A stretch of 64,000 bases of DNA from an uncultured Candidatus Binatia bacterium (GTDB lineage Bacteria > Desulfobacterota > Binatia > UBA9968 > JAJDTQ01): the NCBI GenBank assembly GCA_965215605.1, contig OZ244070.1, positions 480,001 to 544,000 on the forward strand. The letters are read 5' to 3'. Below are positions 1 through 64,000 of this stretch, piece by piece (within the stretch, counting starts at the first letter, position 1; each line of letters starts with the position of its first letter). Under the pieces are notes generated by a model. The model had not been told where the DNA came from. It searched no databases and saw only the letters and a list, made by a program, of their open reading frames with translations. The position numbers and the translations under genes are program-made.

Positions 1-554
1 GCGGCTTTCAGACCCTGTTCATCGCCGCGCACCTGCCCGCTCTGCTGGTGGACAACGGCCTCTCCCCCGCCCTGGGCGCAACCGCCATCTCGCTCCTTGG
101 GCTGTTCAACGTCGCCGGCTGTCTGGGCGCCGGGGTCCTGGGCAACCGCTACAGCAAGAAGAATCTGCTGAGCCTCATCTACTTCCTGCGCGCCGTGGTG
201 ATGTCCGGCTTCTACCTGCTGCCCATGACCAACGTGACCGTCGTGGTGTTCTCGTCGCTCATGGGCCTGCTGTTCCTGAGCACCATCCCCCTCACCAGCG
301 GCATCGTCGCGCAGGTCTTCGGCACCCGTTACATGGCCATGCTCTACGGCATCGTGTTCCTGGACCACCAGATCGGCAGCTTCATCGGCATCTGGCTCGG
401 CGGCGTGCTGTTCGACTACACCGGGTCCTATGACATCATCTGGTGGACCGGCGCCGGCCTCGGCGTGGTGGCGGCGATACTCCATTGGCCCATCGACGAA
501 CGGGCCCTCCCCAGGACGGTCGCGGCCGCGCCGGCCGGGGCCTCGTCCCCGTAG
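1..554 (+). CDS. MFS transporter, C-terminal part (5' truncated by window edge)
   Basis: Multiple hydrophobic helices; C-terminal MFS-like pattern (YGIVFLDHQIGSFIGIWLGGVLFDYTGSY). Frame is open from the window start. Confidence 0.8.
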   Translation, partial: GFQTLFIAAHLPALLVDNGLSPALGATAISLLGLFNVAGCLGAGVLGNRYSKKNLLSLIYFLRAVVMSGFYLLPMTNVTVVVFSSLMGLLFLSTIPLTSGIVAQVFGTRYMAMLYGIVFLDHQIGSFIGIWLGGVLFDYTGSYDIIWWTGAGLGVVAAILHWPIDERALPRTVAAAPAGASSP

Positions 555-595
555 CCACGCACGCCCCGCGGCAATCATCGAAAGGATTGGAAATC

Positions 596-1639
596 GTGGC
601 GCTACTGATTCGAGCGGAAGACGCAGCCGACATCATCACCATGGAAGAAGCCATCGACGCGGTGGAGGCGGGGTTCCGGGAACTCGGCGACAACGCGGAG
701 CTCAATGCCCCGCGCCGCCGGGTCATGACCCGGGAGGGGGCACGGGTCAGCGTGCATCCGGGCGGGGTGCCCAGCCTGGGCGGCATCGGCGTGCTCGCCC
801 ACTCGGAGTTCGTGACCACTTCCAGGGAGAACCAGACCTACGACCACGCGGGGCGCCCGTGCGTGGTGCTGTTCGATACCAGGGACTCTTCCCTCAAAGG
901 GGTGCTGGTGGGCCGCTTCGGGGTAGCGGGCGTACCCGCCACCCGCGCCACGCAACTCCGCACCTCCGCCACCAGCGCGGTGGGCACCCGCCACCTGGCG
1001 CGGGAAGACGCCGCCGTCCTGGCCCTCTTGGGCGCCGGCGCCGAGGCCCAGTACCACCTGCTGGCCTTCGCCGCCATCCGTCCCTTCAAGCAGGTGAGAC
1101 TCTTCTGCCGCACCCCCGAGACCCGCGTCGCCTTCCGCGAAGAGATGCAGCCGCTGGTGCCCTGCGAAATCGTCCCGGTCGACAGCGCGCGGGAAGCGAT
1201 CCAGGGCGCCGACGTGGTCCTCACCGCCACCAACTCCAACGTCCCGGTGTTCGACGGCTCCTGGCTGGAGCCTGGCGTCCACGTCACATCCATCGTCGGC
1301 GGCAACGTCGGCCTCATGAACGCCGGCCTCATCAAGCAAAGGCGCCGCGAGATCGACGACGCCACCGTGCAGCGCGCCGACGTCATCGTCGCCAACTCCC
1401 GCGAGCAGGCCGTGCAGGACCAGCAGGGGGACTTCTACGAACCCGTGGAGAAAGGCATCCTCCGTTGGGATCAGGTCGGCGACCTGAGCGACCTCCTCAC
1501 CGGCCGCATCCCCGGCCGCACCGCGCCGGAGCAGATCACCCTGTTCAAGAACAACGCGGGACAAGGGGTGGCGGATATTGCCATCGCCAGCCGGATTTTC
1601 GAGCTGGCCAGCGCAAGAGAGATCGGCATCGAGTTCTGA
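596..1639 (+). CDS. Ornithine cyclodeaminase / mu-crystallin family protein
   Basis: LRTSATSAVG, Rossmann LGAGAEA, ADVVLTATNS, ITLFKNNAGQG. Likely GTG start at 596 inside ORF 443..1639. Confidence 0.85.
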   Translation: MALLIRAEDAADIITMEEAIDAVEAGFRELGDNAELNAPRRRVMTREGARVSVHPGGVPSLGGIGVLAHSEFVTTSRENQTYDHAGRPCVVLFDTRDSSLKGVLVGRFGVAGVPATRATQLRTSATSAVGTRHLAREDAAVLALLGAGAEAQYHLLAFAAIRPFKQVRLFCRTPETRVAFREEMQPLVPCEIVPVDSAREAIQGADVVLTATNSNVPVFDGSWLEPGVHVTSIVGGNVGLMNAGLIKQRRREIDDATVQRADVIVANSREQAVQDQQGDFYEPVEKGILRWDQVGDLSDLLTGRIPGRTAPEQITLFKNNAGQGVADIAIASRIFELASAREIGIEF

Positions 1640-1705
1640 GCACCTTCCCCGTCTCAGCCCCGTTTCTACTTCGATTGGCAGCGCGGTGACCGTAGCCGCT
1701 GCCTG

Positions 1706-1740
1706 AACGGCCGAAATGGCAAATCGGCCCGTTTTCTGTT
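1706..1740 (+). terminator. Possible intrinsic terminator at the left edge of the RiPP cluster
   Basis: GGCCGA(1709-1714)/TCGGCC(1724-1729) stem followed by CGTTTTCTGTT. Confidence 0.35.
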
Positions 1741-1808
1741 AGCTTCGGGGCCTAATTGATCCGTTAGCCGCGTTCGGCGATCGGCAGGAAGTGGAGAACT
1801 CTCTCCGC

Positions 1809-2699
1809 ATGTTCAGAAATCCGTTCCTCGAAGAAGTCACTGTCAACAAGGACAAGCGCCAACAGCTCGACCACCTTCTGCGGGTGACGGCGCCCCACGA
1901 ACGCGTCATCCTCGGGGGGATCGGGCTGGTGGTGTTGGCGCTTGCGGCGTGGGCGCTGTTCGGCAGCGTCGTGCGCGCGGTGACCGTCGACGGCGTCTTG
2001 ATCGAGCCCGGCGCGCGGCACGACATCATCTCGACCGAGCCGGGATACCTGGCCGAATATCTCGTGGCTCCCGGAGACCGCGTCGAGGCCGGCGCGCCGA
2101 TCGCGCGACAGAGCGTGCCGGAGCTCGACCGTGAGACGGCGGCCCTTCGCGACCGGGTGGAACTGCTGGAACAGGGAACCCGGCAGGCCGGCGGAGACGG
2201 CGGCCCCTTGCGCACATTGCTGGCATCGGCCCGGGTGGCGTTGCTTCAGATGGAGGCGCAACGCTCGGCAAGGGAGTATGTCGTCAGTCAGATCGCCGGG
2301 CGGATCACCGCGCTGCGAGCCTCTCCCGGTGACTACCTGCCGGCGGGCGCGGCCGTGGCCCAGCTACGGGACGCGGGGGACCAGCCCCTCCAGGCGGTTC
2401 TACGCATTGCCTCACGCATGGCACAACGCATCCGGCCGGGCATGGAGGCCTCGGTCGACGTGGTGATGCCGGACGGCACGACGCGCCGGTGGGACGGGAG
2501 GGTGGCTTCCGTCACACCCGGCCCGCTGCCTCGCTGGCTGGCCCTGCTGCCGCCCGCGGCTCCGGACTCCTCGCATCGCGTCGACGTGGTCCTGACCCGG
2601 ACGTCGGAGTTGCCGTTGCCGGACGGCACCCCGTGCCGGGTGCGTATCGTCATAGGCCGCCACTCTCCGGCGGCGCTCTTCGACCTGGAAAGGTCCTGA
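1809..2699 (+). CDS. NHLP bacteriocin system secretion protein (HlyD-family membrane fusion protein)
   Basis: N-terminal QLDHLLRVT plus one TM helix, lipoyl-like halves (VAPGDRVEAGAPIA / ASPGDYLPAGAAVA); abuts the C39 ABC transporter. ATG 1809 preferred over GTG 1791. Confidence 0.8.
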   Translation: MFRNPFLEEVTVNKDKRQQLDHLLRVTAPHERVILGGIGLVVLALAAWALFGSVVRAVTVDGVLIEPGARHDIISTEPGYLAEYLVAPGDRVEAGAPIARQSVPELDRETAALRDRVELLEQGTRQAGGDGGPLRTLLASARVALLQMEAQRSAREYVVSQIAGRITALRASPGDYLPAGAAVAQLRDAGDQPLQAVLRIASRMAQRIRPGMEASVDVVMPDGTTRRWDGRVASVTPGPLPRWLALLPPAAPDSSHRVDVVLTRTSELPLPDGTPCRVRIVIGRHSPAALFDLERS

Positions 2700-4922
2700 A
2701 TGGCAGCCCCGGGCGGGAAAGAGTCGGCGGGTTCCGGGAGCAAGCCCGGTAACGAACCTGGGAAGGGGCGCATAACCACCCCGCTGCTGATGCAGACCCA
2801 CGCCACCGAATGCGGCGCGGCATGCCTCGGCAGCGTGCTGGCTTACTTCGGCCGTTGGGTTACTTTCACCGAGCTGCGCGGCAGGTGCGAGGTCAGCCGG
2901 GACGGCTCCACCGCCGCCGGCATCATGCGGGCCGCCCGGCACTATGGACTCGAGTGCACCGGCCGCAGCGCGCCGGCGCAGCAACTCAAGAAGCTGCCGC
3001 TCCCGCTGATCCTGTTCTGGGAGTACAACCACTTCCTCATTCTCGAAGGCTTCGACAGCGAGCGGGTCTACCTCAACGACCCGGCCACGGGCCGGCGCGT
3101 GCTCTCCGCCGAGGAATTCGCCGCAAGCTATTCGGGCGTCGCCCTGCAATTCAATGCCGGGCCGGACTTCCAGCCCGGCGGCACCCGGGCCAACCTCCTG
3201 CAAAGACTCCCCGCATGGCTGCACGACACACGGGGGGCGCTGGCCTATGCCGTGGCATGCGGCCTCTTGCTGGCCGTGCTGGCCCTGGTCACCCCGGCGG
3301 TCCTGGGCATATTCGTGGATCGGGTGCTCGGAGAGAACGAAGCCTGGGGGGGCCTGATGGCGGGAGCGTTGACCGCCGCGGCGGCCCTGGTCTATGGGCT
3401 TGCCTGGCTCAAGCAGCGGTGGCTTCAGCGCCTTTCCGTGCGCATCTCGGTGATCGCCGGCAATCGTTGCCTGTCGCGCCTGCTCCGGCTGCCGGTGGAG
3501 TACTTCAGCCACCGCATGGTGGGTGAGCTCACCGTCCGGCTCCTTTCCATCGACAGGATCGCCAAGAACCTGTCGGAACACTTTCTCGGGGTGCTCATCG
3601 AGATCGCCATGAGCGTGCTCTTCCTGGCCTTCATGCTGGCCTACGACGCCATGCTGGCATCCATCGTCCTGGGGCTGGCGGTGTTGAACGGGATCCTCGT
3701 ACGCGTGATCACTCGCCTCCGCACGGACCAAAGCCATGCCTTGCGGCGCGAGCAGGGATTGCTGATCGGCGTGGGCACGCTGATGTTGAACCAGGCAGAC
3801 CATTTGCGGATGACGGCGGAGGACGACGGGTTCTTTGCCCGCTGGAGCGGCCATCAGGCGCGTGAGCTGGGAGCGCGCCAGCGGTTCTCGGAGTTGAGCC
3901 ACGTCAACGCGGCCATGCCGGGACTGTTCATGATCCTGGGCCACGTGGCCGTGTTGACCATCGGCGCCGGCCAGGTCATCGCCGGCGATCTGACCCTGGG
4001 CGCGCTGGTGGCGTTCTACATCGTGGCGGGCATGTTCCTGGAGCCCGTGGGCCGCTTCGTCGAGTTTGCCGACCAGCGGCAGGCCCTCGAGACCGACATG
4101 CAGCGCCTGGACGACATCACCCAAACCCCCGAAGATCCGGGCTTGACCCGTGACGCCGCTGTTTCGGAGACCATCGCGACGTTCAACGGGCGGCTGCGCC
4201 TGGCGGGCCAGGTGGAGCTGCGCAACGTCACCTTCGGCTACAACCGCGGCCGTCCGCCGTTGATCAAGGACTTCAGCCTGACCATTCAGCCGGGACAGCG
4301 GGTGGCCGTGGTCGGTCCCAGCGGCTCCGGCAAATCGACGCTGTCGCGGCTGGTATCCGGCATCTATCAGCCCTGGTCGGGCGAGATCCTGTACGACGGC
4401 CGTCCGCGAAACGAGATCCCCCGCGAGGTCCTGTCGCGCTCCTTGTCGATGGTGGACCAGGACGTCGTCCTCTTTTCCGCCACCGTGCGCGAGAACGTCA
4501 CCCTGTGGAACCCCACCGTCCCGGACGAGGATATGGTGGCCGCGGCCCGGGACGCCTGCATCCATGACGAGATCCTCAACCGGCCGCTGGGCTACGGCAC
4601 TCCCGTCGAAGAAGACGGGAGCAACTTCAGCGGCGGCCAGCGACAGCGGCTGGAAATCGCCCGGGCGCTCGTGGGCAACCCCACGGTGCTGATCCTCGAC
4701 GAGGCCACCAGCGCTCTCGACGCCGCCACCGAAGAGAGCGTCGACGACGCGCTGCGGCGCCGGGGTTGCAGTTGCCTGATCGTCGCACACCGGCTGAGCA
4801 CGGTGCGGGACTGCGATCAGATCATCGTCCTCGAGAAGGGCGTGGAAGTGCAGCGCGGCACCCACGACGAGCTCATGGCTGACGAAACCGGACTGTACTA
4901 CCGGCTCGTCCGCGCGGGATAA
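2700..4922 (+). CDS. NHLP-family ABC transporter with N-terminal C39 peptidase (leader-cleaving exporter)
   Basis: C39 motifs QTHATECGAACL and WEYNHF; TM domain; Walker A GPSGSGKS, signature FSGGQRQR, Walker B ILDEATSALD. Confidence 0.92.
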   Translation: MAAPGGKESAGSGSKPGNEPGKGRITTPLLMQTHATECGAACLGSVLAYFGRWVTFTELRGRCEVSRDGSTAAGIMRAARHYGLECTGRSAPAQQLKKLPLPLILFWEYNHFLILEGFDSERVYLNDPATGRRVLSAEEFAASYSGVALQFNAGPDFQPGGTRANLLQRLPAWLHDTRGALAYAVACGLLLAVLALVTPAVLGIFVDRVLGENEAWGGLMAGALTAAAALVYGLAWLKQRWLQRLSVRISVIAGNRCLSRLLRLPVEYFSHRMVGELTVRLLSIDRIAKNLSEHFLGVLIEIAMSVLFLAFMLAYDAMLASIVLGLAVLNGILVRVITRLRTDQSHALRREQGLLIGVGTLMLNQADHLRMTAEDDGFFARWSGHQARELGARQRFSELSHVNAAMPGLFMILGHVAVLTIGAGQVIAGDLTLGALVAFYIVAGMFLEPVGRFVEFADQRQALETDMQRLDDITQTPEDPGLTRDAAVSETIATFNGRLRLAGQVELRNVTFGYNRGRPPLIKDFSLTIQPGQRVAVVGPSGSGKSTLSRLVSGIYQPWSGEILYDGRPRNEIPREVLSRSLSMVDQDVVLFSATVRENVTLWNPTVPDEDMVAAARDACIHDEILNRPLGYGTPVEEDGSNFSGGQRQRLEIARALVGNPTVLILDEATSALDAATEESVDDALRRRGCSCLIVAHRLSTVRDCDQIIVLEKGVEVQRGTHDELMADETGLYYRLVRAG

Positions 4923-4926
4923 CCCG

Positions 4927-7848
4927 ATGGAGACCTCGCAGTTTCACCCCCTGGCAGACCTGGCGGCCGAGTCGGGAACGGCCGTCCCCTGCGCCGGCAA
5001 CCTTCCGCTGGACATGGACGATCCCCGGTTCGTCTGGTTCATCGAGACGGGGGCGGTCGACCTTTTTCTGGTGGAACGCCGGGACGGGGTGGAGCAGTCC
5101 GCGCCACAGCACCTGTTGCGCGCCGATGCCGGGCGGTTGCTGCCCGGTGTGACCCCCGAGGCGGCGGACACCACCCTCGGCCTGATGGCGAAGGGGTTGC
5201 CGAATACGATTCTGCGGCGCCTCCCGATCACCAGCCTGGCGGCCATCCGCAGCACAGAGCTGGCGGCGCACGTCGACGCATGGCTCACGGACGTTTCCGC
5301 CATCCTGTCGCGGGACGTTCCGCACCTGCCCCGACCTGACGGGCTGGTGGAATCCGGACAGGCTCCGCAGGTCCTGAAGGGTACGCTTTCGTCGCGCCGG
5401 GGCGTGGCATGGGTATCGACCCCGCCGGACTCCGGGCTGTTCATGGACTTGATCGACCCGGCGGAGCGCGATGCGGAAGACCGCGCCGGGGCGGCCAGGA
5501 TACCCCTCACGCCGGCGAGTTGGCTCACGCTGACCGGGGAGCTGGAGCTTTACGCCCAATCCTCGGAAGCCCTGGCCGAAGAGGGCCTGCTGCTGCCGGC
5601 CCTGGCGAGGTTTCACGCCGTGGCGTTCTCGCTGGAACGACTCAACCGCGGTCTGGCGGTGGTGGATCAGGCGAATCTGGAGCGGGCACGGGCCGCCAAC
5701 CGCCGCACCGACGAGGAAGGCGCCCGCCGCCGGCTGTTCAACCTCTACGGCCTGCAGGAACCGGACGGCGCGGCGGCGGGCGATTCGGTGCTGCTCGAAG
5801 CCCTGCGGGCCGTCGGCGCCCACGAGGGAATCGACTTCAAATGGCCCGAACGGAACGAGGCCGCCGGGTCCGACGCCGTCATGCGCAAGGTCCTGGAAAC
5901 GTCGGGAGTACGTGGACGGCGGGTGCGGCTCGCCTCGCAGGACCGCTGGTGGGTTGGTGACAGCGGCGCCATGCTCGCTTTCCGCGCCGACGACGACCGG
6001 CCGGTGGCGTTGTTGCCGGGCGTGCTGGGGCCCTATCTCGAAGTGGATCCCGTCGACCGCCGCAGGACCCGGGTCACGCCTGAACGCGCGGCATCGCTCC
6101 GCGCCGACGCGTGGGCATTTCAGCAACCACTCGGGTCAGGCCAAGCCGGCCTGCGGGACCTCTTGCGCCTCGCCGTCAAGGGGTTGCCCCGCGACTTCGT
6201 GCGCTTCCTGCTGGCCGGGCTTCTGAGCGGCCTCGTCATGCTGCTGCCTGCCATCGTGGTGGGCATCATTGTCGACGAGGTGATTCCCGCCGGCGAGGCC
6301 GGCCTGTTGTATCTGGCCGGCGCGGCACTGGGAGCGTTCGCCCTGATCCGGGCGTTGCTGCACATTCTCCAGGGAATGGCGCTGATGCGCCTGGAAGGCC
6401 GTGTCGCCTCGCGAGTGGAGGCCGCGTTCTGGGACCGGCTGCTCCGGCTGCCGCCGGGCGTCCTCCATCGTTACCCCGCCGGGGACCTCGCCATACGGGG
6501 GATGACGTTCCAGCGACTCCGTGACGCCGTGCAAGGCGCGGTGGCCGACGGGGTTCTGTCTCTCCTCTTCCTGTCGCCCGCGTTCCTGCTCATATTCTTC
6601 TACGACGCCATGCTGGGCGTCGTGGCAGCCGCCTTCGGCCTCCTGTCACTGCTGGCGACGGTGGGACTCGGCCTGCGCCAGATACCACCGCAAGGCCGGG
6701 TAACCCGGACCGTCCAGGGGCTGGCCGGGCGGCTGTTCCAGCTCGTCAACGGCATTTCCAAGCTCCGCGTGGACGGCGCCGAAGGCTCCGCGTTTGCGGT
6801 CTGGGCGCGGGACTACCGCGAGCAGAAGCATGCGGAGCTGGAGGTGGCTCGGTTCGAAACCCATCTACGGGCGTTCGGTGCGGCCTTGCCTCTGCTGGCG
6901 GCGGCGGTGCTGTTGCTGGCCGCGACCTTGCCGGACGGGCGGACCATCACGGCGGGTGACTTCCTCGTCATCTACACCCTGTTCATGCTGTTCCAGACGG
7001 CGGTGGCCCGCCTGGGCATGTCGTTCAGCACCGTCGCCGCCATCGTGCCCGCCCTGGATCAGGTCCGGCCGTTCCTCGCCCAGGCGCCGGAGACGGGCGC
7101 CGACGGCGAACCGGTCGAGTCGCTGGGGGGCGACATCGCGTTCGACCACGTCTCCTTCCGGTACGGCCCGGACGGCCCGTTGATCCTCGACGACGTCTCC
7201 ATCCGAGCCCGCCCCGGCGAGTTCGTCGCCATCGCCGGCGAGTCGGGCGCGGGCAAGAGCACCCTCTTCCGGCTGGCGCTCGGTCTGGACCAGCCGTCCG
7301 GCGGCGCCCTGTACTACGACGGGCGCGACCTCAAGCACCTCAACCTCAAGCAGGTCCGCCGGCAGATCGGCGCGGTCCCGCAGCAGGTGCAGCTCCACCC
7401 ACAGGACCTCTGGGACAACATCGTCGGCGACGACGAAGAAGCCACCGTGGACGATGCCTGGGAGGCGGCCCGGCTCGCGGCCGTCGACCAGGAGATCGCG
7501 GCGATGCCCATGGGGATGATGACCAACGTGGGCGCAAGCACCAGCGTTACATCCGGGGGCGAGAGCCAACGCATCGTCATCGCCCACGCGCTGCTGCGCA
7601 ACCCGCGCATCCTGCTGCTGGACGAAGCGACCAACTGGCTCGACAACGACAACCAGTCCAGCATCATGGACAACCTCGCGGGCCTCACCTCCACGCGTAT
7701 CGTCATTGCCCACCGGCTTTCCACGCTGCGCCAAGCCGACCGCATCTACGTCATGCGCGCCGGGAAGGTAGTCCAGGAAGGCTCCTTCGCCGAGTTGACA
7801 GCAACCGAGGGCGTCTTCCGGGATCTAGTGCGACGGCAGATCGCGTAA
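4927..7848 (+). CDS. NHLP bacteriocin export ABC transporter, second (peptidase-less) subunit
   Basis: N-terminal cNMP-binding-like segment (VWFIETGAVDLF), TM domain, GESGAGKS, SGGESQR, LLDEAT; typical partner in NHLP cassettes. Confidence 0.88.
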   Translation: METSQFHPLADLAAESGTAVPCAGNLPLDMDDPRFVWFIETGAVDLFLVERRDGVEQSAPQHLLRADAGRLLPGVTPEAADTTLGLMAKGLPNTILRRLPITSLAAIRSTELAAHVDAWLTDVSAILSRDVPHLPRPDGLVESGQAPQVLKGTLSSRRGVAWVSTPPDSGLFMDLIDPAERDAEDRAGAARIPLTPASWLTLTGELELYAQSSEALAEEGLLLPALARFHAVAFSLERLNRGLAVVDQANLERARAANRRTDEEGARRRLFNLYGLQEPDGAAAGDSVLLEALRAVGAHEGIDFKWPERNEAAGSDAVMRKVLETSGVRGRRVRLASQDRWWVGDSGAMLAFRADDDRPVALLPGVLGPYLEVDPVDRRRTRVTPERAASLRADAWAFQQPLGSGQAGLRDLLRLAVKGLPRDFVRFLLAGLLSGLVMLLPAIVVGIIVDEVIPAGEAGLLYLAGAALGAFALIRALLHILQGMALMRLEGRVASRVEAAFWDRLLRLPPGVLHRYPAGDLAIRGMTFQRLRDAVQGAVADGVLSLLFLSPAFLLIFFYDAMLGVVAAAFGLLSLLATVGLGLRQIPPQGRVTRTVQGLAGRLFQLVNGISKLRVDGAEGSAFAVWARDYREQKHAELEVARFETHLRAFGAALPLLAAAVLLLAATLPDGRTITAGDFLVIYTLFMLFQTAVARLGMSFSTVAAIVPALDQVRPFLAQAPETGADGEPVESLGGDIAFDHVSFRYGPDGPLILDDVSIRARPGEFVAIAGESGAGKSTLFRLALGLDQPSGGALYYDGRDLKHLNLKQVRRQIGAVPQQVQLHPQDLWDNIVGDDEEATVDDAWEAARLAAVDQEIAAMPMGMMTNVGASTSVTSGGESQRIVIAHALLRNPRILLLDEATNWLDNDNQSSIMDNLAGLTSTRIVIAHRLSTLRQADRIYVMRAGKVVQEGSFAELTATEGVFRDLVRRQIA

Positions 7849-7934
7849 GCCGAACGTAGAGATTTCACGAATCGCCAAAAATATCGCCGAACCAAAGCAT
7901 ATCAAAAAATGCCTAAATCATCTCCAAAATAAGA

Positions 7935-7963
7935 TTGCACTGTGAGAGCAACAAGGGTATAAT
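7935..7963 (+). promoter_or_regulatory. Sigma-70 promoter of the precursor gene
   Basis: TTGCAC(7935-7940)-17 bp-TATAAT(7958-7963) in an AT-rich spacer; SD AAGGAGGT at 7988-7995. Confidence 0.75.
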
Positions 7964-8000
7964 CTTTTAGTTACGATCGGTAAAAACAAGGAGGTGACAT

Positions 8001-8264
8001 ATGCAGGCGTTTCAATCGGCAGAGGATATGCGCCGTCAGTTGACGGAGAAGGCGACGGAAGATCCCGCATTCCGGGCACAGCTCGTGGCGGATCCCAAGA
8101 GCGTCCTCTACCAGGAGTTCGGCGTGTCGGTTCCCGACAATATCGACATCCAGGTGCATGAGAGCGACATGCGCACCGTGCACCTGGCATTGCCGCCTAG
8201 CCCCGTGCTGGACGAGGAACAGCTCCAGGCGGTTTCCGCCGGTCTTTGCTGCTGCGGGATCTAG
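8001..8264 (+). CDS. NHLP (nitrile hydratase-like leader) RiPP precursor; predicted core LCCCGI
   Basis: Leader motifs KATEDPAFRAQLVADPK, HLALPP and LDEEQLQAVSAG (double-glycine-type site) followed by LCCCGI; strong RBS. Confidence 0.92.
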   Translation: MQAFQSAEDMRRQLTEKATEDPAFRAQLVADPKSVLYQEFGVSVPDNIDIQVHESDMRTVHLALPPSPVLDEEQLQAVSAGLCCCGI

Positions 8265-8273
8265 ACCAGGTTC

Positions 8274-8362
8274 ACCGCTCCCGGCAAGGGCTTGGAGCGG
8301 TCCGACGATAAAAGGGGACCCGCGGGCGCGACACCTCATCGCGTCAGCGGTCCCCGTTTCTT
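8274..8362 (+). terminator. Tandem stem-loops / terminator after the precursor
   Basis: ACCGCTCC(8274-8281)/GGAGCGGT(8294-8301); GGGGACC(8314-8320)...GGTCCCC(8349-8355) followed by GTTTCTT. Confidence 0.55.
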
Positions 8363-8478
8363 GACCGAGCCTCCATGGCACCATAACGCTTCCTGTTGGA
8401 TCGGGCGGAGATGGCGCATCCTCGGGATGAATGTCCGCTTGACACCTTCGAATCTCTCAACCAGGCCCAGCCCTCGCA

Positions 8479-10797
8479 ATGCAGCATTTCGAAACGCGAT
8501 TCGCGGAGTGGGTGGTGGCGGCCCGCTGGCCGATCGTGGCGGCCACGTTGATTCTGGTCGCGGTGGCCGCGAGCGGCAGTCTGTTCCTCAAGTTCTCCAC
8601 GGACTATCGCGTATTCTTCAGCGAAGACAATCCTCAACTCCTGGCCCTCGAGGCGTTGGAAAGCACCTACGGGAAGAGCCACAACGTCCTGTTCATGATC
8701 GTTCCGGAGGATGGCGACGCCACGTCGGAACAGGCCCTGGCGGCAGTGGGCTGGCTCACCGAGCGCGCCTGGCAGGCGCCGTACTCGAGACGCGTCGATT
8801 CCATCGCGAACTTCCAGCATACCACCGCCGACGGCGACGACTTGTCGGTGCGAGACCTTGTCGACCCGACGAAGCTGGCCGATGGCGGGGAACGGGCGCG
8901 GATCCGCGCCGCGGCCCTGGCCGACCCGCGGCTTGCGGGAAGCCTCCTGGCCCGGGACGGCAGTGTGAGCGCCGTCAGCCTGACCGTGGAGCTGCCCGAC
9001 GAAAATCAAACCGTGACGGTGCCCGAGGTCGCCGAATTCGCCCGCGGGCTCGCTGCCGAGGTGGAAAATCGGTTTCCAGGGATCGACCTCCGTCTGGTCG
9101 GCACGGTGATGATCAACCACGCTTTCTCGGAAGCGTCGGTAGACAGCCAGAAGATCTTCCTGCCTGCTAGCCTCGCCATCATGGCCCTGGTTCTTGCAAT
9201 CCTTACCCGGGGATTCGCGGGGCTGGCGGCGACGGGGTTGGTGATCGTCTTCTCCGTCGTCGTGTCGATGGGGCTGGGGGGTTGGGTCGGGCTGCCGTTC
9301 TCCCCGCCCACGGCACCGGCGCCGACCATCGTGCTGATGATCGTCGTGGCCAACTGTGTGCACCTGCTGATGGCGTTGCTGCAACGCCTGCGGGCCGGCG
9401 ATTCCAGGCGCGCGGCGATCGTCGAAGCCGTCAGGCTCAATCTGTATCCGATCTTTCTCGCCAGCGTGACCACGGCGTTCGGCTTCCTGACCATGAATTT
9501 CTCCGAAGTGCCGCCATACCGCCACCTGGGAAACTTCGTCGCCTTCGGTATCGGCGCCTCGTTCGTGCTCTCGGTCACGTTCCTGCCGGCGCTGCTCTCG
9601 CTGCTCCCTGTTCGCGCGCCCCGGGCCGCGCGGCACGAGGACCCCGCGATGGCCGCCATGGCGAAATTCGTGGTGCGGCGCCGGAAGGCCCTTTTGTGGG
9701 GATCGGCGGCGGTGGCGTTCGCCCTGCTGGCGGCCATACCCCGCAACGAGCTCAACGACGTTCTGGTGCACTTCTTCAACGAAAGGGTCGAGTTCCGGCA
9801 GGATACGGACTTCCTGGACGAGAGGTTGAGCGGCAACACCGTGCTCGAATACTCGCTCGCCTCGGCCGGCCCGGGCCACGTCGCCGACCCCCTCTTTCTG
9901 GCCGACGTATCGGCTTTCGCCGACTGGTACCGCAAACAGCCCGAAACACGGCACGTCAACGTCATCACCGACACGTTCCGGCAGCTCAACAAGAGCATGC
10001 ACGGCGACGATCCGGCCGCCTACCGGCTTCCGGCAAGGCGCGATCTTGCCGCGCAATACCTGCTGCTTTACGAACTCTCTCTGCCCTTGGGACTGGACCT
10101 GAACAACCGGATCGATTCCGCCAAATCGGCGACGCGCATGACGGTAACAGCAAAGACCCTTTCCTCGCGGGAGGTGCTGGAGTTGAACGCGCGCGCGGAA
10201 GCCTGGCTGAAGGGCAACACGCCGCGTATTACCCGCGTTGACGCCTCGGGTCCCGCGCTGCTCTTCGCCCATATCGGGCAACGCAACATCCGCGCGATGC
10301 TGCTCGGAACCGCGGTGGCGCTCCTCGGTATTTCTCTCCTCCTCGTCGTCCCCTTGCGGTCGCTCCGGCTCGGCCTCGCGAGCCTCGTGCCCAATTTTGT
10401 CCCCGCGGTAATGGGCTTCGGCGTCTGGGGACTGATGGTCGGACAGGTGGGACTCGCGCTTTCGGTGGTGGTGGCCATGACCATCGGGATCGTCGTGGAC
10501 GACACCGTACATTTTCTCAGTAAATACCGCCGCGCGCGGCGCGAGTGCACGCCGGAGGACGCCGTGCGCTACGCGTTTCAGACGGCGGGGCGGGCAATGG
10601 TCACGACCTCGGCCGTCCTCGTGGCGGGTTTCCTGATCCTGGTCCTTTCCCCATTCATCCCCACCGCGCAGGTAGGGCTGCTCACGGCAATGATCATCGC
10701 GTTCGCGCTGCTCACCGATTTGCTGCTCCTGCCGGCGCTGGTGCTCACCGTGGACCGTGGCGTCCCGCCCGCCGGGACGGTCCATACCGAAGCCTGA
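8479..10797 (+). CDS. MMPL/RND-family transporter
   Basis: Two repeats of 1 TM + large loop + 5 TM; GIVVDDTVHF motif. Confidence 0.85.
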   Translation: MQHFETRFAEWVVAARWPIVAATLILVAVAASGSLFLKFSTDYRVFFSEDNPQLLALEALESTYGKSHNVLFMIVPEDGDATSEQALAAVGWLTERAWQAPYSRRVDSIANFQHTTADGDDLSVRDLVDPTKLADGGERARIRAAALADPRLAGSLLARDGSVSAVSLTVELPDENQTVTVPEVAEFARGLAAEVENRFPGIDLRLVGTVMINHAFSEASVDSQKIFLPASLAIMALVLAILTRGFAGLAATGLVIVFSVVVSMGLGGWVGLPFSPPTAPAPTIVLMIVVANCVHLLMALLQRLRAGDSRRAAIVEAVRLNLYPIFLASVTTAFGFLTMNFSEVPPYRHLGNFVAFGIGASFVLSVTFLPALLSLLPVRAPRAARHEDPAMAAMAKFVVRRRKALLWGSAAVAFALLAAIPRNELNDVLVHFFNERVEFRQDTDFLDERLSGNTVLEYSLASAGPGHVADPLFLADVSAFADWYRKQPETRHVNVITDTFRQLNKSMHGDDPAAYRLPARRDLAAQYLLLYELSLPLGLDLNNRIDSAKSATRMTVTAKTLSSREVLELNARAEAWLKGNTPRITRVDASGPALLFAHIGQRNIRAMLLGTAVALLGISLLLVVPLRSLRLGLASLVPNFVPAVMGFGVWGLMVGQVGLALSVVVAMTIGIVVDDTVHFLSKYRRARRECTPEDAVRYAFQTAGRAMVTTSAVLVAGFLILVLSPFIPTAQVGLLTAMIIAFALLTDLLLLPALVLTVDRGVPPAGTVHTEA

Positions 10798-10839
10798 CCT
10801 TCCGCGACGTTTGCGCGGCATCCATCGAGGACTCTACCT

Positions 10840-12168
10840 CTACTTCCTCTTTCCCGGCGGCGCCGGGCTTTCTCCGAATGGCATGCCTTCCCCCTGGAAC
10901 ACCTGCTTCGGATCGAACTCTCTCTTCCACCGGATGCCCGTTTCCAGCTTCTCTCCGAAGTGTTCCTTCCATTCCTCGCGCCCATAGCCCACGCGGCCCG
11001 ACAGATAGCTCTTTCCTCCGAGGCCGACGAGTGTCCGGGTGACCTCCTTCAGTCTTTCCGCCACCTCGCTGGCCCTTTCGTAGGCGCCCAGCACGGCCAG
11101 GATATGGTACGAGAACATGCGCCTCCCGCTCGGGTGCATGAAGAGCGGGGCGTCGATCGCCTCGGTATTGATCGGATAGATCCCGATCCAGCTTTCGGGT
11201 GCTGGCGGCACCCACTCCCGGTCCAGCCAAGGCTGGGCGAGCACCGTCGGAAGGGTTTCCCAGGGCATGAACCAATCGCGCCACGGGTAGTAGTGGCTCC
11301 GGCTGAACAGCCAGCCCAGATACATCCCGGCCCGTCCGACCTCGGCGGTGTCACGGATGCTGACAATCTCCTCGTACCCCAGCCCTTCGAGCACCGTTCC
11401 GTCATCGTGTTCCCGGTCGTACTCGACGCCGGCATCCATGATGATCTCGCTGTCGTGGAACCGGGTCTCCGCTCGCAGACGGCCGAACCGGCCCTCGTCG
11501 ACGGCCTGTTCGAAGTCACGCGCGAACCGGTCGAAATCGCGATAGCGGAGCTCGTACTGCCGAATCCGTTCTCCGGCCTTTCGAACGCGGATCCACGCGT
11601 CAGCAATGACGCCGAATTGTCCCTGGCCACCCCTCACCGCGTCGAAGAGGTCCGCGTTCCGGGTGCGTGAGCACCGTACTCGCTCGCCGGTTCCGGTCAC
11701 CACGTCGAGTTGCTCGACCTGTCCGATCTGCATCCCGTAACGGTGGGACGTGTTGCCCAGCCCTCCCGCGGACAAAGTTCCTCCGACGGTCACATCCAAC
11801 GTATCCACCAGCACCCGTGGCAGCCGTCCCGCCCCACGCAGCGCCTCCAACACCTTGCCCCACGGCGCTCCGCCTTGCGCCCGCACCAAGTCTCCCCCCA
11901 GGGGCCGGACTCGATCAAGGTACATCGTGTCGAGCACCAGGCCGCCGTCCGTGAGGCTCTGTCCGCCCTGAGAGTGTCCTCCTCCGCGGACGGCCAGTTG
12001 GACTCCGTCGCCGGCCGCCCCGCGGACGATGCTCGACAGCTCATCGACGCTCTTCGGTCGCGCCACCGCTCCGGGCATCTTCCTGATCATTCTTCCCCAG
12101 TCGTACGATCGAGCCTCCCGGTCTTCCCGGTCTTTGCTCACGCTCGATTCGACACCTTGTTCGACCAT
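10840..12168 (-). CDS. FAD-binding oxidoreductase (VAO/PCMH fold; cytokinin dehydrogenase / berberine-bridge-like)
   Basis: VRGGGHS (covalent-FAD His motif), TVGGTLSAGG, LFDAVRGGQGQFGVI, C-terminal KREFDP. Confidence 0.85.
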   Translation of the reverse strand: MVEQGVESSVSKDREDREARSYDWGRMIRKMPGAVARPKSVDELSSIVRGAAGDGVQLAVRGGGHSQGGQSLTDGGLVLDTMYLDRVRPLGGDLVRAQGGAPWGKVLEALRGAGRLPRVLVDTLDVTVGGTLSAGGLGNTSHRYGMQIGQVEQLDVVTGTGERVRCSRTRNADLFDAVRGGQGQFGVIADAWIRVRKAGERIRQYELRYRDFDRFARDFEQAVDEGRFGRLRAETRFHDSEIIMDAGVEYDREHDDGTVLEGLGYEEIVSIRDTAEVGRAGMYLGWLFSRSHYYPWRDWFMPWETLPTVLAQPWLDREWVPPAPESWIGIYPINTEAIDAPLFMHPSGRRMFSYHILAVLGAYERASEVAERLKEVTRTLVGLGGKSYLSGRVGYGREEWKEHFGEKLETGIRWKREFDPKQVFQGEGMPFGESPAPPGKRK

Positions 12169-12321
12169 TTCTCCTCCTCTCGGGGCACCGTTCCCCGCGG
12201 CAAGATCCTAGAGGCACGAAGCCGCTTCGTCAACGTGCTTCCCGGTTCCGGATCGCTCTTGCATTTCCGTCGGCGGCTACCTAGTCTTTCCCCCGACACG
12301 GGAGGCCACATCGTGGCCGGT

Positions 12322-13176
12322 ATGCAGCAACGGGGGACCAGAGTGGAAATGGAAACGTCTGTCGCCAAACACTACGCCGACTTGACCGAACGCATGGAGA
12401 AGTTCGGCGGGGATCTGCTGGCATGCCATTTCGGCCTTTGGGGACCGGACACGACCACCGATCAGGAAGGCCTGTTGCGCGCCAACCATACCCTGGTGCA
12501 GGGGTGCGATCTCGGCGCGGGACAGCGTGTGCTGGATGCCGGCTGCGGCGTGGGCGGCACCGCCATCATGCTGGCGGAGGCCTATGGCGCCCACGTCACC
12601 GGGCTGACGATCTGCGAGCCGCACGTCGCGGTGGCGGCACAACACGCCGAACGGCGCGGCGTCGGCCATCTGGTGGATTTCCGCCACGGGGACTTCATGG
12701 AGCTGCCGTTCCCTGACGCCAGTTTCGATGCGGTCTTGAATCACGAGTCGTTCTGCTACGCGGACGACAAGCTCGCCTACCTCCGGGGGGTCCACCGGGT
12801 GCTCAAGCCGGGAGGCCGCTGGCAGGCCCTCGAAGGACTGCTGAGCGGCGCGCCGATGTCCGAAGCGCAGGAAGCGCTTCACGCAACCGCACAGCGGGGC
12901 TGGCGCATGCCGCCACTCGAGCCGTGGCGCGACGTTCTCGCGGCTCTCGAGGAAGCGGGTTTCGCGCAGATACGGGAGCAGGACCTCTCCGCCGAGGCGA
13001 TGCGGTCCACGGAAAGAATCCGCCAGGGCTGGCTGTTGCTGACTTTCCTGAATCCCCGCGCCGGCGGGCTGAATCGGGCCTCCCAGGAGTTCATGGAAGC
13101 GACCGTCGGCTACGATCAGGGACTGCAGGAAGGGGTGTTCACCTACCACTTCCTGTCCGGCGCGAAGCCTGCGTAG
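12322..13176 (+). CDS. Class I SAM-dependent methyltransferase (tocopherol/sterol MT-like)
   Basis: HFGLW, VLDAGCGVGG, PFPDASFDAV, RVLKPGGR. Real start is ATG 12322 or 12349; the ORF-track extension to 11710 overlaps the oxidase. Confidence 0.85.
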   Translation: MQQRGTRVEMETSVAKHYADLTERMEKFGGDLLACHFGLWGPDTTTDQEGLLRANHTLVQGCDLGAGQRVLDAGCGVGGTAIMLAEAYGAHVTGLTICEPHVAVAAQHAERRGVGHLVDFRHGDFMELPFPDASFDAVLNHESFCYADDKLAYLRGVHRVLKPGGRWQALEGLLSGAPMSEAQEALHATAQRGWRMPPLEPWRDVLAALEEAGFAQIREQDLSAEAMRSTERIRQGWLLLTFLNPRAGGLNRASQEFMEATVGYDQGLQEGVFTYHFLSGAKPA

Positions 13177-13188
13177 AGGCCGGTCGAC

Positions 13189-14064
13189 TCAGCCGGGTTT
13201 TTCCGCACAGTATCGCCTGAGCTCGAAACTTCCGTTGCTCCAGGCTTCGTACAGCGTTTGGAACTGGTCGATCAACGCGCGGGTCCCGGGCGTTTCGACG
13301 CCGGCAAACCGTAGCGTTGCAAGCAGATTGTAGGCATTCCCGACCAGCCGCATGTTGTCCGCGTCTTTCCCGCCGAAATCCTCGAACTCCAGGACTTCCA
13401 GGCCCGCTTCGCGCAACTTCCCGGAGTAGGTGGACTGGCTCTCCAGACCCTGCACGGCGAACGGCTCGCACAACGGCACGATGTACTTGTCGTACGCCTC
13501 GGCCGCCAGACCGTCCCGCGCCATCCAGTCCATGGCCACGATCCTTCCCGACGGCTTCAGGATCCGGCTGGCTTCCTGAAGGAACCGCCCTCGGTCGTGG
13601 TAGTGGCATGCGCTCTCGATGTTCACCACCACGTCCACCGAAGCGTCGGCGAAAGGCAGGCTCAGCGAGCAATCGGCAAACTCGAAGCGGACTCGATCGT
13701 CCACACCGGCATCGCGTGCCTTGCCGGCGGCCATCTCCAATTGCATCCGGTTCAGATTGACGCCGGTGACCGTGCATCCCCGCGTTCTTGCAAGGTGGAT
13801 GGCGGTTCCGCCCACCCCGCACCCCGCGTCCACCACATGATGGCGTTCCTCGATGCCGGCCGGCGCGACGATGACCTCCACCATGCGCTCCACGGCGCGC
13901 GCGAGTCCCGCGGACTCCGAGAGTTCCTCGCCGGGCCGGGGACATTCTCCCGGCTCGAAGAGTCCGAAGTGGATATGGTCGCGATTCCACCCCCTGAGGT
14001 AGATGCCCGGCGTATTGTCGTCGTAGTAGCGTTCGGCGGCTTTCTTCTCGTCAGAGGCGGACAT
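13189..14064 (-). CDS. Class I SAM-dependent methyltransferase (tocopherol/sterol MT-like)
   Basis: HIHFGLF, VVDAGCGVGG, PFADASVDVV, ESACHY, RILKPSG. Confidence 0.88.
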   Translation of the reverse strand: MSASDEKKAAERYYDDNTPGIYLRGWNRDHIHFGLFEPGECPRPGEELSESAGLARAVERMVEVIVAPAGIEERHHVVDAGCGVGGTAIHLARTRGCTVTGVNLNRMQLEMAAGKARDAGVDDRVRFEFADCSLSLPFADASVDVVVNIESACHYHDRGRFLQEASRILKPSGRIVAMDWMARDGLAAEAYDKYIVPLCEPFAVQGLESQSTYSGKLREAGLEVLEFEDFGGKDADNMRLVGNAYNLLATLRFAGVETPGTRALIDQFQTLYEAWSNGSFELRRYCAEKPG

Positions 14065-14083
14065 TTCGCGGACGGACCTCCCC

Positions 14084-15211
14084 TCAGGAAGACGGCGGCG
14101 TCAGCAACGCCATGAAAGGATACCCCTTGACCTGCTCGATCCGGTCCCCGGCCAGCACGAGCTTGATGTGGTGAACGCCGCGCAGGAGCACGAACGGCCC
14201 CAACACGCCGAACAGCGTGGTCGGACCCGGTGCCCACTTGGCCAGCGCCGACAGCTTTTCCGGAACCGCAAGGCTTTCCTCGCGCAAGCCATCGATGAAA
14301 GCGGTCCAGAGATCGGGCCGGTCCAGCCAATGACGCGGATCTTTCGCCCTCCTCTCCTTGGCGAGGTAACTCAGTCCCAGCGTCGGACCGACCCCGCCCG
14401 CATCCACGTCCAAATGGACCCCCATCTCGACGAACCCCCCTCGCTCCGCAAGGCGCGCCAGGGTTGCGGCGGCGACCGGACTCTGTCCGGGCCAGCCGAC
14501 GCGTTCCAGGAACGCCATGACGGCGCGTGAGTTCCGAAATCCTGTCACCGCAAGACGGATTGCCCTTTCGCGCGATGGAAATACGCCGATGGATTCGATC
14601 TGCGTATCCCCTTCCTGGGCCAGGTGCACCCGTTCGACCTGCCGGCGCTCAGCGGCGTCCGGGGTCCACCCGGCGGCGGAAACCAACGCGTCGAGCACAA
14701 CGTCCACGTCCCGTATCCGCTGGCCCGCGCCGTCCCCCACGATGGGCCGTTCGGCAGGGCGCAGGAATATCCCCGGATCCGGGCGCGAGCCGCCGAGTGC
14801 CGAGCCGACGTCGTACTCAAGCATCATCTTGCGGCCGACGACCTCGCGCAAGGGGGATTCCTCGGAGTCCGTCTCGGACAAGAACAGCGCGATTCCGGCC
14901 GCGGACGAATCCGTGCTTCCCGACCGCGCCTTTTGCTGGAAGACCGCGGCCGCCCCCGTCCCGCCCACCAAAGAGACGCCGAGATCCGCTCTCGGCCTGC
15001 GCTCGTTCAACGGCAGTTCGAAACCGAAGGGGAAGGCGGCCATGGTGGACGGCAACTCGCGCGCGACTCCGAGCAGACCCTCCCATTCCGCTTCGCCGAT
15101 CAAGGCAGGGGGAATCAGGTTCCTGAGGCCCTCCAGCAGCCCTCCCATGGAGTCCGCCTCGGCGGCGAGGCGCTCCTGGGTGACTGCCAGCGCTTCCTCA
15201 AAGGTCGCCAT
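14084..15211 (-). CDS. Hypothetical protein in the YcaO operon (possible ABBA prenyltransferase-like fold)
   Basis: 375-aa ORF 6 bp downstream of the YcaO gene. The fold guess rests on motif style (FGFELPL, LEYDV, HIKL, KGY) and is unverified. Confidence 0.6.
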   Translation of the reverse strand: MATFEEALAVTQERLAAEADSMGGLLEGLRNLIPPALIGEAEWEGLLGVARELPSTMAAFPFGFELPLNERRPRADLGVSLVGGTGAAAVFQQKARSGSTDSSAAGIALFLSETDSEESPLREVVGRKMMLEYDVGSALGGSRPDPGIFLRPAERPIVGDGAGQRIRDVDVVLDALVSAAGWTPDAAERRQVERVHLAQEGDTQIESIGVFPSRERAIRLAVTGFRNSRAVMAFLERVGWPGQSPVAAATLARLAERGGFVEMGVHLDVDAGGVGPTLGLSYLAKERRAKDPRHWLDRPDLWTAFIDGLREESLAVPEKLSALAKWAPGPTTLFGVLGPFVLLRGVHHIKLVLAGDRIEQVKGYPFMALLTPPSS

Positions 15212-15217
15212 GGCGGT

Positions 15218-17614
15218 TCACGCGATGACCGGGACTGGGTTGAGATCCGTCTCCGCAAGGGGAGCTTCGCGCCGTCCCATCGCCACCGGCACGTCGAACA
15301 GGCGCCCCGGCGCAAAACGTTCCCAGAAGTGGCGGAGTCCCGGCACGATCACCCTGGCCACCGGCATGCCGATGTCGGGCCGGGTCTGATCGAGCACCAG
15401 GAACTCCATGCCCCTGGCTTCCACCAGCGCGCGGCATCGCTCCACGTCCTCCCTCACGTCCGCCGTGTCAAGACCGGGGTCCGGCCTCCCGCGCGGCGCG
15501 GCGCCGCGGTCGGGGGCCAGATAGGGGTGATCCGCCAGCTTCGCGTTCTTCCACCACCAAAGGCACATGGGATCGTCGACACCGTACCGGGAGCCGCCGC
15601 TCCCCGGACGGGGTACCCAGGTCAGGCATTGATTCAGTTCGCACACCGCGCGCAAGGCCGCGATGTGGGGGTCGGCGTGCGCCCCGGCGCCGTAGATGAT
15701 GTCCTCCACTTCGGCGTCGGTGCGGCGCGAGAGCGCGACGAAGGCCGGGATGCCGAGATCGCCGGTGACGTCCAGCACCCACACGTCGCGGTGAAGGCCC
15801 CGGTAGTAGTCGCGCGCGGAAGCCAGGTATTCGTCGCCGAAGCTCTCGATGTCCACCGCGGGCACGCGCAGCCGGTTGTACCACCAGATCGCGAAGGCAT
15901 CGCGCTCCACCAGCTCGAAGAATCCCTGAAGGATGGCTTCCTCAAGGGTGTTGCCGGCGGCACAACCGTTCGAATCAGCCCAAAAGCCGGAACTCCCACG
16001 CTGCTCCGGGGCCATGCCGTAGAGCATGGAGGTCGGCAGATACCGATGCCGGTCCTGGGTGAGCGACCACACCGGCGACCACTCCATGGGCTGGTCAGGG
16101 TCAAGGCGCGCGGGAACGATATTGTAGGGGTGTTCGCGCTCGTTGATTTCGTCCGCTTGATCCAGTTGCCGATCGCTGAAGAGCTGGACATCGTTCGGGT
16201 GGATCGCTTCCGGCGCGCCGTCCGCCGCGAAATCCGAAAAACGCCGGCGACGCCGAATCTCGTCCCCATGGAACGCGCCGGAATAGCGCTCGATGGCTTC
16301 GCAGAGCGCACTCGCCTCGGACTGCCTCGCCGTGCTCCCCTTGCCCGCGCTCTTGCTTCGCAGACTGCGCTTCAACGAGCTCAGGCTCCTGATTCTCAGC
16401 GCCAGATTGCTGCCGGCCCAATGGACGTGCAGCCAGGGATCGGTCTCCTCCGTGGTGCGCGTGACCCACGTCACGATCCCGCTGACCGGACTGATCAGAT
16501 GACGGTATCGGGCGAGGGTCTCCCGCGGCGGCACCGAACGCAGGCCGCCGCTGTTGCGCACCCTCTTCGGGCTCGGTTGCAGCCGCACCGGAACCGCCGG
16601 CCGGTCGGCGCGATTCAACGTGCTGTCGCCGCAGGCCGGGCACTGCGGACGGCGCATGACCGGATGGTGCTCGCTCTTCAGACTGGCAACGTCCAGTGAA
16701 ACCGCCTGCTCGTGGATTGGCGCGCTGCCCCCGAAGACCAGCCACTTGGCGACTTCCGCCGCCACCATGCCGTGGACGGCATCCACCACCGCCGGTTCGA
16801 CCGCGCAGGGAAGCACAGCCGCATCGTCCCCGCCAAGGTTCCGCAGGAAAGTGTGCACTTCGTGGTGGCCGCGCAGGCGATGGGTGAGACAGGCCCAGCA
16901 CGGCCCCTGTTCCGCGGGCCGGAAGACCGGGCCGAACAGGGGCTGGACGCCCCGTGGCCTGACCAGCATCCACGGCGCGCCGGACTCGAGGTGGCGCCGA
17001 TTGCGGTCCGCATGCCGTTCGTCGAGATAGTCGGCGCAGACGACAACCGAGAGCGTCGGCCGGTCCGCCTCCACGGCCACGCCCAGGTCTCCCAACCGGC
17101 GGGCGAAGCGGCCGTCATCGCCGGCCACCTCGATCCTCGACGCCCCCAGCCGCTCCTCGGCCCACCGGGGAGAAGCGCCCAGAGCGGACCAAAAGGCCGC
17201 CGAACCCGGTTCCATGGCGTGCCCGCCCGAGACCACGTATCCCCTGGACGCCAGGGCAATCAGCGCCGCTTGGACGTCGGATGCCGAATACCCCTCCGCA
17301 AGGCCCGCGACAATGTCGTCTTGCGTGCGGCGGCCGTCGAGAAGCGGCAGAAGATCGAGATAGATCGGCCCGCGGAGCAGCGTGTCGAAGGTTTCGGAGA
17401 CCAGCAGCACTTGTTGGTCGTCGATGGGGCGAAACTGAAGATGCGGCGTCAGCACCGGCGCCTCGATGAGGCCGCGGTCGGCGGGAACGGTCTTCGTCAA
17501 TATCCCCCGTGGCGGGGAGGTGGGCGGAGACGCCTCCCCGTCCGTGGGCCTTCCCGAGCCTTCCACTCCCGGAACCGGCGACGCTCCGGGGTTCTGTCCG
17601 GTGTCCCGCCTCAA
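15218..17614 (-). CDS. TOMM-type fused cyclodehydratase (RRE/E1-like + YcaO), azoline-forming
   Basis: PCWACL...CPAC Zn motifs; YcaO motifs SAGKG, EAIERYS, SNGCAAG, ELVERDA; Pro-rich C-terminus NPVPVIA. Alternative TTG start at 17500. Confidence 0.92.
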   Translation of the reverse strand: MRRDTGQNPGASPVPGVEGSGRPTDGEASPPTSPPRGILTKTVPADRGLIEAPVLTPHLQFRPIDDQQVLLVSETFDTLLRGPIYLDLLPLLDGRRTQDDIVAGLAEGYSASDVQAALIALASRGYVVSGGHAMEPGSAAFWSALGASPRWAEERLGASRIEVAGDDGRFARRLGDLGVAVEADRPTLSVVVCADYLDERHADRNRRHLESGAPWMLVRPRGVQPLFGPVFRPAEQGPCWACLTHRLRGHHEVHTFLRNLGGDDAAVLPCAVEPAVVDAVHGMVAAEVAKWLVFGGSAPIHEQAVSLDVASLKSEHHPVMRRPQCPACGDSTLNRADRPAVPVRLQPSPKRVRNSGGLRSVPPRETLARYRHLISPVSGIVTWVTRTTEETDPWLHVHWAGSNLALRIRSLSSLKRSLRSKSAGKGSTARQSEASALCEAIERYSGAFHGDEIRRRRRFSDFAADGAPEAIHPNDVQLFSDRQLDQADEINEREHPYNIVPARLDPDQPMEWSPVWSLTQDRHRYLPTSMLYGMAPEQRGSSGFWADSNGCAAGNTLEEAILQGFFELVERDAFAIWWYNRLRVPAVDIESFGDEYLASARDYYRGLHRDVWVLDVTGDLGIPAFVALSRRTDAEVEDIIYGAGAHADPHIAALRAVCELNQCLTWVPRPGSGGSRYGVDDPMCLWWWKNAKLADHPYLAPDRGAAPRGRPDPGLDTADVREDVERCRALVEARGMEFLVLDQTRPDIGMPVARVIVPGLRHFWERFAPGRLFDVPVAMGRREAPLAETDLNPVPVIA

Positions 17615-19995
17615 AGCAGCGCGTCGATGTCGGCCGCGGCGCGGGACGCCGTTGCGGGAATCACCGCGGTCAGGACCTCGAAGTCATCCGCCCCGGAGCC
17701 ACGCGCGATCACGGCCTTGGCCTTGGCGCCCGCGGTCTCCAGCGTGAAACCCTCGTCCGCCACCAGCCGCACCATGCCTCGCAGGCTTCGCCACGTGTCC
17801 GCGGCCTCGGCCAGCCGCTCGGCCGCGTCGCCGGGAATCCACCCGCGCTCGCCCGCGGTCCGGAAAACGGAACCGGCGTCGGGGGCCGACAACTCCGGTG
17901 CCTCGTCCAGGTGGGTCAGTTGCAACAGCCGGGCGGCGTGCTCCACGTCCCGGGCGCCGCCGCGCATGCCGTCGATGGCGAGCAGGCCGGGCTCGGCCGA
18001 ACCGCCGGCCCCGTGTTGCAACTCGGCCATGAGCGGGGCACGCGCGCCGGCGTGGGCCAGGACCTCGCGCCGCGCCTCGTCGAAGCGGCCATCGATGCCG
18101 GAATCCCCGGCAGCGTATACGCACCGCGCTCGAGTCAGTTCCAGAAGCTCCCCGGCTGCGTGGCCTTCGATGAACTCCGCAAGAGAACGGACGGGTCGGC
18201 GCGCGGCTCCGGGCGGGACCGGCGCCAGCAACAGGTTGTCCTCGGACAGCTCCCGAAGCACGTCGAGGAACCGTCGGCCCATGGCTTTGTGGTGGCCGGC
18301 ATCGCCGTCGTAAACAAGCATGAGGTCGAGGTCCGCCCCGGGCGCCGTGTCCCGGCTGGCCAGATCGCCCAGCAACAGCGCCGCCATGCCTCCTTCGGCG
18401 CCCCGGCCGGCGAACTCCTCCTCGACGACCGACAACACCGTGACGATGGAGGTCTCCGCGACATTGGACAGAGCGACCCCCGCCTCCGCCGGCGACAGGT
18501 TGCCGCGCAGGGTGTGTATGCCGACCTGGAACACCTTGTCGTTCGACCAGTTCCGCACCGTTTCCACCGCCTCGGCCGTACCCAGAAAGGGCAGCTCCGC
18601 GATCTGTTCCAACATTTCCGCGACGCCGAGCTCCCGAGTCCAGTACAGGCGCGAGAGGCCGCGGCGGGCTATGGCCTCGGACTCCGTATCCGTCCCGAAA
18701 CCCCGCGGGAGGTCGAGATCGGTGAACTCCCTGCTGTCGAGGACGTCGAGCAGTTCCGGCGAACGGTTGATCCACTTCGCCAGGCGCGGCGCGGCGCCCA
18801 TGATCTCGGCAATGGTCTCGAACGATTCCGGACGCGCCGCCGCCGCCGGGCTGTCGTAGGCGCTCCAGTCCTCGATTTCGGGATAGAAGTGCGCGCGCCA
18901 TTGGTCCACCAGCGGGTCCATGGTCTCGAACCAGCGCCGGGGAAACAGCGCCATGCCGCCCATCTGCATGTAGCTGCCGGGCAGTTGCGGCGCCTCGTCC
19001 TCGCCGCAGTGCTGCAACAGCGGGTAGCGGCGGGTGGGGGCGATGTGGTGGTCGGGATGACGCTGCATGTTGTAGAAGAACAGGTTGCTGAGCTTGTAGG
19101 CGGCGCTCCAGGAATGGCACGCCCGCACCTTTTCGTACCGGCCGTTGGGCATGCGGATGCGCCGCAGGCCGTAGTGCTGGACGTAGTTGATGATCTTCAT
19201 CGAGAAGACCACGCCCGCGCAGATGACGGCGTAGGTCAGCACCACCCACAACCCGCCCACCCAGTACGCGAACGCGTACCACACGGCGGTCTCGAGGGCG
19301 TAGCGCCAGAACGGATTGGTGTAATGCCACACCGGCAGGTGGCGGCGCGCAAGCCGGTCGCGCTCGAAGCGCCAGGCCGCCAGGATGTTGTTCCTGACCT
19401 CGCCGGGCAGGTACTGCCAGAAGCTCACGCCCTTGGGCGGTGAGCCGGGGTCCCCGGGCGTGCAGACCAGTGCGTGGTGGATATAGATGTGCTCGGTCGC
19501 ATAGGTGGGATAGGAAACGCACGCCAGGAGGAACTCGCCGAGCCGGCGCTCCGGCGCCGCGCGTGAATGGATCAGCTCGTGGCCGACGATGAAACAGGGC
19601 TGCGCCACCATGCCCAGCACGAACGCCATGGCCACGACTTCCCAGGTGGACAAATGGCCCACCACCAGCACCTGCCAGAGCGAGAACACGAGCGTCCCCA
19701 CCCAGAGCACCGCCCACAGCCACACCGCCAGCTTGTACAGCAACAACTGCCGGTCCAGGGTCCTGGCCGGGTCCATGTTCCGCTCTTCGGTGCCGAACCG
19801 GGTATCGAGCCAGTCCGGGAGCTGGAAGAAGACCAGCGGAGCCAGGATCCACCAGCCTCCCTGGACCGCGGCGTTGATCACCAGCGGGAAGATGGCCAGG
19901 TTCATGGAGTACAGGAGGGCGTTCCGAACCGACGGCTCAAGCATCTCCCGCGCTCCGCCCCCGACCCCGCCGGGCTGCGCCATATCCTTTGCCAT
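17611..19995 (-). CDS. Alkane 1-monooxygenase/fatty-acid-desaturase domain fused to a GlnE-like nucleotidyltransferase domain
   Basis: AlkB His boxes HELIH, EHIYIHH, NYVQHYG, MQRHPDHH. C-terminal half has GlnE-like ALSNVAE, LGDLASRD...ADLDLMLVYD, LTRAR, RGGARDVE. Confidence 0.8.
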   Translation of the reverse strand: MAKDMAQPGGVGGGAREMLEPSVRNALLYSMNLAIFPLVINAAVQGGWWILAPLVFFQLPDWLDTRFGTEERNMDPARTLDRQLLLYKLAVWLWAVLWVGTLVFSLWQVLVVGHLSTWEVVAMAFVLGMVAQPCFIVGHELIHSRAAPERRLGEFLLACVSYPTYATEHIYIHHALVCTPGDPGSPPKGVSFWQYLPGEVRNNILAAWRFERDRLARRHLPVWHYTNPFWRYALETAVWYAFAYWVGGLWVVLTYAVICAGVVFSMKIINYVQHYGLRRIRMPNGRYEKVRACHSWSAAYKLSNLFFYNMQRHPDHHIAPTRRYPLLQHCGEDEAPQLPGSYMQMGGMALFPRRWFETMDPLVDQWRAHFYPEIEDWSAYDSPAAAARPESFETIAEIMGAAPRLAKWINRSPELLDVLDSREFTDLDLPRGFGTDTESEAIARRGLSRLYWTRELGVAEMLEQIAELPFLGTAEAVETVRNWSNDKVFQVGIHTLRGNLSPAEAGVALSNVAETSIVTVLSVVEEEFAGRGAEGGMAALLLGDLASRDTAPGADLDLMLVYDGDAGHHKAMGRRFLDVLRELSEDNLLLAPVPPGAARRPVRSLAEFIEGHAAGELLELTRARCVYAAGDSGIDGRFDEARREVLAHAGARAPLMAELQHGAGGSAEPGLLAIDGMRGGARDVEHAARLLQLTHLDEAPELSAPDAGSVFRTAGERGWIPGDAAERLAEAADTWRSLRGMVRLVADEGFTLETAGAKAKAVIARGSGADDFEVLTAVIPATASRAAADIDALL

Positions 19996-20046
19996 GTCAG
20001 TTCCCGTATCTGCCAACGGCCATGAAATCGAAGGGTTACAGTGTCT

Positions 20047-20074
20047 ATTGTCCACGGGTCGGAAGCCCTGTCAA
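20047..20074 (-). promoter_or_regulatory. Possible sigma-70 promoter of the desaturase-YcaO operon
   Basis: Minus strand TTGACA-16 bp-GACAAT about 50 bp upstream of ATG 19995. Confidence 0.3.
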
Positions 20075-20106
20075 GACGAGGCGCGGGACCGTCATCCGCT
20101 TCCGCT

Positions 20107-20961
20107 TCACCCGAATCCCGGCGTCCGTCCCTCCAGCAGCGCCCCCAACTCCTCCGCCCGGAACTGCAACCCCAGATAGAACGGCCCGAACAGGCCGTAG
20201 AGGGCGCTGGCTTCGTCGAAGCGCATCTCGTAGACCAGCTTCTTGAACACCACCGGATCGTCGGCGAAGAGGTCGACGCCCCACTCCCAGTCGTCGAAGC
20301 CGATGGAGCCGGAGATGACCTGGGTCACCCGGCCGGCGTAGCCCCGGCCGATGAAACCGTGGTCCGCCATCATCCGCTGCCGTTCGGCGAACGGCGCATC
20401 GTACCAGTTCTTCTCCTCGCCCCGCTTCTTGTCCATGGGATAGAAGCAGACGTAGCGCCGGGCTGGGATGTCCGGTCGGAGCCGGTTTTCCATGGTCTTC
20501 CGCGCCTGGGCCAGATAGGCCTCCACCTGCTCCTTCCACTCCGGGGTGTCGGGGGCGATGCCCTTCTCCTTCAGGGAGCCGTAGAGCTGGCCCGAGCCGC
20601 TGTAGAGTCCCAGCTCGACCACCGAGAGGTAGGAGGTGGTCTGCTCCAGGAAAGGCGCCAGCTTGAGTTGGGCCACCGCCAGCTCGGCCTCGTTCAGGGC
20701 GTCCATCGAGTCGCGGAAGTGGATGAGCATCAGGTCGCCCTTGTGGCCCAGCAGCGACGCGAGGCCAGTGCGGCCATTGGCGGCGTGCTCCACCGATTTC
20801 AGGGCGGCTGTCGCTTCGTCGACGGCCTTCTGACGCGGCCCGGCACCCAGCGCGTTCCACTCCGGCCAGCGGATGCGGAACATCTGGTGCAGGATGCTCC
20901 AGCCCTCCAGGGTGAGGGGGACGGGAGGGGAGTCCGCACTATTGGGATCGACATCGGACAC
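20107..20961 (-). CDS. hemQ: Coproheme decarboxylase (HemQ/ChdC, chlorite dismutase family)
   Basis: EGWSILHQMF, GHKGDLM, SVVELGLY, YPMDKKR...NWY, GFDDWEWGVDLF, EMRFDEASALYG; GTG start 20961 with GAAGAGG RBS. Confidence 0.85.
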   Translation of the reverse strand: MSDVDPNSADSPPVPLTLEGWSILHQMFRIRWPEWNALGAGPRQKAVDEATAALKSVEHAANGRTGLASLLGHKGDLMLIHFRDSMDALNEAELAVAQLKLAPFLEQTTSYLSVVELGLYSGSGQLYGSLKEKGIAPDTPEWKEQVEAYLAQARKTMENRLRPDIPARRYVCFYPMDKKRGEEKNWYDAPFAERQRMMADHGFIGRGYAGRVTQVISGSIGFDDWEWGVDLFADDPVVFKKLVYEMRFDEASALYGLFGPFYLGLQFRAEELGALLEGRTPGFG

Positions 20962-21244
20962 GACCTCTTCAATTAACTTTCTTCGGCAACCGTTTTCAAG
21001 TCGAGACCGCCCGTACGCTCCGACGCCAGCATGCCACGACGCTCCGGAACAGCCCGATTCCACACAGAAACAATTTTATATTGACAACCACACGTCATGT
21101 TTCCGACGTGCACAAACCGGTGAATCGCAAGAGGTTGTCACTCGAACAGGCGCACAGTCTCCAAACGCGATTGTCATTGCGCCGACGGCTTTCGCGGGAC
21201 CCGCCGTCATCTCTCGTTGCTTATTCACGTATCGTATTAGGTCT

Positions 21245-21287
21245 TGATGAAAATTCATCACCAGACGAAGATGGTCCCACTATTGCT
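21245..21287 (+). promoter_or_regulatory. Putative sigma-54 (-24/-12) promoter with adjacent palindrome
   Basis: TGGTCCCACTATTGCT (GG-N10-GC) at 21272-21287; TGATGA-AAAT-TCATCA at 21245-21260. Confidence 0.5.
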
Positions 21288-21337
21288 ACAAACGAATTAT
21301 ATTTCGCATAGTCAAGAACAGAACAAGGAGGGAGTAA

Positions 21338-22378
21338 ATGGGGCAGCAAAACGGACGCCCAATGGAAGAACCGGATTCCGATACCTTAGGTTCCATGATC
21401 GGGAAGAGCCCGGCCATGCGAAACGTCTTCGAGCTCACGCTAAGGATTGCCGCAAGCGATTCGACCGTCCTCATAACGGGCGAGAGCGGCACGGGCAAAG
21501 AGCTGATCGCGCGCTCCATCCATGACCGGAGCAGACGCGCAGGGCAACCCTTCGTTGCCGTCAACTGTGGAGCGATACCTGAGGAACTCCTGGAGAACGA
21601 GCTATTCGGCCACGTCAGGGGTGCGTTCACCGGCGCGCAACATTCCCGGTCGGGGCGGTTCATGACCGCCAGGGAGGGCACCATATTCCTGGATGAAATC
21701 GGCGAGACAACCCCTCGCCTTCAGGCGAAGCTGTTGCGAGTGCTCCAGGAACGTGAGTTCAATCCGTTGGGGAGCGATGTCGCCACTCGGACCAATGCCC
21801 GTTTCGTTGCAGCCACCAATCGAGACCTGCGGCAGGCGATACCCGCCGGCGAGTTTCGTGAAGATCTCTACTACCGTCTCGCCATACTCTCCCTGGAGCT
21901 GCCTCCGCTGAGGGCGCGCCGGGAAGACATACCTCCCCTGGTGGAGCACTTCCTGCAACGTTTCAGCGGAGAACATCGGCGCACCATCGACGAAACGGCC
22001 ATGAAGCGGCTGCAGGCCCATGACTGGCCCGGCAACGTCAGAGAAATGGAGAATCTCATCGAACGCCTGGTGACGTTGACGGATTGCGATGAGATCCACG
22101 TCGACGACCTCCCGGAACTGGCGGGCCACCTCGCGCCACACCCTCCTGACACGCCTCTGAATGGGTTCACCCTGCCAAGCGACGGCATCGATATCGACGG
22201 CTGCATCCAGCGATTCCAGCGCGAGATGATGCTGCAGGCGCTGGAGTGCGCGCACGGCAACAAGACAGTCGCGGCCAACCTGCTGGGACTGAACCGCACC
22301 ACCTTCATCGAGCGGATGCGGCGCCACGGCCTGGGTTCGCTGGTGCCACGACGGCTGGCGGCTCCCAATGGCCGCTGA
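21338..22378 (+). CDS. Sigma-54-dependent transcriptional activator (AAA+ and Fis HTH, no N-terminal sensor)
   Basis: [35 protein letters not shown]-terminal [15 protein letters not shown]. Confidence 0.92.
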
Positions 22379-22466
22379 CCGCCGCCGGCACAACGTCGGC
22401 AAGAATCGGCCGGCAGCCTGCCGGACCCTGTTGCGCACGGTCCGCCGGGCCGATATCTTCAACCTT

Positions 22467-23804
22467 ATGGAGTGGACACACCGTCTCGCCGGTTTGATGC
22501 TGTTTACGCTGCTTCCCGCCGTTGCCGGCGGAGCCGCAACGCCCAAGGGCATGGTGGAGGTCAGGGAGGAGACCCTGGACAACGGCCTCAAGGTGCTGCT
22601 GCTGGAGAACCACCGGAGCCCGGCGGTCACCTTCCAGGTATGGTACCGGGTGGGCTCCCGCAACGAGACGGACGGCAAGTCGGGCATCGCCCACTTCCTT
22701 GAGCACATGCTGTTCAAGGGCACCGAAAAGGTGGCGCCAGAGGAATACGCCCGCACCATCCGCAAGCACGGCGGCCGCTCCAACGCGTTCACCTCGCACG
22801 ACGCCACCGTCTACCACGCCACCATGAGCCGGGACGCCATCGGCGTGGCCATCGAGCTGGAAGCCGACCGCATGGTGAACACGCGCTTCGAGGAGAAGTA
22901 CTTCCTGTCCGAGAAGAAGGTGGTGCAGGAGGAGCGGCGCATGCGCGTGGACCGCCCGCGATCCGCGCTGGCGGAGATCACCAACGCGGTGACCTACGCC
23001 GTGCACCCCTACCGCCGGCCCATCATCGGCTGGCCGGAGGATGTCCGCCGGATGACCCTGGAGGACATGAAGGAGTTCTACCGGACCTACTACTCGCCCA
23101 ACAACGCCTTCATCGTGGTGGCGGGAGACTTCGACAGCGAGGAGATCCTGACGAAGATCCGCGAAACCTTCGGCAAGATTCCGCGCGGCTCCGAGCCGCC
23201 GGAGGTGGGGCTCACGGAGCCGCCCCAGCGGGGCGAGCGGCGGGTGCGGCTCAAGAAGGAAGCACAGCTCCCGGCGCTGGTGATGAACTACCACGTGCCC
23301 AGCGTGGGCCACGAGGACAGCTACGCGCTGGACGTGCTGGAGATGATCCTGTCGCGAGGGCGCACCTCGCGACTCTACCGGGACCTGGTCTACGACCGGC
23401 GCATCGCCCGCTCGGCCTGGGCCGGCTACCACCGGGTGTCCGTCGACCCCACCACTTTCACCATCGGCGCCCAGGCCATGCCGGGCAAGGACATTGCGGA
23501 GGTGGAAGCGGCCATCGACGAGGTCATCGCCGGGGTGCGGGACAAAGGTATCAACGAGGCGGAGCTCGACAAGGCCAAGAACCAGGTGGCGGCGGCCTTC
23601 ATCTTCGCCCAGGAATCCAACCGGGGACAGGCCATGCGGATCGGCTTCTATGAGATCACCGGCGGATGGCGCCGCATGAACGAGTACCTCCAGGGTATCC
23701 GGGACGTCACCGCCGACGACGTCCGCCGAGTGGCGTGGGACTACCTCGACCGCGACCGCCGCACCGTGGGCATACTCGTTCCACAGGCGGGAAAACGCTC
23801 ATGA
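22467..23804 (+). CDS. M16 family zinc peptidase, catalytic subunit
   Basis: Signal peptide, GIAHFLEHMLFKG (HxxEH), NAFTS. Confidence 0.9.
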   Translation: MEWTHRLAGLMLFTLLPAVAGGAATPKGMVEVREETLDNGLKVLLLENHRSPAVTFQVWYRVGSRNETDGKSGIAHFLEHMLFKGTEKVAPEEYARTIRKHGGRSNAFTSHDATVYHATMSRDAIGVAIELEADRMVNTRFEEKYFLSEKKVVQEERRMRVDRPRSALAEITNAVTYAVHPYRRPIIGWPEDVRRMTLEDMKEFYRTYYSPNNAFIVVAGDFDSEEILTKIRETFGKIPRGSEPPEVGLTEPPQRGERRVRLKKEAQLPALVMNYHVPSVGHEDSYALDVLEMILSRGRTSRLYRDLVYDRRIARSAWAGYHRVSVDPTTFTIGAQAMPGKDIAEVEAAIDEVIAGVRDKGINEAELDKAKNQVAAAFIFAQESNRGQAMRIGFYEITGGWRRMNEYLQGIRDVTADDVRRVAWDYLDRDRRTVGILVPQAGKRS

Positions 23805-25120
23805 GACGCTGGCTGCCCCTGCTTCTTTGCCTCCTCCTGGGACCCCACGCCGTCGCCTCCGCCGCCATGAACGCCCAACGCGAGACACTTCCCAACGGAC
23901 TGGTGCTGGTGACCTCGGAGCAGCCCGCGCTCCCCATCGTCTCGGTGCGGCTCCTGATCCGCGCCGGCTCCCGCTATGACCCCGCCGGGGGGCACGGCGT
24001 GGCCAACCTCGCCTCGCGGCTGCTGACCCTCGGCACTCCCGGGCGGGACGCCATGGCCATCAGCGGCCTCGTGGAGGGCATGGGCGCCCACTTCTGGGCC
24101 GACTGCGGCCGGGAGCTCGCCACCCTGAACCTGAACATCCTGAAAAAGGACCTGGACACCGGGTTGGCCCTCATGGGCGAGGTGCTGACGGCCGCGTCGT
24201 TCCCGGAGAAGGAGGTGGTCCGGATGAAGCAGTCCCTGGCGGCTTCCATCCGGGCCAGGAAAGACCGTCCCAACGCGGTGGCCCGGGAGGCATTCAGGGC
24301 GGCGCTCTACCCCGAAAGCTTCTACGGACGCCCGGTGGAGGGGTCGGAGGATACGGTCCGGGGACTTGAGCGGAGCGGCGTCGTGGACTTCCACCGGCGC
24401 CACTACCGGCCCGACCGGACCATCCTGGTGGCGGTGGGGGACATCACCCACGAGGAGATCCGCGGAAAGCTCGTGAAGGCCCTGGCGGCCTGGAAGCCGG
24501 CCGGCAACGAGCCGGACGCGGCGGTGACGCTGCCGCCGCCGAAGCGAGCCCCCGTCAGGGTGGACCGCAACCTCGCCCAGTCCACCATCGTCATGGGGCA
24601 CGAGGGTCCGCTCCGCATGGACCCCGACCACTACGCCATCCGGGTGATGAACCAGATCCTGGGCGGCGGCGCTCTCTCATCGCGCCTGGGAGACAGCATC
24701 CGGAACGAGCGGGGCCTCGCCTACTCCGTCTACAGCTACTTCGTCGCGGGCAGGAACGCCGGACGGTTCCAGATGGCCATGCAGACCCGCAACGAGAGCG
24801 CCCGGGAGGCCATGTCCGTGGCCAGGGCCGAGATCGAGCGGATCCGGCGGGACGGCGTCACCGAAGAGGAGCTCCGGGACGCCAAGAGCTACCTCATGGG
24901 GAGCTTTCCCCTGGGGCTCGAGACCAATGACGATATCGCCGACTTCCTGGGACAGGTCGAATATCTCGGGCTCGGGCTGGACTACGCCGACCGTTACCCC
25001 GACCTGATCCGCGGGGTCACCGCCGAGGACGTCCTCCGGGCCGCCCGGAAGCATCTGCAACCCGAAAAGCTCATAGTCGTAGTGGTCGGGGACCTCGAAA
25101 AGGCGCGCCTCGACAACTAG
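23801..25120 (+). CDS. M16 family peptidase, non-catalytic partner subunit
   Basis: ATGA overlap with the upstream gene, signal peptide, no HxxEH, SRL...IRNERGLAYSV. Confidence 0.85.
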   Translation: MRRWLPLLLCLLLGPHAVASAAMNAQRETLPNGLVLVTSEQPALPIVSVRLLIRAGSRYDPAGGHGVANLASRLLTLGTPGRDAMAISGLVEGMGAHFWADCGRELATLNLNILKKDLDTGLALMGEVLTAASFPEKEVVRMKQSLAASIRARKDRPNAVAREAFRAALYPESFYGRPVEGSEDTVRGLERSGVVDFHRRHYRPDRTILVAVGDITHEEIRGKLVKALAAWKPAGNEPDAAVTLPPPKRAPVRVDRNLAQSTIVMGHEGPLRMDPDHYAIRVMNQILGGGALSSRLGDSIRNERGLAYSVYSYFVAGRNAGRFQMAMQTRNESAREAMSVARAEIERIRRDGVTEEELRDAKSYLMGSFPLGLETNDDIADFLGQVEYLGLGLDYADRYPDLIRGVTAEDVLRAARKHLQPEKLIVVVVGDLEKARLDN

Positions 25121-25169
25121 GAGGCCACCCGTCGCCTCTCCCAGGCCCACGCCTCGCAGGACCGCTCCC

Positions 25170-26495
25170 GTGTCGCAAGAGGACAAGGCAATCCAGATCG
25201 TCAAACGTCTCCGCGAGGCCGGGCACGAGGCCTACCTCGCCGGTGGATGCGTGCGGGACCGGCTCCTGGGCAGGACGCCCAAGGACTACGACATCGCCAC
25301 CGCCGCCACGCCGCGGGATACCCAGAGCATCTTTCCCGATACCGTCCCCATCGGATCGAAGTTCGGCTCGGTGGTGGTGCTGGTGGACGGCGATCCGTTC
25401 GAGGTCACGACCTTCCGTTTCGACGGCCCCTACAGCGACGGCCGCCATCCCGTCCACGTGCGCTACGGCAACCTGGAGGAGGATGTCCGGCGGCGTGACT
25501 TCACCATCAACGCCATGATGTACGACCCGGTGGACGACCGGGTCATCGATTTGGTGAACGGCCGGGAGGACCTCCGCCGCAGCCTGGTCCGGGCCATCGG
25601 CGACCCCCACGAACGGTTCGCCGAGGACCGCTTGCGGATGGTCCGGGCCGTGCGCCTGGCGTGCGGCCTGGGCTTCGCCATCGACGGCCCGACGCTCCAG
25701 GCCATCCGGGGCCAGGCCGCGGCCGTGACCCAGGTGGCCTGGGAACGCATCGGCGCGGAGATCACCCGCACCCTCACCGAAGGCAGGGCTCGGCGGGGGG
25801 TGGAGCTGCTGGACGAAACCGGGCTCCTGGAGGTGATCCTGCCGGAGGTCGCGGCCATGAAGGGGTGCGAACAAACCCCGGACTACCACCCCGAGGGCGA
25901 CGTGTTCGTGCACACCCTGACCCTGCTCGAACACCTGGACGGCCCCACGGAAACCCTGGCCTACGGCTGCCTGCTGCACGACGTGGCCAAACCGCCGTGC
26001 CGGCAGCCGGCGGGAGAGCGGGTGACCTTCCACGGACACCCGGAGCTCGGAGCGGAGATGGCCGTGGATATCCTCCGGCGGCTCAAGCGCAGCCGCGCGG
26101 TGGCCGAACGGGTCGCTTGGCTGGTGCGATACCACCTGCGCTACACCCAGGCCCCGAACATGCGGCTCAGCACCCTGAAGCGTTTTCTCGGGGAAGAAGG
26201 CATCGGCGAACTGCTGGAGCTCTGCCGCATCGACGCACTTTCATCCAACGGCGATCTGGGTTACTACGACTTCTGCCAGCGGAAACTCGCCGAGTTGGGC
26301 GAGGAGGAAGTGTGCCCCGAGCCGTTGTTGCGGGGGCGCGACCTGATCCGCCTCGGATACGTGCCGGGCCCCTCGTTCTCCGCGATGCTGGGGGCCGTGG
26401 AAGAGGCCCAGCTCGAAGGGGAGCTGCGGACGCAAGCACAGGCCGTGGCATGGGTGCGGCGGATGTACCCCGCCGACCACGACGACCATACGTAG
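25170..26495 (+). CDS. cca: CCA tRNA nucleotidyltransferase (poly(A) polymerase family, HD domain)
   Basis: AGGCVRD, DYDIAT, RRDFTINA, EDRLRMVRAVR, HPEGDV, LLHDVAK. Confidence 0.88.
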   Translation: MSQEDKAIQIVKRLREAGHEAYLAGGCVRDRLLGRTPKDYDIATAATPRDTQSIFPDTVPIGSKFGSVVVLVDGDPFEVTTFRFDGPYSDGRHPVHVRYGNLEEDVRRRDFTINAMMYDPVDDRVIDLVNGREDLRRSLVRAIGDPHERFAEDRLRMVRAVRLACGLGFAIDGPTLQAIRGQAAAVTQVAWERIGAEITRTLTEGRARRGVELLDETGLLEVILPEVAAMKGCEQTPDYHPEGDVFVHTLTLLEHLDGPTETLAYGCLLHDVAKPPCRQPAGERVTFHGHPELGAEMAVDILRRLKRSRAVAERVAWLVRYHLRYTQAPNMRLSTLKRFLGEEGIGELLELCRIDALSSNGDLGYYDFCQRKLAELGEEEVCPEPLLRGRDLIRLGYVPGPSFSAMLGAVEEAQLEGELRTQAQAVAWVRRMYPADHDDHT

Positions 26496-26520
26496 GGGCG
26501 GGTTTCAAACCGCCCGTGTC
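26492..26520 (+). repeat. GTAG-type REP-like palindrome, copy 1
   Basis: GTAGGGGCGGGTTTCAAACCGCCCGTG; near-identical to the reverse complement of 58541-58568. Confidence 0.65.
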
Positions 26521-26561
26521 CGGGGCCACCGGACCGCACCACACGGAGGCAACGACAAGTC

Positions 26562-28889
26562 ATGAGCAAAGCCGCCAAACACCAGGTCATCGGCAAGTCC
26601 CCGCAGAGGGTGGACGGCGTCGTCAAGGCCACCGGCAAGGCCATCTACGCCATGGACCTGGAGCTTCCGGGGATGCTTCACGGAAAGGTCCTGCGCAGCC
26701 CCTTCCCGCACGCGCGGCTGGCGCGCATCGACGCCACCAAGGCGGCGGTTCTGCCGGGGGTGGCGGCGGTGCTCACCCGCGAGACCCTGGACGGCATGAA
26801 CCCCTACTTCGGATCGGCCTACAAGGACCAGACCGTCGTCGCCCTGGACAAGGTCCGCTACGACGGCGACCCGGTGGCCGCGGTGGCGGCGAACGACGAA
26901 GAGACCGCGGCCGAGGCGTTGACGCTGATCGAAACGGAATACCAGGAGCTTCCCGCCGTCACGGACATCGCCGACGCCATCGCGCCGGACGCGCCGCTGG
27001 TGCACGAGGTGGCGGCGGAGGCCGACGAGTTGCACGGCCACGCCTACCGCGTGCCCGAGGAGTTCCGGGGCACCAACATCTGTTACGCCTACGCCTACGC
27101 ACGCGGCGACGTGGACAGGGGCTTCGCCGACGCCGACGAGATCTTCGAGGACGTCTTCACCTTTCCTCAAGTCCAGCACTATCCGCTGGAGCCCCACATC
27201 ACCATCGCCCAGGTGGAGGATGGCCACGTGACCCTGTGGGCCTCGACCCAGGACCCGTTCACGCTGCAGCGCCACATCGCCGAGTTCTTCTCCATCTCCA
27301 TCAACCGGGTGCGGGTCATCGTGCCCCACGTGGGCGGCGCCTACGGCGGCAAGCTCTCGGTGAAGAACGAGCCGCTGGCGGCGGCGCTGGCCTGGAAGAC
27401 CGGCCGGCCGGTCAAGCTGACCCACACGTCGGAGGAGACCTTCCGCACCATCACCCGGCACCCCGCGCGGTTCCGCATCAAGACCGGCGTCACCTGGGAC
27501 GGGCGGCTGGTGGCGCGGGAATGCGAGGTGCACATGGGGACCGGGGCCTATGCCGACTACGGACCGCGGGTGTCCCAGAAGGCCGGCTACCGGGCACCGG
27601 GCCCGTACCGCATCCCCAACGTCAAGGTCGACGCCTTCACGGTCTACACCAACGCCGTGCCCGCGGGCGCGTTCCGGGGGTTCGGAACGCTTCAGGTCAC
27701 CTGGGCCTACGAGTCCCAGATGGACATGATCGCGCGCAGGCTCGGCATCGATCCGGTGGAGTTCCGGGTCCGGAACCTGCTGAAGAAGGGTGACGCCTTC
27801 ACCAAGGGCGACACCCCGGTGGACTGCGACCTCGAGGCGGGGCTGCGCCGCACCGCCAAGGCCCTGGGCTGGGGCAGGAAGAGCCCAGGCAAGAACCGCG
27901 GCATGGGCCTGGCCTGTTGCATGAAGGACGGCGGCGGCACCTACAAGGTGGCCTCGGCCTCCATCAAGCTCAACTCCGACGGCAGCGCGGTGCTGTTCAC
28001 CGGCACGGTGGAGATCGGCCAGGGCTGCCGCACCGCCCTGGCGCAGGTGGCCGCCGAGGAGCTGTCCCTCCCCTACGAGGCGGTGACCGTGGCCCAACTC
28101 GACACCGACTCCACCCCCTACGACGCCGCCACCAACGCCAGCAGCTCCATGGTCATCATGGGCCTGTGCGTGGAACGGGCGGCGGCGGAGTTGAAACGGC
28201 AGTTGCGCCGGGCCGCGGCCAAGCTGTTCAAGTGCAAGGCCGACAAGATCACCTTCAGGAAAGGCCGCGTCCACGCCGGCAAAGGCAAGCGCCTGAGCTA
28301 CGAGGAAGTGCTCAACCAGACCTTCGGCGCCAAGGGTGGCGAACTCCTGGCGAAGGGCGCCTACCAGGACGCGCACAGCAAGAAGGCCGTGCTGGGCTCC
28401 CCCACCACCTTCTGGGAAACGAGCTGGGGCGGCGCGGAGGTCGAGGTGGACCCGGACACGGGAGTGGTCAAGCTCCTCAAGTACATCTCCACCGCGGACG
28501 TGGGCAAGGCCATCCACCCGCTCCAGTGCGAGGGCCAGGACGAGGGCGCCGTGATGTTCGCCATCGGCCACTCGCTGATGGAGGAGATGCAGTACGACAA
28601 CGGCCACCTGCTGAACCCCAACCTCGTCGACTACCGGCTGCCGTCGTTCCGCGACATCCCCGACACCTTCAAGACCATCATGGTGGAAGAGGCCAACGGC
28701 CCGGGCCCCTACGGCGCCAAGGGCCTGGGCGAAGGCGGCCTCATGCCCGTCTCCCCCGCCATCGGCAACGCCATCGAGGACGCCGTCGGCGTGCGCGTGC
28801 GCGACCTGCCCATCACGCCGGAAAGGATGTGGCGGGCGATGCGGGAGAAGCGTGCGCAGGAACGAGTACTCGGTGGGTTGGAGGACTGA
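26562..28889 (+). CDS. Xanthine dehydrogenase family molybdopterin-binding large subunit
   Basis: KATGKAIY, LRSPFPHA, VGGAYGGK, AFRGFG, GPYGAKGLGE. Confidence 0.9.
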   Translation: MSKAAKHQVIGKSPQRVDGVVKATGKAIYAMDLELPGMLHGKVLRSPFPHARLARIDATKAAVLPGVAAVLTRETLDGMNPYFGSAYKDQTVVALDKVRYDGDPVAAVAANDEETAAEALTLIETEYQELPAVTDIADAIAPDAPLVHEVAAEADELHGHAYRVPEEFRGTNICYAYAYARGDVDRGFADADEIFEDVFTFPQVQHYPLEPHITIAQVEDGHVTLWASTQDPFTLQRHIAEFFSISINRVRVIVPHVGGAYGGKLSVKNEPLAAALAWKTGRPVKLTHTSEETFRTITRHPARFRIKTGVTWDGRLVARECEVHMGTGAYADYGPRVSQKAGYRAPGPYRIPNVKVDAFTVYTNAVPAGAFRGFGTLQVTWAYESQMDMIARRLGIDPVEFRVRNLLKKGDAFTKGDTPVDCDLEAGLRRTAKALGWGRKSPGKNRGMGLACCMKDGGGTYKVASASIKLNSDGSAVLFTGTVEIGQGCRTALAQVAAEELSLPYEAVTVAQLDTDSTPYDAATNASSSMVIMGLCVERAAAELKRQLRRAAAKLFKCKADKITFRKGRVHAGKGKRLSYEEVLNQTFGAKGGELLAKGAYQDAHSKKAVLGSPTTFWETSWGGAEVEVDPDTGVVKLLKYISTADVGKAIHPLQCEGQDEGAVMFAIGHSLMEEMQYDNGHLLNPNLVDYRLPSFRDIPDTFKTIMVEEANGPGPYGAKGLGEGGLMPVSPAIGNAIEDAVGVRVRDLPITPERMWRAMREKRAQERVLGGLED

Positions 28890-28907
28890 TCGCTTCCGCT
28901 CGGTGGC

Positions 28908-30233
28908 ATGAGTCCCGGGGTGGAGAACACGCGGCCGTCGGGGGCTGGCTCCCGTCAGGGTGCCGCGCGGAACAGGGGAATCGGGATAAAGTCTTCTGGT
29001 CTCTTGTTCGTCCTGTTGGTCCTGCTCGCGCAAGGCGGGGCATTCGCCCGGACAAGCCTCGTCCTCGAAAGCTGGAGAGAGGACGACCGCACCATCTGGG
29101 AGGAGAAGTTGATACCGGCCTTCGAGGCATCTCACCCGGAAATAGCGGTGCGGTTCAGGCCGACGGCGCCCGCCGACTATGATGCGGCCTTGAACGCCCG
29201 GCTTGCGGCGGGCGCCGCGGGCGACCTGATCACGTGTCGTCCGTTCGACGCGTCCTTGGCCCTGTACGAAGCCGGACGCCTCGCCGACCTCGACGATCTG
29301 CCTGGTTTGGCCGGTTTCTCGAGTGCGGCAAAATCAGCCTGGCAGACGGATGACGGGTCGGCGACCTTCTGCGTGCCGGTGGCATCCGTGATCCACGGGT
29401 TTCTCTACAACCGGGACGCGTTCGGTAAACTCGGTCTCGATCCACCTGAAACGGAAGCGGTGTTTTTCGCGGTCCTTGAAAGAATCCGGGAAGACGGCGC
29501 CTGGGTCCCGATGGCCATGGGCGTCCGCGACCGATGGGAAGCCGCGACCATGGGCTACAACAATATCGGACCGACCTACTGGAAGGGCGAGGAAGGCCGT
29601 CGCGCCCTGGTCGCCGGCCGGCAGAAGCTGACCGACGAGCCCTGGGTTGCCCCCTACCGGACTCTGGCCCGGTGGCGCCGTTACCTGGGAGACGGGTATG
29701 AGACGCGCAGCTACCGGGACAGCCAGGACCTCTTCACCCGAGGCCGCGCGGTTGTCTATCCCGCCGGGAGTTGGGAGATCGCCGGCTTCCGCTCTCGCGC
29801 CGGGTTCGGCATTGGCGCTTTCAGGCCGCCCGTGTGGGAGGCCGGTGACGACTGTCATATTTCCGACCACATCGACACCGCCATCGGTCTGAACGCTGCC
29901 AGCCCGAATGCGGATGCGGCGCGAGCCTTCCTGAACTGGGTCAGCTCGGCCGAGTTCGCTTCGCTCTACGCCAATGCGCTGCCTGGATTCTACCCGCTGT
30001 CGGATCATCCCGTGAAGATAGAGGACCCGCTGGCCCGCACGTTTCTGTCTTGGCGTAGCGATTGCCGTTCGACCATCCGTTCCACGTCCCGGTTCCTGTC
30101 GCGGGGTACGCCGAATCTGGAACAGGAGACCTGGGATGCATCGGTGGAAGCGATCACCGGGGCGGCGACCGCCGAAGAGCTCGGCGCCCGGTTGCAGAAA
30201 GGGCTCGCAAGCTGGTACGCGCCGCAGCGATGA
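28908..30233 (+). CDS. ABC transporter sugar-type substrate-binding protein
   Basis: Signal-like hydrophobic segment, ESWREDD, GDLITCRPFD, HGFLYN, YPAGSWEI; exact start uncertain. Confidence 0.8.
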   Translation: MSPGVENTRPSGAGSRQGAARNRGIGIKSSGLLFVLLVLLAQGGAFARTSLVLESWREDDRTIWEEKLIPAFEASHPEIAVRFRPTAPADYDAALNARLAAGAAGDLITCRPFDASLALYEAGRLADLDDLPGLAGFSSAAKSAWQTDDGSATFCVPVASVIHGFLYNRDAFGKLGLDPPETEAVFFAVLERIREDGAWVPMAMGVRDRWEAATMGYNNIGPTYWKGEEGRRALVAGRQKLTDEPWVAPYRTLARWRRYLGDGYETRSYRDSQDLFTRGRAVVYPAGSWEIAGFRSRAGFGIGAFRPPVWEAGDDCHISDHIDTAIGLNAASPNADAARAFLNWVSSAEFASLYANALPGFYPLSDHPVKIEDPLARTFLSWRSDCRSTIRSTSRFLSRGTPNLEQETWDASVEAITGAATAEELGARLQKGLASWYAPQR

Positions 30234-30379
30234 ACGAGAGTTGAGGGGGAGAGTTGAGGAGAAACGCGGTGACGCGACCGCCGTGCGTTGGGGCGTGAGA
30301 AACATCCGCAATCCGGGCCACTAGGCGAGAAAGTGCCATGATCTCAATCCCACGCCCGGATAGTCTCCTTCCGCAACAC

Positions 30380-31756
30380 CTAGACGGGTAGCCGTCCCGC
30401 CCGGCCGACCAAACCATCGATCTCGTCCGCGACACGCTCCAGCGCTTCAGTCTCCTCCTGCTCGACCTCTTCCCACAGTTTCAGGGACCTGTCCAACAGC
30501 GTCCATTTGAGGGCATGAAAACTGTTCCATGTAAGCCCAAGCCACGCCGCGTAATTCAGATTGAGGATGTCGTTGGTGATGTAGACCCTGCCCCCATTCA
30601 CTGCTGCCACCGTTCCATAGGCCATAGCGAGCATCATCCTGAATCGGGGGTTCATCTTCATCGGCACTGTGTCGATCAGGGCTTCTCCCAGCGGCGATCC
30701 CGTGAGTTTCACCTGTTTGACGGCGTAGAAGGCGCGCATCATTACTTCCATGATCAGTATCGGAATGCTGGTCACAACGAAATGACGGAAATCGTACCCT
30801 TTGACGTACATGTACTCGATCTGCTTGCCCAGGTCGGAGTCTCCCACCGGGAGGCTGTCAAGCATCCGAAGGACGTCCATGAAGGGAGCGGGTAGCCCCA
30901 TGCCCTTGTTGTCGTTTGCCGAAGGGGCATTGACGTCCGACAGAAGGTGCCCGAACATGCGGCCAAGCAGTGGAAACAAGCCGCCGTCCATAGGTTTCAT
31001 AGTAGTCGGATAAATCTTGAGGCCGCCGTTAACGACTACCGTGCATGTGCCGCGCCGCATGTCCAGAACGCCGAACAAGAACCCTAGTATTGGATCGTGG
31101 GACAACGACAGCAGCCGATGGTTCTGGGGGTTCAACGTTCGCGGCGGCGCCCCTAGCAACTTAGCCACAGTGCTGGAGTCTGCACCGCCAATCTTGTTCA
31201 ACCTGCCGAGTTCCTCGCTCACGTCGGGTGGTACCAGACGGCCGAACACCTCCTGTACCCCTCTGTTGAATATGCCGTCCACCTCCTCCGTCCACTTGGT
31301 GGTCGGCTTGGCAGGAGCCCTCACCAACAGCAGGTCAAGCATCGCCGCGAACACGCCACACCCCCCGGCGATGGCGTAGTCCCAACCATCAAGGGCGTAA
31401 CGGGCGTTGAAGTTCTTGATGTGGGCCGCGACCCGCTTATCCACGACCGCCCAATCGTTGACAGTCAGCATATCGTCCAGGTTGGCGTCTCCTGGGAACT
31501 CCGCCTCCGCCTCTTTGTAGATAGCCTCCAAGTCAACGTCCGGGAGTTCCTTGTGCCCACTCATCGCGTCCAGGTGAGACCGCTTACTCTTCTCAAAATC
31601 CGGCGTTGACTTGTCGACATCGCCTAATTCCTCCAGTTGCTCTTTGATGGCGCGAATGTCCCCGTCGATATCGTCATGAACTCCCTCGATGGTATCGGAC
31701 CGCCGTTGCAGATGTCGGATGGCTTTGATGTTCCGCTGTTCGCCCTTGCCGGTCAT
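30380..31756 (-). CDS. Hypothetical protein (N-terminal coiled coil, hydrophobic helices)
   Basis: 458-aa ORF in a visibly lower-GC islet; NHRLLSLSHDP and GYDFRHF segments; 23 bp from the upstream gene. Confidence 0.7.
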   Translation of the reverse strand: MTGKGEQRNIKAIRHLQRRSDTIEGVHDDIDGDIRAIKEQLEELGDVDKSTPDFEKSKRSHLDAMSGHKELPDVDLEAIYKEAEAEFPGDANLDDMLTVNDWAVVDKRVAAHIKNFNARYALDGWDYAIAGGCGVFAAMLDLLLVRAPAKPTTKWTEEVDGIFNRGVQEVFGRLVPPDVSEELGRLNKIGGADSSTVAKLLGAPPRTLNPQNHRLLSLSHDPILGFLFGVLDMRRGTCTVVVNGGLKIYPTTMKPMDGGLFPLLGRMFGHLLSDVNAPSANDNKGMGLPAPFMDVLRMLDSLPVGDSDLGKQIEYMYVKGYDFRHFVVTSIPILIMEVMMRAFYAVKQVKLTGSPLGEALIDTVPMKMNPRFRMMLAMAYGTVAAVNGGRVYITNDILNLNYAAWLGLTWNSFHALKWTLLDRSLKLWEEVEQEETEALERVADEIDGLVGRAGRLPV

Positions 31757-31779
31757 AACGATATACCCTTGCAGTTGTC

Positions 31780-32259
31780 CTACGGCTTTTGGCGGGTAAG
31801 TTGATCGATGTAAGCTTTGATCTCGGCCAACTCCTCGCGGAAGTGCTCGGCGTTCGCAATGAGTCGTTCTTGGATTTGGTAGAGCTTCTCGATGGCTCTG
31901 CCCAACGCTGCCGCCAGTTTCGCGTTTCTCCGCTTCTTGGCGATGGCGTAGCCTGCAACCCCAAAGATGGCCACCGGCGCTGCCAGGACGGACACTCCGG
32001 CCGCCATTCCACCACCGACCAAAGCGCCTGCTGTCGCCAACCCGGAGGTCAGCCCGGCGGCCGACAGGCCCGCCACGGATCCCCCGAAGTAGAGGGCGGT
32101 GAACGATGCCGCGCCACCCAGTGTGCTGCCTACTGCCGCAGCCGCCGCATCGACCACCTTTGGGTGATCGCGGCCGAGCTTATCCATCGCCTCCTTTAGT
32201 GCTTTGTGTGCTTCGTCCTTCATCCGCTGGACTTCTTCGGGCCTAAGATCGTCTCCCAT
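31780..32259 (-). CDS. Hypothetical glycine-zipper membrane protein with C-terminal coiled coil
   Basis: GLSAAGLTSGLATAGALVGGGMAAG hydrophobic zipper; GAGGG RBS. Confidence 0.7.
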   Translation of the reverse strand: MGDDLRPEEVQRMKDEAHKALKEAMDKLGRDHPKVVDAAAAAVGSTLGGAASFTALYFGGSVAGLSAAGLTSGLATAGALVGGGMAAGVSVLAAPVAIFGVAGYAIAKKRRNAKLAAALGRAIEKLYQIQERLIANAEHFREELAEIKAYIDQLTRQKP

Positions 32260-32282
32260 AATGATATTCCCTCGTTGAAAGA

Positions 32283-32432
32283 GTGGCGTTCGACGTTGCG
32301 CGCAATTTTCGCGTGCTAATACGCGGTATTGGTCTTCGGCAAACGACTACCTCGCCTGCACGAATGCCCGTGCCAGAAACACCCGTGGACGAAGATGACA
32401 TTCCGGCTCGGACCAAACACAATGTCCGGGGT
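32283..32432 (-). pseudogene. vsr: Very-short-patch repair endonuclease (Vsr) internal fragment with nonsense mutation
   Basis: Manual translation TPDIVFGPSRNVIFVHGCFWHGHSCRRGSRLPKTNTAY*HAKIARNVERH. Contains the Vsr hallmark FVHGCFWHGH; TAG at 32316-32318 replaces a conserved Trp. Confidence 0.8.
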
Positions 32433-32591
32433 CTCCTATTCCGCGTGCCGGAACACTATCGCTTTTTCTTACATTAAATCAACTTATTAGGGACACTCTC
32501 CATCCAGAGTGCAGGGGCTGTTCAAGGCCCAGGTGCCATTTGGGCACCAATTCATTTCCGGGGCATGCGCACAAACAGAAAATCCCTCATC

Positions 32592-32620
32592 TTGAGATAT
32601 GATAGGTGAGTGGTTACACT
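32592..32620 (+). promoter_or_regulatory. Sigma-70 promoter of higBA, probably leaderless
   Basis: TTGAGA-17 bp-TACACT with the ATG only 6 nt downstream; no SD in between. Confidence 0.5.
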
Positions 32621-32626
32621 TGACAG

Positions 32627-32905
32627 ATGATACGAAGCTTCCGCCACAAGGGTCTCAAGCTCCTGTTCGAGAAGGGAGACCGGCGGAAGGTACAATCGGG
32701 CCATGCAGACAAGATCGGACGCATACTCGCGCGCCTCGAAGAGGCGTCGGAGATCGGCAACATGGACCTGCCGGGCTTCCGGCCGCACCCCCTCAAGGGC
32801 GATCTTGCAGGTTTCTGGTCGGTCACGGTGTCGGGCAATTGGCGTGTAATCTTTCGCTTTGAAGGCGGCCACGCCGGCGACGTGGACCTGGTCGATTACC
32901 ACTAG
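32627..32905 (+). CDS. higB: HigB toxin (RelE/ParE family)
   Basis: MIRSFRHKGL, HPLKGDLAGFWSVTVSGNWRVIFRF, DYH C-terminus. Confidence 0.9.
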   Translation: MIRSFRHKGLKLLFEKGDRRKVQSGHADKIGRILARLEEASEIGNMDLPGFRPHPLKGDLAGFWSVTVSGNWRVIFRFEGGHAGDVDLVDYH

Positions 32906-32917
32906 GAGGAATATGCC

Positions 32918-33213
32918 ATGGCGATGAAGAATCCGCCGCATCCAGGGCTTTCGGTGCGGCACGATTGCCTGGAGCCCTTGGGGCTGAACGTCACGGAAGC
33001 GGCCAAGCGCTTGGGCGTCAGCCGCAAGCAGCTTTCCGACATCGTGAACTGTCACGCGGGCATCTCGCCTGAAATGGCAATCGCCTTCGGCTCGACAAGG
33101 CCTTCGGAGGCGGCCCGGACACGTGGCTGCGACTCCAAGCTGCCTACGACCTGGCCCAAGCGATGAAGCATGTCGATGAAATCAAGGTCGAACGGCTGTC
33201 ACCCGCGGCCTGA
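32918..33213 (+). pseudogene. higA: HigA antitoxin (HTH), frameshifted
   Basis: NPPHPG...ISPEMAI. The conserved [22 protein letters not shown] continues in another frame to TGA 33211-33213; removing GCCTT (33083-33087) restores the frame. Confidence 0.8.
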
Positions 33214-33238
33214 GGAGCCGGGGCCAGCAGCGGCCGGG

Positions 33239-33988
33239 TCAGCCGGCGATCTTGAGGACCAGGGCTTTCGGCCCGGCGCCGTGCCGGGCATAGGAGCCGA
33301 GCGGCGTGTTGTGAACCTGGAAGCCTGCCTCCTCCAGGTGGGCGGCGGTTTCCGGGCAACCTTCCGGCAGGATCGCGTTCCGGCCGGTGACCAGCGCGTT
33401 GCATCCCAGGCGCGTCGCATCATGCGCATCAACGGGATGGAGACGAGGCACTTGGTCGTGGAGCGCCTTGCGTGCGCTCGGGTCGAAGGCGTCCGGATGG
33501 AACAGCGCGCTGCCTTGGCCCAGCGGGCACAGGCAAGTGTCGAGGGGCCGGTCCCAGGCGTCGGACAGGCGAAGGGAGCGGATCTCGGCGCCAAGGACCC
33601 TGGCGACGGCTGCGTGGAGGGCCAGGTCGTCGTCGGACCGATACCCCGCGAACATGGTCCCGTTCACGACCACCAGGTCCCGCTCGCCTTCGAAGCAACA
33701 GTCTTCCGAGAGCCTCGGCGTAGCGTAGCCCCGCACCAGAAAGAAGTTCTCCCACGCTTCGGCTTCGGGCCGCCTCGAGTCTTCCCGAAACCGGCTTGCG
33801 ATGAAGGAGTCCTGCCAGACGAATCCGCCGCTCCCGGCCAGCACGAGCCTGGGCATATCGGGCTTGGGCTCCAGCAGGTCCACCTGCACATCCAGATCCT
33901 CGCGCAGAAGCCGGTAGAGGCCGCGCCACTCGGCCATGACGGCGGGCGCGGGCTCATAGTGGAGCGGCGGGCACATCAGGACCTTCAT
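33239..33988 (-). CDS. Amidinotransferase / dimethylargininase superfamily protein (catalytic residues degenerate)
   Basis: LMCPP, FEGERD, LDTCLCPL, LGCNA. Confidence 0.75.
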   Translation of the reverse strand: MKVLMCPPLHYEPAPAVMAEWRGLYRLLREDLDVQVDLLEPKPDMPRLVLAGSGGFVWQDSFIASRFREDSRRPEAEAWENFFLVRGYATPRLSEDCCFEGERDLVVVNGTMFAGYRSDDDLALHAAVARVLGAEIRSLRLSDAWDRPLDTCLCPLGQGSALFHPDAFDPSARKALHDQVPRLHPVDAHDATRLGCNALVTGRNAILPEGCPETAAHLEEAGFQVHNTPLGSYARHGAGPKALVLKIAG

Positions 33989-34009
33989 TGGCGCCTCTCC
34001 ACCCTCCCC

Positions 34010-34990
34010 TTAGCGGCCGCTGTCCGGAAACAGTCCGGCGACATTCTCCCCCAACAGCTTGCGCTTGGCGGCGGCGCTTGCCCTGACCGCCTTCACGATG
34101 GACACCGCGTCGCCCAGCCGGTCGATGGTGGGAAAGTCGCTGCCCATGAGGACTTGGTCTTCGCCCACCATGTCCATGGCGAAACGGATTTCCCCGGGAC
34201 GCCAGAACGGCGGCGCGGTGTCGATGAAGATGCGGTCCCGGAACTTGTCGAAGTAGCCCTGCTCGCGCTTGTCCCAGAAGGATGGGTTGAGCCGATTCCG
34301 CAGCGCGAACCAGGCGCCGCCCAGGTGGGTGAAGACGAAGCGCAGCTTCGGGAACTTCTCCAGCGTGCCGCTCAGCATGAGGCGCACGATGTTGATGGTG
34401 TTGTCCATGGCGCGGCCGAGGTTGCGGGTGAGGTTGAACTGCTCCATGCCGTGGGGGTGGGCCAGCGGCAGTTCCGAGGATGGGTGCACGAAGATCGGGA
34501 TGTCCAGGTCCGAGACCAGCCGGTAGAACGGATGGTAGCGCTTGTCGTCCAGCAGCGCGCCGCGAATATGCGTGTTGATGCCCACGCCGCGGAAGCCCAG
34601 CTTTTGCACCGCGCGCTTGAGCTCCCGGCGGCCGCCGGCCTCCAGGGCGGGCACGTGGGCCAGCGGGATGATGCGGCCGGGGAAACGCTCGGCGACCTTG
34701 GCCATCTCGTCGTTGATGAAGCGCGCCGCCGGGACGTCGATCCAGTCCACCCAACAGCCCACGTGGAGCACGGCCCGGTCGATCCCCACCCGGTCCATCT
34801 CGTCCATCTGCGCGGCCATGTCCGCGGTCATGGCGGGCGGGCCGAAGAGCTGCACCCCGTCCCGGCGGATGGCGAGTCGGTCCGGCCGCCGCACGACGGT
34901 CTCTCCGGCGCGGATCAGAGGTTTCGGGTTCCGGTAGTGCTCCTCCGGCATCCAGTGGTGGTGCGCGTCGATGATCAGCGTCTTCGGCAT
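34010..34990 (-). CDS. Amidohydrolase-2 family protein
   Basis: IIDAHHH, IFVHP, THLGG, MGSDFP. Confidence 0.85.
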   Translation of the reverse strand: MPKTLIIDAHHHWMPEEHYRNPKPLIRAGETVVRRPDRLAIRRDGVQLFGPPAMTADMAAQMDEMDRVGIDRAVLHVGCWVDWIDVPAARFINDEMAKVAERFPGRIIPLAHVPALEAGGRRELKRAVQKLGFRGVGINTHIRGALLDDKRYHPFYRLVSDLDIPIFVHPSSELPLAHPHGMEQFNLTRNLGRAMDNTINIVRLMLSGTLEKFPKLRFVFTHLGGAWFALRNRLNPSFWDKREQGYFDKFRDRIFIDTAPPFWRPGEIRFAMDMVGEDQVLMGSDFPTIDRLGDAVSIVKAVRASAAAKRKLLGENVAGLFPDSGR

Positions 34991-34999
34991 GGGGTCTCC

Positions 35000-36283
35000 T
35001 CAGGCATCCGCGCCCCTGCTCGGGGCTACGATCCAGATGCACGCCAACGATAGCACACACAGGACAATACCGATCCAGCCCGAGCTGGCATAGCTGCCCG
35101 AAAGGTCGTGCAGGTAGCCCGCCAGCCAGGGGCCGACGCCCGCGCCCATTCCTATGCTGAAAGCCAGGAAACCGATGATCGAGCCGAAATGCTCGCCATG
35201 AAAGATATCGGCGGCGATGGTCGGATAGAGCCCTTGGCGCGACCCGAAACCCACGGCGAACAGCGGCGGGTACAGAGACACCACCATGATCTCCGACATC
35301 CCGTCGAGGTTGAGGATCACCAGGAGACCGCCCACCAAGGCCAGGCTGCCGATGGTGTAGGCGCGCTCGCTGCCGATCCGGTCCGAGAGCGTCCCCATGC
35401 CGATCATGGTGAAGGTAGTGAAAAACCCGGTGAGGCCCAAGACCCAGGCGCCGAACTCCCGCGAGAGTCCCGCGTCCACCATGGCAGCCACCTGGTGCAC
35501 CAGCACCATGTGCACCGGGATGGCCCCCAGCACGAACCCCCCGGCCAGCGCCCAGAACCGGTAGTTGCGGAACGCCGCGGCGAGAGTCACGCCGCCTTCC
35601 CGCGCCCGGCGCGGACCTCCGCTTCCCGCTGCGGTGGTAGCACCGAAATCCGGAAGCAGCCCCATGTCCTGCGGCTGGCGCCGCTGGAAAAGCAGGTTGA
35701 GCGGCACCACCGCCGCCACCATCACGCCGGCCAGCATCAGATACGCGTTGCGCCAGCCCAACGTGACGATCAGCCACTCCGTGGCCGGCACCACCAGAAA
35801 GATCCCGGCGCCGATGCCCGAAGCCGCGAGGCCCATGGCCATGCCGCGCTTGCGAACGAACCAGTTGCTGATGACCGTGGCCTGCGACGTCATGGGCAGC
35901 GCGGCGAAACCGAGCCCCACCAGAAGCCCCATGCCCAGGTAGTAGTGCCAGACGGCCCGGGTCATGGCGCTCACAATGAAGCCCGCCGCCATGAGACCGG
36001 CACCCGCCGGGAACACGACCCTGGGGCCGAGCCGGTCCAGCATGTGCCCCCAAGCCGGCGCGGAAACGGTCCACGCCACCGAGCCCAGGGCCAGCGCGCC
36101 GGCCGCCAACCCCCGGCTCCACTGAAACTCATCGATGACCGCCACGAAGAAGAGCGCGAACGCCGCGCGGCACCCGAAGGCAGCGGCAACCGTCATGAAC
36201 GAGATGCCCAGCACCACCCACGGATACGTGCGGTTGAGCCGTACCGTGCGAGCCGAAGCGGAATCGGCGGTTAAGGTTTCCAA
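35000..36283 (-). CDS. MFS transporter
   Basis: 12-TM pattern, GHMLDRLGPR, NWFVRKRGMAMG, LSDRIG. Confidence 0.88.
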   Translation of the reverse strand: METLTADSASARTVRLNRTYPWVVLGISFMTVAAAFGCRAAFALFFVAVIDEFQWSRGLAAGALALGSVAWTVSAPAWGHMLDRLGPRVVFPAGAGLMAAGFIVSAMTRAVWHYYLGMGLLVGLGFAALPMTSQATVISNWFVRKRGMAMGLAASGIGAGIFLVVPATEWLIVTLGWRNAYLMLAGVMVAAVVPLNLLFQRRQPQDMGLLPDFGATTAAGSGGPRRAREGGVTLAAAFRNYRFWALAGGFVLGAIPVHMVLVHQVAAMVDAGLSREFGAWVLGLTGFFTTFTMIGMGTLSDRIGSERAYTIGSLALVGGLLVILNLDGMSEIMVVSLYPPLFAVGFGSRQGLYPTIAADIFHGEHFGSIIGFLAFSIGMGAGVGPWLAGYLHDLSGSYASSGWIGIVLCVLSLACIWIVAPSRGADA

Positions 36284-36316
36284 GTGGATGGTATCCGGTG
36301 TTCTCGGGCCGGCCGC

Positions 36317-37396
36317 CTATGACAACCTGGGGACAATCTCGTCGCTCAGGAACCGGATCACCGAAGCGTAGTCCCGGCCGAGCTTGGCGAAGGATATCTG
36401 TTGGAACCCGAGACGCTCGGCTTCGGCCGCGAGCTCCAGGATCGGTTCCACGCAGTCCGACGGCCGGCCGGCCACGAAGCAGGCCCGCGGCATGGCGTCG
36501 GTCACCAACTCCCTGGAGGCCTGCTCGATGGTCATCCCCGAGTGAAGAGCCTCCCGGATGCGGTTGACCTGATCGTAGTCGATGCCGATGCGCGCGAACT
36601 CCTCGGGGCTGTACCCCAGGGCCTGGAGGCTCACCATGTGGTGGGCCGAGTACTTCTTGGCCTCGGCCAGCGCCTCCTCCGGCTCCTCCGATACCGCCAG
36701 GTTGATCTCGCAGACCTTCCGCAGCTTCTTGTCGGGATCCACCGCACGGGCGGCTTGGTCGGCGCCGGCCATGGCCTGCTCAAGCCGGCCGAGCTTGTGC
36801 ATGGAAATGAAATAGCCGCCCATGAGCACCCCCTCCATGGTCTCGCCGGCGATGGCCAGGAACCGGGGTCCGACGCCGCCGCCGTAGAAACGCACCGGAG
36901 CGGCGGGAGGACGCACCAGCTCGATGTGCCCGCGGGGGTTCATGTGGAAATAGTCGCACAGGACGGGATACTCGTCGAAGCGCACCCTTTCGCCGCGAAA
37001 CAGCGTGCCCAGGAAACCCACCGTTTCCCGGACCACGCGGAAGGGCTTGGTCATCTCCAGGTACTGCGGCACCTGACCCTTGCTGCCCTTGGCGATGCCG
37101 AGGCTGATCTCGCGGCCCTCGGTGAGCTCCGAGATGGCCAGCACCGAGTCGGCCACGTCGATGGGATTGCGGAAATACGGCACCAGGATGGCGGTGCCGA
37201 CCTTGAGGGGCGCGCGGGCGGCGATGGCCGTCGCGACGCTCAACACGTTGCGGTAACGGAGCGAATCGCTGAGCCAGACTTGCTTGAAGCCCCGTTCGGC
37301 TCCAAGCTCGGCCAACTCCACCAACTCCCGCGTGGTGTAGTAGGAAGCCGCCTGCAGCACGAACTGGAGCCCGAACTCCCCCGAAAATATCGCCAT
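36317..37396 (-). CDS. LLM-class flavin/F420-dependent oxidoreductase
   Basis: GFKQVWLSD, VGTAILVPYFRNP, GREISLGIAKG; ATG 37396 with GGGGAGGG RBS. Confidence 0.82.
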   Translation of the reverse strand: MAIFSGEFGLQFVLQAASYYTTRELVELAELGAERGFKQVWLSDSLRYRNVLSVATAIAARAPLKVGTAILVPYFRNPIDVADSVLAISELTEGREISLGIAKGSKGQVPQYLEMTKPFRVVRETVGFLGTLFRGERVRFDEYPVLCDYFHMNPRGHIELVRPPAAPVRFYGGGVGPRFLAIAGETMEGVLMGGYFISMHKLGRLEQAMAGADQAARAVDPDKKLRKVCEINLAVSEEPEEALAEAKKYSAHHMVSLQALGYSPEEFARIGIDYDQVNRIREALHSGMTIEQASRELVTDAMPRACFVAGRPSDCVEPILELAAEAERLGFQQISFAKLGRDYASVIRFLSDEIVPRLS

Positions 37397-37526
37397 CCCC
37401 TCCCCCTTTCGGCATGACGTCCCATGGGGGGATGTATCCCGATTCCGACACGGCCTGCAAGGCCACCGCAATCGTCAGGAGCCGGGATGGCGGGTTCGAA
37501 TCACGCGCTCCGGATTCGGGATGCCA

Positions 37527-38423
37527 CTAGGAACCGGCGGCGTGACGCTCTTCCCGGAGTGCGGCGATCCGGTCCTCGATGGGGGGATGGCTGGCAAAGA
37601 GCATCCGCAGCCCGCCCTTGCGCACGCCGGAGATTCCCATTGCCGCCAATTGTTCCGGCATGTGCTCGGGCTCCACGCTCCGCTGGAGCGCCTGGAGGGC
37701 GCCGATCATGCTGGCCTTGCCCGCCAGATACGCGCCGCCGGCGTCGGCCCGGTACTCACGCCGGCGCGAATACCAGCAGACCACCATGCTGGCCAGGACT
37801 CCGAGAAGGATCTGCGTGACGATCACGGTGGCGAAGTAGCCCATGCCGTAGCCCCCTTCGCCGTCCCGGTGGAGCGCGCGGTCCACAATGTATCCGATCA
37901 CGCGGGAAAGGAAGATCACGAAGGTGTTGAGGACGCCCTGGATCAGGGTCAGCGTCACCATGTCGCCGTTGGCCACGTGGCTCACCTCGTGGCCCACCAC
38001 GGCCGCAGCCTGCTCCGCGTTCATGGCCCGCAAGAGGCCCGTGCTGACCGCCACCAACGATTTGTTACGGCTCGGGCCGGTGGCAAAGGCGTTGGGCTCC
38101 GGGGAATCGTAGATCGCCACCTCGGGCATGGTGATGTTCGCGGCCCGGGCGTGATCCTGCACGGTCTTGACGAGCCAGATCTCGGTGTTGTTCCGGGGCT
38201 GATCGATGACCGTCAACCCCATCCATCTCTTGGCCGTCCACTTGGAGATGGCCAGGGAGATGAAGGCGCCGCCCATGCCGAAGATGAAGGAAAAGGCCAG
38301 TAGCGGCCAGAAGTCGACGCCGTATTGAAAAAGCAACCAGTCAAGGCCGAGCACGCGGAGCGCAACGGCCAGCACGAAAAGTATCGCAAGGTTGGTGATT
38401 AGAAAAAGAAAAGCGCGTTTCAT
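37527..38423 (-). CDS. htpX: Membrane zinc protease HtpX
   Basis: PNAFATG, HEVSHVANGDMVT, SRRREYRAD, SHPPIEDRI. Confidence 0.95.
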   Translation of the reverse strand: MKRAFLFLITNLAILFVLAVALRVLGLDWLLFQYGVDFWPLLAFSFIFGMGGAFISLAISKWTAKRWMGLTVIDQPRNNTEIWLVKTVQDHARAANITMPEVAIYDSPEPNAFATGPSRNKSLVAVSTGLLRAMNAEQAAAVVGHEVSHVANGDMVTLTLIQGVLNTFVIFLSRVIGYIVDRALHRDGEGGYGMGYFATVIVTQILLGVLASMVVCWYSRRREYRADAGGAYLAGKASMIGALQALQRSVEPEHMPEQLAAMGISGVRKGGLRMLFASHPPIEDRIAALREERHAAGS

Positions 38424-38568
38424 GGAACTGTTCCCTTCCTGTCGCGAATATCAGCCCTCGACAACCAGTCTACAATGCAGACCCTGCCGAATCAATTTCG
38501 CCGGGCACCCGGGACTTCGAAAAATTTGATCATTCGTGCCGGCGAGTAAAGGGATCGTTCCACCTCGC

Positions 38569-39789
38569 CTATTCGATTTCCCGCACCGTGGGCAGCCGCA
38601 CGAGGCCGTAGAAGGCCATCATCGCCACCAGGAAACCGCCCAGGGCCACCGCCGCCGGCGCTCCCGCGTACTCGGCCACAGCGCCCGCCACCGCGCCTCC
38701 CAGGGGCATGAGGTCCCAGGTGAGGCCGAACAGCCCCAGCACCCGGCCGCGCAGCTCGTTGGGGAGGTTGAGTTGCAAAATCGTGTTGATGGAGGTCAGG
38801 TAGATCTGGTTGAACAACCCGAGCAAGAAGATCAGTCCCAAGGACAAGGGAAACGACGACGAGTAGGCGAACAGAATGAGCAGCGTCCCGAAGGTCGCCG
38901 CCCCCGCCAGCACCTGCCACCCCCTGCGCCCGGCCTGGGCCAGATAAGCGACCGTCAACGTGCCCAGCAGCGCGCCCACGCCGGAGGACGACTGGAGCAG
39001 CCCGAACCCGCGGGAGTCCACCAGCAGGATATCCCGGGCGAAAACCGGCATCAGGATGACGAAGGACATGCCGAAGATACTGTTGAAGCAGGTGAGTCCC
39101 AGCAGGCTGTAGAAGAGCTGGTTCCGGCGGACGAAGTCGAGGCCGGCGAGGATATTGCGCCACACGCCGCCCTGCGGCTGCCCGACCAGAGGACGGCTCC
39201 GGATGAACCCCCACAGCGCCACCGCCAGCGCCGAGCTCACGAAGCAGGCGATAAAGGTATGGCCGACGCCGAACCAGTGAATCAGCAAGCCGGCGAGCCC
39301 GGGGCCCACAAGACGGCACGCCTGCCACACCGAGCTTCCCAGGGCCACCGCATTGGCGATCTCCTCACGCGGCACCATCTCCGGCAGCAGCGCGTACCGG
39401 CTGGGCCGGTCGAAAGAACGCAGGAAACCGGAATTGAACGCAAACACGAGCACGTGCCAGAAGGCGATGCGCTCGGTCAGGATCAGCAGCCCCAACACCA
39501 GGTAGGCCAAGGCCAGCATAGACTGGGTGAGCACCATGATGCGGCGCTTGTCGGCCCGGTCCGCGATGGCCCCGCCCACGAGCACCAGCGAAACCCGCGG
39601 CACGGCGTAGGCGATCCCGGCCACCCCCAGCATCAGGGGCGAGTCCGTCAGCAGAAACACCAGCCAGGCCTGGGCCGCCATCTCCATGTTGAGCGCCAGC
39701 ACCGAGGAGAGCTGCCCCAACCAGTAGAAGCGGTAGTTCCTGTGGCGCAGGCCGGCGAACAGCCGGCCAAGCATGGTTTCGGATTTCAT
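38569..39789 (-). CDS. MFS transporter (MFS_3-like)
   Basis: LRHRNYRFYWLGQ, GAIADRADKRR, LRGRVLG. Confidence 0.88.
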   Translation of the reverse strand: MKSETMLGRLFAGLRHRNYRFYWLGQLSSVLALNMEMAAQAWLVFLLTDSPLMLGVAGIAYAVPRVSLVLVGGAIADRADKRRIMVLTQSMLALAYLVLGLLILTERIAFWHVLVFAFNSGFLRSFDRPSRYALLPEMVPREEIANAVALGSSVWQACRLVGPGLAGLLIHWFGVGHTFIACFVSSALAVALWGFIRSRPLVGQPQGGVWRNILAGLDFVRRNQLFYSLLGLTCFNSIFGMSFVILMPVFARDILLVDSRGFGLLQSSSGVGALLGTLTVAYLAQAGRRGWQVLAGAATFGTLLILFAYSSSFPLSLGLIFLLGLFNQIYLTSINTILQLNLPNELRGRVLGLFGLTWDLMPLGGAVAGAVAEYAGAPAAVALGGFLVAMMAFYGLVRLPTVREIE

Positions 39790-39875
39790 CAGCGGCTTTG
39801 TTTCCAGGGGCCTTTTGGGTATAGAACCCGATGGGCGCGCCGTCCACCGAAGGGCACTCCACGGAGAATGAATCG

Positions 39876-40940
39876 ATGAAAGTGAGCCTTTTTACCGAGG
39901 TGCAGTGCCCGTCGGGAAGCGTTCCCGCCGAGTTGCTGCAGCAGTTTCTCGAACAGGCCGAGCTGGCCGACAACCTTGGCTACGACGGTTATTGGGTCGC
40001 CGAGATCCATTTTACGCCCAGCTTCTCTCTCCTGTCCGCCCCTTACGTGGTGCTGGGGGCCGCCACCCAGCGGACCCGCAACCTGCGCCTCGGGGTCGCG
40101 GTCAACACCCTGCCCGTCCATCACCCCATGCAGCTTGCGGAGCAGGCCGCCACCCTGGACGTGCTGAGTAACGGCAGGATGTGCTTCGCGGCCGGCGGCG
40201 GGCATCCCCACACCCGGGCCTACGAATGTTTCGGCGTGGAGCACGAGCACGTGCGGGACCTCATGGAGGAGAGCATCGAGGTCATCCGGCTGGCCTGGAC
40301 CCGGGAGGCCGTGGAGTACGAGGGACGGTTTTTCCGGATCCCCAGCATCGTCGCCAACCCCAAGCCCGTGCAGCAGCCCCACCCGCCCATCTACACCGCC
40401 GCGAGCTCCCTCGACGGCGTGAACTTCGCCGCGCGAATGGGCCTCAACCTGTTCATACCCGTTCACGTGCGGACAGCGGAGGAACTGCGCGAATTCTCCG
40501 CCGTCTACTGGGAGGCGCTGGCGGCCCACGGCCACGACCCGGAAGAGCACGAGCTCGGCCTGCTCCTGCCCATGCACGTCGGCGGCACCGCCGCCGAGGC
40601 CGAGACCCGATCCGAGGCCGGAGTCATGAGCTACTACGACGTGATCCGGGAAACCCGCGGGAGCTACGCCCAGTGGCTCATGTCGCAGGGACGGCCGCTG
40701 CCCGACCGGCTGCGGAAGAACGCCGCCGCCGGCAGCCTGTCCTTCGACCGGGTGTGCAGCGAGTTCGCCGCCATCGGCACGGCGGACCGGGTGGTGGAAA
40801 GGATCGGTGAACTGGCTCGCGACACCGGCGCGGGCCACGTGCTGGCGTGGATGAACATCGGCAGCGTCTCCCACCCCCACATCAAGGAGTCCATGCAGCG
40901 CTTTACCGAGGATGCCTTGCCCGCAGTGCGGGCGATCTAG
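39876..40940 (+). CDS. LLM-class flavin-dependent oxidoreductase (luciferase-like)
   Basis: GYDGYWVAEIH, AEQAATLDVLSNGR, PKPVQQPHPPI. Confidence 0.88.
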   Translation: MKVSLFTEVQCPSGSVPAELLQQFLEQAELADNLGYDGYWVAEIHFTPSFSLLSAPYVVLGAATQRTRNLRLGVAVNTLPVHHPMQLAEQAATLDVLSNGRMCFAAGGGHPHTRAYECFGVEHEHVRDLMEESIEVIRLAWTREAVEYEGRFFRIPSIVANPKPVQQPHPPIYTAASSLDGVNFAARMGLNLFIPVHVRTAEELREFSAVYWEALAAHGHDPEEHELGLLLPMHVGGTAAEAETRSEAGVMSYYDVIRETRGSYAQWLMSQGRPLPDRLRKNAAAGSLSFDRVCSEFAAIGTADRVVERIGELARDTGAGHVLAWMNIGSVSHPHIKESMQRFTEDALPAVRAI

Positions 40941-41248
40941 TGTCCCGGCCGGGAACCTGCTTCGTCCTCTGCCGAGGCTTCGGCTTCTTCCCGCGCCGCC
41001 CGTGCCCGCGGTCGTAGCGCGTCTCCCAGACGGCCCAGCACCACCAGGATCAGCCCGGCGCTGACGGACACCGTGGCGATCAACAATGCCACCCCCGCCT
41101 GGGTAGCGTGGAAGGTGCTTTCGCTCGTCAGGGCCGCGGACACGGCGTAGACGCCATACCCCGCCGCCAGGGCTCCCCAGGCAAACAGCACCGATGCCGC
41201 CAACGCCATCACGGAACCGAACCTCACATAAAGCCGGCGGCGAGTCAA
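40937..41248 (-). CDS. Small hypothetical membrane protein
   Basis: Two hydrophobic segments; fills the gap between two genes. Confidence 0.5.
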   Translation of the reverse strand: MTRRRLYVRFGSVMALAASVLFAWGALAAGYGVYAVSAALTSESTFHATQAGVALLIATVSVSAGLILVVLGRLGDALRPRARAAREEAEASAEDEAGSRPGH

Positions 41249-41286
41249 TGTGGACCCGGCCGGCGAAAGTTGCTAGCTAGTGATAC

Positions 41287-42465
41287 ATGGCGGGAACACT
41301 CAAAGGCATCAGGATTCTGGAAATCGCCAACTACGTCACAGGCCCGTTCGCATCCATGCTCATGGCCGACCTCGGCGCCGAGGTCATCAAGGTCGAGGAC
41401 CGGGAACGCGGCGACCCGTTCCGCGGTTGGGGCGGCGGGAAAATGTATTCAGCCACCTTCTGCAGCCTGAACCGAAACAAGAAGAGCATCACCCTGGACC
41501 TCCGCAACGAGGAGGGACAGGAAATCTGCCGCAAGCTCGCCGCCGGGTCGGACGTGCTCGTGGAGAACCACCGCCCAGGGGTCATGGCCCGCCGCGGGCT
41601 CGGCTACGACACCCTCCGCGAGTTGAACCCCAAGATCATCTACTGCTCCATCTCCGGATTCGGCCAGGAGGGACCCTACTGCGACCGCCCCGGATACGAC
41701 ACCGTGGGCCAGGGAATGAGCGGACTTCTGAGCCTCCTGACGGATCCGGATGATCCCAAGGGAATGGGCATCTCCCTGTCCGACCACCTCACCGGGGTGT
41801 ATGCGTGCTACGGCGTGCTGGCGGCGCTGGTGAACCGCATGATGACCGGAGAGGGACAGATCATCGAGACCTCCCTGCTGCGGGCGTCGGTGTCTTTCAC
41901 GGCCGAGAACTGCGCCCGTTACTTCGAGACGGGCGTGGTGCCCAGCAGGGCCGACCGTACGCGCACCGCCGGCGTGTTCGCCTTCGTCGACCGCGACGGC
42001 AGGCCCTTTGTCGTCCACTTGTCCTCGCCCAACAAGTTCTGGCTGGGGCTCGTGGAAGTCGCGGGGAAACCCGAGTGGGCGGAAGACCCTCGCTTCGCCG
42101 AAAAGGAGGGCCGCACTGAACACCACGACCTGCTGGAGCGGGAGCTTCAGGCCATCTTCGAGCGGGACTCGCGCGACGTGTGGCTCAGGAAGCTCGAGGA
42201 ACACGACGTGCCCTCCACCCCCCTGAACAACCTCAAGGACATGTTCGACGACCCGCAGGTCCGGCAGTACGGCTTTCCCATCGAGGTGGAGCACCCGAAG
42301 ATGGGCAAGGTCAAGCTGGTCGGCAGCGGCGTCAACATGAGCCGGACCCCCCCGGAGACCCCCACCCCTCCGCCCATGCTCGGCGAGGACACCGAGGAAA
42401 TCCTGCAGGGCCTGGGATACGGCGCGGAAGCCATCGAGGGGCTGCGCGGCCGGCAGGTCATCTAG
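41287..42465 (+). CDS. Family III CoA transferase (CaiB/BaiF)
   Basis: ADLGAEVIKVE, LNRNKKSITLDL, ISGFGQEGPY, PGYD. Confidence 0.92.
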   Translation: MAGTLKGIRILEIANYVTGPFASMLMADLGAEVIKVEDRERGDPFRGWGGGKMYSATFCSLNRNKKSITLDLRNEEGQEICRKLAAGSDVLVENHRPGVMARRGLGYDTLRELNPKIIYCSISGFGQEGPYCDRPGYDTVGQGMSGLLSLLTDPDDPKGMGISLSDHLTGVYACYGVLAALVNRMMTGEGQIIETSLLRASVSFTAENCARYFETGVVPSRADRTRTAGVFAFVDRDGRPFVVHLSSPNKFWLGLVEVAGKPEWAEDPRFAEKEGRTEHHDLLERELQAIFERDSRDVWLRKLEEHDVPSTPLNNLKDMFDDPQVRQYGFPIEVEHPKMGKVKLVGSGVNMSRTPPETPTPPPMLGEDTEEILQGLGYGAEAIEGLRGRQVI

Positions 42466-42685
42466 GAGAGTACCCGACAGGCCCCTGGCCTGACGGGTTG
42501 CCCCGGCCGGCGGGGAGGTTCGAGAAGGCGCCTGCCGCGTTTCAGCCGATGCGATTCCATGTCGTTTTGCGTTGATTCCTGATCGCCAATTCTGATAGGA
42601 AGCTTAATTCTCTTGTAACACGGTTGCTTGCGGGACAGCCCCGCGTGACTCACGCCGATGTCGCGCCGACGCAAGGACCCGGTTC

Positions 42686-44107
42686 ATGGAACGGATGACA
42701 GTGATGATTTACAACCCCAAATCCGCCAGCCTCATGGTCGCGCTGTCCCTGTTGGTGAGCTCCTGCGTCTCCATCGACGAGCACGAGCAACTGAGCCGCG
42801 AGAAGCAGCGTGTGGACGTGGACAACGCCACGCTGACGCAGAACCTGGAGCGCCGCGGGCGCGAGGTCACCACCCTGGAAGCGAGGGTCGAAGAACTTAC
42901 GCAAGATGTCAACCGGCGCCAGGGGCTGCTGGATCAAAGGGGACGGGAGCTCACAGACGCCCGCCGGCAGATCAGCGAGTTGACGGAGTCCCTGGCGCAA
43001 CTCCGGCAGGAGTTGACTACCGCCATCGCCGAACGGCGCGGGACCGTGGACCGCTATCGCCGTCGAGTGGCTACCCTCACGGCCGAACGGGACAATACGT
43101 CCAAGGCCGTGGATGACCTCACCGCCCGGCTCGACCAGCGCGCCGCCACGGCACGAGAACTGGACGCCAAGGCTCGGGAATCGGCCGGTCTCCGGGACTC
43201 TCTGGTGAAGCAGAACGCGCTTCTTTCGGCGGCCAAGACCAACCTGGAGGAGAATGTCGCCGCGCTCGTGCGCAAGCGGGACGAATTGACCTCGCGAGTG
43301 AGCGGGCTTGAGAACGAGGTCGCGCGACAGGATCAGGCCATCGCGAGGATGAACGCGCAAACCGGCCGGCTGAACGATGCGAAACAGTCCCTGGAGGCGG
43401 AAATCGCCGGCCAGAAGGCGGGGGCGGCGCAGTTGCAACAACGCATGTCGGAAACGACAAACTTGCTGGACCGGACCCGCGCCGAAAGGGAACAGGCCCT
43501 GACGGATCTCGCGGCCAGGGAACAGGAGTTGGCGGACGCCGTCGCGTCCCGGGAGCAGGTCCGCACCGGGAAGGACCGGGAAATCGCCACCCTGACGAAG
43601 AACCAGCAAGACCTTACCAGGCAGCTAGCCGACCTGAAGGCGGGACATGACGCCGCCACGCGGCAACTGCGGCAACAACTCGAAGAAGCCACGCGTTCGC
43701 TGGAACGGACCGGTGCCGAAGACAAGGAAACAGAAGAAAAACTGGCTGCCCTCACCTCCGCCCACAACGAGACCGTCCGCTCACTGGAACAGACTCGCGC
43801 CGAAAGGGACAGGGCCGTGGCCGATGTGGCCGTCAGGGAACAGGCCGCCGCGCAACTGCGGCAGCGGCTGGACGAAACCAACCCGCCCCTGGAACAGACC
43901 CGTACCGGAAAGCAGCAGGCCGTGGACACGGCAGGCGCCGACAAGCAGGAACTCACCCTGCAGATGGCCCGGGCAACGGCCGAGCGCGATGCGCTCAAGC
44001 AGCAGATCGAGGACAAGCTCGTGCTGGAACCCTACTGGCAGTGGATCTTCGGCGCGGTGGTGGGCCTCGGAGCCCTCGGCTGGGGCACCAGGTGGTTCCG
44101 GGCGTGA
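42686..44107 (+). CDS. Long coiled-coil putative lipoprotein with C-terminal TM helix
   Basis: Lipobox-like LLVSSC, ~410 aa heptad-rich region, terminal YWQWIFGAVVGLGALGWG. Confidence 0.65.
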   Translation: MERMTVMIYNPKSASLMVALSLLVSSCVSIDEHEQLSREKQRVDVDNATLTQNLERRGREVTTLEARVEELTQDVNRRQGLLDQRGRELTDARRQISELTESLAQLRQELTTAIAERRGTVDRYRRRVATLTAERDNTSKAVDDLTARLDQRAATARELDAKARESAGLRDSLVKQNALLSAAKTNLEENVAALVRKRDELTSRVSGLENEVARQDQAIARMNAQTGRLNDAKQSLEAEIAGQKAGAAQLQQRMSETTNLLDRTRAEREQALTDLAAREQELADAVASREQVRTGKDREIATLTKNQQDLTRQLADLKAGHDAATRQLRQQLEEATRSLERTGAEDKETEEKLAALTSAHNETVRSLEQTRAERDRAVADVAVREQAAAQLRQRLDETNPPLEQTRTGKQQAVDTAGADKQELTLQMARATAERDALKQQIEDKLVLEPYWQWIFGAVVGLGALGWGTRWFRA

Positions 44108-44118
44108 CCGTGGGAACG

Positions 44119-44838
44119 TCAGTCCTTGATGTCCGGCCAATCCCGTAACAGCTTTCCGTAGCCGGAGATGCTGCACGAGAACCCCACCCTCGAGAGCATG
44201 AACCAGAGCATGGCGGGATTGCTGGCCACCACCGGCCGCGCCAGGCTTTGCTCGATGCGGTCCAGGACCTTCAGCGGGTCCAGCACCGCCCCCTGAAAAT
44301 AGATCGCCGCAACGTCAGGGTTTGCCTTGAGCGCCTTTTCCGTGAGGGCGTACACGTCCTCGGGCTCGACCGTCATGGCCTCGCGGTAGTCATCGAAGGT
44401 GTCCGCGGGGGAAACCGGGTCGATGGCGCTATCGGTGAGATAGTCGCGAATCCGCTTGTTCATGACCTCGACGAACGGGGTCAACAGCAGCACCCTCGGA
44501 GTCGACAGGGCCTTGAGGGCCTCGACGCATGACTCCAGCGCCGTCGTCACCGGGACGTCCAAGGCCTCCTTCAACCTCCCCAGCAGTCCCGGATTGAGGA
44601 CCTCCACCGGAGCCCCGCTGACGATGACGCCCTGCCAACCCCGCTCCCGCGCCAGCCGGGCGGATGTCTCCACCACCATGTCTCCGGTGCCCGCAAGGCT
44701 CTCCAGGGAGCCGCGCACGATTCCCAACCCTTCGAACTCCATCTCCACTTCCTGGGGAATGAACGCCCTGAACGGCTCGAAGTGCGGGCTCGAGCTCGAT
44801 ATCGGCGTGACGAAACCAATCTTGACCGGATCTGCCAT
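44119..44838 (-). CDS. Maleate isomerase / Asp-Glu racemase / arylmalonate decarboxylase family protein
   Basis: IGFVTP, VPVTT, LLLTPF, IEQSLARPVVASNPAMLW, GYGKLL. Confidence 0.75.
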   Translation of the reverse strand: MADPVKIGFVTPISSSSPHFEPFRAFIPQEVEMEFEGLGIVRGSLESLAGTGDMVVETSARLARERGWQGVIVSGAPVEVLNPGLLGRLKEALDVPVTTALESCVEALKALSTPRVLLLTPFVEVMNKRIRDYLTDSAIDPVSPADTFDDYREAMTVEPEDVYALTEKALKANPDVAAIYFQGAVLDPLKVLDRIEQSLARPVVASNPAMLWFMLSRVGFSCSISGYGKLLRDWPDIKD

Positions 44839-44868
44839 GACGCCCTCCTGTTCCCGTATCCGCTTTTT

Positions 44869-46077
44869 CTAGAACGAACGCGCGGCAATCCAACTGCCGC
44901 CGATGAAAGTTCCCAACGTGCTTCCCAGATTCGAGAATACCACCACCAGAAGGATGCGTGAGACGGGATTGCGCCAAAGCCCCTTGGGAAAGGCGCTCAC
45001 TACCTCGCCCATGGCCTCCAGGTCGGCCACGGTGGGCTTCTTGACCCATGCCTGGACCAGTCCCGAAACCCATCCGGCGGCGATGGTCGGGTTGAGGCTG
45101 GTGATGGGCGCGGCCAGAAAGGCCGCCAGCACCGTCAACGGGTGGCCCAGGGCCAACGCCGCCCCGACAGCCGCCAGAACGCCGTTTGCCAGCACCCAGA
45201 TGGAGATGGACTCCAACGAGTGGGCGGCGCCGGCGCGGTAGAACCCGTAGGCGACGACCGCCACGATCAGGGAAGGCACCAGCCACTTGACGCCACCGGA
45301 CCAGTATGAGGGGGCCGGCACCGTTTCGAGGGGCGCCAGCGGCTGGTCCCGAAGGATCTCGCGGGCGATGCCCGGCACGTGCCCCGCGCCGACGATGGCC
45401 ACCACCCTCTCCCCTTCGGCCTCCCTGATCTTCTGCGCCAGGTAGGCATCCCGCTCGTCGATGACGGTCCACTTCACGTCGGGAAAGGCCTTGGCGAACT
45501 CCACCAGGACATCCCCCATCCCGTCCTGGCGCTTGAGATCGTCCAGCGTCTCCTTGTCGATCTCCGGCTCTGCCAAGGCGCTGGTGAGAAGCAGGAAGAG
45601 GAGCTTCAGCTTTTTCCACGGCCCGAGGCGCCGCCAGGTCCTCTTCATGGTCACCTGGACGTCGCGGTCCGCGAGCACCAGCTCCGCGTCACGCTCATGG
45701 GCCAGCCGGATGCCCTCCAGCATGTCGGCCCCGGGCCGCACCCCCAGCCGATCGCCGATGCGCTTGTAGAACGCCGACATGATCAACTGGCTCAACAGGA
45801 GCGTCGCCTTGCCCTCCTTGATGACCTTGAAGACATCGGTCTTCTGCCACGCATCGGGCCGGGTAAACGCCTCGTAGCGGGCCTGGCACAACTCCACGCA
45901 GATGGCGTCGGGGTCCACCATCTCGACGGTCGCGCGCACGTCGTCGACGCTCTCCAACGACACGTGCGCCGTGCCGACGAGATAGACGTCCCGCCCCCGG
46001 TCGCGCAGCCGCCGGGTATTCGCGGGGAGCCCGGCGACGGCCGGGCCCTGTGAACCGCCCGTGTCCACCCGGTTCAA
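44869..46077 (-). CDS. TraB/GumN (pheromone shutdown-like) family protein
   Basis: LVGTAHVS, CVELC, LADRDV, IDERD, VGAGHVPGI and C-terminal TMs. Confidence 0.88.
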   Translation of the reverse strand: MNRVDTGGSQGPAVAGLPANTRRLRDRGRDVYLVGTAHVSLESVDDVRATVEMVDPDAICVELCQARYEAFTRPDAWQKTDVFKVIKEGKATLLLSQLIMSAFYKRIGDRLGVRPGADMLEGIRLAHERDAELVLADRDVQVTMKRTWRRLGPWKKLKLLFLLLTSALAEPEIDKETLDDLKRQDGMGDVLVEFAKAFPDVKWTVIDERDAYLAQKIREAEGERVVAIVGAGHVPGIAREILRDQPLAPLETVPAPSYWSGGVKWLVPSLIVAVVAYGFYRAGAAHSLESISIWVLANGVLAAVGAALALGHPLTVLAAFLAAPITSLNPTIAAGWVSGLVQAWVKKPTVADLEAMGEVVSAFPKGLWRNPVSRILLVVVFSNLGSTLGTFIGGSWIAARSF

Positions 46078-46889
46078 GCCTGGGCCACCGGCCCGTCGTA
46101 GTCACGCAGCCAGCCGATGAACTGAACGATCTGGTCCACCATGTAGTCGTGGTACGCCTTGCCCTTTTCGGGGGAAGCCTTGATGGAGGGGCTGAAGGAT
46201 CCGGTGGGCACGATACGGCGCTGTTCGGCGCTGGTCCAGGGAATGTCGATGACTTCGTGCGGCGCGGAAAAGAGGTCTCCGTGAGACCACGGCGAGAAGT
46301 TCTTGTCGAAGTCTACCTGCGACGTGGTCAGCTTCTCCTGTTTGATCAGGTGCGGGTACTTGTACCAGCACTCCGAAATCTCCAGCTCGCCGCTGTGATG
46401 CTCCTTGGCCTCCTTGATCTCGTTGGCGATTTTCTTGGCGATCTTCACCGGGTCGATGACCGCGAAGAAGACCTCGGGCATCTCGAACTCCCGGAGGTTC
46501 TTGGTGGCCGCCAGCAGGCCCGGGAGGTTGGCGCCCTTGTGGCCGTTGATAATGAGGATCTTCCGGAAGCCGTGCTTGTGCAGGCTCCGGCTCATGTCCT
46601 GGATCACCGCCATCAGGGTCTCTGTGCGGAGCGAGATGGTTCCCGGGAATCCCAGGTGATGCGGCGAGTCACCGAACCACAGCGGCGGCGTGCACAGCGT
46701 CCCGGTGGCGCGGGCCACATCCTCCGCCAGAGCGATGGCGATGAGGCAATCCAGTCCTAGCGGACCCGCGGGCCCGTGCTCTTCCGTGCTGCCCACCGGG
46801 CAGATGATCATGTCCGAGTCCTCGAGATAGGCCCCGACATCCTCCCAAGTCAGTTCCTGAAGCCATACCGAGCCGCGTTGCGCCGCCAT
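46074..46889 (-). CDS. Creatininase family protein
   Basis: PVGSTEEHG...GLD, HHLGFPGTI, NGHKGAN, HSGELE. Confidence 0.88.
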   Translation of the reverse strand: MAAQRGSVWLQELTWEDVGAYLEDSDMIICPVGSTEEHGPAGPLGLDCLIAIALAEDVARATGTLCTPPLWFGDSPHHLGFPGTISLRTETLMAVIQDMSRSLHKHGFRKILIINGHKGANLPGLLAATKNLREFEMPEVFFAVIDPVKIAKKIANEIKEAKEHHSGELEISECWYKYPHLIKQEKLTTSQVDFDKNFSPWSHGDLFSAPHEVIDIPWTSAEQRRIVPTGSFSPSIKASPEKGKAYHDYMVDQIVQFIGWLRDYDGPVAQA

Positions 46890-46960
46890 TGTCGTCTCCT
46901 CCCGTTTATCGGGTCATGCCTGTCCTACGGCGCCGTCTCCGCAACGCCCGCGGTTCCCGG

Positions 46961-47944
46961 TTATTTGATCGCCAGGGGATTCGTCGGGGAACCCACGGCC
47001 CCGGTGACCGGCAGCGCCGGCGCCACGAACATGAACTCGTAACGCCCGTCCTCGGCGCAGTCCTCCGCCAACTCGTCCAGATGGAAAATCTCGCCCACGG
47101 TGAGGCCCATGTTCGGAATGCTGACCCAGTGCCACGGCTGGTTGGCCTCCCGGGTCTGGTTGGGCCGGACCTCCACCCCCCAGGTGTCCGTGGCCACCGC
47201 GGCCACTTCCCTGGCGTGGAGCCAATCCAGGGTTTCGAAGCCCAGGCCCGGGGCGTCGCCGCCCGGATAGCCGTCCCACGACCCTGCGTCCCGCTTGGCC
47301 TTGATCTGGCCCGTCCGCACCAGCACGAAGTCGCCCCGGCGCACCTCCACGTCCTCGCTCTTCAGGGTGCGGTCGAGGTCCCGGCTGGTGATGGCGTAGC
47401 CGTCCTTGAGCCACTCGCTACCCTTGGCCCGGGCCACGTCCAGCAGAACGCCGCGGCCCACCATCTTGTCGCGGGTCTTCTCGATGCCGTTCCTGGCCGC
47501 GCCGCCCGAGGTCACCAGCCGGCAATCGTAGCCGTTGTACATCCGGTCTTCATAGAAGATGTGCGCCAACCCGTCCCACTGGGTGCCCGCCTGAAGCGGC
47601 ATGATGATCACGTCGTCGGCGCCCCGGATGCCGCGGTGGTCGAGCACCCCCGAATAGGCGTCGGTGCCGGTCCGGAGCATGAGGTGGATGGGGTTGAAGC
47701 GGCCCATGGCCGGGTAGTTGCTCTTGCCCCCCTGCGGACCGTTGGCGTCGAAATCGAGGGCCAGGGAGAACACCCGGCCCCTGCGCACGAGTTGCGCGGC
47801 GGCGACGATGTCCTCGGGAGTGGTGAAATTGAGCGTGCCGACCTCGTCGTGCTCGCCCCACCGGCCCCAGTTGCGGAGCCGCTTGGCCGCTTCCCGGATA
47901 CGCTCCATGGTGAGTTTCGGACGCCTTCGAGTCGCCAAGACCAA
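46961..47944 (-). CDS. Cyclase family (kynurenine formamidase-like) metal-dependent hydrolase
   Basis: NWGRWG...GTLN, TQWDGLAH, GRGVLLD, LVRTG, GSPTNPLA; start uncertain. Confidence 0.88.
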   Translation of the reverse strand: MVLATRRRPKLTMERIREAAKRLRNWGRWGEHDEVGTLNFTTPEDIVAAAQLVRRGRVFSLALDFDANGPQGGKSNYPAMGRFNPIHLMLRTGTDAYSGVLDHRGIRGADDVIIMPLQAGTQWDGLAHIFYEDRMYNGYDCRLVTSGGAARNGIEKTRDKMVGRGVLLDVARAKGSEWLKDGYAITSRDLDRTLKSEDVEVRRGDFVLVRTGQIKAKRDAGSWDGYPGGDAPGLGFETLDWLHAREVAAVATDTWGVEVRPNQTREANQPWHWVSIPNMGLTVGEIFHLDELAEDCAEDGRYEFMFVAPALPVTGAVGSPTNPLAIK

Positions 47945-48002
47945 CCTCCTCGGCTGCTGATCGGGTTGAAACTGTCAACGGGATTGCCTATGAATTCCCC
48001 GT

Positions 48003-48266
48003 ATGTCGTCCGTCGCCGACAACGGCAAGGGTCAGAAGGTGATGCTCGGCTTCGTGGTGCGGCGTTGCGCCAGGGAACTCGGCCACGCCCCCGCTCCTCA
48101 CGAATTCGCCGCCTGGGCCAACAACCAGATTCTCGACGGAGAACCCTACCGCATCTTCGGGCAAGCCATCTCGGCCGAGGCCGCGAAGATCATGCTGCAC
48201 AGCCTCGACCGGCTCGTGACCGTCCGCTCACGGGAGGTCATTCTCGGTCAGCCCGATGCTCCCTGA
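48003..48266 (+). CDS. Small hypothetical protein
   Basis: 87-aa ORF with protein-like composition exactly filling an intergenic gap. Confidence 0.55.
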   Translation: MSSVADNGKGQKVMLGFVVRRCARELGHAPAPHEFAAWANNQILDGEPYRIFGQAISAEAAKIMLHSLDRLVTVRSREVILGQPDAP

Positions 48267-48286
48267 GGCGCCGGCGGGATACAACA

Positions 48287-49438
48287 CTAGGAAGCCTTCC
48301 TCACCGCGTCGCTGATGTCCAGGTTGTAGAGCCGGGCGCCGTTGTCCTGCAGGATCTTCGTCTTGGCGTCCTTGCTCATGTCTTCCCGTTGCTTCAGGTA
48401 GTCGCTGGACAGGACTTCCCGATCGCCGTGGGGCATATCCGAGCCGTAGACCACCTGCCCGTCGCCCACCAGCTCCACCACCTCGGGCAAGAGCCTGTCT
48501 TCCACTTCCGCGCTCAGGTAGAGATTCCCCTGCCGCATGTACTCCATGGGCGCCAGCTTGGCCTTGGGAACCGTGTCCGGGAGGATATCGGCGAGGAAGT
48601 TGCCCGAGTGGCCGAAGCGATGGTCCAGACGGTCAATCATGAAGTGGACCCACTGGCATCCGGCTTCGAGAAATCCCACGCGCATGGTCGGGAAACGGTC
48701 CAGCAGGCCGCTGTTGATCATCGCCGAGAAGCCCAGAAGGACCGGCATGAGAAACGCGTTGACGGACGACGGATAGATGTGGGTGAAGAGACCGCTGAGG
48801 GCCGGACATGACCAGCCCACGTGGATCGCCAGGGTCAGGTCTCTCTCCACCAGCGCCTCGTAGAACGGCAGGAAGGCGGGATCGTCCAGCATGCGGTCGC
48901 CGATGGTGCCCAGCACCATGACGGCCACCGCGCCAAGGCCGTGGGCTTCCCTTACCTGCTCCACCGCCCCTTCCACGTCGTCCAGGTTCACCACCGCGGC
49001 CCACTTGAGCCGCTCGTGGGCGCCTATCTGATCGCCCAGGAAACGGTTGTACGCGGTGCTCATGGCGGTGACCAGCCCAGGGTTCGCGGCCAGGGGGTAG
49101 GCCAGGAACAGCGTCGGATAGAGGACCTGGAGCGAGATTCCCTCCTTGTCCATGGCCTCGATCCGCTCCTTGATCCCGTGGATCTCCATGCTGCCGATGG
49201 TGTCGGACTTCTTCTGCGCGTGGGGCGTCTTCTTCCCCTGGTAGCTGGCCGGGGTCCCCAGATTGTGGGCGCCGCGCCCTACCCGGCGCGGGTACATCTG
49301 CTCCTCGATCATCCAGTAGACCATCTTGTCGATGGCCACCACCCGCGGCCGTTGCGCTCGGAACGCCGGGTCGAAGTATTTGTCGCTGAACGTGGTTTCG
49401 CTTTCCTCGACGTGTCCGTCCGCGTCAACCAGATACAT
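48287..49438 (-). CDS. Amidohydrolase-2 family protein
   Basis: DADGHVEE, LAIHVG, FLEAGCQW, YGSDMPHGD. Confidence 0.88.
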   Translation of the reverse strand: MYLVDADGHVEESETTFSDKYFDPAFRAQRPRVVAIDKMVYWMIEEQMYPRRVGRGAHNLGTPASYQGKKTPHAQKKSDTIGSMEIHGIKERIEAMDKEGISLQVLYPTLFLAYPLAANPGLVTAMSTAYNRFLGDQIGAHERLKWAAVVNLDDVEGAVEQVREAHGLGAVAVMVLGTIGDRMLDDPAFLPFYEALVERDLTLAIHVGWSCPALSGLFTHIYPSSVNAFLMPVLLGFSAMINSGLLDRFPTMRVGFLEAGCQWVHFMIDRLDHRFGHSGNFLADILPDTVPKAKLAPMEYMRQGNLYLSAEVEDRLLPEVVELVGDGQVVYGSDMPHGDREVLSSDYLKQREDMSKDAKTKILQDNGARLYNLDISDAVRKAS

Positions 49439-49651
49439 GTTTCACCTCCGTGTGTTGGGCCGGGCCCGCTTCGATCATCCTTGGGCGCGGCCCCTCTGGA
49501 TTTAACCTAACCGGTCGGGCAGTTCAAGGCTGGCGGGCTTTGTTGGCCCCCCGCGTTGACACGGCGTAGAAAAATTCCTAGGGTGCATGGCTTCACCGAT
49601 GACACGGAAGCTCATCGGGAACATTCCTGACAAACGACGAGGAGGGTAATC

Positions 49652-50617
49652 ATGGTCCGAATCATTTCGAGCCTTCTGATCGCGGCAGTCGCGCTGGCCG
49701 GCACGGCACCGGTCCTGGCCCAGGACATGCCAAAAATACCCATCGGCTCGTTCGACAAGCCGTCGTTCGGCCACACCACGGCGTCTCTGATCGAGGCCAA
49801 CGAATTCGACAAGAAGCACGGCATCGATCTCCAGTGGACCTTCAAGAAACCCCGCGCGGCCAACACGGACTTCGCCACCGGCAGGGACAAGATCACCATC
49901 GCCTCGGCGGTCCTGTCGGAAGCCAACCGCCGGCTCAAGGGGGTCAAGTCCGTATACCTCTTCAACGTGCTCAACGGCCACGGCGCGCTGTTGACCATGG
50001 ACCCCGCCATCAACAGCATCGCGGACCTCGAGGGCAAGAGCCTGGGGGCGGTCACCGTGACCACCAACTACGCCATGTTCCGCTACTTCGCCCAGAAGGC
50101 CGGGGTCGACCTGAACAAGGTGGCCGTCCAGTCCACCAACACCGCGGGATTGGCGACTCTGCTGATGGCCAAGCGCGCCGACGCGGTGCACATCTGGGAG
50201 CCCAACTATTCCAAGATGCTGGTGGGCAATCCCGGCAAGCTCAAGATGATCGAATACTTCCACCAGTGGCAATCGATACACGGGGCGCCGCAGAGAGGCT
50301 TCCTCGGCATTGCCGCGCACGAAGACTGGATTGCCGCCAACAAGGCGCTGATCCCGAAGATCTACGCGGCCTTCGAGGAGTTGGCCAAGTGGCTGCCGAC
50401 GCACCATGAGGAGGCCGCCACGATCATCGAGAAGGAGGCCGGCGTGCCCAAGGAGGCGTTCCTGATGGCCCTCGCCACGGCCCGCTATCCCCTGGACGTG
50501 GTGCCAGCACAAGAGATCGAAGCCAACATGAAGGCGCTTTTTCAGGCTGGCATCGACAGCGGCTACATGAAGAAGATGCCGGACGACGGCATCATCTACC
50601 GCGGCAAGGTCCGCTAG
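49652..50617 (+). CDS. ABC transporter substrate-binding protein (nitrate/sulfonate/NMT1 class)
   Basis: Signal peptide, SIADLEGKSLG, DAVHIWEP; followed by permease and ATPase. Confidence 0.85.
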   Translation: MVRIISSLLIAAVALAGTAPVLAQDMPKIPIGSFDKPSFGHTTASLIEANEFDKKHGIDLQWTFKKPRAANTDFATGRDKITIASAVLSEANRRLKGVKSVYLFNVLNGHGALLTMDPAINSIADLEGKSLGAVTVTTNYAMFRYFAQKAGVDLNKVAVQSTNTAGLATLLMAKRADAVHIWEPNYSKMLVGNPGKLKMIEYFHQWQSIHGAPQRGFLGIAAHEDWIAANKALIPKIYAAFEELAKWLPTHHEEAATIIEKEAGVPKEAFLMALATARYPLDVVPAQEIEANMKALFQAGIDSGYMKKMPDDGIIYRGKVR

Positions 50618-50635
50618 TCAGGCGCCGCTTCCGGC

Positions 50636-51475
50636 ATGGAAATCGACGCGCCCCCCGCCGCATCGTCTCCGACGCAGCCCCGGGAAGCGTGGCATGCACG
50701 CCTCCTGGGGCTCATGGCCCACCGGAAGGAGCCGATCATCTCCTTCGCGGTGATCCTGGCCGCTTGGCAGATCACCTCCTTCTTTCTGCCACCCTACCTG
50801 GTCCCCGGCGTCGGCGTGATCTTCGCCGCGTTCATCGAGATCGTCTCGAGCCTCACTCTGTTGGGAGACGTGTTCACCACCATGGGGCGGATCTTCCTGG
50901 GGCTCATCCTGGCGTTCATCAGCGGCACCATCCTGGGCGTGTTCATGGGCTTCACCGAGGCGGTGGAAAAGTACACCCTGCCGGTGCTCCACTTCATCAT
51001 GGGCATCCCGGCGCTCTCCTGGGTGGTCTTCGCCATCATCTGGTTCAGCCACGTGGAGACGCGCATCGCCTTCATCCTGCTGGCCGGCTCCCTGCCCAAC
51101 TTTGCGCTGATCATCCACGACGGCATCAAGAGCATCTCCAAGGAGTACCTGGACATGCTGCGGGCCCTGCGCCCCACGCGCAAACAGCTCTTCTCCAAGC
51201 TCATCCTGCCGGGAATGATCCCCGCGGTGCTCACCGCGTGGAAGGTAAACCTCGGGCTCGCCGCCCGCGTGGTCATCGTCGCCGAGCTGGTGGGCGCCAC
51301 CCGGGGCGTGGGCAACAAGCTGCTGCTGGCGCAGGAACTTTTCGAGATGCCCAAGGCCATTGCATGGACCTTGGTGCTGGTGACCTTTCTGCTCATCACC
51401 CAGCTCACCATTCTCGCGCTGGAGAACAAGCTGCTGCGCTGGCGTCCGGCGAAAACGGGAGGCATGGCCACGTGA
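50636..51475 (+). CDS. ABC transporter permease (SsuC/TauC-like)
   Basis: IPALSW, VIVAELVG; 6-TM pattern. Confidence 0.88.
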   Translation: MEIDAPPAASSPTQPREAWHARLLGLMAHRKEPIISFAVILAAWQITSFFLPPYLVPGVGVIFAAFIEIVSSLTLLGDVFTTMGRIFLGLILAFISGTILGVFMGFTEAVEKYTLPVLHFIMGIPALSWVVFAIIWFSHVETRIAFILLAGSLPNFALIIHDGIKSISKEYLDMLRALRPTRKQLFSKLILPGMIPAVLTAWKVNLGLAARVVIVAELVGATRGVGNKLLLAQELFEMPKAIAWTLVLVTFLLITQLTILALENKLLRWRPAKTGGMAT

Positions 51476-52239
51476 GCGCCGATGCCGTCATCCGCATGCA
51501 GGACGTAAGCATGGTCTTCACCTCCGTGGACGGCGACCGTTTCACCGCGGTGGAGAAGCTGAACCTGGAGGTCGGCAGCGGCGACATCGTCGCCATCGTG
51601 GGCAAGACCGGCTGCGGCAAGTCCACCACGTTCAACCTGCTGCTGGGCCTCGACCAACCCACCTCCGGATCGATCACGCTGCTGGACCACGACCCCTACG
51701 CGGAGTTCGACTACTTCCGGTCCAAGCTGGGGGTCATCTTTCAGACCGACCGGCTACTGCCCTGGCGCACGGCGCTGGAGAACGCCCGGGTGGGGCTGGA
51801 AATCCTCGGGTACGAAGAAAAGGAGCAGAACGACATCGCCCTCGAATGGCTGCACAAGCTGGAGCTTCAGGGTTTCGAAGACGCCTATCCCCACGAGCTG
51901 TCCGGCGGCATGCGCCAGCGAGTGGGCATGGCCCGGGCTTTCTGCCTCACGCCGGAGATCTTCTTCGCCGACGAGGCCTTCGGCCACCTGGACCAGTCCA
52001 CCGCCAGGCGGTTGCGGGAAGTGTTCCTGGAACTCGTCAACGAAAGCCGGAAGACCTGCCTCCTCATCACCCACAACATCCACGAGGCGCTGGAGATCGG
52101 CTCACGCCTGGTCATCCTGGGCAAGCCCGGCAAGGTCCTCGCCGACATGGAGACACCCACCAACGCCACCCGCGCCGAGATGGCCGAGTTCGAGGAACGG
52201 GTCCTCGACATCATCGAGAGCAACGAAGTGGTGGGGTAG
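51472..52239 (+). CDS. ABC transporter ATP-binding protein (SsuB/TauB-like)
   Basis: GKTGCGKS, LLPWRT, LSGGMRQR; GTGA overlap with the permease stop. Confidence 0.9.
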   Translation: MSADAVIRMQDVSMVFTSVDGDRFTAVEKLNLEVGSGDIVAIVGKTGCGKSTTFNLLLGLDQPTSGSITLLDHDPYAEFDYFRSKLGVIFQTDRLLPWRTALENARVGLEILGYEEKEQNDIALEWLHKLELQGFEDAYPHELSGGMRQRVGMARAFCLTPEIFFADEAFGHLDQSTARRLREVFLELVNESRKTCLLITHNIHEALEIGSRLVILGKPGKVLADMETPTNATRAEMAEFEERVLDIIESNEVVG

Positions 52240-52255
52240 CGGCAACAGCCCGCCG

Positions 52256-53569
52256 CTACCCCAGCATCTGGCTCGGCAGCCACAGGGAGATCTGCGGGAA
52301 GCTCACCAGGATGATGAGGGTCACCACGTCCATCAGGAAAAACGGCAGGATGCCCTTGAAGATATCCTCCAGGCGCACCATGCCGTGCGCCGCGGCATTC
52401 ACGGTATAGACATTCATTCCCACCGGCGGCGTGATGAGGCCGATCTCGGAGGTCTTGATCACCAGCACGCCGAACCAGATGCCGCTGAAGCCCATCTCGA
52501 TGATGATGGGGAAGACGATGGGCAGGGTGATGGCCATCATGGCGGCGGGATCCATGAACATCCCCAGGAAGACATAGAGCAGCAGGAAACCGGCCAGGAC
52601 TACGTAACGCGACAGGCCGGAGCTCACCAGGTAGTCCGCCAACTGCGGGCCGACATTGGTGACGGCCAGGAACCGGCTGAAGATGTAGGCGCCGATGATG
52701 ATGGTGAACAGCATCGTGGTGGAAGTGGCGGTGTCGAGAACCGTGTTCCGCAACCTCTCGCGGGTGAAACTGCCCTTGAAAATCATGATCATGAACGCGC
52801 CGAAGGCGCCGAAGGCGCCCGCCTCGGTGGGCGTGGCGATGCCCAGGTAGATGGCGCCCATGACGATGGCGGAGAGTGTGACGATGCCCCACACCCGATA
52901 CAGGGAAAGGAGCTTCTCCCTCAACGGCGGCCGTTCCTCGATGAGGGGCGCTATCTCGGGCTGGAGCTTGACCCAAAAGGAGATCATGCCCATGTAGATC
53001 AGGGCGGACAGAACCCCCGGAATGAAACCCGCGATCAGCAGTTGGCCGATGGACTGCTCGGTGATGATGCCGTAGATGATCATGAGGCCGCTGGGAGGGA
53101 TCAGGGCTCCCAGGGTTCCCGAGGCCGCGATGGCGCCGGTGGCGATCCGCTTGTCGTAGCCGTACTTGAGCATCTCCGGCAAGGCCACCTGGGTGAACGT
53201 GGCAGCGGTGGCCACGCTGGAGCCGCAGGCCGCCGCAAAGGCGGCGCAACTCGCCGTGGTGGCCATGGCGAGGCCGCCCCGGACTCGCCCCATCCATTTT
53301 TGCACGACCGTATAGATATCCGCGCTCAGACCGCCGTAGTTGGCGAACTGCCCCATCAGGATGAAGACGGGTATCGCGAAGAACGTGAAGTTGGCGACGA
53401 CCTTGTACGGGGTCGTCCGCAACAGGCCGATCCCGGCGGACCAACTATCCGTGATCATGACGAAGCCCAGCACCCCGACCAGCCCCAGGGACACGGCCAC
53501 GTGAAGCCCGCACAGAAGCAGGATGATCAGAACAAATATGCTGATGATCGCGAGAAAGGTTGGGTCCAT
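52256..53569 (-). CDS. dctM: TRAP transporter large permease
   Basis: AIPVFILMG, GSSVAT, GTLGALIPPS, ITPPVGMN. Confidence 0.92.
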   Translation of the reverse strand: MDPTFLAIISIFVLIILLLCGLHVAVSLGLVGVLGFVMITDSWSAGIGLLRTTPYKVVANFTFFAIPVFILMGQFANYGGLSADIYTVVQKWMGRVRGGLAMATTASCAAFAAACGSSVATAATFTQVALPEMLKYGYDKRIATGAIAASGTLGALIPPSGLMIIYGIITEQSIGQLLIAGFIPGVLSALIYMGMISFWVKLQPEIAPLIEERPPLREKLLSLYRVWGIVTLSAIVMGAIYLGIATPTEAGAFGAFGAFMIMIFKGSFTRERLRNTVLDTATSTTMLFTIIIGAYIFSRFLAVTNVGPQLADYLVSSGLSRYVVLAGFLLLYVFLGMFMDPAAMMAITLPIVFPIIIEMGFSGIWFGVLVIKTSEIGLITPPVGMNVYTVNAAAHGMVRLEDIFKGILPFFLMDVVTLIILVSFPQISLWLPSQMLG

Positions 53570-53576
53570 GTAATGC

Positions 53577-54125
53577 CTACCCCGGGGTTATGAGACTGCG
53601 AAATCGTTTCAAGGCGTCTCGCAACAGTTGAAAGGCCATCAAGGCGGCGCCGAAGGGGATTGCGAGCTTCGGCGGGTAGACCGGAATCTGCACCAATCCG
53701 TCGGATGCCTCGCGGTATTCGAAGGATGAAACCCCGGCAAACCACGCCTGCCAGCACATCAGCAAGAAAAACACCGCCGCGATCACGAGGACCACCACCG
53801 CAAGTCCGTCCGCAACCCTCCGGGGCAGCCGCTGCGTCACCAACTCCACGCAGATGTGCCGCTTGGTGAGCTGAACGTACGCCAAGCTGAAGAAGACCAC
53901 GAACACGATGAGGAACTCGGTGAACTCCAGCGTCCCTGGGATGGGGCTCGAGAACACGTAGCGTCCGGTGACATCCACCGTGATCAGCAGCATCATGAAG
54001 AACAGGATGTAGCCGCTTATTGCATTCAGGAAAGTGAGGAACCGTGTGGCCGCGGTCCGGTCGTCCTTCGGTGGGGCAAACCCCGGGTCTACGGTGGCTT
54101 CAACAAGAATTTTCGATTCTTCCAC
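53577..54125 (-). CDS. dctQ: TRAP transporter small permease
   Basis: DVTGRYVFSSPIPG, HICVE; 4 TMs. Confidence 0.88.
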   Translation of the reverse strand: MEESKILVEATVDPGFAPPKDDRTAATRFLTFLNAISGYILFFMMLLITVDVTGRYVFSSPIPGTLEFTEFLIVFVVFFSLAYVQLTKRHICVELVTQRLPRRVADGLAVVVLVIAAVFFLLMCWQAWFAGVSSFEYREASDGLVQIPVYPPKLAIPFGAALMAFQLLRDALKRFRSLITPG

Positions 54126-54205
54126 GATTGGCTAACCCCGTGGCTGGTAATGGGCCAAACGGGGACGGCCTGCCGGCCGCCCCCGTAACCCGTGTTCGAC
54201 CAGAC

Positions 54206-55237
54206 CTATTCGCCGCGAAAAACGGCGAGGGTCTTCTTGCCGGGCAGGCCCAGCTTCTCCATGCTGGCCACCCAGTCACCGGCGATCTTCTGGACGCCCG
54301 CGCTGTTCTTCCACTTCTCCCTGTCCGAGGCGGAGAAGTCGACGATCTTGACGCCCTTGCCCGCCAGGTACTTCTGGAACTTGACGTCGTCGTCCTTCAT
54401 CGCCTGGGCTTCCCACTTGCCGACCCGCTCACCCTCTTCCAGGAGGATTTTCTGGTGCTCCTTCGACAGGGAATCCCACTTCTTCTTGTTGATGGTGAAG
54501 GTGTTGACGCCCGCGATGCAGCCCATCTCGATCTTGCTCATGTACTTGGCCACCTCGTAGGTCTTGAACCGCTGGGCCGCCTCGAAGGAGAGGATGCGAG
54601 CATCGATGGTCTTGCGCTGCAACGCCTCGTACATCTCGCCGCCGGTGGTGCTCACCGGAATCCCACCCCCCGCCTTGATGGCCTTGGGCGCGATGCGGCC
54701 GAAGGTGCCGACCTTCTTGCCCTTGAGCTCCGCCAGGTTTGTGATGGGGTAGTGGGCCACGAGCTGGTAGCTCGCCGTGGCGGTCATGCCCACCACCTTG
54801 TGACCGAACTTGGTCAGCTCCGCGGTAGCCTCCGGGATCTGCTTGAGCACGCGCAGGCCGCCGTCGCGCGACTGCACCGGATCACTCACGGCGAAAGGCA
54901 ACCCTCCCACCTGCAGCAGCCGGATCTTGTCGGAGAAATAGCCGATGGCCAGGTCGGCCATGTCGGAGGTGCCCAGTTGCACCGCCTCCAGGGCCTCCTT
55001 CGCATGCACCAGCGAGTTGGCCCAGAAGATCTGGACCTCGATCTCGCCGTTGGTCCTCTTGGCCACGCCGTTCTTGAAATGCACCAGGTAGTCCGCCCGC
55101 GGCGTTCCCGGGCGCGCGGACTGTGTCGCTACCTTTAGGATGATCTTGGATTGGGCGTCTTCCGGAGCCGCCAACCCGGCAACGCACAGCACACCTGCCA
55201 TCAGGAAGACTGCCAACGATTTCGATACTACGGTCAT
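54206..55237 (-). CDS. dctP: TRAP substrate-binding protein, copy 1
   Basis: Signal peptide, RTNGEIEVQIF, LKGKKV, EMYEALQRKTID. Confidence 0.9.
   Translation of the reverse strand: MTVVSKSLAVFLMAGVLCVAGLAAPEDAQSKIILKVATQSARPGTPRADYLVHFKNGVAKRTNGEIEVQIFWANSLVHAKEALEAVQLGTSDMADLAIGYFSDKIRLLQVGGLPFAVSDPVQSRDGGLRVLKQIPEATAELTKFGHKVVGMTATASYQLVAHYPITNLAELKGKKVGTFGRIAPKAIKAGGGIPVSTTGGEMYEALQRKTIDARILSFEAAQRFKTYEVAKYMSKIEMGCIAGVNTFTINKKKWDSLSKEHQKILLEEGERVGKWEAQAMKDDDVKFQKYLAGKGVKIVDFSASDREKWKNSAGVQKIAGDWVASMEKLGLPGKKTLAVFRGE
54513..54748. repeat. 236-bp exact direct repeat shared with 56760-56995
   Basis: Aligned by eye at offset 2247 bp with no mismatch seen; flanks diverge. Confidence 0.8.
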
Positions 55238-55318
55238 GCTTTCCCCTTTCTGATGTTAACGACCTTACCGTGACGCGGACGCCTCATGGCCCAGCGCCTT
55301 CCGTCCCACTACCGGGAT

Positions 55319-56386
55319 TCACAGATTGAAGAACCGCTTCGCATTGTCGCCCAGCACCGCCTGCTTGTCCTCTCTGGACATGTCGTCGCGTTCCACCACC
55401 TCCTCGATCTCGTGTTTCGCCGCCGGCAGGTCCACCTCGTGCGGATAGTCGGAGGCGTAGGCGAAGGCCTCGATGCCCACCCTGCCGGCCACGTAGGCCA
55501 GGGTCTCCTCGCTGCCCTCGCATCCCAGCAGGATCCGGCCGCCCTTGAGATACTCTACCGGCCGCATCCTGGGCTGGTCCGCGGCGTCGAAGTAGTTTTC
55601 GTCGCGCACCATGCGGTCGATGAGGAAATCGAGCCAGCCACAGCCCCCTTCCATGAACGCCGCCTTGAGCTTCGGGTGTGCGTCGAACACTCCGTGGTAG
55701 ATGAACGACACCAGCGCGATCATCAACGGGATCGAATGATGCAGGACGTGAGAGCCCGTGAAGTTCGTGAACGTGTCCATTCCGACGCCCAGGTTGGAGC
55801 CGCCGTGAATGGCTATCGGCACCCCCAGGCGCTCGGCTTCCGCGTAGACCGGCCAGTAGCTCTGGTGGCCCAGGTGGAGCGGCAGCCCCGTGGACGGAAG
55901 CATCCCGCCGACGAAGCCCAGCTTGTCCACCGCCCGCCGGAGCTCCTTCACGGCCTCCGGCACGTCCTGCATGGGCAGGAGCGCCACCGGCCGCAGCCGG
56001 TCGCTCACCTTGGCGAACTTCTCGTAGATGTAGTCATTGTAGGCTTGGCAAACCTCGACCGCATACCGCGGTATCTGGATGAGGCCTACCGAAAGCCCTT
56101 CGGTGGTAAACAGGACGGTCTTGTCGATGCCGGCCTGCTCAAGAAAGGCGACCCAGTCCTCGCCGCTCCCCGGCATATACTCGCTGGCCGTGACCCGCTC
56201 GTTGCCGGTGGTCCCGGCGTGGAGGGCGAAATGCATCCCGTCGATGGAGGGGAACACTCCCTGGCGGTCCCGGGCCGGGTTGGTGGCCTGGCCCTTGATC
56301 CGGTCGCTCATGAAGTCGGCCATGTCGGGGACCCACTCCACCACATGGCCGTCACAATCCACTATGGAATAATCTTCATACGACAC
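55319..56386 (-). CDS. Amidohydrolase-2 family protein
   Basis: DCDGHVVE, IAIHGG, FMEGGCGW, YASDYPH. Confidence 0.88.
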   Translation of the reverse strand: MSYEDYSIVDCDGHVVEWVPDMADFMSDRIKGQATNPARDRQGVFPSIDGMHFALHAGTTGNERVTASEYMPGSGEDWVAFLEQAGIDKTVLFTTEGLSVGLIQIPRYAVEVCQAYNDYIYEKFAKVSDRLRPVALLPMQDVPEAVKELRRAVDKLGFVGGMLPSTGLPLHLGHQSYWPVYAEAERLGVPIAIHGGSNLGVGMDTFTNFTGSHVLHHSIPLMIALVSFIYHGVFDAHPKLKAAFMEGGCGWLDFLIDRMVRDENYFDAADQPRMRPVEYLKGGRILLGCEGSEETLAYVAGRVGIEAFAYASDYPHEVDLPAAKHEIEEVVERDDMSREDKQAVLGDNAKRFFNL

Positions 56387-56449
56387 GGCATTCTCCCGAA
56401 CCGACGTGACCAGCCCTCACACGCCACGTGAAGCTGCTGCTCCTTCCCC

Positions 56450-57484
56450 TTACTCCTTGCCCAGGAAAGCCGCAAGGGTCCTTTGTCCGGGCAGGCCCAA
56501 CTTGTCCATACTCGCCACCCAGTCCCCGGCGATCTGCTGGACTCCGGGGCTGTTCTTCCACTTCTCCCGGTCCTCGGCCGAGAAATCGACGATGATCACG
56601 CCCTTGTCCTTCAGGTACTTCTGGAACTTGAGGTCGTCGTCCTTCATCGCCTGGGCTTCCCACCTGCCGGCCTTGTCGGCCTCATCGAGGATGATCTTCT
56701 GGTGTTCCTTCGAAAGGCCGTCCCATTTCCTCTGGTTGATGGTGAACATGGTGACGCCGGCGATGCAGCCCATCTCGATCTTGCTCATGTACTTGGCCAC
56801 CTCGTAGGTCTTGAACCGCTGGGCCGCCTCGAAGGAGAGGATGCGAGCATCGATGGTCTTGCGCTGCAACGCCTCGTACATCTCGCCGCCGGTGGTGCTC
56901 ACCGGAATCCCACCCCCCGCCTTGATGGCCTTGGGCGCGATGCGGCCGAAGGTGCCGACCTTCTTGCCCTTGAGCTCCGCCAGGTTTGTGATGGGATCGT
57001 GAGCCACGAGCTGGTAGCTCGCCGTGGCGGCCATGCCCACGATGACGTGACCGAACTTGGTCAACTCGGCGCGCGCCTCCGGAACCTGCTTGAGGACGCG
57101 TTCTATGCCTTGCCACGACTCCACCGGATCAGCGACGGAAAAGGGCAATCCCGCGACCTGCAGCAAGCGGATCTTGTCGGAAAAGTAGCCGACGGCCAGA
57201 TCGGCCATGTCCGCCGTCCCCAACTGCACGGCTTCCAGGGCCTCCTTGGCATGCACGAGGGAGTTGGCCCAGAATATTTGGACGTCGATCTCGCCGTGGG
57301 TCCTTTTCTCCACCCCCTTCTCGAAACGCACGAGATAGTCGGCGCGCGGCGTTCCGGGGCGGGCGGACTGGGTCGGAATCTTGAGAATGATCTTCGCCTG
57401 GGCGTCGGGCGGAAGCACAACCCCGGCCGCGCACACGAATCCTGCCAATACAAAGAGCGCCAACGATCTGGATAGTGCTTTCAT
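56450..57484 (-). CDS. dctP: TRAP substrate-binding protein, copy 2 (close paralogue)
   Basis: Highly similar to 54206..55237; ATG 57484 with GGGGAG RBS. Confidence 0.9.
   Translation of the reverse strand: MKALSRSLALFVLAGFVCAAGVVLPPDAQAKIILKIPTQSARPGTPRADYLVRFEKGVEKRTHGEIDVQIFWANSLVHAKEALEAVQLGTADMADLAVGYFSDKIRLLQVAGLPFSVADPVESWQGIERVLKQVPEARAELTKFGHVIVGMAATASYQLVAHDPITNLAELKGKKVGTFGRIAPKAIKAGGGIPVSTTGGEMYEALQRKTIDARILSFEAAQRFKTYEVAKYMSKIEMGCIAGVTMFTINQRKWDGLSKEHQKIILDEADKAGRWEAQAMKDDDLKFQKYLKDKGVIIVDFSAEDREKWKNSPGVQQIAGDWVASMDKLGLPGQRTLAAFLGKE
56760..56995. repeat. Second copy of the 236-bp exact repeat
   Basis: Identical to 54513-54748 by visual alignment. Confidence 0.8.
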
Positions 57485-57604
57485 AGTCTCCCCTTTCTGC
57501 TGCTGGTGGCCTGTGCCCTGAAACCGAACGGTTTCCGCCTTCGACGGAGCCGACACTAGTAGAAGCTCCGAACGGATGTCAAGGGCAAGGGGAAGGTTTA
57601 CGCA

Positions 57605-57644
57605 ACGAAGCCGGGCACTTTCGCATACACGTGCCCGGCTTCGT
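57605..57644. terminator. 14-bp stem-loop downstream of the SDR gene
   Basis: ACGAAGCCGGGCAC(57605-57618)/GTGCCCGGCTTCGT(57631-57644). Confidence 0.55.
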
Positions 57645-57684
57645 CAATCCTTGAGGCGGTTCCGCATCGATCCGGGTGAGCGAT

Positions 57685-58455
57685 TCAGCTTGCCGGCAGC
57701 CGCTCCTTGGGGAAGTTCGACGCCGCGCTGACGCCGCCGTCGCAGATGAGGTTTTCGCCCCACACGAAGCCCGAGTCGTCGCTGGCCAGGAACAGCATGG
57801 CCTTGGCCTGATCCTCGGCCGTGCCCAGGCGTCCCGCCAGGTTCTTGAACTCCCGGCCCACGGCGCCCTCGTCCTGGCCCACCGGAGAGCCCGAGCGGTT
57901 GGGGGTCAGGCAGTTGACCCGGATGTTGTACTGGGAAAGCTGCACCGCCATGCCCCGGGAGAGGTTGACCACCCCGCCCTTGGCCGCCATGTAGGCGATG
58001 GCGTCGGTGCGGCCGGAAAGGCCCGAGGTCGAGGCCACGTTGACGATGACGCCGCCCCTGCCCTGCTTGACCATCTGCTCCGCCACGTAGCGGCCCACCA
58101 GAAACGGTCCCTTGAGGGTCACGTCGATGACCAGGTCCCACTCCTCTTCCGAGATGCTGAAGATGGTCTCGTGGTCGGTGACGGCGGCGTTGTTCACCAG
58201 GATGTCGATGCCGCCGAAGGCATCCACCGTGGCCTGGACCATGGCCTTCACGTCGTCCGTGTCGGCCACGTTGCACTTGGCGTAGATGGCTTCATGGCCG
58301 CCGGCCTTGAGGTCGCCGACGACCTTCTCGCCGCGCCCCGGATCCATGTCCACGATGCAGATCTTGGCGCCTTCCGAGGCGAACAGCTTGGCGGCCGCCT
58401 CGCCGATGTTGCGGCCCGATCCGGTGATGATCGCTACACGGTCTTTGAGTTTCAT
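57685..58455 (-). CDS. Short-chain dehydrogenase/reductase
   Basis: TGSGRNIG, LVNNA, YMAAK (YxxxK). Confidence 0.92.
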   Translation of the reverse strand: MKLKDRVAIITGSGRNIGEAAAKLFASEGAKICIVDMDPGRGEKVVGDLKAGGHEAIYAKCNVADTDDVKAMVQATVDAFGGIDILVNNAAVTDHETIFSISEEEWDLVIDVTLKGPFLVGRYVAEQMVKQGRGGVIVNVASTSGLSGRTDAIAYMAAKGGVVNLSRGMAVQLSQYNIRVNCLTPNRSGSPVGQDEGAVGREFKNLAGRLGTAEDQAKAMLFLASDDSGFVWGENLICDGGVSAASNFPKERLPAS

Positions 58456-58540
58456 GGTTTCTTCCTCCTTGCCCCACTACGATTCAGTCGCTTCAGGGTC
58501 GTTTGAGTTTGGCTATCGCTACGTTCTTGCGATCTCCGGT

Positions 58541-58568
58541 CACGGGCGGGTTTGAAACCCGCCCCTAC
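58541..58568 (-). repeat. GTAG-type REP-like palindrome, copy 2
   Basis: Reverse complement reads GTAGGGGCGGGTTTCAAACCCGCCCGTG. Confidence 0.65.
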
Positions 58569-60874
58569 TTGTCCAGCATGCCCAGGAAAATCTTCTCCGC
58601 GGTCACGGGCAGGTCCTTGATGCGCACGCCGACGGCGTCGTCCACGGCGTTGGCGATGGAGGGCGCCACCGGGATGAGGGAGGTCTCGCCGATGCCCTTG
58701 GCGCCGAAGGGGCCGTTCTTGTGCGGCACCTCCACGGCGATGGGCGTGATCACGTCGGGCATGTCGCCCAAGGCCGGCAGCACGTAGTCCACGAGATTGG
58801 GATTCACCAGGACCCCGTTGTCCCATACCATTTGCTCGAACAGCGCCTGGCCCAGGCCGGTGATGGCCCCGCCCACGAGCTGCTGCTGGCAGCCCAACGG
58901 CGTGATCACCCGGCCCACGTCCACCGCGGTGGCGTGCTTCAGCACCCGCAACCGGCCGGTGTCCTTGTCGATCTCCACTTCGCTGCCGCCCGCGCCCACG
59001 AACCAGAAGGACGAAGTGGTCTTGTCGCCGGTGTCCGGGTCCACCGTGCTGGTCTTCACCTCGCCCCGGCCCACCAGCGTGCCCCCCTGCATGCCGAAGT
59101 GGTTGAACAGCACCTCGCGGATATCCAGGGCGTTCTCCCGGAAAAGGACCTTGCCGCCCTCCATGCGCGTCTCCTCGAACGGCACCCCGTGCTCCTCGGA
59201 GACGAACCTGCGGAGCTGCTCGCACAGGTCCAGGGACGCCAGCTCCAGCGCCTTGCCCATGTGGAAGGTGGAGCGGCTCGACGAGGTGGTGAGATCGTAG
59301 GGCACCACGTCCGTGTCCACTCCCAGCACCGACACCTGGTCCAGGGAGATCCCCAGGGTGTCCGCCACGATGGCGGCCATGGCCGTGTCCGAGCCCTGGC
59401 CCATCTCCACCGTGCTGGTGAACACGTTGACGCTGCCGTCCTCGTTGAGCTTGATGGCGGCGCACGAGATGGAGGGCGTGATGGTGGCCTTGATGAGCGC
59501 CGCCAGACCCCGGCCGCGCACCTTGGAAGGATCCTCCGACTCCGCCATGGGCTCGCCCCACTTCATCTCCTGGGCGACCTTCTCCAGGCAACCCTTGACG
59601 CCGATGCTCCGGAGCTTCTCGCCGGTGACGAACTCGTCTCCCTCGTCGTAGATGTTCTGCATCCGCAACTCGTACGGGTCCCGGCCCAGCGCCTTGGCGA
59701 TGATGTCCGTCTGGGATTCGCTGGCCCAGGCCGACTGGGACACGCCGAAGCCCCGGAACGCGCCCGCCGGCGGCTTGTTGGTGTAGACGGACTTTGCGTC
59801 GATCTTGACGTGGCTGAACTTGTAGGGCCCGGCCGCGGTGTAGGCCGACTTCTTGGCCACCCGGGGGCCGATCTCCGCGAACGCGCCCGTGTCCAGGAAA
59901 ACCTCCGCCTCCCGCGCATGGAAGGTGCCGTCAGCCTTGACCCCGGTCTTCATGCGGATGAACGCGGCGTGCTTGGTGACCGTGTAGAAGACCTCTTCCC
60001 GGCTCAGCAGGATGCGCACCGGACGCTTGGCCTTCTGGGCCAGGGCCATGGTCAGGGGCTCGATCTTGGGATAGACCTTGCTGCCGTAGCCGCCGCCGAG
60101 ATACGGCACCATGATGCGGATCTTCGACACCGGCATCTTGAAGATGTTGGCGAGTTGGGTGCGCACCACGAAGGGGTTCTGGGTCGTGGACCACAGGTTC
60201 ACGCGCCCGTCGGGCTGGAACGCCGCAATGCAGCCGTGGGGCTCCAGCGCCACGTGCTGGGTGGTAGGCAGGATGAAGGTGTCCTCGAAAACGTGGGCGC
60301 ATTCGGCGAACCCCTGCTCGATATCCCCCTTGCGCAGCTTGAAGTGGGTGCAGACGTTGGTGTTCTCGATGGGCTTCAACTCCGCCAGATCGGCGAAGCC
60401 GTGCTCCGGTATGCGCACGGTCTCGTGCACCAGCGTGGCGTCCTCCTTCACCGAGTCGCGCACGTCCATCACCGGCGGCAGATCCTCGTACTCCACCACG
60501 ATGAGGTTCGCCGCCTCCTCCGCGGCCTCCCGGGTCTCCGCCGCCACCGCGGCCACGGGGTCCCCCACGTGCCGGACCTTGTCCGCCGCCACGATGGTCT
60601 GGTCCTTGAACACCGGGCCGTAGTAGGGCTCGATGCCGGTGCCCTGGACCACGTCGTCCTTGGTGTAGACCGCCACCACCCCCGGCACCTTGAGCGCCTC
60701 GGACGCGTCCACGTAGCGGACCCACGCGTGGGCCACCGGGCTGCGAAGGACGACGCCCTCCAGAACCCCCGGCATCTTCATGTCCGCCAGGTACGCGGCG
60801 CGGCCCGTGAGCTTGGCCTGGTAGTCCAGACGCTGTCCGTCCCGCGCGCTCTGCGGCCTCTCGCTTATCGCCAT
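58565..60874 (-). CDS. Xanthine dehydrogenase family molybdopterin-binding large subunit
   Basis: KLTGRAAY, LGGGYGSK, AFRGFG, VEMGQG, GPFGAKGIGE. Confidence 0.92.
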   Translation of the reverse strand: MAISERPQSARDGQRLDYQAKLTGRAAYLADMKMPGVLEGVVLRSPVAHAWVRYVDASEALKVPGVVAVYTKDDVVQGTGIEPYYGPVFKDQTIVAADKVRHVGDPVAAVAAETREAAEEAANLIVVEYEDLPPVMDVRDSVKEDATLVHETVRIPEHGFADLAELKPIENTNVCTHFKLRKGDIEQGFAECAHVFEDTFILPTTQHVALEPHGCIAAFQPDGRVNLWSTTQNPFVVRTQLANIFKMPVSKIRIMVPYLGGGYGSKVYPKIEPLTMALAQKAKRPVRILLSREEVFYTVTKHAAFIRMKTGVKADGTFHAREAEVFLDTGAFAEIGPRVAKKSAYTAAGPYKFSHVKIDAKSVYTNKPPAGAFRGFGVSQSAWASESQTDIIAKALGRDPYELRMQNIYDEGDEFVTGEKLRSIGVKGCLEKVAQEMKWGEPMAESEDPSKVRGRGLAALIKATITPSISCAAIKLNEDGSVNVFTSTVEMGQGSDTAMAAIVADTLGISLDQVSVLGVDTDVVPYDLTTSSSRSTFHMGKALELASLDLCEQLRRFVSEEHGVPFEETRMEGGKVLFRENALDIREVLFNHFGMQGGTLVGRGEVKTSTVDPDTGDKTTSSFWFVGAGGSEVEIDKDTGRLRVLKHATAVDVGRVITPLGCQQQLVGGAITGLGQALFEQMVWDNGVLVNPNLVDYVLPALGDMPDVITPIAVEVPHKNGPFGAKGIGETSLIPVAPSIANAVDDAVGVRIKDLPVTAEKIFLGMLDK

Positions 60875-60917
60875 GACACGCTCCTCCGGAACATCGCGCG
60901 ATGCCCGGGTCAATCTG

Positions 60918-61379
60918 CTATGTCCGGGCCACGCTCCGGATGGCCTGCATGATCTCCTGGTAGCAGCCGCAGCGGCAGAAGCTGCCGCCCATGTAGCTCT
61001 TGATCTGTTCGTCGTCCGGGTGGGGGTTCGCGTCCAGCATGGCCTTGGCCGTGAGCAGGAACCCCGAGGTGCAATAGCCGCACTGCAACGCCCCGAACTT
61101 CATGAACGACTCCTGCACCGGGTGCAGCCGGTCACCTTCGGCCAGGCCCTCCACGGTGGTGACCTTGCGGCCGTCCGCGTCCACCGCGAGCACCGAGCAG
61201 GCGCTCACCGGTTTGCCGTCCACCAGCAGCGTGCAGGCGCCGCACACCTGGATGTCGCAGCCCAGCTTGGCGCCGGTGAGGTCCAACTCTTCCCGGACCA
61301 CGTCGAGCAGCGTGCGCCACGGCTCCACCTCCACCTGGCAAGACGCCCCATTGACCTCCATGGTGATGGACTTCTTCAT
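60918..61379 (-). CDS. Mo-hydroxylase 2Fe-2S small subunit
   Basis: GCDIQVCGACT, QCGYCTSG, CRCGCY; ATG 61379. Confidence 0.92.
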   Translation of the reverse strand: MKKSITMEVNGASCQVEVEPWRTLLDVVREELDLTGAKLGCDIQVCGACTLLVDGKPVSACSVLAVDADGRKVTTVEGLAEGDRLHPVQESFMKFGALQCGYCTSGFLLTAKAMLDANPHPDDEQIKSYMGGSFCRCGCYQEIMQAIRSVART

Positions 61380-61384
61380 ACCGC

Positions 61385-62251
61385 CTACCCCCTGGTGGCC
61401 TGTTCGTGAACCTTGCGGGCGAGACGCCGCACCAGCGCCGCCACCATCTCGCGCTTGTAGCGCTCCGAGCCGCGGAGATCGTCCATCGGGTCGCACTCTT
61501 CCGCGGCGGCCCGGGCGGCCTGCCGGAGATTGTCGTCGTTCAGCCGCTGGCCCTCCAACGCCGCCTCGGCCTTGCGCGCCCGCATGGGCGTGGGCGCCAC
61601 GCAGCCCAGGCCGATACGGACATCGCGGCAGTTCTCCTCCTGCACCGACATCCGCACCGCCACGCCGATGCAGGGCTTGTCCACCACCGAACTGCTGGAG
61701 AACCGGACATAGTCGATGGCGCTGCGGGCCGGCAGCGGAGGGATCACCACGTGCGTCAACACCTCGTCTTCCTGCAACCGGGTCTCGTAGTAGTCCACGA
61801 AGACGTCTTCCAGCGGCAGGGTGCGCCCGCCCGAAGTGTTGGCGATGCGCACCGTCGCGTCCAGCGTGATGAAGACGCAGGGCAGGTCGGTCAACGGCTC
61901 TCCCGAGGCGATGTTGCCGCCCACCGTGGCCATGTTCCGGACCCGGATGTTGGCCACGTCGTGCTCCAGCTCGCACAGCACCGGAAGCCGTCGCGCCAGC
62001 ACGTCCGATGTTTCGATGTCATGGTGCGTCACCAAGGCGCCGATGACCAAGTCCTCACCGGACTCCTCGATGCGCCGCAACTCGTCGATCTTCTTGATGT
62101 TGATCAGCGCGTCCGGCTGCAGGAAACCCTGCTTGAGCAGGATGGTGAGGGAGCTGCCGCCGGCGAACACGCGCGCGTTGCCACCGTACTGCTTGAGCAG
62201 CCCGCAGGCTTCGTCCACGGTGCCGGGTTCCAGGTATTCGAAGTGTTTCAT
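61385..62251 (-). CDS. Mo-hydroxylase FAD-binding medium subunit
   Basis: AGGSSL, IGALVTH, VRNMATVGGN, DDLRGSERYK. Confidence 0.92.
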   Translation of the reverse strand: MKHFEYLEPGTVDEACGLLKQYGGNARVFAGGSSLTILLKQGFLQPDALINIKKIDELRRIEESGEDLVIGALVTHHDIETSDVLARRLPVLCELEHDVANIRVRNMATVGGNIASGEPLTDLPCVFITLDATVRIANTSGGRTLPLEDVFVDYYETRLQEDEVLTHVVIPPLPARSAIDYVRFSSSSVVDKPCIGVAVRMSVQEENCRDVRIGLGCVAPTPMRARKAEAALEGQRLNDDNLRQAARAAAEECDPMDDLRGSERYKREMVAALVRRLARKVHEQATRG

Positions 62252-62324
62252 GATTGCCGGGAAACGTGGTTAATGGCCTCGGGTTTCACGGGCTGCCGGC
62301 CCGCACCGGGTCTCTGGTGTCGTA

Positions 62325-62354
62325 TCCCGCAAATTATCGCAGGAATTTGCGGGA
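62325..62354. terminator. 11-bp stem-loop between the UbiD-family gene and the FAD subunit gene
   Basis: TCCCGCAAATT/AATTTGCGGGA. Confidence 0.45.
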
Positions 62355-62361
62355 CAGGACA

Positions 62362-63708
62362 CTAGATATAGTCCACCTTGTCGACGCCGGGCACCTGGAC
62401 CTTGCGGTAGTACTCGTTGTCGTTGAGCGGCATGGTGGCGTCGACTCCCCACACGGCGGTGGTGCGCGGCGCCGGCGCCGAGGGGTCGAGCGTCGACATC
62501 GCCAGGTTGGGAACGATGATGATGTCCTTGTCCGGCTGCACCCGCGTGTTGACGGCCCATTCCACGTCCACCGGATCGTGCACGTCGATGTCCTCGTCCA
62601 CCACCACCACGCGCTTGAAGCCCGAGCCCGTGGCCAGCAGCGCCAGGATGACGTTGCGCGCCTCGGCGTCGTGCCGCTTGCGCATGGACACCACGGCATG
62701 GTGCCGGAAGGTGCCGCCGGCGGTGACGCTGCAGTCCTTGACCTCCGGGGTGATGGCCGACACCGTGCGGTAGACCAGCGCCGCGTTGGCGCACTCGATG
62801 AGGGTGTGGTTCTCGGTCACCGGCATACCCGTGAGGCAAGTCTCGTAGATGGGGCTCTGCCGCATGGTGATGGCGGTGACCTGGATCACCGGCGCCTGCT
62901 TGCTCTCGCTGTATGTGCCCGGGTACTCGCCGTAGGGGCCGTCCGACACCCGCTCTCCGGGGATCGTCACGCCCTCGATCACCACTTCGGCGTGGGCCGG
63001 AACGTCCACGTCGATGGTGTCGCACTTGGTCAACTGCACCGGCGCCCCCCGCAAACCGCCGGCCACGGCGAACTCGTCGACGCCATACGGCACCCGCGAC
63101 TGGGAGCCGATGATGATGGCGGGATCCACGCCGATGGCCGTGGCCACCTCCAGTCCCTGGCCCCGATCCTCGGCCTTGAGGATCATGCGGCCCAAGTGAT
63201 GGTCCGGCGGCGCCCACAAGGACAGCTTGTCCTTGCCCAGCCGCAGCATGCGGTGAATGGATACGTTGGGAATCCGGGTGTCGGGATCCTTGCCGATCTG
63301 CACGCCGATGGTGACGTAAGCGCCGCAGTCCTTTTCCGAGTGCACGCAGATGGGAAGCTTGTCGAGGTCGATGTCGTCGCCGGTCCAGCGCACATCCTTG
63401 ACCGGACCGGTGGGCACCATCTCGGAAGGAATGTGCTTGTCTTCCAGCGACAGATAGCGCTCCAGCAGCTTGTCCTCGGTGACCCCCAGGCCTAGCGCCA
63501 CCAGCCGCCGGGTCGCGTACAACGCCCCGAGCACGCGCCAGTCGGGATGGCCCTTGACGTTGTTGAACAGGAGCGCGGGACCGCCGACATCCGAGCTCTT
63601 GCGGATGCCGGCGGCGACCTCGAAGCGCGTGTCCACCTCCCGGTTCACCTCCAGCAACTGGCCCTCGCGCTCCAGCACGTCAAGGAATTCTCTCAGGTCT
63701 TGATGCAA
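62362..63708 (-). CDS. UbiD-family (prenylated-FMN) decarboxylase
   Basis: DLREFL, GPALLF, NVSIHRM, DGPYGEYPG, VVVDEDIDV, WAVNTRVQ; likely TTG start at 63708. Confidence 0.9.
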   Translation of the reverse strand: MHQDLREFLDVLEREGQLLEVNREVDTRFEVAAGIRKSSDVGGPALLFNNVKGHPDWRVLGALYATRRLVALGLGVTEDKLLERYLSLEDKHIPSEMVPTGPVKDVRWTGDDIDLDKLPICVHSEKDCGAYVTIGVQIGKDPDTRIPNVSIHRMLRLGKDKLSLWAPPDHHLGRMILKAEDRGQGLEVATAIGVDPAIIIGSQSRVPYGVDEFAVAGGLRGAPVQLTKCDTIDVDVPAHAEVVIEGVTIPGERVSDGPYGEYPGTYSESKQAPVIQVTAITMRQSPIYETCLTGMPVTENHTLIECANAALVYRTVSAITPEVKDCSVTAGGTFRHHAVVSMRKRHDAEARNVILALLATGSGFKRVVVVDEDIDVHDPVDVEWAVNTRVQPDKDIIIVPNLAMSTLDPSAPAPRTTAVWGVDATMPLNDNEYYRKVQVPGVDKVDYI

Positions 63709-63815
63709 TGCAGGTCTCCCGTATCCATGGGTGTAGGCAAAACGTCTAATTACCAAAAGGCATATGGGGAGTCTACCGTTGACACCACGGCCCCTTGAGG
63801 GTAGGCACAAGGCGC

Positions 63816-64000
63816 ATGATCACCATCCGGGAACTGCGTAAGGAGTTCATCGTCACCGACGGCAAGGTGGCGGCCCTCAAGCGCCTGGACCTCGACGTGG
63901 ACGAGGGAGAGTTTTTCGTCATCGTTGGCGCCAGCGGCTCGGGCAAGACCACGCTGCTGCGCTGCGTGGCGGGGCTGGAGACCCCCAACGGCGGCGAGAT
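63816..64000 (+). CDS. ABC transporter ATP-binding protein, N-terminal part (truncated by window end)
   Basis: Manual translation [11 protein letters not shown]...[23 protein letters not shown]. Confidence 0.85.

Follow-up and report, generated by a model that had tools for sequence, protein, structure and literature searches.

A probable srp-family RiPP precursor with an LCCCGI core, and its predicted tailoring genes, in an uncultured Candidatus Binatia bacterium

The srp biosynthetic gene cluster of sponge microbiomes is said to have been described by Nguyen et al. in JACS in 2021. According to the accessible text of two papers, the srp precursor SrpE carries the core LCCCW, SrpC forms three thiazolines and SrpI brominates the terminal Trp (PMC10858898, PMC10286304). 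A preprint, in the part available to us, places srp among the most widespread RiPP genes of sponge microbiomes and its precursors among the most transcribed RiPP-cluster genes in sponges (preprint 10.1101/2023.06.09.544420). Another related system is the mpr cluster of a methanotroph, described in excerpts of two papers as having the precursors MprE1-10, the YcaO protein MprC and the azoline oxidase MprD (PMC12455567, PMC10286304).

The locus studied here lies in a 64-kb stretch of a Candidatus Binatia genome (henceforth the window). The features considered are as follows.

443-1639, + strand: ornithine cyclodeaminase/mu-crystallin family protein
1791..2699, + strand: HlyD-type membrane-fusion protein for NHLP export (TIGR03794; Pfam HlyD_3, HlyD_D23)
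2700..4922, + strand: NHLP export ABC transporter with N-terminal C39 peptidase (ABC1; TIGR03796, Peptidase_C39)
4927..7848, + strand: second NHLP export ABC permease/ATPase (ABC2; TIGR03797)
7989..7995, + strand: Shine-Dalgarno-like AAGGAGG, read from the sequence, 6 nt 5' of the precursor ATG
8001..8264, + strand: NHLP/proteusin precursor, 87 aa (leader 1-81, core LCCCGI 82-87)
8268..8366, + strand: two stable hairpins directly 3' of the precursor stop, the second followed by GUUUCUU
8479..10797, + strand: MMPL/HAE3-family RND transporter, a neighbour of precursors across the family
10840..12168, - strand: FAD_binding_4 (VAO/PCMH-type) oxidoreductase with a cytokinin-dehydrogenase-like C-terminal domain
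12313..13176, + strand: class I SAM methyltransferase A (MT-A), start GTG 12313 behind GGGAGG
13189..14064, - strand: class I SAM methyltransferase B (MT-B)
14084..15211, - strand: 375-aa protein, predicted ABBA prenyltransferase barrel (AF2 fold), kept in nearly all family loci
15218..17614, - strand: fused E1-like/RRE and YcaO cyclodehydratase, LynD/TruD type (TIGR03882, TIGR03604)
17611..20055, - strand: fusion of an AlkB-type di-iron alkane 1-monooxygenase and a GlnE-type nucleotidyltransferase (AlkB-GlnE)

With srp the window shares an NHLP leader with an L(X)4L motif, an AG boundary, a core that starts LCCC and a homologous fused YcaO, and the srp LCCCW loci also carry the ABBA-fold, AlkB-GlnE, MMPL and ABC1/ABC2 plus C39 genes. 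Specifically, in 20 LCCCW metagenome loci the identity to the window genes is 58-74% for the YcaO, 46-54% for the 375-aa protein, 48-59% for AlkB-GlnE and 66-71% for the MMPL protein. The differences begin with the core, which is LCCCW with a C-terminal Trp in srp and LCCCGI in the window, and extend to gene content: the published srp cluster has a SrpI-type Trp brominase whereas that of the window has none, and the window adds two SAM methyltransferases and the FAD oxidase relative to LCCCW-type srp. Unlike in srp, the precursor of the window is separated from the tailoring operon by the MMPL, oxidase and methyltransferase genes. The mpr cluster, as those excerpts describe it, shares the 81-aa proteusin leader, the L(X)4L motif and a fused RRE-YcaO that installs azolines, but has a flavin azoline oxidase making thiazoles and ten varied cores, whereas in the window there is a single ultra-short core and the cluster encodes no SagB-type oxidase.

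Other systems share single elements of this arrangement. Linear azol(in)e-containing peptide (TOMM/LAP) systems have in common with it a YcaO and an E1-like/RRE partner. Cyanobactins are linked to it through its YcaO, a full-length homologue of LynD, TruD and MusD with an ABBA-fold protein beside it, and differ in their PatA/PatG proteases, in contrast to an NHLP leader for which removal by a C39-ABC protein is predicted; no PatA/G-like subtilisin was found among the ORFs scanned against Pfam in the 1-25 kb region. The muscorides (MusD) are linear and terminally prenylated, and the likeness of the window's predicted product to muscorides and cyanobactins is that of a short linear azoline run. 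Thiangazole, tantazole and mirabazole are NRPS-PKS products with consecutive thiazolines, which the window would share if all three Cys were cyclised, and its SAM methyltransferases could in principle add methyls; these compounds are of non-ribosomal origin, the ORFs scanned in the cluster include neither an NRPS nor a PKS gene, and the resemblance is one of scaffold only.

Related loci were found in several phyla and in MAGs labelled as sponge-symbiont taxa (Poriferihabitaceae, Porisulfidus), and the closest relatives of the host Binatia genome are likewise MAGs with sponge-symbiont labels. A full-text literature search found no relevant paper on LCCCGI or CCCGI, and a search of titles and abstracts found none on srp prenylation.

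The precursor and its conservation

The precursor ORF runs on the + strand from ATG 8001 to the stop TAG at 8262-8264, and its 87-aa translation has the C-terminus ...LDEEQLQAVSAG-LCCCGI*. Translation thus confirms what a first-pass annotation had noted, namely six residues with three contiguous Cys behind an 81-aa leader. The protein matches NCBIfam TIGR03793 (leader_NHLP) over residues 8-81 with 69.5 bits (cut-off 50.9) and Pfam NHase_alpha with an E-value of 8.8e-9; because its sole Cys residues are the three core ones (83-85), the nitrile-hydratase metal site is absent. The leader contains L(X)4L at 70-75 (-12 to -7 from the boundary) and AG at 80-81, with four residues separating the two. 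Proteusins, in the available text of one paper, show such an L(X)4L register and a double-glycine-type leader/core boundary (PMC10858898), and as read from its translation the L70/L75 and AG register of the window precursor matches that of published proteusins.

We found 217 of 218 scored candidates to be precursor homologues at E <= 0.001. Among the 120 homologues listed, 115 have CCC within their last 8 residues, and the most frequent ending is LCCCGI, found in 65. Genes of the LCCCGI type are 255-264 bp long, those of the LCCCW type 252 bp. In an alignment of 34 diverse homologues G81 and C85 are invariant, and conservation reaches 90% or more at A80, L82, C83 and C84. We also compared precursor codons in 76 loci, which gave 84 unique nucleotide versions: synonymous codons vary while the residues stay fixed (four codons for Ala -6, four for Gly -2, TGC and TGT for Cys), and this variation shows selection on the precursor protein. 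Judged by this sequence conservation, the precursor ORF is not a chance frame and belongs to a widely conserved family.

The hairpins 3' of the stop have a minimum free energy of -55.7 kcal/mol (z -3.79), and 0 of 200 shuffles fold equally well. From the folding model they are likely to act as a terminator or attenuator, separating transcription of the precursor from that of the MMPL gene; a simple terminator scan did not list them, and a promoter scan gave no + strand promoter. Among the sequencing runs listed as containing the sequence, 18 are of DNA type, from 7 studies, and none is of RNA type, a result with no bearing on expression.

Gene calls around the precursor needed two corrections. 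ORF 430-1689, considered as a cluster gene, translates into Arg/Pro/Gly-rich junk and was replaced by the real frame at 443-1639, whose gene is probably outside the cluster because it is common only to same-genus loci. A long MT-A ORF (11710-13176) was rejected, as it overlaps the oxidase gene and its homology starts only near residue 183-207. Single-linkage clustering of ORFs across loci gave a GC-rich junk super-cluster, and only long-ORF clusters were used.

Cyclisation, tailoring and export genes

The YcaO protein combines matches to TIGR03882 (146 bits) and TIGR03604 (271.8 bits) in one chain and is the single YcaO in the whole 4.06-Mb genome. Its match to LynD is full-length (E 2.7e-167, residues 54-795), and TruD and MusD also match. 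For the srp homologue SrpC, the accessible part of one paper reports that activity in E. coli is poor and that SrpE is obtained there as a mixture of partly modified forms (PMC10286304); because of this, full tri-cyclisation of LCCCGI is not guaranteed. We found no SagB-type FMN azoline dehydrogenase in the cluster, the sole TIGR03605 match in a search of the genome being C1:194624-195874, about 285 kb away. The rings therefore probably remain thiazolines, with oxidation by the FAD oxidase or the AlkB domain as the possible exception.

The 375-aa protein gave no family in Pfam (E <= 10) or NCBIfam, and its best match among PDB sequences (E 0.26, an ATP synthase) was taken as noise. No resemblance to solved prenyltransferases can be seen at the sequence level. 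Its AF2 model (pLDDT 91.7, pTM 0.91) shows helix pairs alternating with strand pairs. Foldseek returned 107 matches to this model at E <= 0.001, and the approximately 40 entries shown within ranks 1 to 50 are all prenyltransferases, with PagF, LimF and PatF among the fold matches. VIA-align returned 133 chains at Z >= 8, those listed being again all prenyltransferases, with MpnD aligned over 309 residues at Z 17.1 and rmsd 4.5 A. Invariant basic and aromatic residues sit on the barrel strands (R214, R219, K319, R344, H347, H348, K350, K362, Y364). We thus predict an ABBA prenyltransferase fold from the model, a match that gives shape and not function. Some ABBA-fold members, e.g., PatF, are inactive, and no classical prenyl acceptor is available in the LCCCGI core, which contains none of Trp, Tyr, Ser, Thr, His and Arg. 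A precedent, as far as the available text of its description goes, is MppC, which carries out leader-dependent prenylation of a long-leader RiPP (PMC12715784).

In the AlkB-GlnE fusion the AlkB domain covers residues ~71-385 and the GlnE-type region residues ~478-767. The former matches the solved alkane 1-monooxygenase 8f6t (E 1.3e-52) and contains the motifs HELIH, EHIYIHH, NYVQHYGL and QRHPDHH. There is a 4-nt overlap between the AlkB-GlnE gene and the YcaO start, and the ABBA-fold gene begins 6 nt past the YcaO stop. For MT-B the best family similarities are weak, some being to N- and others to O-methyltransferases.

An NHLP-type export system (C39-ABC, second ABC and HlyD) adjoins the precursor. 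ABC1 scores 881 bits against TIGR03796 (cut-off 853.3) and its Peptidase_C39 match has an E-value of 7.5e-31; ABC2 falls just below the TIGR03797 cut-off (684.3 against 709.4 bits), and the HlyD-type protein is below that of TIGR03794 (92.3 against 156.2 bits). The Cys of ECGAACL, the His of NHFLIL and the NDP motif, which we take to be the C39 catalytic motifs, are all present in ABC1, and its C39 domain, at about residues 28-153, is the predicted leader peptidase, cutting after AG81.

Core endings and the distribution of tailoring genes

We counted gene content by core ending in loci of at least 10 kb. The 19 LCCCG[IVL] loci contained MT-B in 17 cases, MT-A in 16, the FAD oxidase in 13 and a halogenase in none, as against no MT-B, MT-A or FAD oxidase and five halogenases in the 12 LCCCW-only loci. 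Elsewhere, MT-B was present in 5/5 WCCCGx loci, 0/7 loci with a single-residue tail and 2/13 tail-less cores (LCCC, RCCC), and near MCCCGI precursors in only 1/10 loci. In the counts MT-B, MT-A and the oxidase follow LCCCG[IVL], but the independent pairs are too few for significance: for CCCGx and MT-B we obtained 5-6 such pairs, of which 1-3 were concordant and 0 opposite (p at least 0.25), and the Fisher p of 2e-4 for the tail/tailoring association ignores relatedness.

SrpI-like halogenases occur in 9/32 loci with a Trp-containing core versus 0/44 loci without Trp; the remaining 23/32 Trp-core loci show none within the DNA compared. A tblastn search of the 64-kb window with three halogenase queries found none. 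Trp halogenases do occur in the same genome, two of them as full-length genes and a third as a weaker, split match; they lie ~243 kb from the cluster and on contig 6, and each adjoins another NHLP precursor ending in Trp. The earlier suggestion that GI in place of W fits a missing halogenase agrees with the lack of a halogenase in the cluster and in the 44 non-Trp loci, but the Trp/halogenase association comes down to 1 phylogenetically independent contrast. Overall, tails appear from sequence comparison to travel with different tailoring genes, in correlations that are not phylogenetically independent.

Predicted pathway and alternative readings

Taken together, ORF 8001-8264 is very probably an expressed-type RiPP precursor of the broad srp family, giving rise to a YcaO-cyclised, further tailored and C39-cleaved product. 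Judging by the encoded enzymes, this product is likely to be a tri-thiazoline hexapeptide with further tailoring, and the gene cluster suggests lipid attachment, oxidation and methylation beyond described srp chemistry. In the proposed pathway, the structured 81-aa NHLP leader would dock on the RRE/E1-like part of the LynD-type YcaO, which, as shown for the orthologous SrpE/SrpC, would cyclodehydrate Cys83, Cys84 and Cys85 into three contiguous thiazolines. Tailoring would follow from the ABBA-fold protein, AlkB-GlnE and MT-B, plus MT-A and the FAD oxidase; our best guesses are prenylation at a terminus or a thiol, a hydroxyl placed on an aliphatic or prenyl methyl, and a methylation that goes with the Gly-X tail. 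The C39 domain would then cut after Ala80-Gly81, ABC1, ABC2 and HlyD would export the product, and the HAE3/MMPL pump may take care of the hydrophobic product within the envelope. Compared with the LCCCW type, Gly-Ile has taken the place of the brominated Trp, the cluster is free of a halogenase, and two methyltransferases and the FAD oxidase have been gained.

A more far-reaching proposal, possible but tentative, is that srp-family peptides including LCCCGI are ribosomal envelope-directed lipopeptides that are cyclised, prenylated, AlkB-GlnE-modified, MMPL-placed and diversified at the tail. Here the LynD-like YcaO would cyclise the xCCC core, the family-wide ABBA-fold enzyme would prenylate it, AlkB-GlnE would hydroxylate and perhaps nucleotidylate it, Gly-X variants would be methylated, and the HAE3/MMPL system would place the product in the outer membrane or past it.

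In NRPS siderophores metals are bound by contiguous thiazolines, and a simpler product would be bare Leu-Thz-Thz-Thz-Gly-Ile, a ribosomal mimic of thiangazole/mirabazole acting as a metal chelator (metallophore). Three contiguous Cys beside a LynD-type cyclodehydratase are in keeping with this, as are the three thiazolines that SrpC forms on LCCCW according to the accessible text of two papers (PMC10858898, PMC10286304). By contrast, nearly every family locus has the ABBA-fold and AlkB-GlnE genes in the YcaO operon, and the LCCCGI variant has two methyltransferases and an oxidase on top of these, which makes it unlikely that the pathway ends with a bare peptide. The first-pass annotation, which had raised it, overlooks these five genes as well as the MMPL exporter. 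The chelator role is further opposed by the lack of a TonB-dependent receptor or metal-uptake system among the annotated gene clusters shared by 5 or more loci, a weak negative because 12 representative proteins were scanned.

It is very unlikely, in our assessment, that lipidation is CaaX-like, i.e., that the ABBA-fold protein S-prenylates an uncyclised Cys, the tail is trimmed or kept, and MT-B methylates the carboxylate to give a membrane-anchored lipopeptide. Such a route would draw together the prenyltransferase fold, the C-terminal Cys-rich motif, the lipid-type HAE3/MMPL exporter and the way MT-B tracks the Gly-X tail (17/19 LCCCG[IVL] and 5/5 WCCCGx vs 0/12 LCCCW-only), together with the partial cyclisation reported for SrpC (PMC10286304). 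Against it, no tail-removing protease was found in the conserved gene set, tail-less LCCC/RCCC cores are mostly without MT-B (2/13), and the weak family similarity of MT-B is split between N- and O-methyltransferases. To our knowledge, S-prenylation by ABBA enzymes is not established for RiPPs.

Finally, a separate lipid/isoprenoid pathway of ABBA-fold, AlkB-GlnE and MMPL proteins merely co-located with a peptide made by the YcaO and exporters alone is hardly probable: AlkB and HAE3/MMPL proteins normally act on lipids, and Gammaproteobacterial loci have extra genes of the LolA-like, DUF1302 and UbiA prenyltransferase kinds, as is typical where envelope lipids are handled, but the 4-nt overlap and 6-nt gap bind the operon tightly, the trio stays beside the precursor in Binatia, Alpha- and Gammaproteobacteria and Nitrospirales genomes, 62/62 recovered full-length ABBA-fold homologues come from loci fetched via a precursor match, and the names shown for 755 database relatives of the ABBA-fold protein are all 'hypothetical protein'.

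For the favoured reading, a cyclised and further tailored srp-family peptide, the brominated LCCCW type represents just one branch within a wider xCCCx family in which nearly every locus keeps the prenyltransferase-fold protein and AlkB-GlnE. LCCCGI offers a halogen-free, Trp-free variant for working out the missing srp chemistry, and for its 610.23-Da core shifts of -54, +68, +16 and +14 Da are predicted. Calculated from residue masses, unmodified LCCCGI is 610.228 Da and its tri-thiazoline form 556.196 Da; a prenyl group would add 68.06 Da and a geranyl group 136.13 Da. If the tentative lipopeptide proposal is true, the tail, which varies between W, GI, L and no residue at all, would form a modular 'head group' together with its matching enzyme, and brominase, methyltransferases and oxidase would diversify one conserved lipopeptide scaffold across sponge-symbiont phyla. 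The srp background on which these readings build, given in the first-pass annotation as an LCCCW core and conversion of Cys to thiazoline by a fused YcaO, is correct as far as the accessible text of the sources goes (PMC10858898, PMC10286304), and the ribosomal route to contiguous thiazolines that it put forward as a possibility is already published srp chemistry.

Precursor peptide and its conservation

The precursor gene (8001-8264, +) begins with an ATG six bases downstream of AAGGAGG and encodes 87 residues with the C-terminus ...LDEEQLQAVSAG-LCCCGI. Its product passes the NHLP leader model TIGR03793 (69.5 bits, cut-off 50.9), is also matched by Pfam NHase_alpha and has three cysteines in the tail and none elsewhere. 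L70 and L75 lie at -12 and -7 relative to Gly81, which is how PMC10858898 places the L(X)4L motif and the double-glycine-type boundary in proteusin leaders, so the split into an 81-residue leader and a six-residue core proposed in the first-pass annotation is the natural one. Two strong hairpins (folding z -3.79) directly follow the stop codon and were not flagged by a simple terminator scan.

We searched a collection of 5.8 billion proteins and found 217 homologues of the precursor among 218 scored candidates. In the 120 homologues listed, CCC falls inside the last eight residues in 115, and the C-terminus is LCCCGI in 65 and LCCCW in four; the remaining listed homologues have LCCC followed by nothing, G, GV, GL, GA, L, I, V, M, F or T. 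Across 34 diverse members no substitution occurs at G81 or C85, and conservation reaches 90% or more at each of A80, L82, C83 and C84. Conserved residues are each encoded by up to four synonymous codons (84 distinct nucleotide versions), so selection acts on the peptide. The LCCCGI type is common and conserved. Outside the original srp publication and supplementary files, a literature search returned no paper with 'LCCCGI' as such a core. Most precursors among homologues P0002-P0121 carry a precomputed Pfam match, PF27793.1, perhaps a more recent family that was defined from these very peptides.

Kinship with srp clusters and predicted tailoring

Genes of the cluster around the precursor
5' of precursor, +: HlyD-type adaptor
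5' of precursor, +: ABC exporter with C39 peptidase domain (TIGR03796, 881 bits; catalytic-type motifs found)
5' of precursor, +: second ABC protein
3' of precursor, +: HAE3/MMPL transporter
3' of precursor, -: VAO-type FAD oxidase
3' of precursor, start revised to ~12313, +: class I methyltransferase (MT-A)
13189-14064, -: second methyltransferase (MT-B), minus-strand operon
14084-15211, -: 375-aa protein of no family, minus-strand operon
15218-17614, -: fused E1-like/YcaO, minus-strand operon
17611-20055, -: AlkB-GlnE fusion, minus-strand operon

Genes past 20055 look unrelated to the cluster. Just past it (20107-25120) we found a chlorite-dismutase-family gene (-), a gene for a sigma-54-dependent activator and a pair of neighbouring M16 (insulinase-type) peptidase genes. 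Near the window start, the longest ORF (430-1689) would encode 419 Arg/Pro/Gly-rich residues in a frame that is spurious; a neighbouring frame holds the real gene (443-1639, +), which encodes a 398-aa ornithine cyclodeaminase/mu-crystallin homologue.

According to later papers of the discovering laboratory (PMC10858898, PMC10286304), the srp precursor SrpE has the core LCCCW, whose three Cys are converted to thiazolines by the YcaO SrpC and whose terminal Trp is brominated by SrpI. We compared the window with 55 genome loci related to its precursor (L006-L060, of 65 returned) and with 20 metagenome loci containing LCCCW precursors. The LCCCW loci share with the window the YcaO (58-74% identity), the 375-aa protein (46-54%), AlkB-GlnE (48-59%), MMPL (66-71%) and homologues of its ABC proteins; by this homology the cluster is a member of the srp family in the broad sense, bearing out the kinship claimed at first pass. 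By contrast with srp as published, where a terminal Trp and a brominase are defining features, the window cluster has neither, and the missing halogenase was correctly noted. The first-pass observation of the precursor itself is confirmed, and the thiazoline chemistry proposed there is probably right. The implied novelty of ribosomal tri-thiazolines was overstated, since these had already been published, and the likely tailoring was understated.

Over its full length the YcaO, the only one in its genome, aligned with LynD, a cyanobactin heterocyclase (E 2.7e-167), and TruD and MusD matched as well; the genome's single match to a SagB-type azoline dehydrogenase lies ~285 kb from the cluster. 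The 375-aa protein had no match in Pfam, NCBIfam or PDB sequences, and most of its 755 database relatives are unnamed, the few names shown all being 'hypothetical protein'. Its AlphaFold model (36 homologues in the alignment) is confident (pLDDT 91.7, pTM 0.91). Foldseek returned 107 matches at E <= 0.001, including FunA, EpzP, DMATS1, PagF, LimF, PatF and NphB; VIA-align superposed the model on MpnD with Z 17.1 (rmsd 4.5 A, 309 residues aligned), and 133 chains reached Z >= 8. The matches listed are all ABBA prenyltransferases, which gives the protein a predicted ABBA prenyltransferase fold. The 'desaturase' domain beside GlnE is an alkane 1-monooxygenase of the AlkB type: it matches 8f6t at E 1.3e-52 and has the full set of four histidine-rich motifs.

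By analogy with other systems in which these steps have been shown, leader-guided cyclodehydration would convert the three Cys to thiazolines and the C39-ABC exporter would cut after the AG motif. Fold and family suggest that the ABBA-fold protein could transfer a prenyl group, the AlkB domain hydroxylate, the GlnE part transfer a nucleotidyl group, MT-A and MT-B methylate, the FAD enzyme oxidise an amine or alcohol, and the HAE3/MMPL pump handle a hydrophobic product. There is a published precedent in MppC, a prenyltransferase that depends on the leader and modifies a long-leader RiPP (PMC12715784). The LCCCGI core has no classical prenyl acceptor, so the acceptor would need to be a terminus, a thiol or a ring; this question is the weakest link of the prenylation argument. 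That the product binds metal, as also proposed at first pass, is a minority reading, against which the annotated conserved gene set (12 representative proteins scanned) has exporters and no receptor or uptake genes.

In MCCCGI loci, a UbiA-family prenyltransferase gene lies immediately 5' of the precursor, with LolA-like, DUF1302-like and MpaB/Lcp-type oxygenase genes close by (examples in the L026-L041 group: L031:9000-9875, L035:6785-7654, L026:7656-8996, L038:4629-5825), which hints at lipid or isoprenoid handling around srp-type peptides.

Core tails and tailoring genes

The first-pass annotation had proposed a check of whether C-terminal residues correlate with the tailoring genes present. 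Across 76 loci, SrpI-like halogenases occur in 9 of 32 with a Trp-containing core and in none of 44 without. Of the 19 LCCCG[IVL] loci of at least 10 kb, 17 have MT-B, 16 have MT-A, 13 have the FAD oxidase and none has a halogenase; at LCCCW-only loci of at least 10 kb (n = 12) the counts were 0, 0, 0 and 5, respectively. Both methyltransferases are present at all five WCCCGx loci, two of which (L032, L033) have an LCCCW precursor and a halogenase as well. Against such a pairing, MT-B lies near MCCCGI precursors in 1 of 10 cases, and a halogenase is missing from the available DNA of 23 of the 32 Trp-core loci. On the tree of the ABBA-fold protein, Trp versus halogenase provides one independent contrast only, and Gly-X tail versus MT-B five or six (1-3 concordant, 0 discordant, p >= 0.25). 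The gene-content pattern is suggestive, although statistically not established.

The window's own genome independently supports the Trp/halogenase pairing. It contains two full-length Trp halogenase genes (PF04820, ~629 bits) and one weaker match split in two pieces, each adjoining a distantly related NHLP precursor (38-41% identity).

Further NHLP precursors outside the window (loci L002-L004, L071-L074)
C1:235643-237655
C1:244186-245779
C6:405-2757

These three precursors lack Cys and end in Trp (GG-IGDIHTW, GG-IGDINTW, GG-SWSALW); their loci resemble peptide-bromination systems of the SrpI type that have no YcaO.

In some loci a single YcaO has two different precursors nearby, separated by a few kb, the combinations being MCCCGI with LCCCW, WCCCG[QN] with LCCCW (and a halogenase), and LCCCGV with RCCC (L026, L027, L030, L031, L035, L038, L041, L088 (gammaproteobacterial); L032, L033; L037). 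A single set of enzymes may thus act on several cores.

Distribution across genomes

In the YcaO tree the window groups first with two genomes of its own genus (L006, L007), followed by a Rhodospirillales MAG; LCCCGI clusters are non-monophyletic, and most LCCCW clusters fall in one clade. L007, titled 'Thermodesulfobacteriota bacterium', shares the coordinates of genome G024, and GTDB places both G024 and the 'Binatia' L006 (genome G022) in the window's genus, so record titles suggest more phyla in the closest clade than it contains. An srp-type precursor (E <= 1e-20) is found in 11 of 24 other species genomes of this GTDB genus, only two of them having one close to the LCCCGI precursor (94% and 85% identity), and in none of 16 genomes from other families of the order. 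From this patchy occurrence, and from YcaOs that are 74% identical in a Binatia-like genome and an alphaproteobacterium, we infer that the cluster may have spread horizontally among co-resident symbionts.
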